Of a stretch of 32,927 bases of DNA, positions 1 through 32,927 are shown one piece after another. The stretch's first letter is position 1; every line of letters begins with the position of its first letter. Both the position numbers and the translations under genes were made by a program. The stretch is from a virus. Lineage: Duplodnaviria > Heunggongvirae > Uroviricota > Caudoviricetes. The stretch lies in the IMG/VR virus record IMGVR_UViG_2671181122_000013; one strand, written 5' to 3'. Under the pieces are notes generated by a model. The model ran no database searches, had not been told where the DNA came from, and worked only from the letters and a program-made list of their open reading frames with translations.

Positions 1-1362
1 ATGTTTAAACCGGAACTCCTTTCCCCGGCGGGAACGCTGAAAAATATGCGTTACGCTTTCGCTTATGGCGCAGATGCTGTTTATGCGGGCCAGCCGCGTT
101 ACTCCCTGCGTGTACGCAACAACGAATTCAACCACGAAAATCTTCAGCTCGGCATCAATGAAGCCCACGCGCTGGGGAAAAAGTTTTATGTCGTGGTCAA
201 CATTGCACCGCACAACGCCAAGCTGAAAACCTTTATCCGTGACCTGAAACCGGTGGTGGAAATGGGGCCGGATGCGCTGATTATGTCCGATCCAGGGCTG
301 ATTATGCTGGTGCGTGAGCACTTCCCGGAAATGCCAATCCACCTCTCGGTACAGGCTAACGCCGTGAACTGGGCGACGGTAAAATTCTGGCAGCAAATGG
401 GTCTGACCCGCGTGATCCTCTCTCGCGAACTGTCACTGGAAGAGATTGAAGAGATCCGCAATCAGGTGCCGGATATGGAGATCGAAATCTTCGTTCACGG
501 CGCGCTGTGCATGGCCTACTCCGGTCGCTGCCTGCTCTCTGGCTATATCAACAAGCGCGACCCGAACCAGGGCACCTGCACCAACGCCTGCCGCTGGGAG
601 TACAACGTCCAGGAAGGGAAAGAAGATGACGTTGGCAACATCGTACACAAGTACGAGCCGATTCCGGTGCAAAATGTTGAGCCGACGCTGGGTATCGGCG
701 CGCCAACCGACAAAGTGTTTATGATCGAAGAAGCCCAGCGTCCGGGCGAGTATATGACCGCGTTTGAAGATGAGCACGGCACTTACATCATGAACTCGAA
801 AGATCTGCGCGCCATCGCCCATGTTGAACGCCTGACCAAAATGGGCGTGCATTCGCTGAAAATCGAAGGCCGTACCAAATCTTTCTACTATTGCGCACGC
901 ACCGCGCAGGTTTACCGTAAAGCTATCGATGACGCCGCTGCGGGCAAACCGTTCGATACCAGCCTGCTGGAAACGCTGGAAGGTCTGGCGCATCGTGGCT
1001 ATACCGAAGGTTTCCTGCGTCGTCATACCCACGACGATTATCAGAACTACGAATACGGTTATTCGGTTTCTGACCGTCAGCAGTTTGTTGGTGAGTTTAC
1101 CGGTGAGCGCAAGGGGGAGCTCGCGGCGGTAGCGGTGAAAAATAAATTCTCCGTTGGCGACAGCCTTGAGCTGATGACGCCGCAAGGCAACATTAACTTT
1201 ACCCTTGAGCACATGGAAAACGCCAAAGGTGAAGCAATGCCGGTCGCACCAGGCGATGGTTATACTGTGTGGCTCCCGGTGCCGCAGGATCTTGAGCTAA
1301 ATTACGCGCTGCTGATGCGTAATTTCTCCGGGGAAACCACGCGTACCCCCCACGGTAAGTGA
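1..1362 (+). CDS. yegQ: Peptidase U32-family protein (tRNA hydroxylation protein YegQ/TrhP), 453 aa
   Basis: Full-length 453-aa ORF starting at window base 1; sequence recognised as E. coli YegQ (U32 family); the adjacent cyaR sRNA gene matches the K-12 yegQ-cyaR-ogrK context. Confidence 0.8.
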   Translation: MFKPELLSPAGTLKNMRYAFAYGADAVYAGQPRYSLRVRNNEFNHENLQLGINEAHALGKKFYVVVNIAPHNAKLKTFIRDLKPVVEMGPDALIMSDPGLIMLVREHFPEMPIHLSVQANAVNWATVKFWQQMGLTRVILSRELSLEEIEEIRNQVPDMEIEIFVHGALCMAYSGRCLLSGYINKRDPNQGTCTNACRWEYNVQEGKEDDVGNIVHKYEPIPVQNVEPTLGIGAPTDKVFMIEEAQRPGEYMTAFEDEHGTYIMNSKDLRAIAHVERLTKMGVHSLKIEGRTKSFYYCARTAQVYRKAIDDAAAGKPFDTSLLETLEGLAHRGYTEGFLRRHTHDDYQNYEYGYSVSDRQQFVGEFTGERKGELAAVAVKNKFSVGDSLELMTPQGNINFTLEHMENAKGEAMPVAPGDGYTVWLPVPQDLELNYALLMRNFSGETTRTPHGK

Positions 1363-1394
1363 TTAATTTCGATTATTTTTCCCGGATGGAAAAT

Positions 1395-1446
1395 TCTTAG
1401 AAACCGATCACATACAGCTGCATTTATTAAGGTTATCATCCGTTTC
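1395..1446 (+). promoter_or_regulatory. Putative cyaR promoter with CRP-like half-site (TCACA at 1408..1412) and -10-like TATCAT (1434..1439)
   Basis: TATCAT lies 7 nt upstream of the inferred CyaR 5' end; TCACA half-site centred about -42; CyaR is known to be CRP-activated. The left half-site is a weak match (TTAGA). Confidence 0.4.
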
Positions 1447-1533
1447 GCTGAAAAACATAACCCATAAAATGCTAGCTGTACCAGGAACCACCTCCTTAGC
1501 CTGTGTAATCTCCCTTACACGGGCTTATTTTTT
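1447..1533 (+). ncRNA. cyaR: CyaR (RyeE) Hfq-dependent small RNA
   Basis: Sequence GCTGAAAAACATAACCCATAAAATGCTAGCTGTACCAGGAACCACCTCCTTAGCCTGTGTAATCTCCCTTACACGGGCTTATTTTTT matches CyaR as remembered; ends in a hairpin plus T-run; position immediately downstream of yegQ. Confidence 0.8.
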
Positions 1534-1534
1534 A
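1507..1534. repeat. attL: 28-bp direct repeat AATCTCCCTTACACGGGCTTATTTTTTA (P2-type att core)
   Basis: Exact 28-bp copy of 32255..32282; reverse complement matches the P2 attP core AAAAAATAAGCCCGTGTAAGGGAGATT recalled from the literature. Confidence 0.85.
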
Positions 1535-1595
1535 CGTACAACAAATTGAAATAAAAGGATTTATTTCTGGTCACGTCCACACATTGACCACATCG

Positions 1596-1630
1596 ACAAA
1601 AAAAGCCCCTCGACTGAGGGGCTTTCTGTT
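1596..1630. terminator. Bidirectional hairpin terminator (stem AGCCCCTC/GAGGGGCT, A-run upstream, T-rich downstream)
   Basis: Hairpin at 1604..1623 flanked by ACAAAAAAA and TTCTGTTTG; sits just 3' of the ogr stop on the minus strand. Confidence 0.55.
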
Positions 1631-1635
1631 TGTAA

Positions 1636-1854
1636 TTACATCCACATAATTTGCTGCCCTGACGGCAACGGGTGCGGCCTCACGGCGTGGACTTCTCCCG
1701 GCTTCACGATGTATCGCTGTACCGACTCATAAGTGATGAACGTGGCGCTGCAATTCACGTTCTGACACTGGTGATAACGCTCTTTTGTCGTGTCAGTGAT
1801 ATAGCGACTTGTACGCGCATGTGCGGCATGCTGGCATAAAGGACAATGAAACAT
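1636..1854 (-). CDS. ogr: Ogr late-gene transcription activator (zinc finger), 72 aa
   Basis: Protein from MFHCPLCQHAAHARTSRYITDTTKERYHQCQNVNC has the CxxC-x22-CxxxxC motif; start taken at the internal ATG to match the 72-aa Ogr rather than the 93-aa ORF. Confidence 0.85.
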   Translation of the reverse strand: MFHCPLCQHAAHARTSRYITDTTKERYHQCQNVNCSATFITYESVQRYIVKPGEVHAVRPHPLPSGQQIMWM

Positions 1855-1935
1855 CGCGAGCACCTCTTCCGGTTTTGTTGATGGTGCCATTTTAGTTAAT
1901 TTATCCTTATAAAACAAACAGATAAAATAAAAACA

Positions 1936-3099
1936 TCACTCATCATCTTCTGTTTCGTACTCCACATCAGAAAGCCTGACCTCAAGCTCCAGGGACGTCG
2001 TGAAGCCGCTATTATTCAGAAAATGTGTCACCTTAGTGATTGTCCAGTCCTGCTCGTCTATGACGCGCTTAAAGCCTGATACTTTGACCGGCGTTTCCGT
2101 GTAAATATCTGCCCGACCAGTAGCCAGACTGATAGAGAACTCCGCAACGCCCCGTTGCAGCTTATCCCACTTCGCCTGAGCGGCGCGCATGGCCTGCGCT
2201 TTCGTGGCATATACCGTGGTCAGGGCAAAAACGTTGTCAGCCTCACCTGCCATGTATTCACCTTCGCGCGCTTCCGGTACTTTTGGCGCTTTCTTCTGCG
2301 TGACCGGTTTTGCTTTCGGGTGCTCCAGTGCGCGCAGGTGTTTTTCTTTCTTTTTGCGTTTCAGTTTTACCTTCTGCTTTTGTGGTTTCGGGTCTTTGGT
2401 GTGTAACCACTTTGCCGTTACGCCGGTATAGGCTCCACGGTCAGCAATCGCAAAATGATGACGGTCACCGTCGCTGCGGGTGATGGTAATCTGCGGGATT
2501 TTTTTACCGCTGGCAGTCACCCCCTGCCCCGCTTTGAGAAACAGCAGTTTTCCCATTTTTACCGACACCTCACCGCCGTTGCGTTCTGCAAGACGGGTCA
2601 GGAATTTCGCATCAGACTCCTGCGACTGGTCGATGTGCGGGATTTTAATTCCGGCCAGTGACGGCGCGACACTGGCTTCCAGCCTGTTACGGGAGGCTAT
2701 TGCCTCAACAATCGCACCGAGCGTGGTGTCATGCCAGGAGCCTTCACGGCGGGAATCGAGCGTCCCGCGAAAATCTGCACTCCGGGCGCGGATGGTGACC
2801 ACATCCGGCGCGCCCCGGTGTTCAACCTCATCAACGGTAAATTTCCCTTTGCATACCAGGGCAAAACCTTTCCAGCCGATATACACCGTCAGGACAGCGC
2901 CACGAATCGGCAGCCCGACCTGCCCGTCGGCATCGTTCAGTTCAATATCAAGCTGGTCAGCCTCAAAGCCCCGGTTATCCGTCAGAGTCATGCTCATCAG
3001 ACGGTCGCTGATATTGCCGGTAATATCCCTGCTGTCGAGCATCAGCATGTAATCCGGCGTCAGCGTACTGCCTGCATCAAATGTCAGCGCATCCAGCAT
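1936..3099 (-). CDS. D: Tail protein gpD (late control D), 387 aa
   Basis: 387 aa equals P2 gpD; position between ogr and U. Confidence 0.85.
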   Translation of the reverse strand: MLDALTFDAGSTLTPDYMLMLDSRDITGNISDRLMSMTLTDNRGFEADQLDIELNDADGQVGLPIRGAVLTVYIGWKGFALVCKGKFTVDEVEHRGAPDVVTIRARSADFRGTLDSRREGSWHDTTLGAIVEAIASRNRLEASVAPSLAGIKIPHIDQSQESDAKFLTRLAERNGGEVSVKMGKLLFLKAGQGVTASGKKIPQITITRSDGDRHHFAIADRGAYTGVTAKWLHTKDPKPQKQKVKLKRKKKEKHLRALEHPKAKPVTQKKAPKVPEAREGEYMAGEADNVFALTTVYATKAQAMRAAQAKWDKLQRGVAEFSISLATGRADIYTETPVKVSGFKRVIDEQDWTITKVTHFLNNSGFTTSLELEVRLSDVEYETEDDE

Positions 3100-3578
3100 T
3101 ATTCCGCCCCCGTCATCCCCGTGAATCTAGTCGCCAGACTACCGGCCTTACCGATGAGCGATTCCGCCTGTTTACCGATATCGCCATAAAGCGCGGCCAG
3201 TGATTCATCAACGCGGGTGAGCGACAGCGTAAAATCAATTTTCCGGGGTGTGCCGTCTGCAAAGAAAATACTCCCTGTTTCACTCACCTTGCTGATGACA
3301 TACATGCCGTAAATCATGCCGGTGCCATCCAGCAACGGCCACGCCCGCCCCTCCTCTGCCATCAGCCTGAGCGTGGTCATCGTCAGCTTGCCGCCGGTCA
3401 GTTCGGGATAAAGCACACCGGCAAGCGTGATGTTTTCCTCACCCACACCGAGAAACTGAAAAGCGTCCCGTTTACCGATACGGGAATTTGACGGCCAGCG
3501 ATAATCTGATTCACGCTGCATGGTCTGGTGTGGCAGCGTCTGGCGCATAAAAACAAACATACCTAACGCGAGCATCAT
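3099..3578 (-). CDS. U: Tail protein gpU, 159 aa
   Basis: 159 aa equals P2 gpU; follows T in the tail operon. Confidence 0.85.
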   Translation of the reverse strand: MMLALGMFVFMRQTLPHQTMQRESDYRWPSNSRIGKRDAFQFLGVGEENITLAGVLYPELTGGKLTMTTLRLMAEEGRAWPLLDGTGMIYGMYVISKVSETGSIFFADGTPRKIDFTLSLTRVDESLAALYGDIGKQAESLIGKAGSLATRFTGMTGAE

Positions 3579-3592
3579 TTTTCGTCACCTCC

Positions 3593-6040
3593 TTAACCGT
3601 CATGCATCATGCTGGCACGGGCGCGCGCACGTTTATCCCGCTCGTATTTTTCGAGCGCATCCTGTAACTGGCGGTCGAGCTGTGTCCCCGGCGCAGTACC
3701 ACCCGTCAGGCTGATGTGATATTCGTTTTTACTCTGGTCTACATAAGAGCGGCCAGCCGGTGCCGTGACCGGCTGATAAGCCTGATAACCTGCATAAGAG
3801 CTGGTCGCCGGAATATAACCACCGCTGCCATACGTGGCGGCTTGAGTTCTGGCGGCGGTCTGGTCAAGTGTGTCTGACTCTTTGTTGATAACACCGAGTT
3901 TTTCCAGTACCCAGTCAATACCACTGCGCAGTTTGTTGAACGCATTAAGCGGCAGCATCAGCGCGTCAGCCAGTGCCTGCCCGAACATGACGCCCGTGTC
4001 ACGGCAACGGTTCAGGGTGTCCTGGGTGGCTTTGACCGGGGCAATCAGGTTTTTAAACCACTGCCACGCGGCCTGTAACTTTTCACCCAGCCAGTCAAAC
4101 ACCGGTTTAAGTGGCGTGAACAGTTCCCCCACCGGCGCAAATGCCGCTTTCAGCCCTTCCACCACACCGCCAAAGAATGCGCTGACAGGCTCCCAGTATT
4201 TACGGATAAGCAACGCCCCGGCGACAATGGCGGCCACCACGGCCACAACCGGCCAGCTAATCGCCCCGATGGCGGTTATAACAGCACTGCCAACCGTCGT
4301 GAAGATTGCCCCCATTGCGCCTGCTGCCGCGATGATGGCATTGATGCCGGTGATAACCGGCCAGGCGACGAGGCCAATGGCACCGATGACACCAATCAGT
4401 GCCAGTGCACCACCGACAATGATGCCGATGGTTGACGCCAGTGATTTGTTTTTCTGGATCCAGCCGTCGAGTTTTAACACATACTTTGTGGCCGTCTGCG
4501 TGAGATTACGCAGTGCGCCTTCCTGCTGGTCAAACAGGTCAGTCCCCACCGCCTCATAAGCGGACTGAAACTCCTTAAAGTCACCGCCGAGGTTGTCCTG
4601 CATGATATTTACCAGCTCTGCGGTCTTCCCGTCTGAGGCTTTAAACGCAGCGGTCAGTTTGTCCAGCTTTCCGGTTGAGGCGGCAGTCATCAGCACAGCG
4701 GCGGCTGAGCTGGCCTCCTCCCCGAAAATGGTTTTCATGTATTCAGCCTGCTGGGCAGTACCGAGCCGGTTTTTCTCAAAACTGGCCTGCATTTCTTTCA
4801 GAATGGTAAATATTGGCCGGGTGTTTCCCTTGCTGTCTGAGGTTTTCACGCCAAGCTCTTTGAGTGCATCCCATGCTTTTCCCGTCGGTGCCTGCAGGCG
4901 GCTTAACACGGCACGGCTTCCCGTCCCCGCCATTGAGCCTGTGATTTTTGCATCATGCAGCGCCCCGACCATTGCGGCGGTTTCTTCAATGCTGACACCG
5001 GCATTTTTTGCCACAGGTGCGGCATAGGTCAGCGCATCGCTCATGCCGTCAAAATCGGCGGCGGTTTTGTTCATCGTCATGGAGAGAACATCCCCGATAT
5101 GAGCGACCTTATCGTTTGAAAGCTGAAAGGCGGATTTCATCCCCATCAGCAGGGCGGCGTTTTCTTCCATCGTGCGGCGGTTCGCCAGCGCCATATTCAG
5201 CGTGACCGGCGTTGCCGCCTGAATGGCATCAACATCCCCACCGGCTTTCGCAATGATAATCTGTGCACCGGCTGCATCATCTGCCGAGGCTGCGGTATTG
5301 TCGCCGAGCTGGCGCGCCTGCTTGCGGAGTGCGGTCATTTCGGCGGAGTCTTTTGCCACTCCGAGCACGGCCTGCAATTCTGAGTTTTTCTGCGCAAATT
5401 CATAACCGGGCATCAGCAATTTAACTCCGGCCATCGTTCCCGCCGCCGCAATCCCCACACCGGCAGCGCCTACTGAGGCCATATTTCCGGCCAGTTCCTT
5501 TCCGGCCTGATAACGCTGTTTGACTGCGTTAAGTTTTGCCTGTTGCGCACTGACACGCGCCAGCGCATCACGCTGACGGTTAAGCTGTGCGGTGGTTTCA
5601 CTGATACGGTTTTTCAGTCCCTGCTCATCATGTGCAAGATTGCGGGTATTAATTCCCACAACGGCCAGTTCCCGCTGCTGGCGTTTAACGGAATCCGTCA
5701 GGCAGTTATATTTCGCCTGTAAGTCCTCCGCCGCACGCTTCGCGGATTCCAGCACTTTCGCCTGAGCACGTGTCGGACGTTCGGTGTTTTTAAACTGTGT
5801 GGCAAGGGCTTCGGCCTCCTGCCGTGCCTTTTCAAGTGCATGACCAGTCACGGCGAGCTGTGCACTGGTCTTGCGAAATCCCTCAATACGGGATGCGTGA
5901 CCGTTCAGCTCGCGCAGTGATTTTTGTGTTTCCCGGATATCCCCCGACAGCGACTTGCTCGCTGTGCGGATGGATTTAAACGGGCGGGATGCCTGGTCAA
6001 CAGCCCTGAGCAATACCTGTAATTTTACATTGTTACTCAT
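3593..6040 (-). CDS. T: Tail tape-measure protein gpT, 815 aa
   Basis: 815 aa equals P2 gpT; Ala/Gly-rich with hydrophobic segments, typical of tape-measure proteins. Confidence 0.9.
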   Translation of the reverse strand: MSNNVKLQVLLRAVDQASRPFKSIRTASKSLSGDIRETQKSLRELNGHASRIEGFRKTSAQLAVTGHALEKARQEAEALATQFKNTERPTRAQAKVLESAKRAAEDLQAKYNCLTDSVKRQQRELAVVGINTRNLAHDEQGLKNRISETTAQLNRQRDALARVSAQQAKLNAVKQRYQAGKELAGNMASVGAAGVGIAAAGTMAGVKLLMPGYEFAQKNSELQAVLGVAKDSAEMTALRKQARQLGDNTAASADDAAGAQIIIAKAGGDVDAIQAATPVTLNMALANRRTMEENAALLMGMKSAFQLSNDKVAHIGDVLSMTMNKTAADFDGMSDALTYAAPVAKNAGVSIEETAAMVGALHDAKITGSMAGTGSRAVLSRLQAPTGKAWDALKELGVKTSDSKGNTRPIFTILKEMQASFEKNRLGTAQQAEYMKTIFGEEASSAAAVLMTAASTGKLDKLTAAFKASDGKTAELVNIMQDNLGGDFKEFQSAYEAVGTDLFDQQEGALRNLTQTATKYVLKLDGWIQKNKSLASTIGIIVGGALALIGVIGAIGLVAWPVITGINAIIAAAGAMGAIFTTVGSAVITAIGAISWPVVAVVAAIVAGALLIRKYWEPVSAFFGGVVEGLKAAFAPVGELFTPLKPVFDWLGEKLQAAWQWFKNLIAPVKATQDTLNRCRDTGVMFGQALADALMLPLNAFNKLRSGIDWVLEKLGVINKESDTLDQTAARTQAATYGSGGYIPATSSYAGYQAYQPVTAPAGRSYVDQSKNEYHISLTGGTAPGTQLDRQLQDALEKYERDKRARARASMMHDG

Positions 6041-6460
6041 TCGTGTTTCCGCTTCGCCGGAGCGCCTTTTCGCGCCATGTGATGAGTTCGGTCAGGCTCA
6101 TGGGATACAGTTCTGATGGCGGCCAGTGAAATATCACTGCCACATCCGCCATCAGGTCATCGACCGAGAGATTTTTCGGGAACGTTACTGCACCGAGTTC
6201 GGCGACAAAAAACCGACCACCTTACCGGCCAGCGCCACAAGGTCAGGCAGTTCCAGCGCGGCGACTTCCTGCTCGGTCAGCATCGGTGCCGTCATGCGCG
6301 GCAGCACCTTAATCAGTGCATCGACTTCGGAGTTTGCGACCGCAGCCAGACTGACACCGCGCAGCGTCCCGGCATTGGGCTTCATCAGCGTGACCTGTTC
6401 GATAACCTGCTCACCACGCTTGACCGGATTGTCCAGGGTAATCACATTTTCTTTGTTCAT
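6033..6460 (-). CDS. gpE+E' product of programmed -1 frameshift (about 143 aa)
   Basis: Slippery heptamer T-TTT-TTG on the minus strand at 6206..6212; hand translation of the -1 frame runs without a stop to TAA at 6033..6035, overlapping the T start. Confidence 0.7.
6185..6460 (-). CDS. E: Tail assembly chaperone gpE, 91 aa
   Basis: 91 aa equals P2 gpE; located between FII and T. Confidence 0.85.
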   Translation of the reverse strand: MNKENVITLDNPVKRGEQVIEQVTLMKPNAGTLRGVSLAAVANSEVDALIKVLPRMTAPMLTEQEVAALELPDLVALAGKVVGFLSPNSVQ

Positions 6461-6516
6461 GGTTTTCTCACTTCTGAATCAGGGTTAACCGGTCAGCCAG
6501 GCTGACCGGATGAAAA

Positions 6517-7035
6517 TCACAGGCCGATATTTCGGCGGTGTTGCTCCAGCCGGTCGACGCCGTTCACCTTCTCAATCATGTTGATGGTGTCGATTTCGAC
6601 CAGCTCCTTACCGTCCATCGTCAGCCGGAAATAGGTGCAGACCACGGAGATTTTCGGCTCGGTGTCTTCTCCCTGTTTACCCTCGCCGGTGTCGATTTCT
6701 TTCTGACGTCCACGCATGACCACTTCGACGGCCACCGTTTCGCCGGTATCGTCACGCTGGTAAGAGCCTGCAAAACGAATCGGCACGGCATCCACACCGG
6801 TTGCGGCGTAAAGCTCCCAGATAACCGAATCCGGGAAGCCCCCGAGCGACCACTCCATTGACAGCGCATCGTCATCAAGGCCGAGGTCTACCGGTGCGCT
6901 GCCGTTCATCCCCGCACCGCGATAGTTTTCGAGCTTACGGGTCAGTTTTGGCAGCGTGACGGACTTTGCAACGCCCTGATAGCTGTAGCCGTTCAGAAAG
7001 ACGTTCATTAACTTGAGTTTGCGCGGCATTGCCAT
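6517..7035 (-). CDS. FII: Tail tube protein gpFII, 172 aa
   Basis: 172 aa equals P2 FII; follows FI. Confidence 0.9.
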   Translation of the reverse strand: MAMPRKLKLMNVFLNGYSYQGVAKSVTLPKLTRKLENYRGAGMNGSAPVDLGLDDDALSMEWSLGGFPDSVIWELYAATGVDAVPIRFAGSYQRDDTGETVAVEVVMRGRQKEIDTGEGKQGEDTEPKISVVCTYFRLTMDGKELVEIDTINMIEKVNGVDRLEQHRRNIGL

Positions 7036-7047
7036 CGGTCAGGCTCC

Positions 7048-8238
7048 TTAATTGCTGTTAACCGAAGTGACCAGATTTGCCAGGTATTTATCGGTAATAC
7101 GCTGGCGCAGGGTCAGGTTTTCGAGAGGAGGCACCGGGGTATAGTCGTAGTCGATATACAGTTTTCCGGCCTTGAGGGTTTCCGCATCGTTGGATTCTTC
7201 GCTGAACCAGCAGGTCGCATCCACGATATAGCCGTTTGTTTTCAGCTCACGGAATTTGGCATTGATGCCGTCAACGATGTCGCGAATCAGCGTTGCGGTG
7301 ATGGGCTTGTCCACCGCCCACATGTGCGCCTCAGCCATCGTGTCGGCCAGCACCTGCGCGGTGCGGGTGTAGTTTTCAAAGAGGAACAGCGGGTCATCAG
7401 AGCAGGTACGGTTACCCCAGAAGCGGAAACCGTCACGGCGAATCAGCGTTGTGACGCCTGACTCGTTAAGCAGGTCAGCATCGGTGCCGGACTCCTGCAA
7501 ATCCCAGAATACAGAGGCGCTGATGCCGGTAACACCGTTCACCCCAACGTTGGACAGCGTTTTATGCCAGCCCTGCTCCTGGTCGATTTTAGCGCGCAGA
7601 CCCAGCGCACGGGCGGTGGCATACGCGGTGGCGGTGGTACTGGTGACCGTATCCCATGCGAGGAAATCCGGCCAGATGACCATCAGCTCACGCTGGCTGA
7701 AATTCTGGCGGTAGGCTTTCACCTCGGAAATGGTTTTACAGCCCCATGCGCTGATATACCCGAAAGCGCGCAGCTTCTGACAGACTGATGCCAGTGCAAC
7801 AGCCACCTCTTTGGTGTCCAGTCCCGGAACACCGAGAATGCGCGGTTTAACACCGGTTACCGACTCCGCCGCCAGCAGGGCTTTCAGTCCGGTGTACTGA
7901 CCGTTTTCGTCGGTGGTGCCGATGATATTGGAAACGGTCTGCGCGAGTTTCGTTTCCTCGTCGTCGCCGCTGCCGTCTTCCACACGCACAACAACGGTGA
8001 CCGGTTTTGACTGGTCAGCGATAGCCTGCAACGATGCCGCCAGCGTGCCTTTTTTACCGGCCTTTGCAATTGCGCTCTGCACATTGGTAATCAGCACCGG
8101 TTTATTGAGGGGGAAGGTTTCCGCATCCGCATCGCTGGCCGTGCAGACCATGCCGACAATGGCGGTGGATACGGTGGAAATGACGCGGGTGCCGTCGTTA
8201 ATCTCCAGCACCTGCACGCCGTGATGATAGTCACTCAT
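7048..8238 (-). CDS. FI: Contractile tail sheath protein gpFI, 396 aa
   Basis: 396 aa equals P2 FI. Confidence 0.9.
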   Translation of the reverse strand: MSDYHHGVQVLEINDGTRVISTVSTAIVGMVCTASDADAETFPLNKPVLITNVQSAIAKAGKKGTLAASLQAIADQSKPVTVVVRVEDGSGDDEETKLAQTVSNIIGTTDENGQYTGLKALLAAESVTGVKPRILGVPGLDTKEVAVALASVCQKLRAFGYISAWGCKTISEVKAYRQNFSQRELMVIWPDFLAWDTVTSTTATAYATARALGLRAKIDQEQGWHKTLSNVGVNGVTGISASVFWDLQESGTDADLLNESGVTTLIRRDGFRFWGNRTCSDDPLFLFENYTRTAQVLADTMAEAHMWAVDKPITATLIRDIVDGINAKFRELKTNGYIVDATCWFSEESNDAETLKAGKLYIDYDYTPVPPLENLTLRQRITDKYLANLVTSVNSN

Positions 8239-8297
8239 CCGTTTAACTCCGTGGTTAATGGGTGAGTGATATTTTCAGTTGTGCCGGAGATGTCAGG

Positions 8298-8891
8298 CTA
8301 TTTATCCCGGTTGGCTAAGGGATGACACAATTTATTTTTTGTCACGGAGGCGGGGAATTTTTTATAGAGCGTGGACAGGCCAATATCAAAAATCAGTGCC
8401 ACGCGTTGACGTGATTCCCCTGCAGCCAACAACCGCCCGGCCTGCTCCCACTCACTCGCGGTGAGTTTCGAACGTCTGCCACCAATACGACCTTTAGCTC
8501 TGGCCGCTTCCAGTCCGGCGCGAGTCCGCTCGACAATGAGTTCTCGTTCCGTTTCAGCCAGGGCACCCATCACATGAAAGAAAAAACGTCCCATCGGCGT
8601 GCTGGTATCAATGGCATCCGTCAGGCTGCGAAAATTAACGCCGCGTTCGCGCAGTTCCTCAACCAGAATGACCAGATGCCGCATACTACGCCCCAGCCTG
8701 TCCAGCTTCCAGACCACCAGAGTGTCACCTGCTGATAATGTTCTGAGCAGTTTTTTCAGTCCCGGTCGGTCGGACTTCGTGCCGCTGATTTTATCCTCAA
8801 AAATCAGCTCACATCCTGCACACTCCAGCGCGTTACGCTGCAATTCCGTGTTCTGGTCATTTGTTGACACGCGCACATAGCCAATAAGCAT
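8298..8891 (-). CDS. Site-specific DNA invertase, serine recombinase of the Gin/Pin/Hin/Cin family (about 197 aa)
   Basis: N-terminus MLIGYVRVSTNDQNTELQRNAL with catalytic-serine context and C-terminal HTH; very similar to remembered Gin/Pin sequences. Start taken at the second ATG (8891). Confidence 0.9.
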   Translation of the reverse strand: MLIGYVRVSTNDQNTELQRNALECAGCELIFEDKISGTKSDRPGLKKLLRTLSAGDTLVVWKLDRLGRSMRHLVILVEELRERGVNFRSLTDAIDTSTPMGRFFFHVMGALAETERELIVERTRAGLEAARAKGRIGGRRSKLTASEWEQAGRLLAAGESRQRVALIFDIGLSTLYKKFPASVTKNKLCHPLANRDK

Positions 8892-8918
8892 GAGCATCCC
8901 CCTGAATAAAAACCGGAG

Positions 8919-9332
8919 ATGATGCCAGTTGCCCGTTATCTCTGCATTTTCATAAACGTTGGTTTGGGAGAAGCGGCAAAACGGGATGTGGGGACAGGGG
9001 AAAATCAGATACCGGACATGGCCTCTTTTGCCAGTGGTGATGGATGGATGAAATTACCCAACGGGAAAATCCTGCAATATGGTCGTGGTGCGGTTACGCC
9101 GACATTATCGACGCAAACAATGAGAATTACATTCAGCATCCCTTTCCCCAAAAAAGCGGACTGCGCCATGCTTACTCATTCTGGTGATGGCGGTGCGCCT
9201 TTAGGCGCTGGGCGAGGGTTCGTGATGACTGCAGAAGGCCCAACGTTAACCGGCTTTAATTCTGCTTACAGAACGTCATCAACCAGCGACACGGTATCGA
9301 TGAATTACAGTTGGTGGGCTGTTGGTGAGTAA
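8919..9332 (+). CDS. Silent alternative tail-fibre C-terminal cassette (expressed only after inversion, fused to the H constant region)
   Basis: Plus-strand ORF reading through the crossover site in frame (…NVGLGE…); shares the GLGE junction with H; ends in a tail-fibre-like C-terminus; followed by a tail-fibre assembly gene. Confidence 0.6.
   Translation: MMPVARYLCIFINVGLGEAAKRDVGTGENQIPDMASFASGDGWMKLPNGKILQYGRGAVTPTLSTQTMRITFSIPFPKKADCAMLTHSGDGGAPLGAGRGFVMTAEGPTLTGFNSAYRTSSTSDTVSMNYSWWAVGE
8947..8972. repeat. 26-bp invertase crossover site (left), TTTTCATAAACGTTGGTTTGGGAGAA
   Basis: Imperfect palindrome of the TTnnnnnAAACC/GGTTT type; 14 bp (TTGGTTTGGGAGAA) are an exact inverted repeat of 10847..10860. 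Confidence 0.75.
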
Positions 9333-9343
9333 TTTTATTCAGG

Positions 9344-9796
9344 GTGATTTATATGAACGAATATGTTTATAGCGCAAGGCATAATGCTTTTTTCCCTGTG
9401 GATATGATTGATAAATATAAATCAGAGGGATGGGATTTATCAGACGCTAAGGAAGTAAATCAAAATATTATCAGTGAGTTTATGGCTGAACCGCCACAAG
9501 GAAAAATCCGTATTGCCGGAGATGATGGGCTGCCTGCGTGGGCAGATATTCCTCCACCCACGCATGAAGAGCTTATTGAAATTACTGAATCAGAAAGACA
9601 GCTACTAATTAACCAGGCCAACGAATACATGAACAGTAAGCAATGGCCCGGTAAAGCCGCTATTGGTCGTCTGAAAGGTGAGGAACTGGCGCAATATAAT
9701 TTGTGGCTGGATTATCTGGATGCACTGGAGCTGGTTGATACCTCCAGTGCGCCAGATATTGAATGGCCTACGCCTCCGGCAGTTCAGGCCAGATGA
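9344..9796 (+). CDS. Alternative tail-fibre assembly protein (Tfa/U'-like), 150 aa
   Basis: C-terminal motif LWLDYLDALELVDTSSAPDIEWP typical of Tfa chaperones; convergent with and overlapping the 3' end of the active-orientation Tfa gene. Confidence 0.75.
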   Translation: MIYMNEYVYSARHNAFFPVDMIDKYKSEGWDLSDAKEVNQNIISEFMAEPPQGKIRIAGDDGLPAWADIPPPTHEELIEITESERQLLINQANEYMNSKQWPGKAAIGRLKGEELAQYNLWLDYLDALELVDTSSAPDIEWPTPPAVQAR

Positions 9797-10370
9797 CATC
9801 CGGCGCGGTGCTGGTATCTGTTGCCGTCACCGCGTCAATGTAATCCAGCACGGCGTTAAGTCGGGTTGTTTCTGCCTGCGTCAACTTCCGTCCGGCCTGT
9901 AATTTCAGCTGAATCAGACTAATGGAAACCATTGCTGCATCAATCAGTGACTGGCGCTGTGCTTCTGCCGCGTCTACTGCGGCGCTATGCTGTGCCTCAG
10001 TATCCGTCACCCATTTCTCACCATCCCATTTATCATATGGCGTTAACGGGGCGATAGTGGTTGTATTTTCAGGGTAATCACCCGGAGCTGTGATTTCTTT
10101 GGCGTCTCCCGTTTCGGTGTTATAGACGATTTCACCGCGATGGTCTGACACATATTCCCATGATTTTAAATCCACAGAACGGCAAATTGTATAACCAGCT
10201 TTATGTGTAACTGGTGCATCTAAACAAGAACATGCCGGGATACCGACGCCAACCGCAAGATATTCAGTTGATGTGGAAATATATTCCCGCGTTTCACCAT
10301 CATAGTTATAAACGGTAATATCCCCTGCCTTTGTAGCAACAAGTCCACTATTTAATATTGCTTTATCCAT
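9768..10370 (-). CDS. Tail-fibre assembly protein (gpG-position, Tfa family), 200 aa
   Basis: C-terminal motif LNAVLDYIDAVTATDTSTAPDVIWP; directly downstream of H on the same strand. Confidence 0.8.
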   Translation of the reverse strand: MDKAILNSGLVATKAGDITVYNYDGETREYISTSTEYLAVGVGIPACSCLDAPVTHKAGYTICRSVDLKSWEYVSDHRGEIVYNTETGDAKEITAPGDYPENTTTIAPLTPYDKWDGEKWVTDTEAQHSAAVDAAEAQRQSLIDAAMVSISLIQLKLQAGRKLTQAETTRLNAVLDYIDAVTATDTSTAPDVIWPELPEA

Positions 10371-11686
10371 TATGCTGCTCTCACGATATAGTTAAATGCA
10401 ATGCTTCTTGGTCTGTTCTCTGAGGCAGTTGGCACTACTCTTGAAGCATCAAAATTGACTAAATGAGGATTGTTTGGGGTATTTGGAATGATTGTGGTGT
10501 TACCTATCGTATTACGAAGTGCTGATTGACTTACAAAAACACCACTCGCTGTATTAAAGCTAATAGCCGCATTAGCTTCGGTTTGTCCATTACCAAATGT
10601 GCCGGTTATATTACGAATAGCATCCCCCTGAGCAGACAGAATTTCGCGCCCCGCGTCAATACCGCGCCCGTCATCCCAGCCACGAATAAACTCACCACGT
10701 AAATCAGGCAATTTATTTGTCGGATAAGCCTTTGCCAGTTCCGGGTATTCTTCAGCAGAAAAAGCGGCACCGTTGCATTTCAGCCAGCCTGTTGGCGGAG
10801 TGGCGGAAGGCCACGGAACAGGCACGCCAACGGGTAATGCCGAACCTTCTCCCAAACCAAGGTATGCAAGAAGACCGGCAACATCCTTCCCACTCAAATG
10901 AGTCAGCGTCTCATCCAGTGGCTGCTTACCTGACAGCGCATTGTTAATGGTGGTACTGAATTTCGGGTCATTGTTGATAGCTGCGGCAATTTCTTTCAGT
11001 GTGTCCAGCGTGTCAGGGGCACCGTTAATCAGAGCGGTAATAGCGGCCTGTACAAACGCAGTGGTCGCAATCCGCGTGGTGTTATTTCCTGCGGCAGGCG
11101 TCGGCGCTTTTGGTTCTCCGGTAAATGTCGGATTATGTTTCTGTGCATACTGGGTATGAGGATCCTGTGCGGCAATGTGGTTTCTCATCTGGTCATCCAC
11201 ATACAGCTTTAATTCCAGGACTTTATCATCCACGTATTTACGGGTCGCCAGTACCACCGACGGGTCGATTTTCAGCGTGATGGCTTCGGTATTCGTGACA
11301 ACCAGAATCATGCGGATAGTCTGGGTACGACCACTGCCTTCCTGCAACTGCGGTTTGTACGTTTCCGGGCAGTTCGCCACCGCAATGAGTACGCCTTCAT
11401 CATCATAAAGCCCAATCTCACGGATCCAGAATCCGCCCTCGTTCTCAGGGATGATTTGCTCCGCAATAATCTGGCTCTGGTTGTTCGGGTCAACACTCAG
11501 AAGATTCAGCGGCGCGATGCGTTTCTGGTTAATCAGTTTTGTCTGTGCCGGGTCTGGTGTCGGCAAGACACCATTCGCATCACCAACGGCCATTTGCGTC
11601 AGATTCAGCTTACTGCCGAGCATCGTCGCGTTAGCCAGCCGTGCTGCGCCCTGATTAGTCAGAATGGCGTAGTATTTCACTGTCAT
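10370..11686 (-). CDS. H: Tail fibre protein gpH, 438 aa (constant N-terminus plus currently expressed variable C-terminus)
   Basis: Position between I and the Tfa gene; shorter than the 669-aa P2 gpH, consistent with a replaced C-terminal module. Confidence 0.85.
   Translation of the reverse strand: MTVKYYAILTNQGAARLANATMLGSKLNLTQMAVGDANGVLPTPDPAQTKLINQKRIAPLNLLSVDPNNQSQIIAEQIIPENEGGFWIREIGLYDDEGVLIAVANCPETYKPQLQEGSGRTQTIRMILVVTNTEAITLKIDPSVVLATRKYVDDKVLELKLYVDDQMRNHIAAQDPHTQYAQKHNPTFTGEPKAPTPAAGNNTTRIATTAFVQAAITALINGAPDTLDTLKEIAAAINNDPKFSTTINNALSGKQPLDETLTHLSGKDVAGLLAYLGLGEGSALPVGVPVPWPSATPPTGWLKCNGAAFSAEEYPELAKAYPTNKLPDLRGEFIRGWDDGRGIDAGREILSAQGDAIRNITGTFGNGQTEANAAISFNTASGVFVSQSALRNTIGNTTIIPNTPNNPHLVNFDASRVVPTASENRPRSIAFNYIVRAA
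10847..10872. repeat. 26-bp invertase crossover site (right), inside gene H
   Basis: TTCTCCCAAACCAAGGTATGCAAGAA; inverted partner of 8947..8972; falls near H codon 271 (…AYLGLGEGS…). Confidence 0.75.
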
Positions 11687-12294
11687 GCGTTTACTCTCAG
11701 GTTATCAATTAAATGAATGGCCGAGGCCGGGAAATAATCCCCTCCGACAATAATGGCCTCCGGGGTGTAGGGATAAACCGTCAGGGCGTCGCCGTGATAG
11801 CATCCCGCACCGGCAAAAATGTTGCCGTTTGTACTTAAACTGATAGCCAGTCCCGTCAGATGGCGGCTTGCCGGTTTTGCATCAGCAACGAGGCGCTCCA
11901 GCTCCTGATACATTTCCTCGGTAATACCCTGCTCAAGCACACCAACAACGATGCGGAACGTCCCCGGCTCCTCATTGAGTTGCCACCACTCCCTCACCTC
12001 AATCAGATAGCCGAGCGGCTCCACCACACGCCGGATTGCGCCTATAGTGCCCTTATGGCAGTGAATGAAATACGCATCGCGGATAACAGCGCGTTTTGTC
12101 GCTTCCGGCCACTTATCATCCCAGCGGTCAACCGAAAATGACCACGCCAGCCACGGCAGCAGATTTGCCGGGCAGGTGTCCGGGTTCCACAGCTCACGAA
12201 TACTGACCGGCGTTTTTTCAATTTCCGCACAGGCTTTTGCGGCGGCAACTTCAAGCGGTGATGAGCCGGTCGGCAGCAAGCGCGAATTACTCAT
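11683..12294 (-). CDS. I: Baseplate protein gpI, 203 aa
   Basis: Position between J and H with translationally coupled overlaps at both ends; length differs from the 176 aa I recall for P2. Confidence 0.8.
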   Translation of the reverse strand: MSNSRLLPTGSSPLEVAAAKACAEIEKTPVSIRELWNPDTCPANLLPWLAWSFSVDRWDDKWPEATKRAVIRDAYFIHCHKGTIGAIRRVVEPLGYLIEVREWWQLNEEPGTFRIVVGVLEQGITEEMYQELERLVADAKPASRHLTGLAISLSTNGNIFAGAGCYHGDALTVYPYTPEAIIVGGDYFPASAIHLIDNLRVNA

Positions 12295-13195
12295 CCGAGC
12301 CTCCGGTCACGACGCGGTATTCGGTACAGAAAGACGCCTGCGTGCTGTTAAGCACGATATCGGCCAGCGGTGCAGCCAGTTCGACACGCTGCACGCCTTC
12401 CACATGCAAAGCGGCATAAATGGCAGACAGACGGATGTCGCGCCCCAGCCGGTGCTGTGCCGTGATGTACGCTTCCAGTTTTTTCACGGCAGCAGCGCGG
12501 ATGGGTTCGCTTTCGGGACCAGGGTAAAGGTAAAGCGTGGCGTTTATCTGGTATTCAACGATGGCAGCAGACTGCACGGTCACGCGGTCGGCCACCGGCC
12601 TGACGTCCTCGCCATTAAGGGCGTTACGCACCACGGCCAGCAGGTCTTCGGATGCGACGCCGTTATTTTCACGTGACAGCACGGAGATAGTGACACAGGC
12701 CGGAGACGGACTGGTGACAGAGATATCCGCGACACGCCCGTCGGCACTGCGACCATGATACTGATAGGCACCCACCGACCCGGCGACGCTTAAACCTTCA
12801 AAGGCCTGCTGAATACGCAGACGATAATCGGTGTCAGATTCCATCACGGCCGGTGTCGGCGGGAGGGTCGAATCATCTGCCGGAGTGATAATCAGGCGCG
12901 TGGTGTTGTAATTGGCACCAATCACATCAAGGTCATTACCGGCTGCACAGGCCAGCATCACCGCCCGTGCGGCCTCATTCACACGCTGACGCCAGATAAG
13001 CTCACGATAAGCATTTTCCTCCAGCAGTTTGACGAGAGGTTCGGATTCCAGCGTCAGGGTACGGGCGACCGCCTCCTGCTGGTCTTCCGGGTAAAGGGAA
13101 ATCAGTGTCGCCTTGCGTTCGGCAAGAATGGTTTCAAAGTCCAGCTCCTCGACCACATCCGGTGCGGGTAGCTGGTTCAGGTCGATAATCGGCAT
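12287..13195 (-). CDS. J: Baseplate protein gpJ, 302 aa
   Basis: 302 aa equals P2 gpJ. Confidence 0.9.
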   Translation of the reverse strand: MPIIDLNQLPAPDVVEELDFETILAERKATLISLYPEDQQEAVARTLTLESEPLVKLLEENAYRELIWRQRVNEAARAVMLACAAGNDLDVIGANYNTTRLIITPADDSTLPPTPAVMESDTDYRLRIQQAFEGLSVAGSVGAYQYHGRSADGRVADISVTSPSPACVTISVLSRENNGVASEDLLAVVRNALNGEDVRPVADRVTVQSAAIVEYQINATLYLYPGPESEPIRAAAVKKLEAYITAQHRLGRDIRLSAIYAALHVEGVQRVELAAPLADIVLNSTQASFCTEYRVVTGGSDE

Positions 13196-13199
13196 GGTT

Positions 13200-13547
13200 T
13201 CAACTCACAGGGATGGTTAACGAAAGTGGCTGGCCGGTGTCGTTGTGCTGGCCGGTTAACGTGACCGTCATTCGCCCGTCAAAACTGTGCTCAGTGGTGA
13301 CGGATGACAGGGTGACGCGGGGTTCCCATTTCAGCACCGCCATGTAACAGGCGACCTTAATCTGCAACTCAAGCGCCGGGGTCTGCGGCTGGTCAATCAT
13401 TGATGCCAGCAACGAGCCGTAATCACGACGCATCACCCGTGAGCCGACCGGTGTGCGCAGGATATCGCCGATACTCTGGCTGATATGCTCAAGGTCAGTG
13501 ACAGTCAGGCCATCACTGCGATTCATTCCGAGATAACGCGCTGTCAT
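13200..13547 (-). CDS. W: Baseplate wedge protein gpW (T4 gp25-like), 115 aa
   Basis: 115 aa equals P2 gpW. Confidence 0.9.
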   Translation of the reverse strand: MTARYLGMNRSDGLTVTDLEHISQSIGDILRTPVGSRVMRRDYGSLLASMIDQPQTPALELQIKVACYMAVLKWEPRVTLSSVTTEHSFDGRMTVTLTGQHNDTGQPLSLTIPVS

Positions 13548-14179
13548 AAAGGACTCCCGGTTGTGCCGCCGCTGTCGCCGGGGTGTTTATGGGTATGCAG
13601 TACCTTACCGTTTGATGAGAGTTCACCGCCGGTGTGTTCAATGTTGCCGCGCATCGTCCCGCCCTTCTGTACTTCCAGCGTGTCGGTAATCAGCCTGTTG
13701 GTGCAGACCACCTCCGGTGTGTCCAGGGTGATGCGGGTTGACGCTTTCACCATGACCACCGGCACCGTGGCAGTAACAGAATCAGAAGCCGTCACGCTGG
13801 CCGTTTTAATTCCGCTTACCGTCAGTGCACTGGTTTCAGGTTCATACTCAATCACCGCCCCGTCAGGGAAACGGATATGCAGGGCATCCGCCGACGCAGA
13901 CGGCGCGGGGTTATCGCCGGAATAAATCCCCGGCAGAACAAACGCCGTGTCAAGTTCACCGCCCACGGCCAGAATCAGCACCTGCTCCCCCACGGAAGGT
14001 GCCCACCATGTGCGCGAACGCCCGGCACGACAGGTCAGCCACTGAAGCCAGTCGGTGCACATGCCGCCGGTCTGCACACGGCAGCGACCGGCGTTAAGGT
14101 CGGTTTCGACGACAAGGCCGGTGCGAATCATGTTGCGCAGTGCGCGCGCGAGTTCCTGGATATTTGCGAGAGTGTTCAT
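13544..14179 (-). CDS. V: Baseplate spike protein gpV, 211 aa
   Basis: 211 aa equals P2 gpV. Confidence 0.9.
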   Translation of the reverse strand: MNTLANIQELARALRNMIRTGLVVETDLNAGRCRVQTGGMCTDWLQWLTCRAGRSRTWWAPSVGEQVLILAVGGELDTAFVLPGIYSGDNPAPSASADALHIRFPDGAVIEYEPETSALTVSGIKTASVTASDSVTATVPVVMVKASTRITLDTPEVVCTNRLITDTLEVQKGGTMRGNIEHTGGELSSNGKVLHTHKHPGDSGGTTGSPL

Positions 14180-14245
14180 AACGGGAAGGATGCCGCCGGG
14201 TCATACCGGCGGCAATGTGACGATGAGGTGTCGGGAATGGCACAA

Positions 14246-14698
14246 CTAACGGTCGAGGTGAGCCAGGATAATCTCTTCAATCATCTGCACATCCTCACCG
14301 GTGAAACCGAGCAGAGGGCGCGCCGGATAATTAATTTTCTTACCGTCTTTCCGGTTTTCTTCCGACAGACCGAACTGATGCACGCTGGCGATTTTCGGTG
14401 ACTTCCCGCCGTAAAACTCCATTGATGCCTGTTCAGGGCTGGCGCGGATATGCAAAAAACGACTGGTAATAAGTTTCGCAAACATTTTTCGCTTAACACG
14501 ACCAGTCTTTTTTCTGGCGCTCTGCTGCTGGCGTGGCGCGTAGGGTGTGCCGTCCGGGGCTTTCTGTGCCATCACCCGACGCTGCTGACTCTGACGCAGA
14601 CGTTTCGCCAGTTCGGCGCTCAGTCGCCGACGCCCTGACGGTGACAGCGACTCAATCAGTCCGGTCAGCCGGTCTTCAAAACGCTTAAACTCATTCAT
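14246..14698 (-). CDS. S: Tail completion protein gpS, 150 aa
   Basis: 150 aa equals P2 gpS. Confidence 0.85.
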   Translation of the reverse strand: MNEFKRFEDRLTGLIESLSPSGRRRLSAELAKRLRQSQQRRVMAQKAPDGTPYAPRQQQSARKKTGRVKRKMFAKLITSRFLHIRASPEQASMEFYGGKSPKIASVHQFGLSEENRKDGKKINYPARPLLGFTGEDVQMIEEIILAHLDR

Positions 14699-15158
14699 CC
14701 CACTTGCTCACCAGTTCGCCATTGATATAAAGCTTCATCGGGCGGGTGACCGGCTCCGGCGGCGTGGGTTCCGGGATATTCTTCACATGCAGCGCGCCGT
14801 CCACCTCACTGACCAGCGTGCGTTCGGTCAGCATCAGGCTGATGCTGATATCAAAGCTGCTGTCATTGTTGATGTCTGCATAAAACGTGAAGCCCTTTTT
14901 CTGGCCTTCGTCGGTGGTCATGATGTCGGGCTGATTTTCCCGCAGCCACGCCAGCACCGGCACGATGAGCAGGTCAAAATCACCGGTAAAGTCGGTCACA
15001 ATCACATTGAGCGTGTAACGCTTTTCGAATGACAGCGACGTCGCCAGTGTGGAGGCAATACTCCCGTTATCCACGAATATCCGCAGCATCTCGGGACTGG
15101 TTTTCAGCACCGTGACGGCATCAGTCAGCGCCCTGCGCAGGCTGTCGGGTTTGAGCAT
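14691..15158 (-). CDS. R: Tail completion protein gpR, 155 aa
   Basis: 155 aa equals P2 gpR. Confidence 0.85.
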   Translation of the reverse strand: MLKPDSLRRALTDAVTVLKTSPEMLRIFVDNGSIASTLATSLSFEKRYTLNVIVTDFTGDFDLLIVPVLAWLRENQPDIMTTDEGQKKGFTFYADINNDSSFDISISLMLTERTLVSEVDGALHVKNIPEPTPPEPVTRPMKLYINGELVSKWDE

Positions 15159-15411
15159 CGTTTTCGTCCTGACAGTGTTTAATCATTTTTACCTGGCTGG
15201 CACAGCGTGCCAGCGCGTTCTCAAGCTGTCGGATATCGGCACTTAAATCGCCGTTCGTCTCCGGGTCACTGCCCGGCATCGGGCAAAGGCTCACTTTCGG
15301 GCAGGCGTTGGCGACAATCACTGGCGTCGGTGCAGGCCGGGCGCTGGTGCAACCGGCGCACAGCATCAGGCAGGCCAGCGCCGTACCAGCGGCGAAAATC
15401 TTCGTTTTCAT
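15121..15411 (-). CDS. lysC: LysC, Rz1-like outer-membrane lipoprotein spanin, 96 aa
   Basis: Lipobox LMLCAGC in the signal peptide, Pro-rich mature region; nested out of frame across the lysB 3' end and R 5' end as in P2. Confidence 0.75.
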   Translation of the reverse strand: MKTKIFAAGTALACLMLCAGCTSARPAPTPVIVANACPKVSLCPMPGSDPETNGDLSADIRQLENALARCASQVKMIKHCQDENDAQTRQPAQGAD

Positions 15412-15691
15412 TCAGTAACCTCGTGATGGTTTTCTCGCGCTGTGCTTCACGCTTCGCCGCGTTCTCCAGTTCCTGACGCAGTGCCACCTGCGCCAGCTCG
15501 TTTTTGTCTGCCCTGGTGATGGCAACATGAAGCTGATTTTTCAGCATGGTGATGGTCGTCTGCTGTTCACTGGCGACGTTATTCGCCCTGTCCAGCGAGG
15601 CGCGCAGGCTGGCATTTTTGTGTTTCACCAGAAACAGACCGGTCACCGCCAGCGATAACAACACGACCAGCACAATCATCAGCTTTGACAT
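15266..15691 (-). CDS. lysB: LysB, Rz-like inner-membrane spanin (about 142 aa)
   Basis: Start moved to the internal ATG (MSKLMIVLVVLLSLAV…): N-terminal transmembrane segment then coiled-coil-like region; the 194-aa ORF is an upstream extension. Confidence 0.8.
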   Translation of the reverse strand: MSKLMIVLVVLLSLAVTGLFLVKHKNASLRASLDRANNVASEQQTTITMLKNQLHVAITRADKNELAQVALRQELENAAKREAQREKTITRLLNENEDFRRWYGAGLPDAVRRLHQRPACTDASDCRQRLPESEPLPDAGQ

Positions 15692-16104
15692 GGTTCCCGC
15701 CCCCCAAGACGCTGACGGCAGGCCGTACGTATCAGCCGGAAGAACACCGACGCCACGAGGTAAATCAGCGCGGTAAAAATCCACCCGGCAGCGACCAGCG
15801 AGATAAACGTCGCCACCATCACCACCAGAGCCGCCGCCCGTCTGCGCCACGGCACCGGCTGCAAAAACAGCGACGCGACAATCTTCACGGCCAGCGATTC
15901 CGGCGGCAGCTCCCGCCCGTAGCGTTCCAGCACATACTCAGTGGCATACACGCCGACACCACCGGCAACCACACAGATAACCGTCGCCAGAATCGCCCAG
16001 GCGGCAACAAAACTGACGGCCACGCTCTGCGGGTAAATCAGGGACAGTGCCAGCATCAGCGCCAGCGACACGTTCAGCATCAGTGAAAGGGATAATTTCT
16101 TCAT
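15679..16104 (-). CDS. lysA: LysA lysis-timing membrane protein, 141 aa
   Basis: 141 aa equals P2 LysA; multiple hydrophobic transmembrane segments. Confidence 0.8.
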   Translation of the reverse strand: MKKLSLSLMLNVSLALMLALSLIYPQSVAVSFVAAWAILATVICVVAGGVGVYATEYVLERYGRELPPESLAVKIVASLFLQPVPWRRRAAALVVMVATFISLVAAGWIFTALIYLVASVFFRLIRTACRQRLGGREPCQS

Positions 16105-16118
16105 GGTGTTTACTCCGT

Positions 16119-16616
16119 TTAAGCCGGTACGCCGCCAGCGGTACGCCAGACGGTGACCAGTTTTTCCAGTGAATGCTCACGCTGACCGTAACCGGCACCC
16201 GGCAGGGACGCCCAGATATTGCGACAGCGTGAAATGGCGCGCTCAATGCGTCCCGCCCGGATGTCATCCAGTGCACCGCGTTCGCGGATCAACTGAATGG
16301 CGAGTCTGTCCTGTGACAACGGACTGAAATCCGGCAGGGCAAGCTGTTTGCGGTAGTGCGGCCAGAACAGGTAAAGCTGCTGATAGCGACCGGAGGCCGT
16401 GGATTTTTCACCGCGACGGTTAAACACCTTCGCCGGTCGGCCATGCGCGAACGGGTGGTCACTGTAGTCAGTGAAAATTTCCGGCTTCCCGTCCAGTCCG
16501 GTGACTATCACGTCATAGCCCCGGTTTTTCGTCAGCGGATGATTCGCCGTCCCTTCGGACACGGCCAGCATGTCGAGAAAGGCCGCGATATTCTGATGCG
16601 TGTTAATTACCGGCAT
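16119..16616 (-). CDS. K: Endolysin gpK, 165 aa
   Basis: 165 aa equals P2 gpK; located between the holin and lysA. Confidence 0.85.
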   Translation of the reverse strand: MPVINTHQNIAAFLDMLAVSEGTANHPLTKNRGYDVIVTGLDGKPEIFTDYSDHPFAHGRPAKVFNRRGEKSTASGRYQQLYLFWPHYRKQLALPDFSPLSQDRLAIQLIRERGALDDIRAGRIERAISRCRNIWASLPGAGYGQREHSLEKLVTVWRTAGGVPA

Positions 16617-16897
16617 TACGGTTTCCCCCTGCCCTTAAAACGGCGCTGAATGGCAATCTCAATCACCTGATAACCGGCGATACCCAGCATGGAGCCGATA
16701 CCGCACACCGCAGGCAGTGACAGGTCAGGAAACTGCACCAGAACAACACCGGCAACCATCGAGACAAAACCACCGAGCAACATGCGCCCGATAAACAGAC
16801 GCGGGGTGATGGGTTCACCACCGGCAAGCACCTTGCCGACAACAATCAGCACCCCAATCATGAAAAGCGACAGGACGCTTTTTTCTTCTGCTGTCAT
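16616..16897 (-). CDS. Y: Holin gpY, 93 aa
   Basis: 93 aa equals P2 gpY; hydrophobic segments and a charged C-terminus. Confidence 0.85.
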   Translation of the reverse strand: MTAEEKSVLSLFMIGVLIVVGKVLAGGEPITPRLFIGRMLLGGFVSMVAGVVLVQFPDLSLPAVCGIGSMLGIAGYQVIEIAIQRRFKGRGKP

Positions 16898-16900
16898 GCG

Positions 16901-17104
16901 TTACTCCCACAGATTGACAGTTTCAGCCACGGGCGCGGTCTGAACGTCGGGCAGTTCGACGGCGGTGCCGTGTGGCAGCACCGCACCCAGTTCAGCCAGT
17001 CCCGAATTTGCGGCGAGCACGGTCTCAACCACGCCTTCAGTGCGCCCGTAATACCGGACACAAATGGCGTCGAGCGTGTCGCCCTGTAGCGCAAAGGTCT
17101 TCAT
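16901..17104 (-). CDS. X: Tail protein gpX, 67 aa
   Basis: Start taken at the internal ATG (MKTFALQGDTLDAICVRYYG…) giving the 67 aa of P2 gpX; the ORF track shows a longer upstream extension. Confidence 0.8.
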   Translation of the reverse strand: MKTFALQGDTLDAICVRYYGRTEGVVETVLAANSGLAELGAVLPHGTAVELPDVQTAPVAETVNLWE

Positions 17105-17613
17105 CAGATTTGACTCACGATGCAGCGCGGCTTGTCCTGGATACGCGCCACCGCCCAGCGCATATCCCGCCACAGTTCATCAATGGTGCTGTCAATGCTG
17201 TCAGCCTTCTTGTCACCTTTCGCACTGGCATCCACGCCGCGATAACGCTCATAAAGCGACGCGGTCGCCATCGCACACACGGCGCGCTCGTAGTAAAAAA
17301 CTTTGATGCTTTCACCGTCGATGTCGTCCGCCGGGACGTCCGCCAGACGCGTAAAACCGGCGGCAATTTTCTGTTCGCGGTACTCGTACAGCTCCGCATT
17401 CGTCTCCGCCATGCCTGACTTGATGGCCTCACGCAGACGGGCGGGGGCGACGGTCTGCTCAAGACGCATACGTTCCCGGACGCGCTTCGGGTCGATATCG
17501 GGAAAAAAGAACGTGTTTTTAATCACCGGCTCGTCGCCTGCCGGTTGCGGGATGACCACCGTACCCTCACCGGACACGGGAGCCTCCTTTCGCGGAATAA
17601 TCAGCGTCATCAT
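17104..17613 (-). CDS. L: Capsid completion protein gpL (about 169 aa)
   Basis: Start at the ATG preceded by GAGG (MMTLIIPRKE…); length then matches P2 gpL. Confidence 0.8.
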   Translation of the reverse strand: MMTLIIPRKEAPVSGEGTVVIPQPAGDEPVIKNTFFFPDIDPKRVRERMRLEQTVAPARLREAIKSGMAETNAELYEYREQKIAAGFTRLADVPADDIDGESIKVFYYERAVCAMATASLYERYRGVDASAKGDKKADSIDSTIDELWRDMRWAVARIQDKPRCIVSQI

Positions 17614-17712
17614 GACTACCTCTGAAAAGTCGGGCGGTGGACGCCGGTGAAGTGTCAGGTGATTCACCCTCACTGACCGGCGTGCCGCCCTGGCGCGGGG
17701 CGCATTCGGTTG

Positions 17713-18456
17713 TTAACTGGCTTTCTTTTTCGGGCGTCCACGTTTTGCCGGTGTCGCACTCCGGGTCTTACGCGGGGCGCGGGTGGCCGCTTTTGGCTGC
17801 GGCTCCGGCTTCGGTTTCAGCTCCCGCTCCAGTCGTTCAATCTCTTTTTTGACGCCTGCCTGACAGTCGAGCTGTGTCGCACGTTGCAGGTGAGCCAGCG
17901 CACCGGCGGCATCATCACCGTCACGCAGAAACAGACCGGTGATTTTGTGCAGCTTTGCGCGCACTTCATCAGGCATGTCTGCCGTGGCGGTCAGTTCAAG
18001 GGTTTCCGTCAGCAGGCGGGTATCCACAGATTCACCGGCAGCGTGGGCGCGCATGGCCGCAAGCGCTACCTCCTCGGTGAACATGTACGGCGGGGTACGG
18101 CGGTGTTTACCCGGCATGGTCAGACCGTACTTCAGGGCATAACGGGCAATCTCCAGCGCACCGGCAATATCGCCGGTATCCAGACGCCACAGCATGACCG
18201 TCATCAGAATGTCATCCTGTGCACCTTTGCCCTGCTCCAGCACGCCGTTCACCCACGGCAACCAGAACGGCAGCAGTTCGCGTTTTTTCGCGGCCTTCAG
18301 CTCTTTTGAATAAATCGCTTTCAGTGTGCGCTGGTCTGCGGCGAGCTTAACCAGCATCTGCTCATAGACAGTTGCATGTCGCAGCGGGGCGGCTTCCCGC
18401 TGCGCGGTCATCGCTGCCGAGACCCGCATCATGTGGCGCTGTGCGGGACTCGTCAT
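17713..18456 (-). CDS. M: Terminase endonuclease/small subunit gpM, 247 aa
   Basis: 247 aa equals P2 gpM; basic C-terminal tail. Confidence 0.9.
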   Translation of the reverse strand: MTSPAQRHMMRVSAAMTAQREAAPLRHATVYEQMLVKLAADQRTLKAIYSKELKAAKKRELLPFWLPWVNGVLEQGKGAQDDILMTVMLWRLDTGDIAGALEIARYALKYGLTMPGKHRRTPPYMFTEEVALAAMRAHAAGESVDTRLLTETLELTATADMPDEVRAKLHKITGLFLRDGDDAAGALAHLQRATQLDCQAGVKKEIERLERELKPKPEPQPKAATRAPRKTRSATPAKRGRPKKKAS

Positions 18457-18459
18457 CGG

Positions 18460-19533
18460 TTACGCTCCCGGCTCTGCGGTCGCTTTAGCCAGTGTGGAGA
18501 AATCACCGACCTTAATTTTTTCCACCAGACAACCGGCGGCGTAGTCTTCCACCACGTAATCAATGTTCATTGACTCGTAGTTCTCCACGCGGTCGAGTTT
18601 CGGGTTTTCCTCAATCACGCGGCGATGGCTGTCATCCATGTAGTAGATGGACAGGTTTTCCAGCTTTGTGATGAGCATCGCATCCGCCGGGAAGTACGGG
18701 ACGCGTACCGCTGGCAGGTTGCCGATGCGTTTCTGGCTGATGATGACGTCAGCAGCCAGCATTTCGCTGTTGTCCTGCTCCTTGTTGACGATGGGAAAAT
18801 ACTTGTCCGCCAGTAGCTGACGTCCCACAATCACCACAAGGTCAGGGTCTTCCTGATACCACGGCTCAATCAGGTTGTTGGTCGCATCCATCACCAGTGC
18901 GTCAAGGCTGGCATAATCACCGCCCTTACCCACGCGGATAACCTCAGAGGTGGTGCGCCCTTCCTCGTCAGTGACCTTGCTCATCACGCGCGCCGGGGCT
19001 TCATTGCGGTATTTCTGCAGCCAGCCGACCGCCACATCCTGCAGCATCGGATTGCTGCTGCGGTCAGAGGTTTCGGCACGCCTCACGCCGTTAAAACCGG
19101 CCATGATTAAATCAAGGGACTGGCGTTTGATAATGGCGTTACGGACACGGAGCTGGAAATCCTGATAACGCGCCCACAGGTCCAGCGTTTTGTAGCGGAT
19201 ATAAAAATCGAAGTTAATCTGGTCGCATTCGTACTTGTTTGACGCCAGCTTCGAGAAGTCCTTCGGCTGACGCTCGGTGCCACCGGCGGTGTCGGTGGTG
19301 CTGGCGATGGAGCCGGTGACACCGATGCCAATTTTTTCCCCTTTCATTTCGCTGACCGGCACAATGTTGATGCGGGTCAGAAAGTCAGAGGACTCCTGCA
19401 TGGTGTTCATCAGGGTCTGGGTGACCGACGGTTCAACGGTGAATTTTTTCGACACATCACCGGCGTCGATGCCGTTCAGTTCGGCAACACGGGACAGGTA
19501 GGCATTAAATTTAAAGCGGGTTTCCTGGCGCAT
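18460..19533 (-). CDS. N: Major capsid protein gpN, 357 aa
   Basis: 357 aa equals P2 gpN. Confidence 0.9.
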   Translation of the reverse strand: MRQETRFKFNAYLSRVAELNGIDAGDVSKKFTVEPSVTQTLMNTMQESSDFLTRINIVPVSEMKGEKIGIGVTGSIASTTDTAGGTERQPKDFSKLASNKYECDQINFDFYIRYKTLDLWARYQDFQLRVRNAIIKRQSLDLIMAGFNGVRRAETSDRSSNPMLQDVAVGWLQKYRNEAPARVMSKVTDEEGRTTSEVIRVGKGGDYASLDALVMDATNNLIEPWYQEDPDLVVIVGRQLLADKYFPIVNKEQDNSEMLAADVIISQKRIGNLPAVRVPYFPADAMLITKLENLSIYYMDDSHRRVIEENPKLDRVENYESMNIDYVVEDYAAGCLVEKIKVGDFSTLAKATAEPGA

Positions 19534-19591
19534 AGTTTTTCCTGAAATTAAGGGTTAATCGTGAAGGTTTTCCCGGACTGACTGACGCCGG

Positions 19592-20446
19592 TCAGCAGTT
19601 CGTCATCAGGGCGTCACCGCCACCGCCGGTGGCTTTACTGCGGCGCTGCTGGGTCAGACTTTCGGTGTGGTCGAGACTGTTTTTCAGGCGGGTGAATGCC
19701 TGACTGGTTTCATCCGCCCTGTCAGTCACATCCTGCTTAAGTGCGGAAAAGGCGGTTTCCATCTCAGCAAGGCGCTGCTCAGTGGCGCTCAGTTTTTCCT
19801 GCACATGCTCAGCGACAGCGGTCACTGCTTCATGCACGTCATTCAGACGGGCGTCATCGCTGGCCTGTTTGCGGCCAAAAATGGATTTCACCTTTTCGGT
19901 CAGGGCTGTGAACACGGTTTCAGGCAGGTCTTCAAATTCCAGCTCAACAGGCGTTGCCACTGAAATCAGGTTTTCAGGGCTTAATTTGAAGCGGTTCAGA
20001 GGGTTGTGTTTTGCCGTGCGGCAGAATTCCAGGTATTCCGTGCCGAGGCTTGCCGGGTCATCGGTGACGGCCAGCCCCACCAGATAACATTTGCCGGTAT
20101 TGGCAAAGTTCGGCTGAATTTCCATTGAGGTGTAGACCTTCTGCGCGGCCTTGTTCATCGCGATAAGGTCATCGGTCGGGGTGATTTTCGCAAACAGCGC
20201 CCATTTGCCTTTCAGCGCCGAATCATCGTCAATCTTTTCGGCCTTCAGTTCGACCACATCGCCATAACGCTTAAAAATACCGTCAGGCAGGATGCCGCGC
20301 AGATGTTCCAGGTTAATGCGGCAACCATAGACTCGCGGGTCAAAGGTTTCGGCCATTTCCTGAATATCCTGCGCACTGATGACACGCCCGTCACAGGTGT
20401 CACCCTCAACGCCGATACGAAAGAATTTTGAGACTTTTTTTGCCAT
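19592..20446 (-). CDS. O: Capsid scaffold protein gpO, 284 aa
   Basis: Start at the internal ATG (MAKKVSKFFRIGVEG…) gives the 284 aa of P2 gpO. Confidence 0.85.
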   Translation of the reverse strand: MAKKVSKFFRIGVEGDTCDGRVISAQDIQEMAETFDPRVYGCRINLEHLRGILPDGIFKRYGDVVELKAEKIDDDSALKGKWALFAKITPTDDLIAMNKAAQKVYTSMEIQPNFANTGKCYLVGLAVTDDPASLGTEYLEFCRTAKHNPLNRFKLSPENLISVATPVELEFEDLPETVFTALTEKVKSIFGRKQASDDARLNDVHEAVTAVAEHVQEKLSATEQRLAEMETAFSALKQDVTDRADETSQAFTRLKNSLDHTESLTQQRRSKATGGGGDALMTNC

Positions 20447-20619
20447 TGTCAGGAGTCCTGAATAGTGATTAGAGGAGTCACATGTCGGCATCAGTTTCCC
20501 GACGATGCGCATCCTCCGCCATCAGTCCCGGATGGCTTATCACTGACACAACAGCACCTTAGCGAATCGCGGGGCGCGACTCAGTAGCCTTGCCGTGTAT
20601 TCATCACGGCGAGGTATTC

Positions 20620-22392
20620 ATGACCATCACCACAGACACCACTCTTTTACACGACCCGCGTCGTCAGGCGGCGCTGCTGTACTGGCAGGGGTTTTCCGTG
20701 CCGCAGATTGCCGCCATGTTGCAGATGAAACGCCCGACGGTGCAGAGCTGGAAACAGCGCGACGGCTGGGACAGCGTTGCCCCCATCAGCCGTGTCGAAA
20801 TGAGTCTGGAAGCGCGGCTGACCCAGCTCATCATCAAACCGCAGAAAACCGGTGGTGACTTCAAGGAAATTGACCTGCTCGGACGCCAGATTGAACGACT
20901 GGCACGGGTAAACCGCTACAGTCAGACCGGCAACGAGGCAGACCTTAATCCGAACGTCGCTAACCGCAACAAAGGCGGGCGTCGCAAACCGAAAAAGAAT
21001 TTTTTCAGTGACGAGGCCATCGAAAAGCTGGAGCAGATTTTCTTTGAGCAGTCTTTCGACTATCAGTTGCACTGGTATCGCGCCGGGCTTGAGCACCGCA
21101 TCCGCGATATCCTGAAATCCCGCCAGATTGGCGCGACGTTTTATTTTTCCCGCGAGGCGCTGCTGCGTGCCCTGAAAACCGGTCATAACCAGATTTTTCT
21201 GTCGGCCAGTAAAACGCAGGCGTATGTGTTCCGCGAATACATCATCGCCTTTGCCCGTCTGGTTGACGTTGACCTGACCGGTGACCCGATTGTCCTGGGC
21301 AATAACGGCGCAAAACTGATTTTTCTCGGCACCAACTCCAACACCGCGCAGAGTCATAACGGCGACCTGTACGTCGATGAGATTTTCTGGATCCCGAATT
21401 TTCAGATACTGCGTAAGGTGGCATCAGGTATGGCCTCACAGAGTCACCTGCGCTCGACCTATTTCTCCACCCCGTCCACGCTGGCGCACGACGCCTACCC
21501 GTTCTGGTCGGGTGAACTGTTTAACCGGGGACGCGCCAGTGCCGCCGAACGCGTGGAAATCGACGTCAGTCATAACGCCCTTGCCGGTGGGCTTCTCTGT
21601 GCGGACGGCCAGTGGCGACAGATTGTCACCATTGAGGACGCCCTGAAAGGCGGCTGCACGCTGTTCGACATTGAGCAGCTCAAACGCGAAAACAGCGCCG
21701 ACGATTTTAAAAACCTGTTCATGTGTGAATTTGTTGACGACAAGGCATCGGTGTTCCCGTTCGAGGAGCTGCAACGCTGCATGGTCGACACGCTGGAAGA
21801 ATGGGAAGACTATGCGCCGTTTGCCGCCAATCCGTTCGGCTCCCGCCCGGTATGGATTGGTTACGACCCGTCACACCGTGGCGACAGCGCCGGATGCGTG
21901 GTACTGGCACCGCCGGTGGTGGCCGGTGGCAAATTCAGAATACTTGAGCGTCACCAGTGGAAAGGTATGGACTTTGCCACCCAGGCGGAATCCATCCGCA
22001 AACTCACCGAAAAATATAACGTCGAATACATCGGTATTGATGCCACCGGCCTCGGTGTCGGCGTGTTCCAGCTCGTGCGCTCGTTCTATCCCGCCGCGCG
22101 CGATATCCGCTACACGCCGGAAATGAAAACCGCAATGGTGCTCAAGGCAAAAGACGTTATCCGTCGTGGCTGTCTGGAATATGACGTCAGCGCCACCGAC
22201 ATCACCAGCTCGTTTATGGCTATCCGCAAGAGCATGACCAGCAGCGGACGCAGCGCCACCTATGAGGCCAGCCGCAGCGAGGAAGCCAGCCACGCCGACC
22301 TCGCATGGGCGACCATGCACGCCCTGTTAAATGAGCCACTCACCGCCGGTATCAGCACACCGCTGACATCCACCATTCTGGAGTTTTACTGA
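20620..22392 (+). CDS. P: Terminase large (ATPase) subunit gpP, 590 aa
   Basis: Start at MTITTDTTLLHDP gives the 590 aa of P2 gpP; divergent from O. Confidence 0.9.
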   Translation: MTITTDTTLLHDPRRQAALLYWQGFSVPQIAAMLQMKRPTVQSWKQRDGWDSVAPISRVEMSLEARLTQLIIKPQKTGGDFKEIDLLGRQIERLARVNRYSQTGNEADLNPNVANRNKGGRRKPKKNFFSDEAIEKLEQIFFEQSFDYQLHWYRAGLEHRIRDILKSRQIGATFYFSREALLRALKTGHNQIFLSASKTQAYVFREYIIAFARLVDVDLTGDPIVLGNNGAKLIFLGTNSNTAQSHNGDLYVDEIFWIPNFQILRKVASGMASQSHLRSTYFSTPSTLAHDAYPFWSGELFNRGRASAAERVEIDVSHNALAGGLLCADGQWRQIVTIEDALKGGCTLFDIEQLKRENSADDFKNLFMCEFVDDKASVFPFEELQRCMVDTLEEWEDYAPFAANPFGSRPVWIGYDPSHRGDSAGCVVLAPPVVAGGKFRILERHQWKGMDFATQAESIRKLTEKYNVEYIGIDATGLGVGVFQLVRSFYPAARDIRYTPEMKTAMVLKAKDVIRRGCLEYDVSATDITSSFMAIRKSMTSSGRSATYEASRSEEASHADLAWATMHALLNEPLTAGISTPLTSTILEFY

Positions 22393-23426
22393 TGAGCAAG
22401 AAAAAAGGGAAAACACCGCAACCTGCGGCAAAAAAAATGACCGCCAGCGCCCCGAAAATGGAGGCATTCACCTTTGGTGAGCCGGTGCCGGTACTCGACC
22501 GCCGTGACATTCTGGATTACGTCGAGTGCATCAGTAACGGCAGATGGTATGAGCCACCGGTCAGCTTTACCGGTCTGGCAAAAAGCCTGCGTGCTGCCGT
22601 GCATCACAGCTCCCCGATTTACGTCAAACGCAATATTCTGGCCTCGACATTTATCCCGCATCCGTGGCTTTCCCAGCAGGATTTCAGCCGCTTTGCGCTG
22701 GATTTTCTGGTGTTCGGTAATGCGTTTCTGGAAAAGCGTTACAGCACCACCGGTAAGGTCATCAGACTGGAAACCTCACCGGCAAAATATACCCGCCGTG
22801 GCGTGGAGGAGGATGTTTACTGGTGGGTGCCGTCCTTCAACGAGCCGACACCTTTCACGCCCGGCTCCGTGTTTCATCTGCTGGAGCCGGATATTAATCA
22901 GGAGCTGTACGGCATGCCGGAATATCTCAGCGCCCTTAACTCTGCCTGGCTGAATGAGTCAGCCACGCTGTTCCGCCGCAAGTATTACGAAAACGGCGCA
23001 CATGCCGGATACATCATGTACGTCACTGATGCCGTGCAGGATCGCAACGATATCGAAATGCTTCGCGAAAACATGGTCAAGTCGAAAGGCCGCAACAACT
23101 TTAAAAATCTGTTTCTCTATGCCCCGCAGGGAAAAGCCGACGGCATTAAAATTATCCCGCTCAGTGAAGTGGCAACGAAGGACGATTTTTTTAATATCAA
23201 AAAAGCCAGCGCCGCTGACCTGCTGGACGCGCACCGCATCCCCTTTCAGTTGATGGGCGGCAAGCCGGAGAACGTCGGGTCGCTGGGTGATATTGAGAAA
23301 GTGGCAAAGGTCTTTGTCCGCAATGAGCTTATCCCGTTACAGGACAGGATCCGCGAGATAAACGGCTGGCTCGGTCAGGAGGTCATCCGCTTTAAAAACT
23401 ACTCACTGGACACTGACAACGGCTGA
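22392..23426 (+). CDS. Q: Portal protein gpQ, 344 aa
   Basis: 344 aa equals P2 gpQ; translationally coupled to P. Confidence 0.9.
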   Translation: MSKKKGKTPQPAAKKMTASAPKMEAFTFGEPVPVLDRRDILDYVECISNGRWYEPPVSFTGLAKSLRAAVHHSSPIYVKRNILASTFIPHPWLSQQDFSRFALDFLVFGNAFLEKRYSTTGKVIRLETSPAKYTRRGVEEDVYWWVPSFNEPTPFTPGSVFHLLEPDINQELYGMPEYLSALNSAWLNESATLFRRKYYENGAHAGYIMYVTDAVQDRNDIEMLRENMVKSKGRNNFKNLFLYAPQGKADGIKIIPLSEVATKDDFFNIKKASAADLLDAHRIPFQLMGGKPENVGSLGDIEKVAKVFVRNELIPLQDRIREINGWLGQEVIRFKNYSLDTDNG

Positions 23427-23431
23427 ACATC

Positions 23432-23453
23432 GCCGCCTGCGGGCGGCTTTTTT
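23432..23453 (+). terminator. Rho-independent terminator after Q (GCCGCC-TGCG-GGCGGC plus T6)
   Basis: GC-rich hairpin followed by TTTTTT 6 bp after the Q stop. Confidence 0.7.
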
Positions 23454-23590
23454 ACACCCCGCCATCACGCCCTCACACGCTCACCACCGCACAAAACATC
23501 CCGCAGACAACGCCCCGGCTAACAATCTAAACGCCATCACGACGCGCTCAGACGCTGAAAAAATAAAATCAGCACCACCGCCAGCGCGCA

Positions 23591-23609
23591 GTGCTATCCC
23601 CGCCTCGCC
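23591..23609. other. cos-like site (19 bp), P2-type cohesive-end sequence with one mismatch
   Basis: Reverse complement GGCGAGGCGGGGATAGCAC against P2 cos GGCGAGGCGGGGAAAGCAC as remembered; located just beyond Q as in P2. Confidence 0.65.
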
Positions 23610-23726
23610 CGCCCGCTTAATGGGGCGGTTTTAATGCGGGTGCATAACCACTTCTTACCCACATCAATTCTGGTCAAGCCAAGCAGTACAGCTTATGATT
23701 TCAAGATGCAAACTCATGCAGCAATG

Positions 23727-24920
23727 TTAAATTCTGCATCCATCGGTTTGAAAATGTGATCCGTTTTTCGAATTCAAACTCAACTCTGTTTGACTCTTTT
23801 GAACATTAATAGTTTTACCAGTAAGGACATCCAAAACCCCTGCAGCAACAGCCTGCGCCAATTTACAAGGCACAGCATTCCCTATCTGACGCCAAATTGA
23901 CGAATTTTTCCCCACAAAGACATAATTACTCGGGAATGTTTGAATCAAAAGAGCCTCATCTATCGTTAGTCGACGTAAACGACTAGGTACATCGTGCATA
24001 TCTTTTGGCTCACCACCATTCATTAGATGATTATGATAAGTCTCAACATAACTTGTTGAGCCATCATAAAGGTGTTCTTCATCAATAATTGGTGTCCTAT
24101 TCCCCCCCATAGAAGCAGCTATAGTTGAAGCATACCCATTCGGGTTAATTGGTCTTCCCTGCCCGTTAAACATCATTCCCGCGTAAGGTGACTTCCGTAA
24201 TACTGGCTTAGCAGCATTTGTAATCCTTGCATTACAGACTCTTGAATTGTTTGGATTACCCGCTCGCCCTAAAGGCCGAATAATCTCACCAACTGTGGGC
24301 GAAAGATATTGGTATTTTTTTATCGCCGCCTCAACTCGTTTCACATCATTTTCGGAACGAAACCCTATAAAAAACATACGTTCCCTATTCTGAGGAACGC
24401 CAAAATCTTTAGAATTCAGCACCAGCAAGGCTGAACGATAGCCTGACTTTTCAGCCATCTTAAACAGTTCACACCTAACTGGTTCAAATTTGGACAACTG
24501 TGCTAAAGCCTTAACATTCTCCATAACAAAGCATTCTGGTTGAATTATATCCACCGCCCGCATGAATGACATAACCAGCTTACTACGTGGATCATGAGCG
24601 TCCATTTTCCCTGCCACAGAAAATCCTTGGCATGGAGGCCCACCAAAAACACAACCTATATTTTTCAGCCCAGACAATTCACTTAGCATCTCATCAATAT
24701 CACCACAAAAAACAGGTGATTCATGATTAAGCTTAAATGTATCACATGCATCCTTATCTATATCATTGGCCCAAACTGTTCGGAACCCGGCATTAGAGAA
24801 ACCGACATCCATCCCTCCTGCCCCAGTAAATAAGCTCACCGCTGAAATTTTGTTCACTTCTTTAGCACCAATTATTCGATTTTGGAATAAAACCAATGAT
24901 AGGTAAGGATCGACACACAA
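23727..24920 (-). CDS. C5-cytosine DNA methyltransferase (Type II modification enzyme)
   Basis: Motif I LFTGAGGMDVGF, motif IV GGPPCQGFSVAG, motif VI FVMENVKAL, motif VIII QNRERMFFIGF, motif X IGNAVP. The ORF-track start at 24920 is a TTG codon; the real start may be the GTG near 24857, giving an MNKISAVSLFTGAGG N-terminus. Confidence 0.9.
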   Translation of the reverse strand: MCVDPYLSLVLFQNRIIGAKEVNKISAVSLFTGAGGMDVGFSNAGFRTVWANDIDKDACDTFKLNHESPVFCGDIDEMLSELSGLKNIGCVFGGPPCQGFSVAGKMDAHDPRSKLVMSFMRAVDIIQPECFVMENVKALAQLSKFEPVRCELFKMAEKSGYRSALLVLNSKDFGVPQNRERMFFIGFRSENDVKRVEAAIKKYQYLSPTVGEIIRPLGRAGNPNNSRVCNARITNAAKPVLRKSPYAGMMFNGQGRPINPNGYASTIAASMGGNRTPIIDEEHLYDGSTSYVETYHNHLMNGGEPKDMHDVPSRLRRLTIDEALLIQTFPSNYVFVGKNSSIWRQIGNAVPCKLAQAVAAGVLDVLTGKTINVQKSQTELSLNSKNGSHFQTDGCRI

Positions 24921-25210
24921 TCAATCACCTTCTAAACCACATGGCAAAACGACAACCAACTATACATGATCATAGATACAGGTGCCTAGTCCAGCTTCTC
25001 ACCAAACTACGCAAAGAAGCTTCTCTTTCGCAGTCAGAATTGGCCATTTTTCTAGGATTATCACAATCAGATATATCTAAAATCGAAAGCTTTGAAAGGC
25101 GATTAGATGCTTTAGAACTATTTGAATTATTAGAGGTGGTTGCAAGCCGATTAGGTCTACCAATGGATATCTTACTAAAGGACACCTATGAAAGTATTAG
25201 TAAATCATGA
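24896..25210 (+). CDS. Small HTH (XRE/Cro-type) protein, candidate controller (C) protein of the R-M cassette
   Basis: HTH-like segment LSQSELAIFLGLSQSDISKIE; divergent from the methyltransferase; its 3' end overlaps the downstream nuclease gene by 23 nt (translational coupling). Confidence 0.6.
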   Translation: MIGKDRHTINHLLNHMAKRQPTIHDHRYRCLVQLLTKLRKEASLSQSELAIFLGLSQSDISKIESFERRLDALELFELLEVVASRLGLPMDILLKDTYESISKS

Positions 25211-26243
25211 GCAAGCCTATAATGCAATTATAAATGCAATCAACGATGCAAAAAAATTAACTGATTACAAAACAAATAATCAATGGGTCTCCATTCAAAA
25301 TGTAATTTTAGGCACCCACCTTACATACAGATATATACTTATTACTGGTTTACTTGCAAAAGCAACAGACCCTAGAGTAAACCCTCTGGCTTTACAAGCT
25401 AATGCCCCCGTAGACGGAGCCTATGATGCAAGAAGTTTATGTCATTCGGTAATAGTAGGCAAAGTAGAAGGCCCATTTTTAGAGGGTAAGTTAGGCGCAT
25501 CAAATGAGCCATTTCTAAATAAACCTGCTCGTTACATGCTCCACTCCTCTGATAACCCTGTGCGCAGAGGAAATGATAAGGTTTTACAACAACTTTCAAT
25601 TGATATATTACATGCAGCAACAACCCAAACCTTAGCTTATGAAATGCTTGTTATTGCATTATATTTTACCCTACAGCGAACCAATAGAGTTATAACGCCG
25701 AACTCAATTAATTTTGATTTTCATAAGATTATTTATAATATTATATCTCATCCTTGTGATGGAGAAACATGCGCGATTGCTGCCGCAATTTCGTTACATT
25801 TATTAGGTGAACAAAGAGGATGGATAATAAAAGCACATCCCGTCAATCAGGCCGGTAGCTCCTCAAAAGAGATACTGGACATAGATGTATATCATGACGA
25901 TATAGTTTTCCTTTCTATAGAAGTGAAAGACAAACCATTTAATTATCAAGATGTTAATCACGCCGTTTCAAAAGCATCTGCATCCGGGATTTCAAAAGTT
26001 ATCTTCCTTAAAGGGCCAAGAGCAACAAACTTAGATATTGATGAGTCTCTTGCGATTGAGAACGCTGCGACAAAAGGTATTTCACTAAGCTTTAGTGACG
26101 TCATGACATTCACAACAACATGTTATGCGTTATCGCCACTATTAAGTAATGACAGAATAATAGATTTCATAAATAACACTTTAAAAGACATCAGAGCTAA
26201 AGATAGCACTATAGAATACATACAATCCATATTTAAAAATTAA
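25188..26243 (+). CDS. Putative restriction endonuclease (PD-(D/E)xK-like), 351 aa
   Basis: Motif …LDIDVYHDDIVFLSIEVKDK… (Asp followed by a hydrophobic strand and E-x-K); AGGA ribosome-binding site 7 nt upstream of the ATG; AT-rich; adjacent to the methyltransferase and HTH genes. Confidence 0.55.
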   Translation: MKVLVNHEQAYNAIINAINDAKKLTDYKTNNQWVSIQNVILGTHLTYRYILITGLLAKATDPRVNPLALQANAPVDGAYDARSLCHSVIVGKVEGPFLEGKLGASNEPFLNKPARYMLHSSDNPVRRGNDKVLQQLSIDILHAATTQTLAYEMLVIALYFTLQRTNRVITPNSINFDFHKIIYNIISHPCDGETCAIAAAISLHLLGEQRGWIIKAHPVNQAGSSSKEILDIDVYHDDIVFLSIEVKDKPFNYQDVNHAVSKASASGISKVIFLKGPRATNLDIDESLAIENAATKGISLSFSDVMTFTTTCYALSPLLSNDRIIDFINNTLKDIRAKDSTIEYIQSIFKN

Positions 26244-26250
26244 TACTCCC

Positions 26251-26288
26251 GGGACAATATAGTTCACAACTACGTTGTCCCTTTTAAA
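26251..26288 (+). terminator. Hairpin (GGGACAA…TTGTCCC) followed by TTTTAAAA, probable terminator of the nuclease gene
   Basis: 7-bp inverted repeat with a 17-nt loop and T-rich tail directly after the stop at 26243. Confidence 0.45.
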
Positions 26289-26336
26289 ACAGTCAAGCAA
26301 TTGCATTATATTAATTATTTACTTTTTATCACAATC

Positions 26337-28649
26337 TCATAATTCATACGCTCTCCAATCACATATAACAGGATAACTGAAGCTTCTCCCGTCGTAATTT
26401 ACAGTTGCCCCACGCGCCAGCGCCTCAAGCTCCCATCGCTGCGGCCTGATACCGTTCTGAGCAAGGTCAACGCGGATAAGGGTGATTTGCAATCGTTCAG
26501 ACCTGGTCAGTCTGGCCGATGGTGCTATTTCATGCGGTTTTAACGGGCTTCCGTTTCTTTGCTGACGGTTTGGTGTTATCAGGTCGTGTTTTAATGCGCC
26601 CCTGAGCGCCCTCACGACCTCCGGGTCATTCCATTCGATAACACCGTCATCAACCAGATTAAGCACTGCTGCGGCGTGTTCAGAAGGTGTGGGAGCCGGT
26701 AACGAAGTATCACCACTGGTGAGCTTTCCACAGTTATTGACAGGACTCCGAGGCGCGGCGATGCCGCTTTTTAAAGTCAAAGGCTCAACGACCGGAACTT
26801 TCGGCACAATGCGCCAGTCCGTCGTTCTGGTGATATGAATATGACGCGCGCCGAGATGCGGCGCGTAAATGCCGACCACTCTCTCGACTTCTTCCTCGTA
26901 CTCGTTAACGTCATCCGACGGACTACGGGCGACCCTGACAGTCTGACAATCGCGCGGGACATTTGCCCCACCCTGCGCGCTGATATACAGCGCAAAATCA
27001 CCACTGTCTGCGGCGGCGCGTGCAGCCTCGACGCGCTCGTCAAACTCATCAGCAATGCTGACGCCGCGAGGCAATTTGCGTAGTTCACGGTAAGCCCCCA
27101 TTGTCGGCAGGCCAACCGTTTTAAATTGCGGAATGCGCCACGTTGACGCCCATGCGGTAACAGCCGCGGCAGTATCTTTCAGCGGTCTGCCGGTATCGTT
27201 ATCGAGCTGCCCATCCAGTGCATAGCCGTCGATATTTTTTGAGATGTATTTCGCGATATACCCCGCAGCACCGCCCCGATTAAGATGTTTTGCCTGAAAA
27301 CGGTTTCGCGCGGCTCCTCTTTCGTCGCCATCCTCTTTGAGCGCATAGCGACGCATGATTTCGATAATCTGGTTACGCTGGCGTGGATTACAAAAAAGCA
27401 TCATATGCCAGTGCGGCGTTCCGTCGTGGTGTGGCTCGACGACTCGCAAACCGTAGACCTGTAAATCATTATCCTTGAATGCCGTGCGCATCAGGCTCCA
27501 GATACGGCAGAGATAACGCTGCGCATCCTTTGGATTAAATGCCTCATCATTCCAGCCGTGATTAAGCTGGACGGTTTTATTTTCGCCTTTTCCAACCTGA
27601 CGTGTCGGGTGATACTTTGACGGCGCGGTAAGCGTGATAAACATCCCCACATCACCCTCTGCGGCGGCGTAACGCTCAATACCGGCAATGGTGTTCATCA
27701 GCTCCATCCGGCGAATTTCAGGATTAGAAATACTGCCCATCACCTTACTGATAAGGTCGATGCGCTCGCCGGTTTCCCTGTTTTCAAGGTCACACGATTT
27801 AAGAAATTCCAGATTTGCCTGGCGGCGCGCACGCACATCACGAATGGCATGTTTACTGGCATAAGGAGAACGGTCTTTATTGACCTCCCCGACAGCTATC
27901 AGTAACGCCTCATGCCAGCGCATACGCTGGCCTTTAAGCTGATGAGTCCACCACTCATCGTTAAACAGGCGGGCAATGGCAGAATATGCCTGCCTCGTGG
28001 TCATCTGTCCTTTACGGTATTTTTTCCAGTAGAGCGGGGAAATATTGAAAGCACGTGCAGCGCCAGCAACATGACCATAGAGGTGAGCCTGCGCCTCATC
28101 CGTAAACAGCGATTCTTTTTCGCCATGTGCATCAACCCAGGCATCGCAGAGTTCCTCATACATCATGAAAAGCTGCGATGAGATACGGGCAGCAAACTTT
28201 TTCAGCTCCTTGTCATTCATTCCCGGCAGGCGCGCATAGTGGTCACGCTCTGCCAGAAACAGCAACGACGCGTCGGTGTTCATTTCATGGCGCTGATTCA
28301 CACGCTCAATGCGCGGCCATAAACGACGCTGAAAAGTGGATGTGAGGAAATAAAACCCGTGCACCGGGCTTTTATTGCGCCGGATGTAGTCATAGCGTGA
28401 AGTAAACAGCGAGCGCAAAAAGTAAGGCAGGCGGTTAATCGTGGATAAAACACCTTGCACCTGATGCATCTCGTCACGTGTAAGGGGTCTTTCGCGCCCG
28501 ACGGCCTCGCGTGGCGCGTTCCATGCATAAGCACCGGTAAACGCCTTACCGGTGCCTGCAGCAAATGCTGACGGAGGGACAAAACGCCCGGAGGCTTTAA
28601 CGGCCATATGAGCCAAAAGCCTCTGAACAACGCCTGCTGAGTTGCTCAA
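26337..28649 (-). CDS. A: Replication initiation protein gpA (rolling-circle nickase), up to 770 aa
   Basis: Size close to the 761-aa P2 gpA; last gene of the early operon; the real start may be the internal ATG at about 28607 (MAVKASGRF…). Confidence 0.85.
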   Translation of the reverse strand: MSNSAGVVQRLLAHMAVKASGRFVPPSAFAAGTGKAFTGAYAWNAPREAVGRERPLTRDEMHQVQGVLSTINRLPYFLRSLFTSRYDYIRRNKSPVHGFYFLTSTFQRRLWPRIERVNQRHEMNTDASLLFLAERDHYARLPGMNDKELKKFAARISSQLFMMYEELCDAWVDAHGEKESLFTDEAQAHLYGHVAGAARAFNISPLYWKKYRKGQMTTRQAYSAIARLFNDEWWTHQLKGQRMRWHEALLIAVGEVNKDRSPYASKHAIRDVRARRQANLEFLKSCDLENRETGERIDLISKVMGSISNPEIRRMELMNTIAGIERYAAAEGDVGMFITLTAPSKYHPTRQVGKGENKTVQLNHGWNDEAFNPKDAQRYLCRIWSLMRTAFKDNDLQVYGLRVVEPHHDGTPHWHMMLFCNPRQRNQIIEIMRRYALKEDGDERGAARNRFQAKHLNRGGAAGYIAKYISKNIDGYALDGQLDNDTGRPLKDTAAAVTAWASTWRIPQFKTVGLPTMGAYRELRKLPRGVSIADEFDERVEAARAAADSGDFALYISAQGGANVPRDCQTVRVARSPSDDVNEYEEEVERVVGIYAPHLGARHIHITRTTDWRIVPKVPVVEPLTLKSGIAAPRSPVNNCGKLTSGDTSLPAPTPSEHAAAVLNLVDDGVIEWNDPEVVRALRGALKHDLITPNRQQRNGSPLKPHEIAPSARLTRSERLQITLIRVDLAQNGIRPQRWELEALARGATVNYDGRSFSYPVICDWRAYEL

Positions 28650-28872
28650 CCTGCGCGTTTAAATCAGCAAAAGATTTTGCGCTTCCGGTCAGAATATCGT
28701 GATGCATCAGGCCGGAAACGAGCTGGCTTAATTTCGGATAATAACCAACCACCGCCAGCCATTCCTGACCGGCGTTTTTACCGCTTTCCGCTCTCTTTTT
28801 CTCGTGGAGAATAAACTGAAAGCTGTCACTGGTAACGACATAACGTTCGCCAATTTCAATACGAATACTCAT
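28597..28872 (-). CDS. Small early-operon protein (P2 orf83 position), 91 aa
   Basis: Position immediately upstream of A in the early operon. Confidence 0.6.
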   Translation of the reverse strand: MSIRIEIGERYVVTSDSFQFILHEKKRAESGKNAGQEWLAVVGYYPKLSQLVSGLMHHDILTGSAKSFADLNAQVEQLSRRCSEAFGSYGR

Positions 28873-29093
28873 GCCGTTCTCCGGTAATGTTTGTTTTTTG
28901 CTTCAAAGACTGACTGGCAGGAAACACAACGCGTGGCTGACGGATAAGCCGCACGACGGGCAGCAGGTATTGGCGCGTCACACTCTTCGCAAACCAGCGC
29001 AGAAGCACCGCAATGTTTTACCCTTGCCGCGTTAATCTGACGCTCCAGTAATTCAGCCTGTTGTTCCTGAATAAAATCTACGTTGTCCGGCAT
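28869..29093 (-). CDS. TraR/DksA-family C4 zinc-finger protein (P2 orf82 position), 74 aa
   Basis: CEEC…(x20)…CVSC zinc-finger spacing typical of the TraR/DksA family. Confidence 0.7.
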   Translation of the reverse strand: MPDNVDFIQEQQAELLERQINAARVKHCGASALVCEECDAPIPAARRAAYPSATRCVSCQSVFEAKNKHYRRTA

Positions 29094-29398
29094 TACCAGC
29101 TCCTTTTGTCGTTAAGTTTTTTAAATTCATCAGCGCAATAGCTAGCAATTTCTGTCGTTAATTTCGTCAGTTCATCCACGGAGGAGATTTGCTTGTGAAA
29201 TACAGCGCGTTTAACAAGTAAATTGACCACATCAGACAGGAGATTTAATTCGTTCTGATAAATCGCGATAACAGACTCAGTTATTTCGCGTTTTTCTTTA
29301 TCAAGACCAAGTTGAATAAGAGATAAATCGCCATTTTTCATAACGGTGATTTTTAAGGCGTTATTCAGTAATACAACTGAACGAGAACAGGACATCAA
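29093..29398 (-). CDS. Small early-operon protein (P2 orf81 position), 101 aa
   Basis: Position and coupled overlaps within the early operon. Confidence 0.55.
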
Positions 29399-29652
29399 AG
29401 CACCTCCCCGCGAGACAATCCGATATTGTGAAATTTTTCCGACTCCTGACTGAGCAGCTCGACTATCTCCACGCGGGATAACTCCGCCTTTGTGATGTGG
29501 CGAATCATGGCGTCAAGATGAGAAGAAAAGCGCGTCGCTGCGTCGGCCTGTGCTTCGGTTCTGGCCTGTTGCAGCAGTAATGCGTATTTACCGCACTGAT
29601 TTTCAGAAACTGTATGCATGACTTTCTCCAGGCAAAAAGAAGCCCCGCACAA
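29395..29652 (-). CDS. Small early-operon protein (P2 orf80 position), 85 aa
   Basis: Position and coupled overlaps within the early operon. Confidence 0.55.
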
Positions 29653-29682
29653 TTAAGTGCGTTAAAAACTCTGGTTAATTAC

Positions 29683-30183
29683 TTAATGCAGATATTGCTC
29701 TGGTTTTACCGACGTCAGAATTGTCGGTGCATACTCAAACAGGCTGAATAATTCACGTAATGCACGGAATAAGGCATCACGCCAGTAACATGATTCTTCA
29801 TTAATTCGCCAGTATGGCTGGTTGAATTCTTTTTCAGTCAATCCGGCATGCATAAATAAAGTACGGCGCTGACTGACAGTTAAAAAGCTAATATATGCAT
29901 ACTCACTTGCACCGACCTGACGGCGTTTTGAGAATGCCCCACGCAGTTCATCAATTGCACAAACCAGCCGTTCACGTTCGACGTCGTTCATTTCTTCAAA
30001 ACGCATCGTTGCGTGACGCTGTTTTAACTGCGCATGGAAGCAAACCGTTAGCCGTTCGCGTTCCATCATCTGATTATAATAATCGCATGTCTCCTGCCAG
30101 CGAGGGACGGCCAGATGCTTACCAATTATCCGGCGCATAGCTGCTGGCTGTTTTTCAACGAGATTGAGCGTCATCACTGTCAT
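29683..30183 (-). CDS. B: Replication protein gpB (helicase-loader-like), 166 aa
   Basis: 166 aa equals P2 gpB; located between cox and A. Confidence 0.8.
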   Translation of the reverse strand: MTVMTLNLVEKQPAAMRRIIGKHLAVPRWQETCDYYNQMMERERLTVCFHAQLKQRHATMRFEEMNDVERERLVCAIDELRGAFSKRRQVGASEYAYISFLTVSQRRTLFMHAGLTEKEFNQPYWRINEESCYWRDALFRALRELFSLFEYAPTILTSVKPEQYLH

Positions 30184-30374
30184 TTCCAGACCCTCCGGCT
30201 TTTCAGAAAGGTCAGAGTCTTTTTTAACGGACTCTGTTTTTTGGTGCGGATAATGATTCCCTTACGCCCCTTACCGTGGGTGATGGTGAAGTCAATCGCC
30301 CTGGGGCTTTCGTTACGCAATAACTGAGCAATACAACGAGGCTCATTCATACGGTTCTCCTTAACGTGGTTCAC
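30180..30374 (-). CDS. Small early-operon protein (P2 orf78 position), 64 aa
   Basis: Located between cox and B; overlaps both. Confidence 0.5.
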   Translation of the reverse strand: MNHVKENRMNEPRCIAQLLRNESPRAIDFTITHGKGRKGIIIRTKKQSPLKKTLTFLKSRRVWK

Positions 30375-30636
30375 CGAGACCTAACCACATCAACCAGCCG
30401 TCACGAATCTCTTTAGGACGGCTTTCATAAGCCAGTTTTAGTCCGTTATTCCATGCCGGAAGGTATACCCAATATTCACCAGCACGCCCCGATACTGACT
30501 GAGGGTCAGTAATCTCAATAACTGGTAATTTCCCTTTCTCAATCATGCCCCTTACAGCTCTTGGAGTTTTACCAATGAGTTTTGCAAACTCCTGATAAGG
30601 CACGGCATCAGTCACGCTTACAAGCTGTCTATTCAT
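30361..30636 (-). CDS. cox: Cox, excision directionality factor and Pc repressor, 91 aa
   Basis: 91 aa equals P2 Cox; first gene of the early operon, divergent from C. Confidence 0.85.
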   Translation of the reverse strand: MNRQLVSVTDAVPYQEFAKLIGKTPRAVRGMIEKGKLPVIEITDPQSVSGRAGEYWVYLPAWNNGLKLAYESRPKEIRDGWLMWLGLGEPR

Positions 30637-30757
30637 CTGCTACGATTCTCCCTTAGTGCTTCTAATGGCTCCTAATGGCTAATTATTGCCTAAAAGGATA
30701 ACTCCAGAAGCACAACATTTCACACTATCAGCAAGAAATTACGCAATCGGAGTAATT
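30637..30757. promoter_or_regulatory. Immunity switch region (Pe/Pc promoters and operators) with tandem 10-bp repeats at 30651..30680
   Basis: 121-bp intergenic region between divergent cox and C; repeats CCTTAGTGCT / TCTAATGGCT / CCTAATGGCT at 10-bp phasing; GGAG ribosome-binding site 5 nt before the C start. Confidence 0.6.
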
Positions 30758-31057
30758 ATGTCAATAGACGTTTCGGAGAAGTTGAAGCTAATCCGTGAAT
30801 CTGAAAGGTTAAACCGTAAAGAATTCAGTGAATTAACTGGTGTAGCCTACAGCTCACTTTCGAGCTATGAGAGCCGGTCAAAAAACGCTGGAGTTGAAGC
30901 CATAATGAAGGTCTTACAACATCCCAGATTTACTAAATATACTTTGTGGTTCATGACTGATCAGGTAGCTCCAGAAGCCGGGCAAATTGCGCCCGCTCTC
31001 GCACACTTTGGGCAAAACGAAACAACGTCGCCCCACTCCGGTCAAAAGACTGGTTAA
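30758..31057 (+). CDS. C: Immunity repressor C, 99 aa
   Basis: Start at the internal ATG (MSIDVSEKLKL…) gives the 99 aa of P2 C; HTH-like N-terminal region; upstream of int. Confidence 0.8.
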   Translation: MSIDVSEKLKLIRESERLNRKEFSELTGVAYSSLSSYESRSKNAGVEAIMKVLQHPRFTKYTLWFMTDQVAPEAGQIAPALAHFGQNETTSPHSGQKTG

Positions 31058-31172
31058 CAATTTATCGTGAATATATTCATCACAAGTGCCTACTATTGGT
31101 GGCTAAATTTCAGCCACCACGAAAAAAGCGATTAGTAGTAGCAAAAAAAAGTACCACTCGGAGGGTTTTCTG

Positions 31173-32198
31173 ATGGCAATCAAAAAACTCGATGATGGTC
31201 GATATGAAGTGGACATCCGCCCTACTGGACGTAACGGAAAACGCATCCGTAGGAAGTTTGATAAGAAAAGCGAAGCTGTCGCTTTCGAAAAATACACGTT
31301 GTACAACCACCACAATAAAGAATGGCTATCAAAACCAACAGACAAACGACGTCTGTCGGAACTGACACAGATCTGGTGGGATTTAAAGGGTAAACACGAA
31401 GAGCATGGGAAATCTAATCTTGGAAAAATTGAAATCTTCACAAAAATAACGAATGACCCATGCGCATTTCAAATCACGAAATCCCTTATCAGCCAGTACT
31501 GCGCCACCCGAAGAAGTCAGGGTATTAAACCTTCGAGTATCAATCGTGATTTAACATGTATTAGCGGCATGTTTACAGCCCTGATTGAAGCGGAGTTATT
31601 CTTTGGTGAGCACCCTATCAGAGGGACAAAGAGGCTTAAGGAGGAAAAACCAGAAACAGGCTATCTCACACAGGAAGAAATTGCCTTACTGCTTGCAGCA
31701 CTTGACGGCGACAACAAAAAGATTGCGATTCTTTGCCTGAGTACAGGAGCACGTTGGGGAGAAGCAGCTCGTTTGAAAGCAGAAAATATCATCCATAACC
31801 GCGTCACGTTTGTTAAAACGAAAACAAACAAACCACGCACCGTCCCGATCTCAGAGGCTGTTGCCAAAATGATCGCGGATAACAAACGAGGTTTTTTATT
31901 CCCTGATGCTGATTACCCTCGCTTCAGACGAACAATGAAAGCAATAAAACCGGATTTGCCAACGGGGCAAGCCACACATGCACTAAGGCACAGCTTTGCC
32001 ACTCATTTCATGATTAATGGAGGAAGTATTATCACGCTACAACGGATACTAGGTCACACGCGAATTGAGCAAACTATGGTTTACGCTCATTTTGCGCCAG
32101 AGTACCTTCAGGACGCCATTTCTCTTAATCCGCTAAGAGGTGGTACTGAAGCCGAGAGTGTCCACAGTAGAGTAACGTTTAAGGGCTTTCAGTGGTAA
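31173..32198 (+). CDS. int: Tyrosine integrase, 341 aa
   Basis: C-terminal catalytic region with HALRHSFATH…LGHTRIEQTMVYAH (Arg-His-Arg-Tyr context); sits next to the att core. Confidence 0.9.
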   Translation: MAIKKLDDGRYEVDIRPTGRNGKRIRRKFDKKSEAVAFEKYTLYNHHNKEWLSKPTDKRRLSELTQIWWDLKGKHEEHGKSNLGKIEIFTKITNDPCAFQITKSLISQYCATRRSQGIKPSSINRDLTCISGMFTALIEAELFFGEHPIRGTKRLKEEKPETGYLTQEEIALLLAALDGDNKKIAILCLSTGARWGEAARLKAENIIHNRVTFVKTKTNKPRTVPISEAVAKMIADNKRGFLFPDADYPRFRRTMKAIKPDLPTGQATHALRHSFATHFMINGGSIITLQRILGHTRIEQTMVYAHFAPEYLQDAISLNPLRGGTEAESVHSRVTFKGFQW

Positions 32199-32254
32199 TT
32201 TATGCCGCTCAAACCCGCATTGTACCGTTGAAAGCCCCTACTGGTGACACCCTA

Positions 32255-32282
32255 AATCTCCCTTACACGGGCTTATTTTTTA
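32255..32282. repeat. attR: 28-bp direct repeat identical to 1507..1534
   Basis: Exact copy AATCTCCCTTACACGGGCTTATTTTTTA, 57 bp downstream of the int stop. Confidence 0.85.
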
Positions 32283-32609
32283 TGCATAAGCCCTATCCCT
32301 GGTCACCGTCTTCCATTGACCACATCGATAGAATCCTCCTTCATAGCACGATGCCTTTCACTTATCGACATCGTGCTCGCACAGGTTCCGGTTACGCACA
32401 GCCAGAACGCGCATGTTTGACGCTTACCAAAAAATGAACCTAAAGCATTGGAATATTTTTGACATCATTTTCTGATGGCTGCATAAAATAAAAATTCTGC
32501 TTTAGTTTCATCTATCTGTTTGTCATTAATACTCACATTCAATAATAGTGTTGAAGAATATCCCATCACAGATAAAATAAATATGTGCATGGTAGTCTTG
32601 AATCTATTC

Positions 32610-32927
32610 TCACTCTCCACATTTGAATGTCAGACGAGCGACGCCATGTAATCCTGCACCTTCTGTCTTCAGGTCAACTATCTGCATTTTTTTGCCCTGA
32701 GTAACACAGAAATGAGTTGCATCATTTTTTACTATATTTTCTGCACCAGATATTCTACCCCTGGCTAAAGAAGCTTCGGCTTCGGTGTAGTATTGGTTAT
32801 CGAGTTTACGCTGAATATTACTTTTATATGCAAGGCCAATTTTACCGATACTTGTCTCATCATTATGCACAGCACAACCAGACATAAGAAAAACACTAAT
32901 TAATGATATAGCAGCTATCTTTTTCAC
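32610..32927 (-). CDS. yegR: Host lipoprotein, YegR-like (105 aa as tracked); start coincides with the window edge (GTG), may be truncated
   Basis: Signal peptide with lipobox LMSGC; position on the int side of the prophage matches K-12 yegR beyond the ogrK/yegZ remnant; name assigned from context and partial recollection. Confidence 0.5.
   Translation of the reverse strand: MKKIAAISLISVFLMSGCAVHNDETSIGKIGLAYKSNIQRKLDNQYYTEAEASLARGRISGAENIVKNDATHFCVTQGKKMQIVDLKTEGAGLHGVARLTFKCGE

Follow-up and report, generated by a model that had tools for sequence, protein, structure and literature searches.

A P2-like prophage at the 3' end of the cyaR small RNA gene and a natural A/G marker in its attachment core

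Integration of phages at the 3' ends of RNA genes is known from several systems: phage 186 integrates in a tRNA-Ile gene, Fels-2 and SopE-phi integrate in ssrA, and other phages are found at ryeB/sdsR in Salmonella. Phage P2 recombines by means of Int, IHF and Cox at an attP with a 27-nt core, and the arm-type consensus of P2-type Int is tgTGGaCa (PMC3448106). P2-type integrases are described as integrating mostly between genes (Nilsson and Haggard-Ljungquist 2011), so the phage literature has paid less attention to the overlap of such a site with a small RNA (sRNA) gene than work on sRNAs has. A statement in Bobay, Rocha and Touchon 2013 (PMC3603311), which cites Wassarman et al. 2001, names ryeE (cyaR) in E. 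coli as a phage target recognised earlier, and Barreiro and Haggard-Ljungquist 1992, by its title, deals with attachment sites of P2 and with a P2-like remnant that K-12 carries. In the RefSeq annotation of K-12, the cryptic prophage PR-X (2167183-2167811; ogrK and yegZ) overlaps the last 18 nt of cyaR (2167114-2167200). Because of the statement by Bobay et al., the PR-X annotation and the 1992 title, the arrangement has to be regarded as already known, and we found nothing more direct than Bobay et al. 2013 in the literature on cyaR as a phage attachment site. Phage insertion at the 3' end of cyaR is already described, and it is very common in E. coli.

We analysed a stretch of 32,927 nt (the window) from the virus record IMGVR_UViG_2671181122_000013, in which such an insertion is present with both of its junctions. 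The host features and the two copies of the attachment core in the window are as follows.

1-1362, plus strand: yegQ (trhP), a conserved gene of the host that precedes cyaR (Pfam Peptidase_U32 and its C-terminal domain; yegQ/trhP annotation in matching genomes)
1363-1446, plus strand: yegQ-cyaR intergenic region with the cyaR promoter (100% identical to K-12 MG1655)
1447-1533, plus strand: cyaR (ryeE) sRNA gene, full length (RF00112; 87/87 identical to K-12 b4438)
1498-1525, plus strand: CyaR intrinsic terminator hairpin, 11-bp stem and 6-nt loop (RNA fold, terminator scan and Rfam consensus structure)
1507-1534, plus strand: copy of the att core within cyaR, forming the ogr-proximal junction that the P2 prophage convention names attR (exact repeat; equal to the annotated P2 attP core)
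32255-32282, plus strand: second copy of the att core, forming the int-proximal junction that the P2 convention names attL (exact repeat; four-way alignment)
32610-32927, minus strand: yegR, host gene beyond the attachment site (yegR annotation in matching genomes)

The cyaR gene lies directly downstream of yegQ on the same strand, which is the conserved position of CyaR/RyeE genes. The Rfam covariance model RF00112 matches the plus strand at 1445-1530 with 100.7 bits (gathering score 47; E = 3.2e-19) and is covered entirely, from position 1 to position 85 of 85. The segment 1363-1534, which comprises cyaR and its upstream region, equals K-12 MG1655 at 172 of 172 positions; published work on K-12 describes the cyaR promoter as dependent on CRP-cAMP. 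The terminator consists of a 5' arm (1498-1508), a loop (1509-1514), a 3' arm (1515-1525) and a U-tail (1526-1533). The U-tail, UUAUUUUUU, reaches the length of at least about 7 residues that is expected of an Hfq-binding 3' end.

The 28-nt sequence AATCTCCCTTACACGGGCTTATTTTTTA occurs as an exact direct repeat at 1507-1534 and 32255-32282, and it is the attP core annotated in the GenBank record of phage P2. Of the terminator 5' arm, the core takes in only the last 2 nt, and from there it runs through the loop and the entire 3' arm to 1 nt beyond the U-tail. We aligned four sequences, namely P2 attP, the two junctions of the window and an E. coli site without a prophage. The results show that the junction on the cyaR side consists of the bacterial left arm, the core and the P2 ogr-side arm, that the other junction consists of the P2 int-side arm, the core and the bacterial right arm, and that the empty site consists of the bacterial left arm, the core and the bacterial right arm. 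An empty site was also assembled in silico by joining window positions 1001-1533 to 32282-32927. This site is found uninterrupted in strain RM14723 (99.8% identity over 1,179 nt) and in many other strains. In 4,565 of 5,426 complete E. coli genomes, at least 80% of it is matched at one single place, a count that takes in sites with short remnants, such as that of K-12. The sequence of cyaR is identical in the empty, K-12 and window states.

These results bear on a preliminary description of the locus, made from the window sequence, whose interval 1447-1534 runs from CyaR +1 to the end of the att core. Its central statement, that a prophage is integrated in the 3' end of cyaR, is borne out by the exact 28-nt repeat, the P2-type genes, the match to the P2 attP core and the existence of the empty site, and its statement that CyaR is full length agrees with the complete coverage of RF00112 and the identity to K-12 at all 87 positions. 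It had further proposed that the core coincides with the terminator hairpin and U-tail; this holds for the loop, the 3' arm and the U-tail, but 9 of the 11 nt of the 5' arm (1498-1506) lie outside the core. In the comparison that it suggested, with a prophage-free yegQ-cyaR-yegR region, the core lies inside cyaR, and the CyaR 3' end thus falls within the repeat and not outside it.

The DNA between the two core copies is a P2-like prophage, and its elements that are needed below are the following.

1535-32254: P2-like (Peduovirus) prophage, with 30,720 bp of unique phage DNA and 30,748 bp from att to att (Pfam content; nucleotide identity)
1636-1854, minus strand: ogr, late-gene activator of 72 aa (Pfam Ogr_Delta; translation begins MFHCPLCQ; positioned as P2 ogr)
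30361-30636, minus strand: cox, excisionase and Pc repressor (Pfam Phage_Cox, 1.7e-42)
30686-31057, plus strand: C immunity repressor, given as the listed open reading frame, whose true start is probably further in (Pfam HTH_3; positioned as P2 C)
31173-32198, plus strand: int, tyrosine integrase (Pfam Int_N and Phage_integrase; 56 nt from the distal core)

The Pfam matches place P2-type genes in the P2 order, namely ogr, gpD, tail tube, sheath, fibre, baseplate, capsid, terminase, portal, gpA, cox, C and int, and all core phage genes that we checked are intact open reading frames. The late genes are 96-97% identical to those of P2-type phages over 76-88% of the region 1535-26000. The int-proximal region 31100-32282 (1.18 kb) is 97.7% identical to the int-attP region of P2, and the match stops at the core. 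The window prophage thus shares with P2 the core, the int-side arm at this identity, the gene order from ogr and D through A, cox and C to int, and a nearly identical ogr-side arm that includes the positions of the IHF site, the Int arm sites and the ogr terminator. It differs from P2 in its size (30.7 kb, compared to 33.6 kb for P2), in carrying a restriction-modification pair where P2 has tin/old, and in carrying an invertase and alternative fibre cassettes where P2 has fun(Z). PR-X in K-12 has a cyaR/core/ogr-arm junction of the same form, which aligns with that of the window, and an identical cyaR. However, PR-X is a 629-bp remnant with only ogrK and a gpD fragment, whereas the prophage of the window looks complete and has int and both junctions.

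Two accessory regions were observed in the prophage. A C5 cytosine DNA methylase gene (23727-24920, minus strand) and a SacI-type restriction endonuclease gene (25188-26243, plus strand) lie between the portal gene and gpA, and the pair (23727-26243) looks like type II restriction-modification cargo in the accessory slot that holds tin/old in P2. Downstream of the fibre genes (9768-11686), a serine resolvase/invertase gene (8298-8897, minus strand) adjoins an oppositely oriented C-terminal tail-fibre cassette (8919-9332) together with another tail-fibre assembly gene, the second (9344-9796). The segment 8298-10370 looks like a Gin/Cin-type invertible host-range segment at the place of P2 fun(Z).

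The phage arms on the two sides of the prophage, and the host DNA next to the distal core, contain the following predicted elements.

1532-1596: phage P arm, with a predicted IHF site at about 1532-1565 and predicted Int arm-type sites at about 1569-1596 (homology to annotated P2 sites)
1602-1625: hairpin terminator of the ogr transcript/F operon (P2 annotation; terminator scan)
32141-32238 (approximate coordinates): phage P' arm, with a predicted Int arm site and a Cox-binding region (homology to P2; motif scan)
32294-32333, plus strand: degraded remnant of a P2-type P arm in the host DNA, which empty sites have as well (75% identical to 1562-1601)

In the motif scan, Int-type motifs are found in the P arm (GTCCACA at 1575 and GACCACA at 1586) and in the P' arm (GTCCACA at 32160), and they match the published P2-type consensus. 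The Cox sites are predicted at about 32165-32238. Int, IHF and Cox of the window phage would accordingly be expected to use the sites that homology to P2 maps in these arms.

The P-arm remnant on the host side of the distal core contains the exact 15-mer CATTGACCACATCGA and one Int arm-type site, and its register relative to the core is kept except for a deletion of 16 nt. The presence of this degraded P arm beside attB in "empty" E. coli sites suggests that the site has been used repeatedly over a long time; as far as can be judged from the DNA sequence, the "empty" site is itself the scar of an older P2-like occupancy. In the IMG/VR sequences, some hosts have ACGCGTAA in place of ATGCATAA immediately to the right of the core. 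Since ACGCGTAA matches the K-12-type phage arm over its initial 8 nt, the identity between attP and attB can reach 36 nt in some phage/host pairs.

Taken together, the four-way alignment, the gene content and the repeat show that a P2-like temperate phage has almost certainly integrated by means of its tyrosine integrase, through recombination between its attP core and an identical attB in the 3' part of cyaR; we found no evidence against integration at this site. In this mechanism, the 28-nt attP core recombines with the identical attB that forms the 3' part of cyaR, a complete cyaR is regenerated at the ogr-proximal junction, and a promoterless 3' fragment of cyaR is left at the int-proximal junction. 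Regeneration of the complete gene follows from the extent of the identity block, which ends 1 nt beyond the CyaR 3' end at 1533. As at the attachment sites in tRNA, tmRNA and other sRNA genes, attB here lies across the 3' end of an RNA gene that is conserved, forms a hairpin and is regenerated. Unlike the tRNA and tmRNA sites, the target in cyaR is the terminator of an Hfq-dependent sRNA and not a tRNA-like fold. The locus is therefore a clear example of an sRNA terminator that serves as a phage attB, in the way tRNA genes serve other phages. As a discovery it matters little: P2 normally attaches at this site, CyaR is unchanged in the window, and K-12, from which CyaR was characterised, shows this junction too, next to a remnant of P2.

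A natural polymorphism lies within the core. Window position 1521, which is CyaR nt 75, is either A or G and pairs with U in the terminator stem; it is position 15 of the 28 core positions and lies beside the dyad centre TTACAC. The base is G in both core copies of the window, in K-12, in RM14723 and in P2 attP, and A in 537 genomes that exactly match a 61-nt empty-site query with A, many of which appear to belong to ST131. The 13 nt 3' of the polymorphic base are monomorphic in the data examined. An A-type attP of a free phage was not found in a scan of IMG/VR sequences, a tiny sample of one true attP, which carries G, and four prophage/host junctions. The A75 and G75 hairpins have the same predicted structure, with energies of -15.9 and -16.6 kcal/mol, respectively, and the functional effect of nt 75 should be small given the shared structure and the small energy difference.

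We compared four lysogen types whose flanks are identical to those of strain 4/4, an A-type strain with an empty site: 4/1-1, O25b:H4, 30224_1#355 and MSB1_4E. Strain 4/1-1, which shows 0 flank mismatches to 4/4 over 2,059 + 2,359 bp, has G in its cyaR copy and A in its distal copy. A comparison of genome lists suggests that this pattern is common to up to 18 genomes among the matches listed, and these genomes are probably one clone. O25b:H4 has A in both copies, and its prophage is identical to that of 4/1-1 except for the nt-75 base. In isolate 30224_1#355 and in MSB1_4E, the latter with an independent prophage, the cyaR copy has A and the distal copy has G. Taken alone, strain 4/1-1 would indicate that the phage rewrote CyaR, but the opposite pattern of 30224_1#355 and MSB1_4E in the same background speaks against this as a general conclusion.

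With these data, the possible explanations of the repeat and of the distribution of nt 75 can be weighed. The repeat could in principle be a chance match or a transposition target duplication, with phage genes that are unrelated to cyaR, and we give this reading a negligible probability. None of 100 shuffled controls gave even one match to the 28-nt repeat, empty sites exist, the repeat is the core of free P2 attP, and its flanks match both P2 arms as recombination of attP with attB predicts. The target duplications of transposons are far shorter than 28 nt, and we found no support for a chance or transposition origin. Within the integration mechanism, the readings differ in the position of the crossover and hence in the part of CyaR that the phage would supply. 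If integration rewrote CyaR, a phage allele would replace the host 3' arm and would shift terminator strength and CyaR levels in lysogens. The comparison of 4/1-1 with its sister 4/4 agrees with such a replacement, as the flanks are identical and the A of the empty site is found in the distal copy of the lysogen, whose cyaR has G. However, the window, with G in both copies, is not a case of this kind, and the two independent events in 30224_1#355 and MSB1_4E show the opposite pattern. The A/A state of O25b:H4 with a near-identical prophage leaves a later mutation or conversion as another source of the 4/1-1 pattern; the predicted effect on the hairpin is just 0.7 kcal/mol with an unchanged structure, and both alleles are common in empty sites and thus evidently tolerated. 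We therefore consider rewriting of CyaR with an effect on its levels improbable.

A crossover far 3' in the core would leave CyaR entirely bacterial, with the phage contributing nothing or part of the U-tail, so that only the DNA beyond the terminator, and not the terminator itself, would be rebuilt from phage DNA. This is possible, and 30224_1#355 and MSB1_4E speak for it in keeping the host A in cyaR and G, the phage attP allele, in the distal copy; these two lysogens place nt 75 either 5' of the exchange or within it. On the other hand, 4/1-1 shows the reverse pattern in the same host background, nt 75 adjoins the TTACAC dyad centre, where the overlap region of a tyrosine recombinase would be expected, and the monomorphic 13 nt 3' of nt 75 carry no marker that could resolve a more distal crossover. 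Judged by the sequences, the sorting of nt 75 in both directions in one host background would fit best with a base that lies within the strand-exchange region and a heteroduplex that segregates either way; alternatively, nt 75 may lie just 5' of the crossover, with a later change in the 4/1-1 lineage. We infer that strand exchange takes place around or just 3' of the central TTACAC. A broader proposal can be offered only tentatively: if 1521 lies inside the strand-exchange region of P2 Int, heteroduplex would form at both junctions when a G-type phage integrates in an A-type host, and either allele could enter cyaR. Should this be true, P2-family phages, which are present at this site or have left remnants in about a fifth of E. 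coli genomes and in several further enterobacterial genera, would repeatedly exchange the allele of an sRNA terminator, and the wobble-forming G allele may even have spread through E. coli via these phages.

Only DNA 3' of the crossover can be derived from the phage, and the heteroallelic lysogens thus limit the phage share of CyaR to about 13 nt. Under all of these readings, the alignments suggest that the phage-derived part of CyaR would be at most about 12-13 nt (range 0-13). The preliminary description had held that the terminator is rebuilt from phage att sequence in the way tRNA genes are restored. The gene does appear to be regenerated in this manner, but most of the 5' arm is bacterial and the phage share would not extend beyond these few nucleotides. 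Its further suggestion, that integration or excision could alter CyaR, is not realised in the window, where the two core copies are identical and integration was consequently silent for the CyaR sequence; the only change seen elsewhere is a single A/G toggle worth 0.7 kcal/mol. What is new in this analysis is that the core has a natural A/G marker that segregates both ways in lysogens, a modest lead on the position of the P2 Int exchange. The marker is useful for mapping the P2 crossover and for testing the effect of lysogeny on CyaR termination.

Compared to the empty site, only the DNA downstream of the CyaR terminator differs in the window. Read-through of the CyaR terminator was about 41% in a plasmid assay with hfq deleted (PMC9765468). 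In a lysogen, transcripts that read through would be expected to continue into the phage arm in antisense orientation to ogr and to meet the hairpin at 1602-1625. This ogr/F-operon hairpin is terminator-like on the plus strand as well and lies 70 nt downstream of the CyaR terminator. It could stop CyaR read-through before the transcript runs antisense into ogr.

The junction of cyaR with the ogr arm is present in 1,165 of the 5,426 complete E. coli genomes (21%), and that of the int arm with yegR in 807 (15%). To extend the comparison beyond E. coli, we surveyed 80 yegQ loci, one per enterobacterial species. The CyaR motif is found at the same place in 75 of them, and the loop, 3' arm and U-tail of CyaR are nearly invariant among these 75 loci. 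A P2-type arm follows immediately after the CyaR U-tail in 8 of the 80 loci, which belong to Trabulsiella, Citrobacter, Scandinavium, Huaxiibacter and some Enterobacter; the near-invariance of the loop, 3' arm and U-tail helps explain such arms in several genera. E. albertii has a degenerate P2-type arm after cyaR, and two further survey loci have more degraded remnants. On this comparative evidence, the 3' end of cyaR is, as judged from these junctions, an attachment site of the P2 family across the Enterobacteriaceae. In the stem covariation of the 75 species, G-U wobbles of the terminator occur frequently whether or not a P2 arm is adjacent and do not discriminate for overwriting by phages, and the difference between the E. 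coli and E. albertii terminators is equally well explained by single transitions.

One record in this comparison, CP169086.1, is labelled Enterobacter hormaechei and has a YegQ that is 100% identical to that of the window, together with an E. coli-type CyaR terminator. The sequence after its U-tail is common to several Enterobacter species (five survey loci). A mislabelled record, a recombinant locus or another element at the same insertion point are possible explanations.

The cyaR site may be locI, the classical preferred site of P2. An empty locI would be expected in E. coli C, but in the available assembly the cyaR junction is occupied by a P2-like element with deletions; on account of this element, the identity of locI with the cyaR site is not asserted here. 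In that assembly (NZ_CP029371.1, 1-20400), the internal deletions of the element have left a partial portal gene, tail tube and gpD, and its cargo includes an ABC-three-component system and a glycosyltransferase.

Follow-up and report, generated by a model that had tools for sequence, protein, structure and literature searches.

Organisation of the locus

We analysed a 32,927-nucleotide stretch of viral DNA (IMGVR_UViG_2671181122_000013, here called the window), in which the P2-type genes I, sheath, ogr and integrase were identified. Peduovirus records cover 74-86% of positions 1..25000 at ~97% identity. The features discussed below are these, with positions counted from the first letter of the window:

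8298..8891, minus strand: serine DNA invertase of the Pin/Gin type, 197 aa from ATG 8891
8307..8335, minus strand: counterpart of the annotated Ogr activator-binding site of P2 pF, within the last codons of the invertase ORF
8734..8798, minus strand: candidate position of a Fis-dependent recombinational enhancer, nt 94-158 of the invertase gene
8947..8972, no strand assigned: left 26-bp crossover site, TTTTCATAAACGTTGGTTTGGGAGAA, made up of TTTTCATAAACG TT GGTTTGGGAGAA, with the outer half-site toward the invertase
8959..10860, no strand assigned: invertible segment, 1902 bp as measured between the central dinucleotides of the two sites, unique part 8973..10846
8973..9332, plus strand: silent alternative H C-terminus, 119 aa; Gp53-like_C (PF21882, E 1e-12); PHROG 1396 'tail fiber protein'
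9353..9796, plus strand: alternative chaperone Tfa', silent in the present orientation; Caudo_TAP (E 2e-31); PHROG 188
9768..10370, minus strand: Tfa chaperone of the present orientation, TfaE-like; Caudo_TAP (E 7e-32); PHROG 105
10370..10846, minus strand: variable H C-terminus of the present orientation, aa 281-438, StfE-like; Collar (PF07484) at aa 287-334
10370..11686, minus strand: tail-fibre gene H, 438 aa; Phage_tail_fib N-terminal domain and Collar
10847..10872, no strand assigned: right 26-bp crossover site, TTCTCCCAAACCAAGGTATGCAAGAA, made up of TTCTCCCAAACC AA GGTATGCAAGAA, within H codons 272-280
10873..11686, minus strand: constant N-terminal part of H, aa 1-271; Phage_tail_fib (PF12571, E 1.5e-62)

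The late genes run in the P2 order V-W-J-I-H ... FI-FII-E-T-U-D-ogr. Identity to P2 is 82% for protein I and ~96% for the pF promoter region over the final 83 bp ahead of FI. In P2, as an earlier note on this DNA had correctly stated, a fixed H of 669 aa is followed by G, fun(Z) and FI, and our locus corresponds to the G-Z/fun-FI interval. Here, invertible cassettes and an invertase stand in place of the one chaperone gene G and fun(Z), and H has 438 or 399 aa according to orientation. The same note had described a modular replacement of the fibre end. Exchange of the C-terminus was borne out, but the difference from P2 exceeds a swap of tips, with H only ~42% identical to P2 H over the N-terminal part.

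The constant 5' part of H lies outside the invertible segment, and two convergent pairs, each consisting of an H 3' part and a Tfa gene, lie within it. The constant part attaches to the baseplate. We found the H, Tfa, silent-cassette and Tfa' reading frames where they had been placed before, with one adjustment: Tfa' can also be read from GTG 9344 (9344..9796, plus strand), and while this frame stood, the start is probably ATG 9353, because RefSeq homologues are annotated from an ATG (444 nt). At the nucleotide level, the 5' end of the present H C-terminus was ~90% identical to e14 stfE, and the match to the HK97 stf/tfa region was 91%; the present Tfa gene was 90% identical to e14 tfaE and shares 29 bp at its 3' end with the Tfa' gene. 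Judged by sequence, the cassettes are of the e14/HK97 type. The two tips belong to unrelated Pfam domain families (Collar versus gp53-like C).

The silent cassette is part of an ORF at 8919..9332 (plus strand) that reads in frame through the left site, as had been proposed, without an evident promoter. Both this ORF and Tfa' are intact. When 8959..10860 was inverted in silico, an intact 399-aa H' was obtained, joining the constant part to the alternative C-terminus and followed by the Tfa' gene. In a scan of 8100..11800, promoter-like sites were no commoner than in shuffled sequences and terminator-like sites were weak. Neither the two variable tips nor the two chaperones had significant BLASTP similarity to Mu S, S', U or U', to the C-terminus of P2 H or to P2 G, which rules out a Mu- or P2-type identity of the cassettes.

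A Pin/Gin-type invertase beside the segment

The invertase gene is located between the sheath gene FI and the 1.9-kb segment, outside the latter. Its assignment to the Gin/Pin family was upheld: the protein is 79% identical to Mu Gin and 87% identical to PinE of the K-12 prophage e14, contains Resolvase (PF00239, E 1e-51) and HTH_7 (PF02796, E 8e-13, aa 140-183) domains, and matches PHROG 125 ('DNA invertase'). Comparison with the Gin structure 3UJ3 (E 3.5e-93) placed a serine at the Gin S9 position, and alignment to Gin (3UJ3/4M6F) showed conservation of YVRVSTNDQ and DRLGRS. The ORF is intact with all catalytic motifs conserved; the catalytic serine, whose inactivation the earlier note had considered, is not mutated. 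The reading frame was as previously described, with a possible start at ATG 8897 (8298..8897, minus strand, 199 aa), but the true start is probably ATG 8891, since this agrees with the Gin/Pin start and with RefSeq annotation and since the Shine-Dalgarno AGGGGG abuts ATG 8897. No sigma-70-like promoter was found upstream of the gene in the scan of 8100..11800. The C-terminal tail runs 13 aa past the end of PinE. The DNA-binding third of the gene has only ~60-65% nucleotide identity to pinE, and the site preference may therefore differ somewhat from that of Pin.

We searched the invertase gene for the enhancer that its 5' part was expected to contain. G..C 15-mers with A/T-rich centres were found at three places: nt 94-108, where gin and pinE have one too, and nt 131-145 and 144-158, both shared with pinE. 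With the strict Fis pattern GNNYRWWWWWYRNNC, the conserved candidate at nt 94-108 had no partner in the gene at 48 bp, the spacing of the hin enhancer. The 594 nt contained 41 matches to the degenerate pattern KNNYRNNWNNYRNNM with no more than one mismatch; this pattern was too unspecific to discriminate, and windowed identity to gin was no higher in the expected enhancer region than elsewhere in the gene. The enhancer would fall within the 5' 360 nt, whose identity to e14 pinE is ~88% (candidate region ~88-93%). In Hin, residues K47/R48/K51 and Q151/R154/L155 are reported to be specific to Fis/enhancer-dependent invertases and to contact Fis or the enhancer (McLean et al., PMC3798978). The equivalents of Hin 47/48/51 are basic in our protein (RPGLKKLLRTL, K-K-..-R) and those of Q151/R154/L155 are conserved (EQAGRLL). 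By inference, a Fis enhancer would lie in the 5' part of the invertase gene and the switch would depend on Fis and this enhancer.

Two crossover sites of the gix/pix type

The two 26-bp inverted sites and their exact 14-bp match were confirmed at the coordinates proposed earlier. Aligned in inverted register, the sites agree at 20 of 26 positions, and the 14 contiguous identical bases (TTGGTTTGGGAGAA) recur nowhere else in the window, even at up to 2 mismatches. A third site, as in the shufflon of one EPEC prophage, was not found in the window within 2 mismatches of this core. Both sites have the 12-2-12 layout of gix/hix, their central dinucleotides (TT in the left, AA in the right) are compatible with inversion, and the shared inner half-site agrees with that of Mu at 10/12 positions. 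When the whole window was compared with Mu gix, the right site was the best match (19/26) and the left site tied for second (17/26). The left site is identical, as its reverse complement, to the e14 pix site adjoining pinE.

The right site had been put near codon 271 of H, which is close enough, as the crossover dinucleotide lies in codon 276. Both junctions read GLGE, as was claimed (..LAYLGLGEGSALP.. in H and ..INVGLGEAAKRD.. in the cassette). The frame through the site gives Y-L-G-L-G-E here and N-L-G-L-Q-E, in the same frame, in Mu S. At 10868 the right site has an A where 7/7 compared loci have a G; the change is synonymous in H. This A makes the half-site more like hixL and may affect binding.

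A further inverted repeat in the region (I3, 17 nt, 94%) resembles chance, so the length of a repeat is not decisive by itself. What is decisive for the sites is their rank among gix matches together with natural inversions that break exactly at the repeats.

Both orientations occur in related genomes

Among complete E. coli genomes, we found the arrangement of the window in 71 and the predicted flipped arrangement in 66. The near-clonal O157:H7 strains TW14359 and EC4115 differ at this 6.5-kb locus only by a perfect inversion delimited by the 14-bp repeats, with no other mismatch: flanks of 2274 bp and 2355 bp are identical, and the 1875-bp middle of one is the exact reverse complement of the other's. 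Isolate TUM11352 holds both states on two replicons, one on the chromosome and the other on a plasmid, in the same pattern with a middle of 1881 bp. Both orientations are thus present in near-identical prophages. The breakpoints of natural flipped homologues fall inside the 14-bp repeats, and in flipped genomes the codons of the silent cassette form the end of a 399-aa H' ORF. Flipped genomes and the in-silico flip agree with the earlier proposal that inversion would exchange the H C-terminus and Tfa for their alternatives.

In Escherichia phage P2 from O157:H43 T22 (KC618326), gene content and order are the same, at 94-97% nucleotide identity. The O157:H7 P2-like prophage, found in both orientations, differs in the distal part of the present variable H cassette (8% of the query unmatched). 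The differences are only allelic, the other being the single base change in the right site of the window relative to the seven compared loci. Inversion in P2-like prophages of EPEC, reported for E2348/69, has been demonstrated by sequencing and PCR, the loci being described as phase-variable (PMC4272514); one EPEC prophage has three sites and four states, whereas the window has two sites and two states. In the same study, the e14 segment was found in both orientations in K-12 cultures, and both variants were confirmed by PCR.

A very probable two-state switch of the tail fibre

Taken together, these results make us highly confident that a complete P2-like prophage here carries a tail-fibre cassette of the Pin/Gin (Din) type that can be inverted between two states. 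In the mechanism that we propose, dimers of the invertase would bind both 26-bp sites, and the sites would come into synapsis, probably with an enhancer, located in the 5' part of the invertase gene, to which Fis is bound. The active-site serine would then cut both sites at the central TT/AA dinucleotide, and subunit rotation and religation would leave 8959..10860 inverted. H is transcribed and translated from its constant part (10873..11686), which the segment does not include. With the segment as it now lies, the 438-aa fibre with the StfE-like Collar tip and the TfaE-like chaperone would be made; after inversion, the products would be the 399-aa fibre with the gp53-like tip and Tfa'. With two alternative fibre and chaperone products, the particles released by a lysogenic culture would therefore be of two kinds, differing in receptor specificity. 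We would expect this lysogen itself to switch and its two fibres to differ in host range.

We consider it quite unlikely that the architecture is invertible but frozen in this prophage, whether because the right site has changed, the enhancer has been lost or the invertase gene is silent, so that only the present H and Tfa are made. True, the outer half of the right site has a unique A at 10868, and neither a recognisable promoter 5' of the invertase (by the scan) nor an enhancer (by sequence patterns in the gene) was identified; on the other hand, the invertase ORF and its catalytic motifs, the silent cassette and Tfa' are all intact, and loci only a few percent from the window are found in both orientations. 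The 5' 360 nt of the gene also resemble pinE, and the e14 segment has been seen both ways (PMC4272514).

A second alternative, that ORF 8919..9332 is an independent 137-aa gene ('gp53-like domain-containing protein' in RefSeq) rather than a promoterless cassette, is very improbable. Although the ORF starts with an ATG and many genomes list it as a CDS of its own, the crossover site and the outer flank, rather than a tail-fibre domain, account for its first 18 codons, homology to tail-fibre families starts only at ~aa 19-45, and the scan showed nothing promoter-like 5' of it. Once inverted, these codons become the C-terminus of an intact H', and the equivalent e14 ORF, stfE, is treated as a pseudogene fragment.

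Finally, inverted repeats can mis-orient assemblies, and a repeat of 14-18 bp is the only sequence common to both ends, but it is extremely improbable that the inversions between genomes arose by RecA-dependent homologous recombination or as assembly artefacts rather than through the adjacent invertase: this length is far short of that needed for efficient RecA recombination, the repeats are gix/pix-type sites beside a Pin-type invertase, and the near 1:1 split over ~137 independently assembled complete genomes fits frequent enzymatic switching. The PCR-confirmed e14 variants and the phase-variable EPEC loci argue in the same direction (PMC4272514).

Overlap of the invertase gene with pF

The counterpart of the Ogr site aligns with P2 17555-17583 in an ungapped register (19/29 identical), and the sequence downstream is ~96% identical to P2 up to the FI ATG. 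The last ~12 invertase codons overlie this counterpart. The invertase ORF ends inside pF, its stop codon being ~35 bp upstream of the position that matches the annotated P2 pF transcription start, and the gene lies downstream of the H-Tfa late operon and is co-oriented with it. Given this overlap and position, switching could be coupled to the late (Ogr-dependent) programme, via read-through into the invertase gene or via Ogr occupancy, and the tail-fibre type would be re-randomised mainly at induction and not in lysogeny. We regard such coupling as quite unlikely.

Relation to known inversion systems

The switch as we read it is closely related to the e14 P-inversion (pinE, stfP/tfaP, tfaE/stfE). 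The 14-bp core is present at both e14 sites, and the two systems share the pix site beside the invertase gene, closely related invertases, ~90% nucleotide identity between the present H tip and Tfa genes and stfE and tfaE, a constant part followed by two convergent cassette and chaperone pairs, the 29-bp tfa overlap and an invertase outside the segment. Unlike the defective lambdoid element e14, however, the prophage here is complete and P2-like; its constant part is a P2-type H instead of StfP, its second cassette encodes a gp53-like tip instead of the StfP tip, and its invertase has the extra 13-aa tail and the diverged DNA-binding third.

The Mu G segment has the same order and polarity (Sc, [Sv U, then U' Sv' inverted], gin), a related invertase, 26-bp sites of the 12-2-12 layout and the LGL(Q/G)E frame through the site. 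It differs in length (~3 kb in Mu, 1.9 kb here) and in central dinucleotide (GA/TC in Mu, AA/TT here), and for the cassettes and chaperones here no similarity to Mu S, S', U or U' was detected. The C segment and Cin of phage P1 are the counterpart of the Mu G segment and Gin.

The arrangement is thus already known: it is the e14 P-segment/Mu G-segment design in the Z/fun hotspot of P2-like phages. It has been described for P2-like prophages (PMC4272514; bioRxiv 10.1101/2024.10.15.618418), DNA invertases with inverted neighbouring genes are reported to be frequent in this hotspot (bioRxiv 10.1101/2024.10.15.618418), and the switch appears among the annotations of phage records. As a discovery, a textbook mechanism (inversion of Mu G, P1 C and e14 P) at an already-reported location carries little weight. 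Its use lies elsewhere. RefSeq annotation of the flipped state is in error, as the intact H' is called a pseudogene plus a separate gene. Either orientation is legitimate, so that orientation differences between E. coli assemblies at this locus should be taken neither for phylogenetic signal nor for misassembly. Prediction or engineering of host range in P2-like phages and tailocins should consider both receptor-binding tips and both chaperones.

Gene map of the tail-fibre region

We mapped the open reading frames (ORFs) of positions 6000..14000 and assigned them as follows.

Genes of the tail-fibre region
12287..13195, minus strand: J, P2-type tail gene
11683..12294, minus strand: I, P2-type tail gene
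10370..11686, minus strand: H, tail-fibre gene, 438 aa; tail-fibre N-terminal domain and Collar (Pfam, PHROGs)
9768..10370, minus strand: Tfa, 200 aa; Caudo_TAP tail-fibre assembly chaperone (Pfam, PHROGs)
9344..9796, plus strand: Tfa', alternative chaperone; Caudo_TAP tail-fibre assembly chaperone (Pfam, PHROGs)
8919..9332, plus strand: silent cassette; gp53-like tail-fibre C-terminal domain
8298..8897, minus strand: invertase, 199 aa; Resolvase and HTH_7, 'DNA invertase' (Pfam, PHROGs)
7048..8238, minus strand: FI, P2-type sheath gene

The ATG of the Tfa ORF overlaps the H stop codon, and the two plus-strand ORFs sit in the minus-strand gap between Tfa and the invertase. In the cassette, the gp53-like match begins at aa 45 in Pfam and at about aa 19 in PHROG 1396. 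The Tfa and Tfa' genes are convergent and their 3' ends overlap by 29 bp (9768..9796), and on its opposite strands this shared stretch codes for the ..(I/E)WP..P.. motif that is conserved at the C-terminus of each protein.

The invertase

The invertase belongs to the Gin/Pin family, as the earlier note had stated. Besides its Resolvase and HTH_7 domains, it matched crystal-structure sequences of Gin, the invertase of phage Mu (E 3.5e-93), and was 79% identical to Gin and 87% to PinE of e14, a cryptic K-12 prophage. A serine was found at the Gin S9 position, where the 3UJ3 chain has Ala and the 4M6F chain Ser. Alignment showed that residues described as conserved only in Fis/enhancer-dependent invertases (basic Hin 47/48/51 and Q151/R154/L155; McLean et al., PMC3798978) are kept. 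The Fis enhancer itself was not located by sequence in the invertase gene, and a promoter scan recognised no invertase promoter.

A Shine-Dalgarno sequence, AGGGGG, touches the first ATG of the ORF, with 6 nt between it and the second (8891). Because Gin, Pin and the RefSeq homologues start at the second, ATG 8891 is likely to be the true start. Over nucleotides 1-360 the gene shares ~88% identity with e14 pinE; the region for the DNA-binding domain (8298..8530, gene nt 361-594) is only ~60-65% identical to pinE, with gin about equally distant. As the 3' third has diverged from pinE, the gene is a mosaic. Its ORF runs 13 aa past the end of PinE (8298..8335).

The crossover sites

A repeat search found an inverted repeat of 18 nt (94%) at 8956..8973 and 10846..10863, a length unconvincing by itself because another inverted repeat in the region (I3; 17 nt, 94%) looks like chance. 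Written as 26-mers, the left site (8947..8972) is TTTTCATAAACG-TT-GGTTTGGGAGAA and the right site (10847..10872) is TTCTCCCAAACC-AA-GGTATGCAAGAA. Aligned in inverted register, they share 20 of 26 bases, 14 of them in one unbroken run, and no third copy of this 14-mer was found in the window at up to two mismatches. We then scored all 26-mers of the 32.9-kb window against both gix sites, the crossover sites of Mu, as given in its database record. The right site was the top match in the whole window (19/26) and the left site tied for second (17/26), while the inner half-site common to both matched that of Mu at 10 of 12 positions. By this sequence measure, both sites are gix-like. On the plus strand their central dinucleotides are TT and AA, so the two match exactly once one site is inverted; strand exchange by serine invertases needs identical central dinucleotides.

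The right site spans H codons 272-280 (LLAYLGLGE), and the left site is in frame within the plus-strand ORF (..INVGLGE..). Thus both the inverted sites with their 14 exact base pairs and the in-frame GLGE junctions of the earlier note were borne out. Mu S reads ..NLGLQE.. across gix, in the same frame as in the window sites. At 10868, in the outer half of the right site, the window has A and 7 of 7 compared homologous loci have G; the A is synonymous in H (Leu codon).

Both orientations in E. coli genomes

The segment was flipped in silico by taking the reverse complement of 8959..10860. H then continued across the junction into the silent cassette, giving an uninterrupted ORF of 399 aa (H') with the alternative chaperone gene behind it; this is the predicted exchange of C-terminus and Tfa. 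Both arrangements (3.5 kb each) were searched in 5,426 complete E. coli genomes with a coverage cut-off of at least 80%. At this cut-off, 71 genomes carried the window's arrangement and 66 carried its flipped counterpart, many of them O157:H7 strains with the same prophage. O157:H7 TW14359 and EC4115 were compared over loci of 6,504 bp. Their flanks (2,274 and 2,355 bp) are identical, the 1,875-bp middle of one is the exact reverse complement of the other, and nothing else differs; the breakpoints lie within the 14-bp repeat. Isolate TUM11352 has the locus on its chromosome (L009, NZ_CP134384.1) and in a plasmid record (L008), identical except for the same inversion. For these other E. coli genomes, the comparisons strongly support flipping of the module, and precisely at the two sites predicted. 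The TUM11352 plasmid record is pMTY11352_3 (NZ_CP134387.1, 88,440 bp), and the loci compared were 6.5 kb. Its copy of the locus may be a true second prophage or may have arisen in assembly from a mixed population.

In flipped genomes, RefSeq (PGAP) splits the intact H' in two, a pseudogene fragment 'missing C-terminus' and a 'gp53-like domain-containing protein' of its own (homologous loci L003, 3791..4990; L007, 3794..5215; L008, 3797..4996). ORF checks gave an H' of 473 aa in KTa005, against 399 aa in both EC4115 and the plasmid of TUM11352. For loci oriented like the window, RefSeq lists the silent cassette as an independent gene. Together these calls form a systematic artefact of annotation where fibre genes are invertible.

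Relation to Mu, e14 and P2

Layout and polarity are as in Mu, where Sc is followed by Sv and U, then by U' and Sv' inverted, and then by gin. Similarity of the window's tips and chaperones to those of Mu or P2 was not detectable. Judged by sequence, the closest relative of the module is the P-inversion of e14. There, the pix site next to pinE is identical to the left site, tfaE and stfE are ~90% identical to the present chaperone and fibre tip, and the convergent chaperone genes (tfaP/tfaE) show the same 29-bp overlap.

P2 has the order H (669 aa), G, terminator, fun(Z) on the opposite strand, pF and FI. Its I protein is 82% identical to that of the window but its H only ~42%, across the N-terminal 260 aa; the replaced module therefore begins at the start of H, not merely at the tip. 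At the other end, identity to P2 is ~96% in the last 83 bp before FI, which, given the P2 order G, fun(Z), FI, places the module at the Z/fun position as claimed. P2's annotated Ogr activator-binding site of the late promoter pF aligned without gaps to 8307..8335, in the last invertase codons (19/29 identical), and the invertase stop codon lies ~60 bp before the FI ATG. The invertase thus fits the Z/fun position tightly. The 13-aa tail of the invertase spans this counterpart.

P2 H (L011, aa ~369-400) contains ..IEYLGLQETVNRAGNAVQKNGDTLSGGL.., the motif that spans gix in Mu S. As P2 has no invertase, this resembles the remnant of a former crossover-site region.

The prophage and its restriction-modification genes

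Features that place the prophage
1..1362: U32 peptidase gene, a host gene at the prophage end
1445..1530: sRNA gene CyaR/RyeE (Rfam, 100.7 bits), host
1636..1917, minus strand: ogr, phage
31173..32198: integrase gene

P2-like phage homology begins at ~1547. From this, the host genes at the end and the integrase, the window holds a whole P2-like prophage inserted beside cyaR. The old/tin hotspot of this prophage, between the portal gene and replication gene A, carries at 23727..26243 a type II restriction-modification system, and this stretch is missing from the closest phage records.

Genes at the old/tin hotspot
23727..24920, minus strand: C5 cytosine methyltransferase
24896..25210, plus strand: small HTH controller-like protein
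25188..26243, plus strand: SacI-family restriction endonuclease (PADLOC REase_II, E 3e-251)

Known switches of this kind

This kind of switch is already known and not new. Examples include the Salmonella prophages Fels-2 and SopE-phi (Fin invertase) and carotovoricin Er, a P2-like tailocin. Annotated phage records contain this gene set too; one is KC618326, with a 'phage DNA invertase' and two tail-fibre assembly genes (94-97% identity). Goldberg et al. 2014 (PMC4272514) described phase-variable inversions for EPEC E2348/69, in one two-state and one four-state P2-like prophage, and read them as tail-fibre switching. DNA invertases with inverted neighbour genes are reported to be frequent in the Z/fun hotspot (Egorov et al., bioRxiv 10.1101/2024.10.15.618418). 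The invertible tail fibre is confirmed as an observation, and its interpretation as a switch that would change host range is supported.

Follow-up and report, generated by a model that had tools for sequence, protein, structure and literature searches.

The cargo next to cos in the P2-like prophage of our window (the whole 32,927-nucleotide stretch analyzed) is, judged by its sequence, almost certainly EcoT38I, a restriction-modification system of Type IIP, here in the cos-proximal gpA–gpQ hotspot of an apparently intact prophage. This system is already known: its proteins have been deposited, and crystal structures of the nuclease (R) and the controller protein (C) have been solved. Because the cassette corresponds to a characterized system, the finding is real but ordinary, and little is added where system, specificity, regulation, two crystal structures and P2 position are already on record. 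A previous sequence-only reading had placed three genes of a conventional system between cos and gene A. The open reading frames confirmed the genes and their positions, and the system proved to be a Type II restriction-modification system in the cos-proximal gpA–gpQ hotspot of a P2-like prophage. That reading had also expected an uncharacterized defense specificity, which did not hold, since R, C and the methyltransferase (M) match the deposited entries 7E8R/7EDB, 2EF8 and Q83VT0, respectively.

Table 1. Coordinates in the window of the cassette, its genes and sites, and the flanking P2-like genes.
Feature	Coordinates	Strand	Evidence
gpQ portal gene, left flank of hotspot	22392..23426	+	98% identical in amino acids to P2 Q (343/344 residues); PF04860
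cos cohesive-end sequence, GGCGAGGCGGGGATAGCAC on the minus strand	23591..23609		18/19 match to P2 cosL/cosR, one mismatch
Foreign cassette, 2.7 kb	23638..26367		Without blastn homology to P2; 38.4% GC
M.EcoT38I, C5-cytosine DNA methyltransferase	23727..24857	-	376 aa from GTG 24857; ORF extends to TTG 24920 (397 aa)
Candidate C-box palindrome, TATTC-GATTTTG-GAATA	24873..24889		M–C intergenic; conservation only
C.EcoT38I controller protein, 89-aa HTH	24941..25210	+	HTH_3 1.8e-06; PADLOC 'Control_protein'
33-nt block in C ORF, codons 7–17, ACTATACATGATCATAGATACAGGTGCCTAGTC	24959..24991		Conserved at synonymous sites
R.EcoT38I, Type IIP restriction endonuclease, SacI family, PD-(D/E)xK fold, 351 aa	25188..26243	+	PDB, Pfam and PADLOC matches
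Intrinsic terminator after R	26251..26285	+	Hairpin 26251–26281 then TTTT; dG -15.7 kcal/mol, z -4.3 vs shuffles
gpA replication initiator, right flank of hotspot	26337..28607	-	97% amino acid identity to P2 A, residues 1–754 of 761; PF05840 4.8e-124

Comparison with P2 showed that the homologies to its left and right ends join at cos. By blastn, P2 homology breaks at 23637 and returns at 26368, so that old, tin and orf91 have been replaced together with the last few codons of A, whose stop now lies at 26337. Replacement of old and tin had been proposed; orf91 is also lost. The AT-richness noted earlier is real, with 38.4% GC in the cassette against 53.7% in the rest of the prophage, although the estimate of 25–35% was too low. 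GC content is 41.7% for M, 37.0% for C and 35.4% for R. It is lowest in the R–A spacer (26.5% in a 200-nt window), the only part to fall so low. An Rfam search of the cassette gave zero matches. M and R lie head-to-head, with exactly 330 nt between their starts (24857 and 25188), and C sits in this gap and overlaps the start of R by 23 nt. The small HTH gene had been described as divergent. Its HTH_3 domain was confirmed and it does diverge from M, but it is co-directional with R.

R is identical at 349 of 351 positions (99.4%; 776 bits, residues 1–351 to 1–351) to the protein crystallized as "EcoT38I restriction endonuclease" (PDB 7E8R/7EDB), a set that includes a DNA complex. The two substitutions, A13V and I298V, are conservative and lie outside invariant columns, and the invariant residues D231, D233, E245 and K247 are intact. 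The SacI-family profile PF09566 was matched over its full length (6.8e-76, above the curated threshold). R also hit the PADLOC model REase_II (830 bits), and no NCBIfam model matched the nuclease. An AF2 model of R (pLDDT 91.6) aligned by Foldseek to 7EDB_A with a TM score of 0.85. On these matches the 351-aa protein, in which a PD-(D/E)xK-like motif had been noticed, is a PD-(D/E)xK Type II restriction endonuclease of the SacI family.

M matched PF00145 (1.4e-66, profile positions 2–320 of 324) and TIGR00675 (6.6e-59, 200 bits). Motifs I, IV, VI, VIII and X, previously read from the sequence, are all present, and the PF00145 match covers the whole profile. In the translated 397-aa ORF they are LFTGAGG (I, 30–36), GPPCQGFS with the catalytic PCQ (IV, 94–101), ENV (VI, 134–136), QNRER, of the form QxRxR (VIII, 177–181), and GNAVP (X, 347–351), with motif IX as RRLTIDEALLIQTFP (316–330). 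Over 363/363 residues M matches UniProt Q83VT0 (taxon Peduovirus P2) at 100% identity, and it carries 13 extra C-terminal residues, which the M of strain FORC_082 also has. The entries Q83VT0 and PDB 2EF8 do not themselves bear the name EcoT38I as searched; partly from the codon usage described below, we take them to be the EcoT38I methyltransferase and its controller protein. Methylase versions 397 aa long occur on at least 183 and at least 150 contigs. We rejected the TTG at 24920 as the start of M, since the position of 24857 is an ATG in homologues. GTG 24857 is preferred on account of this homologous ATG and of the codon fingerprint of EcoT38I in REBASE. The latter comprises AUA at codon 15 of R and GGG at codons 12 and 15 of M (PMC6456624, Table 3). 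With M starting at 24857 this fingerprint is reproduced exactly here, including the AUA of R.

EcoT38I was reportedly cloned, characterized and mapped to the A–Q position of a P2 prophage by Kita et al. in 2003, in J Bacteriol. The reported layout likewise has a 330-nt M–R gap, C overlapping R and integration at yegQ/yegR. Its abstract is said to give the site as GRGCYC, cut as GRGCY^C by a homodimer and methylated at the inner cytosine, and reportedly describes positive regulation of R and negative regulation of M by C. The study is also reported to cover binding of C to its operator. A literature search on 7E8R/7EDB or GRGCYC found nothing relevant, and the other papers naming EcoT38I merely cite it, save for the codon table in PMC6456624.

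The prophage in our window (1507–32282) sits between yegQ/cyaR and yegR. Apart from the tail-fiber genes H and G, which are replaced, all P2 essential genes are full length (82–100% amino acid identity). From its sequence the prophage appears fully intact, and transfer of EcoT38I between hosts by the phage is therefore plausible. The chromosomal site is presumably P2 locI. GRGCYC is missing from the whole prophage in all four of its hexamers. P2 itself also has 0 sites, and the range is 0–5 when it is taken together with four further P2-likes that lack the cassette. Given this near-absence of the EcoT38I site, EcoT38I should spare P2 relatives as well as its carrier. Adaptation of the prophage to its own cargo was rejected as the cause of the depletion, because cassette-free P2-likes are likewise depleted and GRGCYC is rare in E. 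coli chromosomal DNA too.

Residues 6–89 of C are identical to PDB 2EF8 (84/84), and its ATG at 24941 is kept in all homologues. A 104-aa HTH ORF from ATG 24896 was rejected as C. This ATG is not conserved (AGG in one locus, L007) and is further disfavored by indels of 4 to 14 nt between it and the conserved ATG. The candidate C-box is set 15 nt ahead of the start codon of M, with a -35-like TTGGAA within its right half, and is invariant in eight enterobacterial cassettes. In cyanobacteria, gammaproteobacteria and planctomycetes, C homologues that neighbor SacI-family nucleases are preceded by a variant with a symmetrical change, TATGC-GATTTTG-GCATA. About 25 loci, spread over several phyla, have the combined form TATKC-GATTTTG-GMATA upstream of the C homologue. 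From this conservation we infer that the palindrome is the C binding site, as a prediction. A consensus promoter scan returned only weak -10 candidates for the C/R transcript. Sorokin et al. 2009 (PMC2632904) list C.EcoT38I with those REBASE C proteins whose genes have a conserved motif upstream.

A second conserved element lies inside the C gene. The block listed in Table 1 is the most conserved 30-nt stretch of the cassette alignment, with 93% invariant columns against at most 77% elsewhere. Among codons for invariant amino acids, 9 of 11 are themselves invariant in the block, against 6 of 42 otherwise (Fisher p=4.8e-5). Its synonymous positions do not vary across enterobacterial cassettes with nucleases down to 57% identity. 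RNA structure is disfavored as the cause, as neither strand folds stably (z +1.4 and +0.8), and the block does not fit a 35-bp GTG-centered C-box of the PvuII type. Its minus strand carries a promoter-like TAGGCA-18-TATAGT. We tentatively suggest, as a possibility below even chance, that the block may be an undescribed regulatory site of the EcoT38I-type switch, for instance the promoter of M, or another operator for C, lying within the C coding sequence and facing the C/R promoter. Combined with the lack of GRGCYC in P2-like genomes, such a site would mark the cassette as a finely tuned passenger, harmless to the phage. The block may already have been mapped in the 2003 study of Kita et al. 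It is sharply bounded and offers a small, testable lead on the wiring of the switch.

In the mechanism that we propose, M would methylate C5 of cytosine in the host copies of the recognition site and R would cut unmethylated sites on incoming DNA. C is probably co-transcribed with R, whose start it overlaps, and would bind TATTC-N7-GAATA, covering the -35-like TTGGAA of the C/R transcript. Binding would turn R on only after a build-up of C and would lower M, a switch that fits the regulation reported in 2003. Restriction would thereby be delayed on entry of the prophage into a new host with unmethylated DNA. As in other Type II systems, a cell that loses the cassette should be penalized by post-segregational cutting, so the cassette could stabilize both itself and the prophage.

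Of 5,426 complete E. coli genomes, 20 have the cassette at about 99% identity, and it is absent from the 50,697 phage records searched. Orthologous M-C-R cassettes with nucleases 57–79% identical occupy the Q–A slot of P2-likes in Serratia, Ewingella and another host. Diverged orthologues in the same slot point to a long association with the P2-like phage family, or to repeated exchange within it. They also leave unsupported the recent horizontal acquisition that had been read from base composition, and low GC is common to all enterobacterial relatives of the cassette.

EcoT38I may mainly be a selfish addiction module that stabilizes itself and the prophage by post-segregational killing, with defense against other phages secondary. 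We regard this as a minority reading of some weight, compatible with the main one. All that remains at the yegQ–cyaR site of a Pseudescherichia genome (L010) is the M-C-R cassette with fragments of cos and gpA, which reads as a prophage that decayed around a retained cassette. In FORC_082 (nuclease accession WP_000866882) the cassette persists in a prophage with truncated sheath, gpI, gpM (small terminase) and scaffold (gpO) genes. The TH38 prophages of the 2003 study are also said to be defective. With few GRGCYC sites in P2-likes and in E. coli DNA, many local invaders would offer few targets. Selection for defense, however, could explain retention equally well, and restriction would still act on phages and plasmids that are non-enteric or rich in sites. 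A nearly full-length prophage is present, moreover, in most of the complete genomes with the cassette. The cassettes in P2-like prophages of other genera and the Pseudescherichia survivor fit restriction-modification systems as self-stabilizing passengers.

An active EcoT38I system is also favored over an inactive or decayed relic, which we consider very improbable. Decay could be suspected from the two R substitutions and the 13-aa M extension relative to the references, and from the annotation of M as two CDS in at least one related genome. Yet all three ORFs are full length, the methyltransferase motifs and the invariant residues of R are intact, and A13V and I298V are both conservative. 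An R of exactly this sequence is known from 16 contigs and an M of exactly this sequence from 183, and an active R with an inactive M would be lethal. Least probable is a specificity other than GRGCYC, such as the strict GAGCTC of SacI, and hence a new one: the Pfam family is named after SacI and the site is not readable from sequence, but R is nearly identical to crystallized EcoT38I, DNA complex included, and it is all four GRGCYC hexamers, rather than GAGCTC alone, that are missing from the prophage, as in cassette-free P2-likes.

The slot occupied by EcoT38I had been called a variable hotspot, and comparison of occupancy among P2-likes bore this out. Others carry cdtABC, a DUF4238 protein, a ParB-domain protein with a methyltransferase, or a Fic protein. 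The P2-like gpA–gpQ anti-phage hotspot, with old and tin in P2, was defined by Rousset et al. 2022 (PMC9122126), whose Table S5A lists 'HTH + RE_SacI + DNA_methylase' with WP_000866882 as one of 1,650 arrangements. The present cassette occupies the same slot next to cos as this cargo and shows no difference of substance from it. EcoO109I, which that paper places on P4-like satellites by citing Kita et al. 1999, is another Type II system under C control. It too sits beside cos, in the hotspot of the P2 satellite that corresponds to this one, but differs in nuclease family (RE_EcoO109I) and mobile element.

The closest match is EcoT38I of E. coli TH38 itself, with which the cassette shares R (349/351), C (84/84), M (363/363), the gene layout and the A–Q slot at yegQ/yegR. 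It differs in the apparently intact prophage, the A13V and I298V substitutions in R and the 13 additional C-terminal residues of M. Other SacI-family Type IIP endonucleases (PF09566) share the PD-(D/E)xK core and usually the M-C-R layout with a homologous C and C-box, whereas R is about 40% identical to most members. SacI requires GAGCTC, whereas EcoT38I reportedly accepts the degenerate GRGCYC. C-controlled Type II systems of the C.PvuII, C.EcoRV and C.EcoO109I types likewise have a small HTH controller that lies upstream of R and overlaps it, and a conserved operator upstream of C. The PvuII-type operator is a 35-bp, GTG-centered double box, in contrast to the single 17-bp palindrome TATKC-N7-GMATA seen here, and the enterobacterial EcoT38I-like clade is further set apart by the additional conserved block in its C ORF.

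The window holds a P2-like prophage within an E. coli chromosome, inserted between yegQ and yegR flanks that lie 28 nt apart in prophage-free strains. Comparison with P2 (NC_001895) by blastn gave collinear matches at 94–98% identity. Full-length matches were obtained for the P2 proteins Q, P, O, N, M, L, X, Y, K, lysABC, R, S, V, W, J, I, FI, FII, E, T, U, D, ogr, int, cox, B, orf78–83 and A, with only the last residues of A and I missing. Identity was mostly 93–100%. Lower values were seen for I (82%) and, in an immunity region unlike that of P2, for Cox (84%) and repressor C (65%), where adjacent genes matched at 95–100%; the immunity specificity of the prophage probably differs from that of P2. 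Only the N-terminal part of H was matched, and searching the P2 proteins against the window found no counterpart of G, fun(Z), orf30, orf91, tin or old. The P2 fun(Z)–G–H region is substituted at 8298–11686. The CyaR gene straddles the left prophage junction at 1507, so that the P2 att core coincides in part with the 3' end of cyaR, which the integrated prophage regenerates. Overall, the prophage looks intact.

Features of the prophage, its flanks and the cassette (window coordinates)
Feature	Coordinates	Basis or remark
yegQ (trhP) flank	1–1506	matched in 5,424/5,426 complete E. coli genomes
CyaR (RyeE) sRNA gene	1445–1530	Rfam RF00112, 100.7 bits
ogr to FI of P2	1507–8318	blastn
Gin/Cin-type DNA invertase	8298–8897	Resolvase + HTH_7
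Alternative fibre tip, in apparently invertible tail-fibre segment	8919–9332	
Two tail-fibre assembly genes, apparently invertible segment	9344–9796 and 9768–10370	opposite strands
Tail fibre unlike that of P2	10370–11686	
I to V of P2	11858–14179	blastn
Gap where P2 orf30 is absent	14180–14243	64 nt
S to Q and cosL of P2	14244–23609	blastn
Cohesive-end sequence	23591–23609	1 mismatch vs P2
cosR of P2	23591–23637	blastn
M ORF	23727–24920	minus strand; PF00145 1.4e-66, TIGR00675 6.6e-59
Palindrome, candidate operator	24873–24889	intergenic
C gene	24941–25210	plus strand; 89 aa
Conserved block in C ORF	24959–24991	33 nt
R ORF	25188–26243	351 aa; Pfam RE_SacI 6.8e-76
Terminator 3' of R	26251–26281	hairpin, then TTTT; dG -15.7, z -4.3
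A to int and att core of P2	26368–32282	blastn
Immunity region	30364–31054	
yegR match	32283–32927	

The Q-A slot beside cos is occupied by a segment, 23638–26367, with no P2 counterpart by blastn against NC_001895. In place of old, tin, orf91 and the final few codons of A, it carries genes for a methyltransferase (M), a controller protein (C) and a nuclease (R). The sequence-only reading had correctly called both the slot and the kind of system, a conventional restriction-modification (R-M) cassette. The AT-richness it described also stands as a contrast, with 38.4% GC in the cassette (M 41.7, C 37.0, R 35.4) against 53.7% in the remaining prophage, although its figure of 25–35% GC was too low.

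M is a complete C5-cytosine methyltransferase, as proposed, with every catalytic motif readable in the translation; PADLOC classed it as a Type II MTase. Its true start is GTG 24857, because UniProt Q83VT0 begins there, homologous cassettes carry ATG at the same position and this is the sole start fitting a REBASE-based codon table for EcoT38I (PMC6456624). The M proteins of the window and of E. coli FORC_082 have 13 additional C-terminal residues (KNGSHFQTDGCRI, 23727–23768) relative to Q83VT0, which ends ...SLNS; 397-aa versions of M are recorded from at least 183 and at least 150 contigs. In FORC_082, M is annotated as two CDS (L006 20306–21498) and R is intact; the split may be a sequencing frameshift.

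A PADLOC model for Type II REases aligned with R over its full length (830 bits). The suggestion of a PD-(D/E)xK-like motif in this protein was right: D231, D233, E245 and K247, located in ILDIDVY...SIEVKDK, do not vary among 36 aligned family members 38–79% identical to the query. An AlphaFold model of R (pLDDT 91.6) superimposed with TM 0.85 on 7EDB_A, a DNA complex released in 2022.

The plus-strand HTH ORF encodes a controller protein (HTH_3; PADLOC Control_protein). A start at ATG 24896 was rejected, this codon being unconserved and separated by indels from the conserved ATG 24941, at which we therefore begin the gene. Its 3' end shares 23 nt with the start of R. Footprinting across nine cassettes found an invariant palindrome, TATTC-GATTTTG-GAATA, between M and C. 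A symmetrical variant with both half-sites changed, TATGC-GATTTTG-GCATA, lies upstream of C homologues beside SacI-family nucleases in cyanobacteria, gammaproteobacteria, planctomycetes and others. The candidate operator TATKC-GATTTTG-GMATA is kept from enterobacteria to cyanobacteria (comparison loci L016, L022, L028, L033 and L043–L075), the enterobacterial half-site change being G to T paired with C to A. The palindrome lies 15 nt ahead of the start codon of M, on its upstream side, and the TTGGAA in its right half (TTGGCA in other clades) resembles a -35 hexamer that could serve the C/R transcript. With this placement, a dimer of C on the palindrome could impede expression of M and also affect a putative C/R promoter. 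An effect of C on M and on C/R was reportedly described as such by Kita et al. in 2003.

Conservation across the 2.5-kb cassette alignment peaks not between genes but in the block inside the C ORF, where 93% of columns are invariant; no other stretch exceeds 77%. Among C codons whose amino acid is invariant across eight enterobacterial cassettes, 9/11 in codons 7–17 were themselves invariant vs 6/42 elsewhere (Fisher p = 4.8e-5). Pseudoalteromonas and cyanobacterial homologues keep the block's peptide with many synonymous differences, which places the constraint at the nucleic-acid level and confines it to the enterobacterial clade. The block contains rare codons (ATA, AGA, AGG, CTA), the palindrome ATGATCAT with a GATC within it and, on the minus strand, a promoter-like TAGGCA-18-TATAGT; fold prediction found no stable RNA structure in it. 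It might act as an M promoter directed towards that of C/R, as a second operator for C, or in the tuning of translation.

Of 5,426 complete E. coli genomes, 20 carry the cassette (~99% identity) and 1,553 have the adjoining cos flank; the cassette was found in no deposited phage genome (50,697 phage records searched). At least 13 of the 20 hold at least 88% of the ogr-to-cassette part of the prophage; that of FORC_082 is a decayed version. In other P2-like phages the slot contains cdtABC, a DUF4238 protein, a ParB-domain protein with a methyltransferase, or a Fic protein. Related M-C-R cassettes occupy the Q-A slot of P2-like prophages with REases 79%, 58% (Ewingella) and 57% (Serratia fonticola) identical. 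In a Yersinia aldovae P2-like prophage (60%; L012/L013 4316–7349) the cassette lies between att-proximal sequence and ogr, a position other than the Q-A slot. Others are found in an Enterobacter ludwigii chromosome (74%), beside a resolvase in Pseudoalteromonas (52%) and at the yegQ–cyaR site of Pseudescherichia (64%; GCA_032004355.1, L010 4368–7416). Around this last cassette no phage genes were found beyond a 63-nt cos fragment and a 180-nt gpA fragment, so the locus is the remnant of a P2-like prophage whose erosion has spared only the R-M system. This spread, which includes P2-like prophages of other genera, weighs against a simple recent horizontal acquisition, as first supposed, and favours a long association with P2-like phages. 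It is also compatible with the self-stabilising behaviour of Type II systems.

GRGCYC, which we take to be the EcoT38I site, occurs once in the window, at 1117 in the yegQ flank, vs 29.8 +/- 5.7 in dinucleotide shuffles. The prophage (1507–32282) has none, against 27 (first-order Markov) or 14.6 (third-order) expected. Depletion is not peculiar to cassette carriers in the comparison set (window prophage and loci L001–L006 and L014): P2 itself has 0 and four other P2-like phages without the cassette have 0–5, and in 44.8 kb of E. coli chromosome 4 sites were counted where the first-order and third-order models predict 39 and 17. GGCGCC, GCCGGC and CYCGRG are likewise nearly absent from P2-like phages. 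If GRGCYC is the site, EcoT38I should spare P2 relatives and find few targets in E. coli DNA.

Kita, Kawakami and Tanaka reportedly found in 2003 that EcoT38I recognises G(A/G)GC(C/T)C and that its M and R genes stand head to head 330 nt apart. In their reported description, the gap holds a C gene that overlaps R and whose product activates R and represses M, and the genes are inserted in a P2 prophage at locI, with A and Q on either side. Every checkable structural trait of this description is present in the window, where M start and R start are also 330 nt apart. A PDB sequence search with R returned a single match, the 351-aa 'EcoT38I restriction endonuclease' (7E8R/7EDB), identical at 349/351 positions (A13V and I298V differ). 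C is identical (84/84) to PDB 2EF8, and M is 100% identical to Q83VT0, filed by UniProt under Peduovirus P2. These matches overturn the expectation of an uncharacterised specificity. The rare codons also agree exactly with those of REBASE EcoT38I (PMC6456624 Table 3): in the window, codon 15 of R is AUA, and M has GGG as its codons 12 and 15. Rousset et al. 2022 (PMC9122126) count 1,650 arrangements at the gpA-gpQ locus, which they define as a hotspot, and their Table S5A lists 'HTH + RE_SacI + DNA_methylase' with REase WP_000866882, which is annotated at the Q-A locus of FORC_082. Since protein sequences, codons, layout and hotspot listing agree, the cassette, correctly detected, is the already known system EcoT38I.

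Follow-up and report, generated by a model that had tools for sequence, protein, structure and literature searches.

The window, a 32,927-nucleotide stretch catalogued as IMG/VR record IMGVR_UViG_2671181122_000013, carries a P2-like prophage of E. coli with host genes at either end: to the left a peptidase-U32 gene (1-1362), which we take to be yegQ, and to the right a gene for a small lipoprotein (32610-32927). The prophage presumably occupies locI, the attachment site of P2. Between the P2-like portal gene (Q, 22392-23426) and the gene for the gpA replication endonuclease (26337-28649, minus strand) lies a cargo cassette of about 2.7 kb (23662-26366) that encodes a complete restriction-modification system: a C5 cytosine DNA methyltransferase (ecoT38IM, 23727-24857, minus strand), a small control (C) protein (ecoT38IC, 24941-25210, plus strand), and a restriction endonuclease (an ecoT38IR allele, 25188-26243, plus strand).

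The cassette stands out from the prophage backbone in both composition and distribution. The nuclease gene is 35.4% GC and the three genes together are 38.5%, with dips of 36-44%, compared with 55% for the backbone to the left; the first-pass annotation had put the local value at about 25%, which describes only a single 100-nt stretch near position 26138 that drops to 24%. When the window was compared with four P2-like phage genomes, the cassette was the sole internal block without a match, save for a 245-nt stretch in the tail-fibre region (10402-10646), and the rest of the window matched at approximately 96%. That short stretch, missing from all four genomes, lies within a variable tail-fibre block (8331-11857) that is missing from two of them. 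The Cox/repressor/integrase end of the prophage (30361-32198) also has no match in the four reference genomes, which suggests that its immunity and integrase may be of a different type. None of the genomes in the phage collection that we searched carries the cassette, and only the P2 flanks match. In the related P2-like phages the slot between Q and A is occupied by other cargo, such as genes for cytolethal distending toxin or a DUF4238 gene.

The nuclease open reading frame begins with ATG, encodes 351 amino acids, and was confirmed as full length, with neither frameshifts nor premature stops. A phmmer search of the PDB aligned residues 1-351 of the product with residues 1-351 of 7e8r_A, entitled 'EcoT38I restriction endonuclease' (E value 2.1e-233), and this is the single PDB match found by sequence. 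The two proteins (7e8r/7edb and the window protein) are identical at 349 of 351 positions (99.4%), differing only by alanine for valine at residue 13 and isoleucine for valine at residue 298, both of which are conservative substitutions. The Pfam search that the first-pass annotation had proposed returned PF09566 (RE_SacI) at 256.2 bits, far over the curated cut-off of 19.3 bits, with residues 4-277 covering positions 4-276 of the 276-position profile; NCBIfam has no model that matches the nuclease. The exact protein sequence was found on 16 contigs, and a 2.9-kb segment of the locus is present at 99% identity or above in 20 of 5,426 complete Escherichia coli genomes, where RefSeq labels the three products as DNA cytosine methyltransferase, HTH protein, and 'restriction endonuclease, SacI family'.

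A rare-codon table in PMC6456624 provides a further point of comparison, listing AUA as codon 15 of the EcoT38I nuclease and GGG as codons 12 and 15 of its methylase. The window genes agree with this table: codon 15 of the nuclease gene is AUA, both of the methylase codons are GGG if that gene is taken to begin at GTG 24857, and it is because these two codons then fit that we have placed the methylase start there.

Taken together, the 25188-26243 open reading frame is almost certainly an R.EcoT38I allele; the enzyme is a SacI-family restriction endonuclease of Type IIP. Its identification as a candidate restriction endonuclease therefore stands, and of the two options that had been left for it, a known enzyme or a new specificity, it is the known enzyme that is found, and it has a named family. 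R.EcoT38I has already been named, purified, and crystallised, and its genomic position is published; a literature search for PDB code 7e8r gave just methods papers that use the structure as a test case. Nothing that we found contradicts the EcoT38I identification, and the A13/I298 allele is predicted to be active. R.EcoT38I is reportedly a homodimer that cuts GRGCY^C, a specificity also given in REBASE, and M.EcoT38I is said to methylate the inner cytosine of the site. SacI cuts GAGCT^C, one of the sequences covered by the degenerate EcoT38I site.

The methyltransferase gene encodes 376 amino acids from the GTG start, and the product matches PF00145 (E value 1.4e-66) and TIGR00675. Over its first 363 residues it is identical to UniProt Q83VT0, an entry assigned to Peduovirus P2. 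At the position of the usual stop codon (23766-23768, as in NCTC10973 and Q83VT0) the window has a lysine codon, position 23768 being T rather than A, and this adds thirteen C-terminal residues, KNGSHFQTDGCRI (window 23727-23768, minus strand). The extended form, of 397 or 376 amino acids, is common and was found on at least 183 contigs. The methylase and nuclease genes are separated by 330 nt (24858-25187), and the interval in the characterised system is reportedly 330 nt as well.

The C gene encodes an 89-residue Xre-type helix-turn-helix protein (PF01381, HTH_3), the same length as the RefSeq form in NCTC10973. The open reading frame as called mechanically extends further upstream, to an ATG at 24896, but in the relative from Enterobacter ludwigii the counterpart of this codon is not in frame, whereas ATGGCAAAA at 24941 is conserved; the 89-residue form beginning at 24941 is therefore the likely product, and ATG 24896 is probably not the true start. 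The C stop codon (TGA, 25208-25210) lies beyond the nuclease ATG at 25188, giving a 23-nt overlap of the two genes, and an AAGGA Shine-Dalgarno-like sequence is found 5 nt before that ATG. The nuclease gene had been described as translationally coupled to the upstream helix-turn-helix gene; the overlap is plainly there, and the coupling itself is presumed.

The methylase-C intergenic region contains a palindrome, TATTC-N7-GAATA (24873-24889), some 50 nt before the start codon of the C gene. Its arms are 5 bp long; a default repeat finder missed it, and it was seen only on aligning related loci, where it is the best-conserved intergenic block among five related cassettes. In the most distant of these, from Pseudoalteromonas, both arms are changed, to TATGC-N7-GCATA, with the symmetry kept. 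We therefore regard the palindrome as a candidate C-box, the putative operator of the C protein, with these five sequences as its support. Immediately upstream of it, as read from the methylase gene, a consensus scan finds a promoter-like site, TTGATT-17-TATCAT (24896-24924, minus strand), a consensus match whose -10 hexamer falls within the conserved block CATGATAGGTAA. C.EcoT38I is one of the C proteins that PMC2632904 lists as having predicted operators.

The first-pass annotation had pointed to a PD-(D/E)xK core, D-I-D followed by E-V-K, in the C-terminal half of the nuclease. The D…E-x-K letter pattern is by itself weak evidence. The motif occupies codons 231-247 (25878-25928, plus strand), with D231-I-D233 followed 12 residues on by E245-V-K247 and then by D248-K249, and D231, D233, E245, and K247 show no variation in an alignment of 38 homologues that are 38-79% identical to the query; E193, E228, D248, and K249 are likewise invariant. 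The window protein retains all 48 of the residues that are invariant in the family, which are shared with the 38 homologues in both of its domains. Two similar stretches are also present, a second D-I-D at residues 283-285 and an E-G-K at residues 99-101, and neither is conserved.

An AlphaFold2 model built from the homologue alignment has a mean pLDDT of 92 and consists of a helical N-terminal domain (approximately residues 1-190) and a C-terminal PD-(D/E)xK nuclease domain (approximately residues 193-351). The modelled core, at residues 193-275, comprises a helix (193-210), three strands (212-216, 232-236, and 239-247), a second helix (253-265), and a fourth strand (270-275), and this alpha-beta-beta-beta-alpha-beta order is that of the PD-(D/E)xK core fold. 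The aspartates open strand 2 and the E-x-K closes strand 3, so the check by structure prediction that had been suggested for a nuclease-like fold came out in favour of the motif. After 7e8r itself, the nearest solved structures are PD-(D/E)xK nucleases. Because the motif is invariant among the 38 homologues and sits on core strands 2 and 3 of a confidently predicted model, we judge it to be the real active site, and assignment of the protein as a PD-(D/E)xK Type II restriction endonuclease is supported by the model. The acidic residues of the motif would hold Mg2+, with D231 and/or D233 as predicted metal ligand, and K247 would orient the nucleophilic water, in the manner of other PD-(D/E)xK enzymes. 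The nuclease domains of FokI, BspD6I, NgoMIV, Cfr10I, and SgrAI share 8-13% sequence identity with the window protein, and none of these five enzymes has an equivalent of the helical N-terminal domain found in the SacI family.

The SacI family is large, with 1,419 proteins recovered at E values of 0.001 or below, and PF09566 is present in all of the best 120 of these; the window protein belongs with them through its full-length profile match and the family-invariant residues that it shares. The order of methylase (minus strand), C (plus), and nuclease (plus), together with the overlap of the C and nuclease genes, is kept in four relatives, from Enterobacter, Pseudescherichia, Yersinia, and Pseudoalteromonas. 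The Yersinia aldovae cassette (60% identical; L010, 2575-6574) adjoins P2-like ogr, gpD, and gpU genes and so occupies a different P2-like slot, the Pseudescherichia cassette (64% identical; L009, 211-5053) is separated from a peptidase-U32 (yegQ-like) gene by about 1 kb that contains no phage genes, the Pseudoalteromonas cassette adjoins resolvase and recombinase genes, and the Enterobacter ludwigii cassette is within a chromosomal island. The occurrence of the four relatives in such unrelated contexts argues that the three genes move as a unit.

The window locus corresponds closely to the R.EcoT38I system of E. coli TH38, with which it shares 349 of the 351 nuclease residues, a divergently oriented methylase gene, and a C gene that overlaps the nuclease gene. 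It differs in having A13 and I298 in the nuclease and the 13 extra residues in the methylase. The TH38 cassette reportedly occupies the same Q-A position in P2-like prophage, with the same methylase-nuclease spacing. Judged against the four P2-like genomes the window prophage looks complete, whereas the title of Kita et al. 2003 (J Bacteriol 185:2296), which places the EcoT38I genes on P2-like prophage, describes the TH38 prophages as defective.

Could the nuclease gene nevertheless be inactive here, a decaying or silenced EcoT38I-like gene beside an orphan methylase on a prophage? Damaged copies of the cassette do exist in some genomes, such as FORC_082, where the methylase annotation is split in two, and the methylase allele in the window differs at its stop codon. 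Many truncated nuclease fragments are also present in databases, but most of these are marked 'partial' and so are probably contig ends. Against decay, the nuclease reading frame is full length, its family-invariant residues are all in place, it departs from the crystallised enzyme only at V13A and V298I, the C and methylase genes are intact too, and the exact nuclease sequence recurs on the 16 contigs noted above. We consider inactivity very unlikely.

The differences from TH38 could also be read as marking an allele unlike the characterised system, in which A13/I298 or the thirteen additional methylase residues shift the balance or the specificity of nuclease and methylase, the read-through methylase then being a widespread, functionally distinct, and undescribed variant; we give this even less credence than loss of activity. 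Least credible of all is a shift of specificity, in which this member of the SacI family has moved off GRGCYC to a new site, for although the family holds at least two specificities (GAGCT^C for SacI and GRGCY^C for EcoT38I) and specificity can therefore change within it, there are just two conservative substitutions relative to crystallised EcoT38I, the methylase is identical over the published 363 residues, and a changed nuclease beside an unchanged methylase would kill the host.

Counts of the recognition site were also compared. The 32.9-kb window has a single GRGCYC site (1117-1122, in a host gene) and the prophage has none, compared with expectations for the window of about 30 from dinucleotide shuffles and 17 from a third-order Markov model. 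Avoidance of the site was considered as a sign of the enzyme acting on the prophage and was rejected, as the depletion is equal in P2-like phages without the cassette, which have 0-5 sites each, and in the E. coli chromosome, where 50-kb samples have 4 and 8 sites (8 in K-12) versus 42-86 for three GC-matched control patterns, GRCGYC, CRGCYG, and GYGCRC (42-72 in K-12). Because cassette-free phages and K-12 are equally depleted, the scarcity of GRGCYC is a lineage-wide trait of E. coli and its P2-like phages. A different hexamer, RGGCCY, is rare in the P2-like phages and in the window, at 1-4 per approximately 30 kb versus 17-20 per 50 kb of E. coli chromosome, and depletion of this pattern is phage-specific.

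With R.EcoT38I as the nuclease, the arrangement of the cassette suggests how it may be regulated. C.EcoT38I reportedly activates expression of the nuclease and represses that of the methylase. The cassette resembles the C-controlled systems PvuII, BamHI, EcoRV, EcoO109I, and Esp1396I in having a small Xre-type helix-turn-helix gene upstream of, and overlapping, the nuclease gene and a conserved palindrome upstream of the C gene, but the candidate operator in the window is a single palindrome, whereas the PvuII type has a double box. A C dimer would bind TATTC-N7-GAATA, which follows the putative methylase promoter and precedes that of the C and nuclease genes, and when bound could block methylase transcription and activate the C/nuclease promoter. 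With an operator between the two promoters and control by C, the methylase would therefore be made first in a new host and the nuclease only once C has accumulated, a delay in nuclease appearance that is typical of C-controlled systems.

The practical gain from these findings is one of annotation, in that R.EcoT38I (GRGCY^C) can replace 'SacI-family endonuclease' or candidate restriction enzyme of unknown specificity as the label of the gene, and beyond correct annotation the significance is small. The locus is a textbook restriction-modification system carried as cargo in the variable Q-A slot of P2-like phages, where it would defend the host of the prophage from unmethylated incoming DNA, and may also stabilise the prophage by post-segregational killing.

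Follow-up and report, generated by a model that had tools for sequence, protein, structure and literature searches.

Phased 10-bp repeats in the cox-C spacer of a P2 Hy dis-type prophage: a probable Cox operator over the Pc promoter

Prophage architecture and the repeat array

The stretch of DNA analysed here in full, referred to as the window (32,927 nucleotides), holds a P2-type prophage that is complete and flanked by yegQ and yegR, with identical 27-bp P2 att cores at 1507-1533 and 32255-32281. At the right end of the prophage, the gene order is A, B, orf78 and cox (the last on the minus strand), followed by C on the plus strand and int at 31173-32198. The divergent cox and C genes are separated by a spacer of 121 bp, and the elements discussed below are listed in Table 1.

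Table 1. Genes, predicted promoter elements and candidate protein-binding sites of the cox-C switch region (window coordinates)
Feature	Position	Strand	Basis or remark
cox, encoding a 91-aa Cox of the N-terminal winged-HTH subgroup, proposed binder of the array	30361..30636	-	PF10743, E 1.7e-42; 84% identical to P2 Cox / PDB 4lhf
Phased array of about four 10-bp units, CCTTAGTGCT / TCTAATGGCT / CCTAATGGCT / AATTATTGCC, then TAAAA	30651..30695	-	proposed Cox operator over Pc
Cox-box-like frame TTAGAAGCA, 7/9	30657..30665	-	consensus TTAAA(G/C)NC(A/C)
Cox-box-like frame TTAGGAGCC, 6/9, inside the exact repeat	30667..30675	-	consensus TTAAA(G/C)NC(A/C)
CCTAAT, opposite the annotated P2 Pc -10 (TATAAT)	30671..30676	+	Pc placed by homology only
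Cox-box-like frame TTTTAGGCA, 7/9	30687..30695	-	consensus TTAAA(G/C)NC(A/C), PMC3936717
Predicted Pe: TTGACA as -35 and TAATTT as -10 (reverse complements of 30759-30764 and 30736-30741), with 17 nt between them	30736..30764	-	predicted from sequence
Predicted C operator half-site TCGGAGTA	30747..30754	.	direct repeat, spacing 26; published Hy dis geometry
C, encoding a 99-aa immunity repressor of the P2 Hy dis / E. coli B type	30758..31057	+	65% identical to P2 C; PDB 2xcj/2l49 family
Predicted C operator half-site TCGGAGAA, overlapping the opening codons of C	30773..30780	.	direct repeat, spacing 26; published Hy dis geometry
P'-arm Cox site of attP (here in attR), second Cox target	32165..32238	+	identical to P2 Cox protein_bind 24399-24472

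The insertion point of the prophage is the terminator of the CyaR/RyeE sRNA gene (RF00112, 100.7 bits), which occupies window positions 1445-1533 and ends in the P2 att core; the terminator is regenerated by the prophage. At the 3' end of int, in the P' arm of attR (32150-32170), an 11-bp deletion has removed one of two tandem Int arm-site repeats, which read AGTGTCCACAC AGTGTCCACAG in P2 and are reduced to a single copy in the window. The same deletion frameshifts the final int codons (341 aa versus 337). Among 763 E. coli genomes with this end of int, a single one (O157:H7 strain DEC4E) shares the deletion, which may impair excision or integration of the prophage. Just outside attR, the host flank (32299-32328, compared with 1567-1596) carries a relic of the P2 P arm, matching over 27 of 31 nt (CTGGTCAC..CATTGACCACATCGA) and accompanied by two more short colinear matches. 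This relic points to an older P2-like prophage at the same site, of which only a decayed end would be left.

Within the cox-C spacer, where the first-pass annotation had placed them, lie three 10-bp units at 30651-30680 (CCTTAGTGCT, TCTAATGGCT and CCTAATGGCT), which follow one another in 10-bp phase. The reported agreement of units 2 and 3 at nine of ten positions was confirmed by reading TCTAATGGCT against CCTAATGGCT. Unit 1 matches units 2 and 3 at only 6/10 and 7/10 positions, so that CCTTAGTGCT is weak when taken alone, and it overlaps the ribosome-binding site (Shine-Dalgarno sequence) of cox. Tandem Repeats Finder returned a period-10 array of 2.3 copies at 30658-30680, and the pair formed by units 2 and 3 was also recovered by a separate repeat search. 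A fourth, degenerate unit (AATTATTGCC) occupies 30681-30690, making the array longer than first reported, and cox-box-like frames continue to 30695. The self-match of the array at a lag of 10 is 0.54, compared with about 0.2 at other lags, a value that none of 5000 shuffles reached.

Counted across the whole 32.9-kb window, tandem 10-mer pairs with at most one mismatch occur at two loci, versus 0.68 ± 0.9 in dinucleotide shuffles, and a pair of this kind is unremarkable at that scale. Such a count, together with the low agreement of unit 1, would be in keeping with a chance or neutral local duplication that has no function. Inside the 121-bp spacer, however, a tandem pair arose in only 37 of 20,000 shuffles (p ~0.002), which argues against chance at this particular place. 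The search for YCTAATGGCT in the window with up to two mismatches gave 33 matches, with 41 expected and none of them at attP; the sequence is not enriched, and in this form the unit is no genome-wide motif.

Predicted promoters and C operator, and cox-box matches

The segment from cox to C is 100% identical to that of phage vB_EcoM-720R8 and identical at 696 of 697 positions to that of the P2-like prophage of E. coli B ATCC 11303. Of 5426 complete E. coli genomes, 349 contain a 300-bp stretch of the switch (30561-30860). P2 Hy dis acquired its immunity region from an E. coli B prophage. Primer A3-44, with which Henriksson-Peltola et al. amplified the operator of P2 Hy dis, finds an exact match at 30793-30808. 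Furthermore, the repressor encoded in the window is 65% identical to P2 C, where 63% has been published for Hy dis C (PMC1904268), and the Cox encoded here carries E33, in agreement with reported Hy dis Cox (PMC3936717). On the strength of these sequence identities, with the primer match and the relationships of C and Cox, the immunity class of the switch is that of P2 Hy dis and E. coli B.

One residue departs from the published description. Cox residues 24-25 (window 30562-30567) read T24-P25, as they also do in E. coli B through codon 25, whereas Hy dis Cox is said to keep T25 like P2 (PMC3936717). This mismatch may lie in the alignment or numbering of that paper, or it may be a real difference from the Hy dis isolate.

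A putative early promoter Pe can be recognised upstream of cox, in that its predicted -35 hexamer and the position of this hexamer over the C start codon match the annotated P2 Pe -35. A scan for sigma-70 consensus promoters between 30300 and 31200 gave no match, and both Pe and Pc were consequently placed by homology with P2. According to published work, the Hy dis C repressor uses two 8-bp direct half-sites, 26 bp apart, which flank the Pe -35 (PMC1904268, PMC2995052), and one of the half-sites carries a natural mismatch (PMC1904268). This geometry is reproduced in the window, down to the single mismatch, by TCGGAGTA and TCGGAGAA, which flank TTGACA. TCGGAGWA sites are found at just two places in the whole window, 30747 and 30773, and these half-sites are 70-100 bp away from the repeats at 30651-30680.

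These positions bear directly on the proposal of the first-pass annotation that the repeats would set the immunity specificity of this phage. Since the Hy dis operator geometry is found at 30747 and 30773, the repeats at 30651-30680 are not expected to set immunity, and the proposal is not supported. Immunity specificity would be set by C through predicted binding at 30747 and 30773, to half-sites of the form TCGGAG(T/A)A that flank the Pe -35. The related idea that the repeats make up all or part of the C operator, and thereby define immunity specificity, draws on the fact that P2-type C repressors bind short direct repeats in the cox-C spacer (PMC1904268), and on the units being direct and located between cox and C. 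It is largely refuted by spacing and position. Known half-sites lie 22-34 bp apart and flank the -10 or -35 of Pe, whereas the units are 10 bp apart and at least 56 bp downstream of the Pe -10, and in a switch of the Hy dis / E. coli B type the expected arrangement is supplied exactly by TCGGAGTA and TCGGAGAA. We regard this explanation as very improbable.

On the other side of the spacer, the P2 GenBank entry annotates the -10 of Pc (TATAAT) at the cox-proximal end. In a pairwise alignment, the repeats of the window fall onto P2 TTTAATGTCT TATAATGCCT TTTAGTGCCC, with CCTAAT opposite the annotated hexamer. The cox boxes of P2, with the consensus TTAAA(G/C)NC(A/C), number six or more and overlap the -10 and -35 of Pc; a new box begins every 10-11 bp, and the stretch under Cox protection is 70 nt or longer (PMC3936717). 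Around Pc, the P2 sequence shows minus-strand matches to this consensus at 10-bp steps (TTAAACGCA, TATAAGACA and TAAAAGGCA), and the boxes of the array are read on the minus strand as well, in the same orientation. The array lies at least 56 bp downstream of the Pe -10 and within the Pe leader, roughly from +34 to +78 of the transcript expected from Pe.

Scored against the consensus, the phased chain in the array gives 7, 6, 5 and 7 of 9, which places it among the highest-scoring 0.08% of the window's chains; because several unrelated coding loci reach the same score, the consensus is supportive and not by itself diagnostic of a site. It is the units of the tandem pair that match less well (6/9 and 5/9). 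The P'-arm Cox site of attP scores 26-27 in phased consensus chains, among the top values of the window. Regarding the protein, Hy dis Cox has been reported to complement P2 cox3 (PMC3936717), and the DNA-binding helix of the Cox encoded here differs from that of P2 Cox at residues 24-26, 30 and 33.

The first-pass annotation had offered the repeats as operator or cox-box elements, and these two halves of the claim part ways. The cox-box half is supported by the position on the Pc side, the alignment with the P2 Pc -10, the phasing at one helical turn and the way in which the array follows the Cox gene, as described in the next section. The C-operator half is not supported, in view of the 10-bp spacing of the units, the Hy dis-type half-sites at 30747 and 30773 and the retention of the array where C differs.

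Comparison across related switches

The comparison set comprised 80 IMG/VR loci and 29 genome loci encoding close Cox relatives, the latter from Klebsiella, Enterobacter, Citrobacter, Kluyvera, Buttiauxella, Erwinia and other Enterobacterales. In all eight switch types, units built around TAAT(G/T)G, 3-4 in number and phased at 10 bp, occupy the cox-proximal half of the spacer, which shows a lag-10 peak (0.44-0.59, shuffle p <=0.016). Seven of the types lack such a peak in the C-proximal half, the exception being L078 with 0.45. Among the 29 genome loci, 10 is the best lag in 25. The C-proximal halves are unalignable between C types, and each has direct repeats of its own, such as ATCTAAAC twice in P2 and in L080, and TAGAGAATAYCGA twice in L078.

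Natural exchanges of C and Cox separate the two halves. Three Klebsiella-type phages that have an identical Cox and different C proteins are 79-86% identical in the cox-proximal half, whereas their C-proximal halves are 54-60% identical, for a random level of 50 ± 3.4. The reverse pairing is provided by P2 and L080: they share a C type and the ATCTAAAC operators, so that their C-proximal halves are 80% identical, compared with 65% for the cox-proximal halves. In these alignments, the array is seen to follow the Cox gene and not the C type. Phages with different C proteins retain the array and alter only the other half of the spacer, an observation that counts both against the C operator as an explanation and against any role of the array in immunity specificity. 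Spearman correlations for the tracking of Cox and C are descriptive only, given that the pairs are non-independent. Co-variation with Cox is also confounded by physical linkage of the array to the cox gene; the stronger argument is the periodicity, which is kept despite 30-45% sequence divergence.

Direct-repeat pairs near Pe were also seen outside the characterised classes. In the relatives from Klebsiella, Enterobacter and Citrobacter (loci L055-L082 and L086-L111), every C type has its own pair, for instance TTCCTTAT twice in L064 and the L078 repeats cited above (TAGAGAATAYCGA), which stand about 22 bp apart. These pairs are candidate operators of uncharacterised immunity classes.

Within the Hy dis class, 22 haplotypes were compared, and none of the 59 positions in 30637-30695 is variable, as against 11 of 40 in 30696-30735. 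The recurrence of the phased architecture in diverged relatives, P2 included, and this absence of polymorphism beside a segment with 27% variable sites both speak against a functionless tandem duplication, which is thereby left with hardly any credibility. Polymorphism is concentrated in a hot spot at window positions 30711-30735, between the array and the Pe -10, while the array and the operator on either side of it show little or no variation. The hot spot is probably an unconstrained spacer in which the two transcripts overlap.

The invariance within the class could stem from constraint on the cox ribosome-binding site or the Pc core promoter, rather than from Cox contacts. This leads to an alternative in which the repeats are core-promoter material of Pc and nothing else, made up of -10-like TCTAAT/CCTAAT hexamers, AT-rich UP-like DNA and the cox ribosome-binding site, without specific recognition by Cox. 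Each unit does contain an nnTAAT that resembles a -10, one of the P2 units is the Pc -10 TATAAT itself, unit 1 overlaps the cox Shine-Dalgarno sequence, and class invariance fits any functional promoter. Yet a single -10 suffices for a promoter, and 3-4 units have been kept in 10-bp phase in 25 of 29 divergent loci. The hexamers of the window all lack the key A at position 2, the sigma-70 scan was negative, and in P2 the boxes overlap the -10 and -35 of Pc within at least 70 nt protected by Cox (PMC3936717). As a complete account of the repeats, promoter material is therefore unlikely in our view. As cox boxes and Pc share the same DNA, this alternative largely overlaps with the reading of the array as a Cox operator.

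The location of the array inside the predicted Pe transcript raises, in addition, the idea of action at the RNA level, whereby the array, as part of the 5' leader that precedes cox in the early transcript, would work through structure or translational control. Two 8-nt arms of an inverted repeat (30656-63 / 30706-13) would be able to pair there. The Pe leader nonetheless folds no better than shuffled sequence (z = -1.46, with 18 of 200 shuffles folding equally well), an Rfam search of the region gave no match, and the right arm at 30706-30713 lies in the polymorphic segment, its positions 30711-30713 being variable. RNA explanations were rejected on these three counts, and the probability left to them is very small.

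Proposed mechanism and relation to known systems

Taken together, the repeats are most likely the core of a Cox operator in a P2 Hy dis-type prophage, an array of about four cox-box-like units (30651-30695) over a weak Pc and just upstream of cox. This interpretation joins what was computed here (the anatomy of the spacer, the homology with P2 Pc, the periodicity, the co-inheritance with cox and the invariance within the class) to what the P2 and Hy dis literature provides, namely the box consensus, the phasing, the coverage of Pc, the filament model and the operator geometry. From this combination we infer that Cox of this phage binds the array, and where exactly Pc lies.

The proposed sequence of events would begin with the firing of Pe and the production of Cox, a 91-aa winged-HTH protein. 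Cox would occupy the phased boxes cooperatively, with one protomer per turn of DNA, and the DNA would wrap on a left-handed Cox filament, according to the model drawn from P2 Cox (PMC3936717). Occlusion of Pc would stop transcription of C and int, and with C and int synthesis halted by the block at Pc, the switch would be locked in lytic growth. At high levels of Cox, the filament would be expected to spread toward Pe, which would then be autoregulated (PMC3936717). For excision, the same Cox would make use of the identical P2-type site in attP.

A more speculative extension concerns the box itself. Hy dis-type Cox (T24-P25-R26...G30...E33) might prefer a shifted box of about TTAGnAGC(A/C), the TAATGGCT repeat, that has co-evolved with the helix; the tandem pair would then be a high-affinity nucleation site, and Cox-specificity classes would be partly independent of C classes. 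We hold this to be doubtful, at the level of a tentative proposal. If it were true, Cox classes would tune the bias of the switch as well as cross-talk between co-resident P2-like prophages and P4-like satellites.

The main use of these results is correct annotation, and they have little significance beyond it. For immunity specificity, the elements to read are the half-sites with TCGGAG(T/A)A around the Pe -35 and not the repeats at 30651-30680. A 10-bp phased array beside cox is a robust signature of the whole family, present in 25 of the 29 Enterobacterales loci, and can serve for automatic annotation of Cox operators and of switch polarity. Additionally, the modularity of the spacer, with a Cox half and a C half, is directly visible in natural recombinants.

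The switches of P2, Hy dis and W-phi count as textbook cases. The type of element described here is already known: it belongs to an experimentally characterised switch, and phased repeats for Cox and Apl are well known. The nearest counterpart is the Cox operator of P2, with which the array shares its place in the cox-proximal half of the spacer, over the predicted Pc -10, its strand orientation and its 10-bp phasing; the cognate Cox proteins are 84% identical, and the attP Cox sites are identical. The differences lie in the box, which is about TTAGnAGC(A/C) here and TTAAAGNCA in P2 (5-7 of 9 positions), in the number of recognisable units, about four here with two of them in near-perfect tandem, and in helix residues 24-26, 30 and 33. 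With the Hy dis switch, the immunity region of the E. coli B prophage (Renberg-Eriksson et al. 2001, as cited in PMC1904268 and PMC3936717), the window agrees in cox-C DNA (696 of 697 positions, E. coli B ATCC 11303), in the operator primer site and in operator geometry; a small discrepancy concerns Cox residue 25, given as T25 (PMC3936717) and P25 here.

More distant systems share the logic and not the sequences. In W-phi, Cox represses Pc through direct repeats in the Pe-Pc region; however, its site is a 12-nt direct repeat without cox boxes (PMC5009727), and the protein is about 46% identical to the Cox encoded here. The operators of P2-type C repressors (P2, Hy dis and W-phi O1/O2) resemble the array in being short, non-palindromic direct repeats in the same spacer, but each is a pair of half-sites, separated by 22, 26 or 34 bp, at the -10 or -35 of Pe (PMC1904268). 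Phage 186 offers the parallel of Apl, a dual excisionase and switch regulator that binds direct repeats one helical turn apart, located between the face-to-face promoters pR-pL and at att (PMC7498355). Phage 186 differs in its protein subgroup, employing Apl with CI/CII and not Cox with C, in its site sequences and in the greater complexity of its switch.
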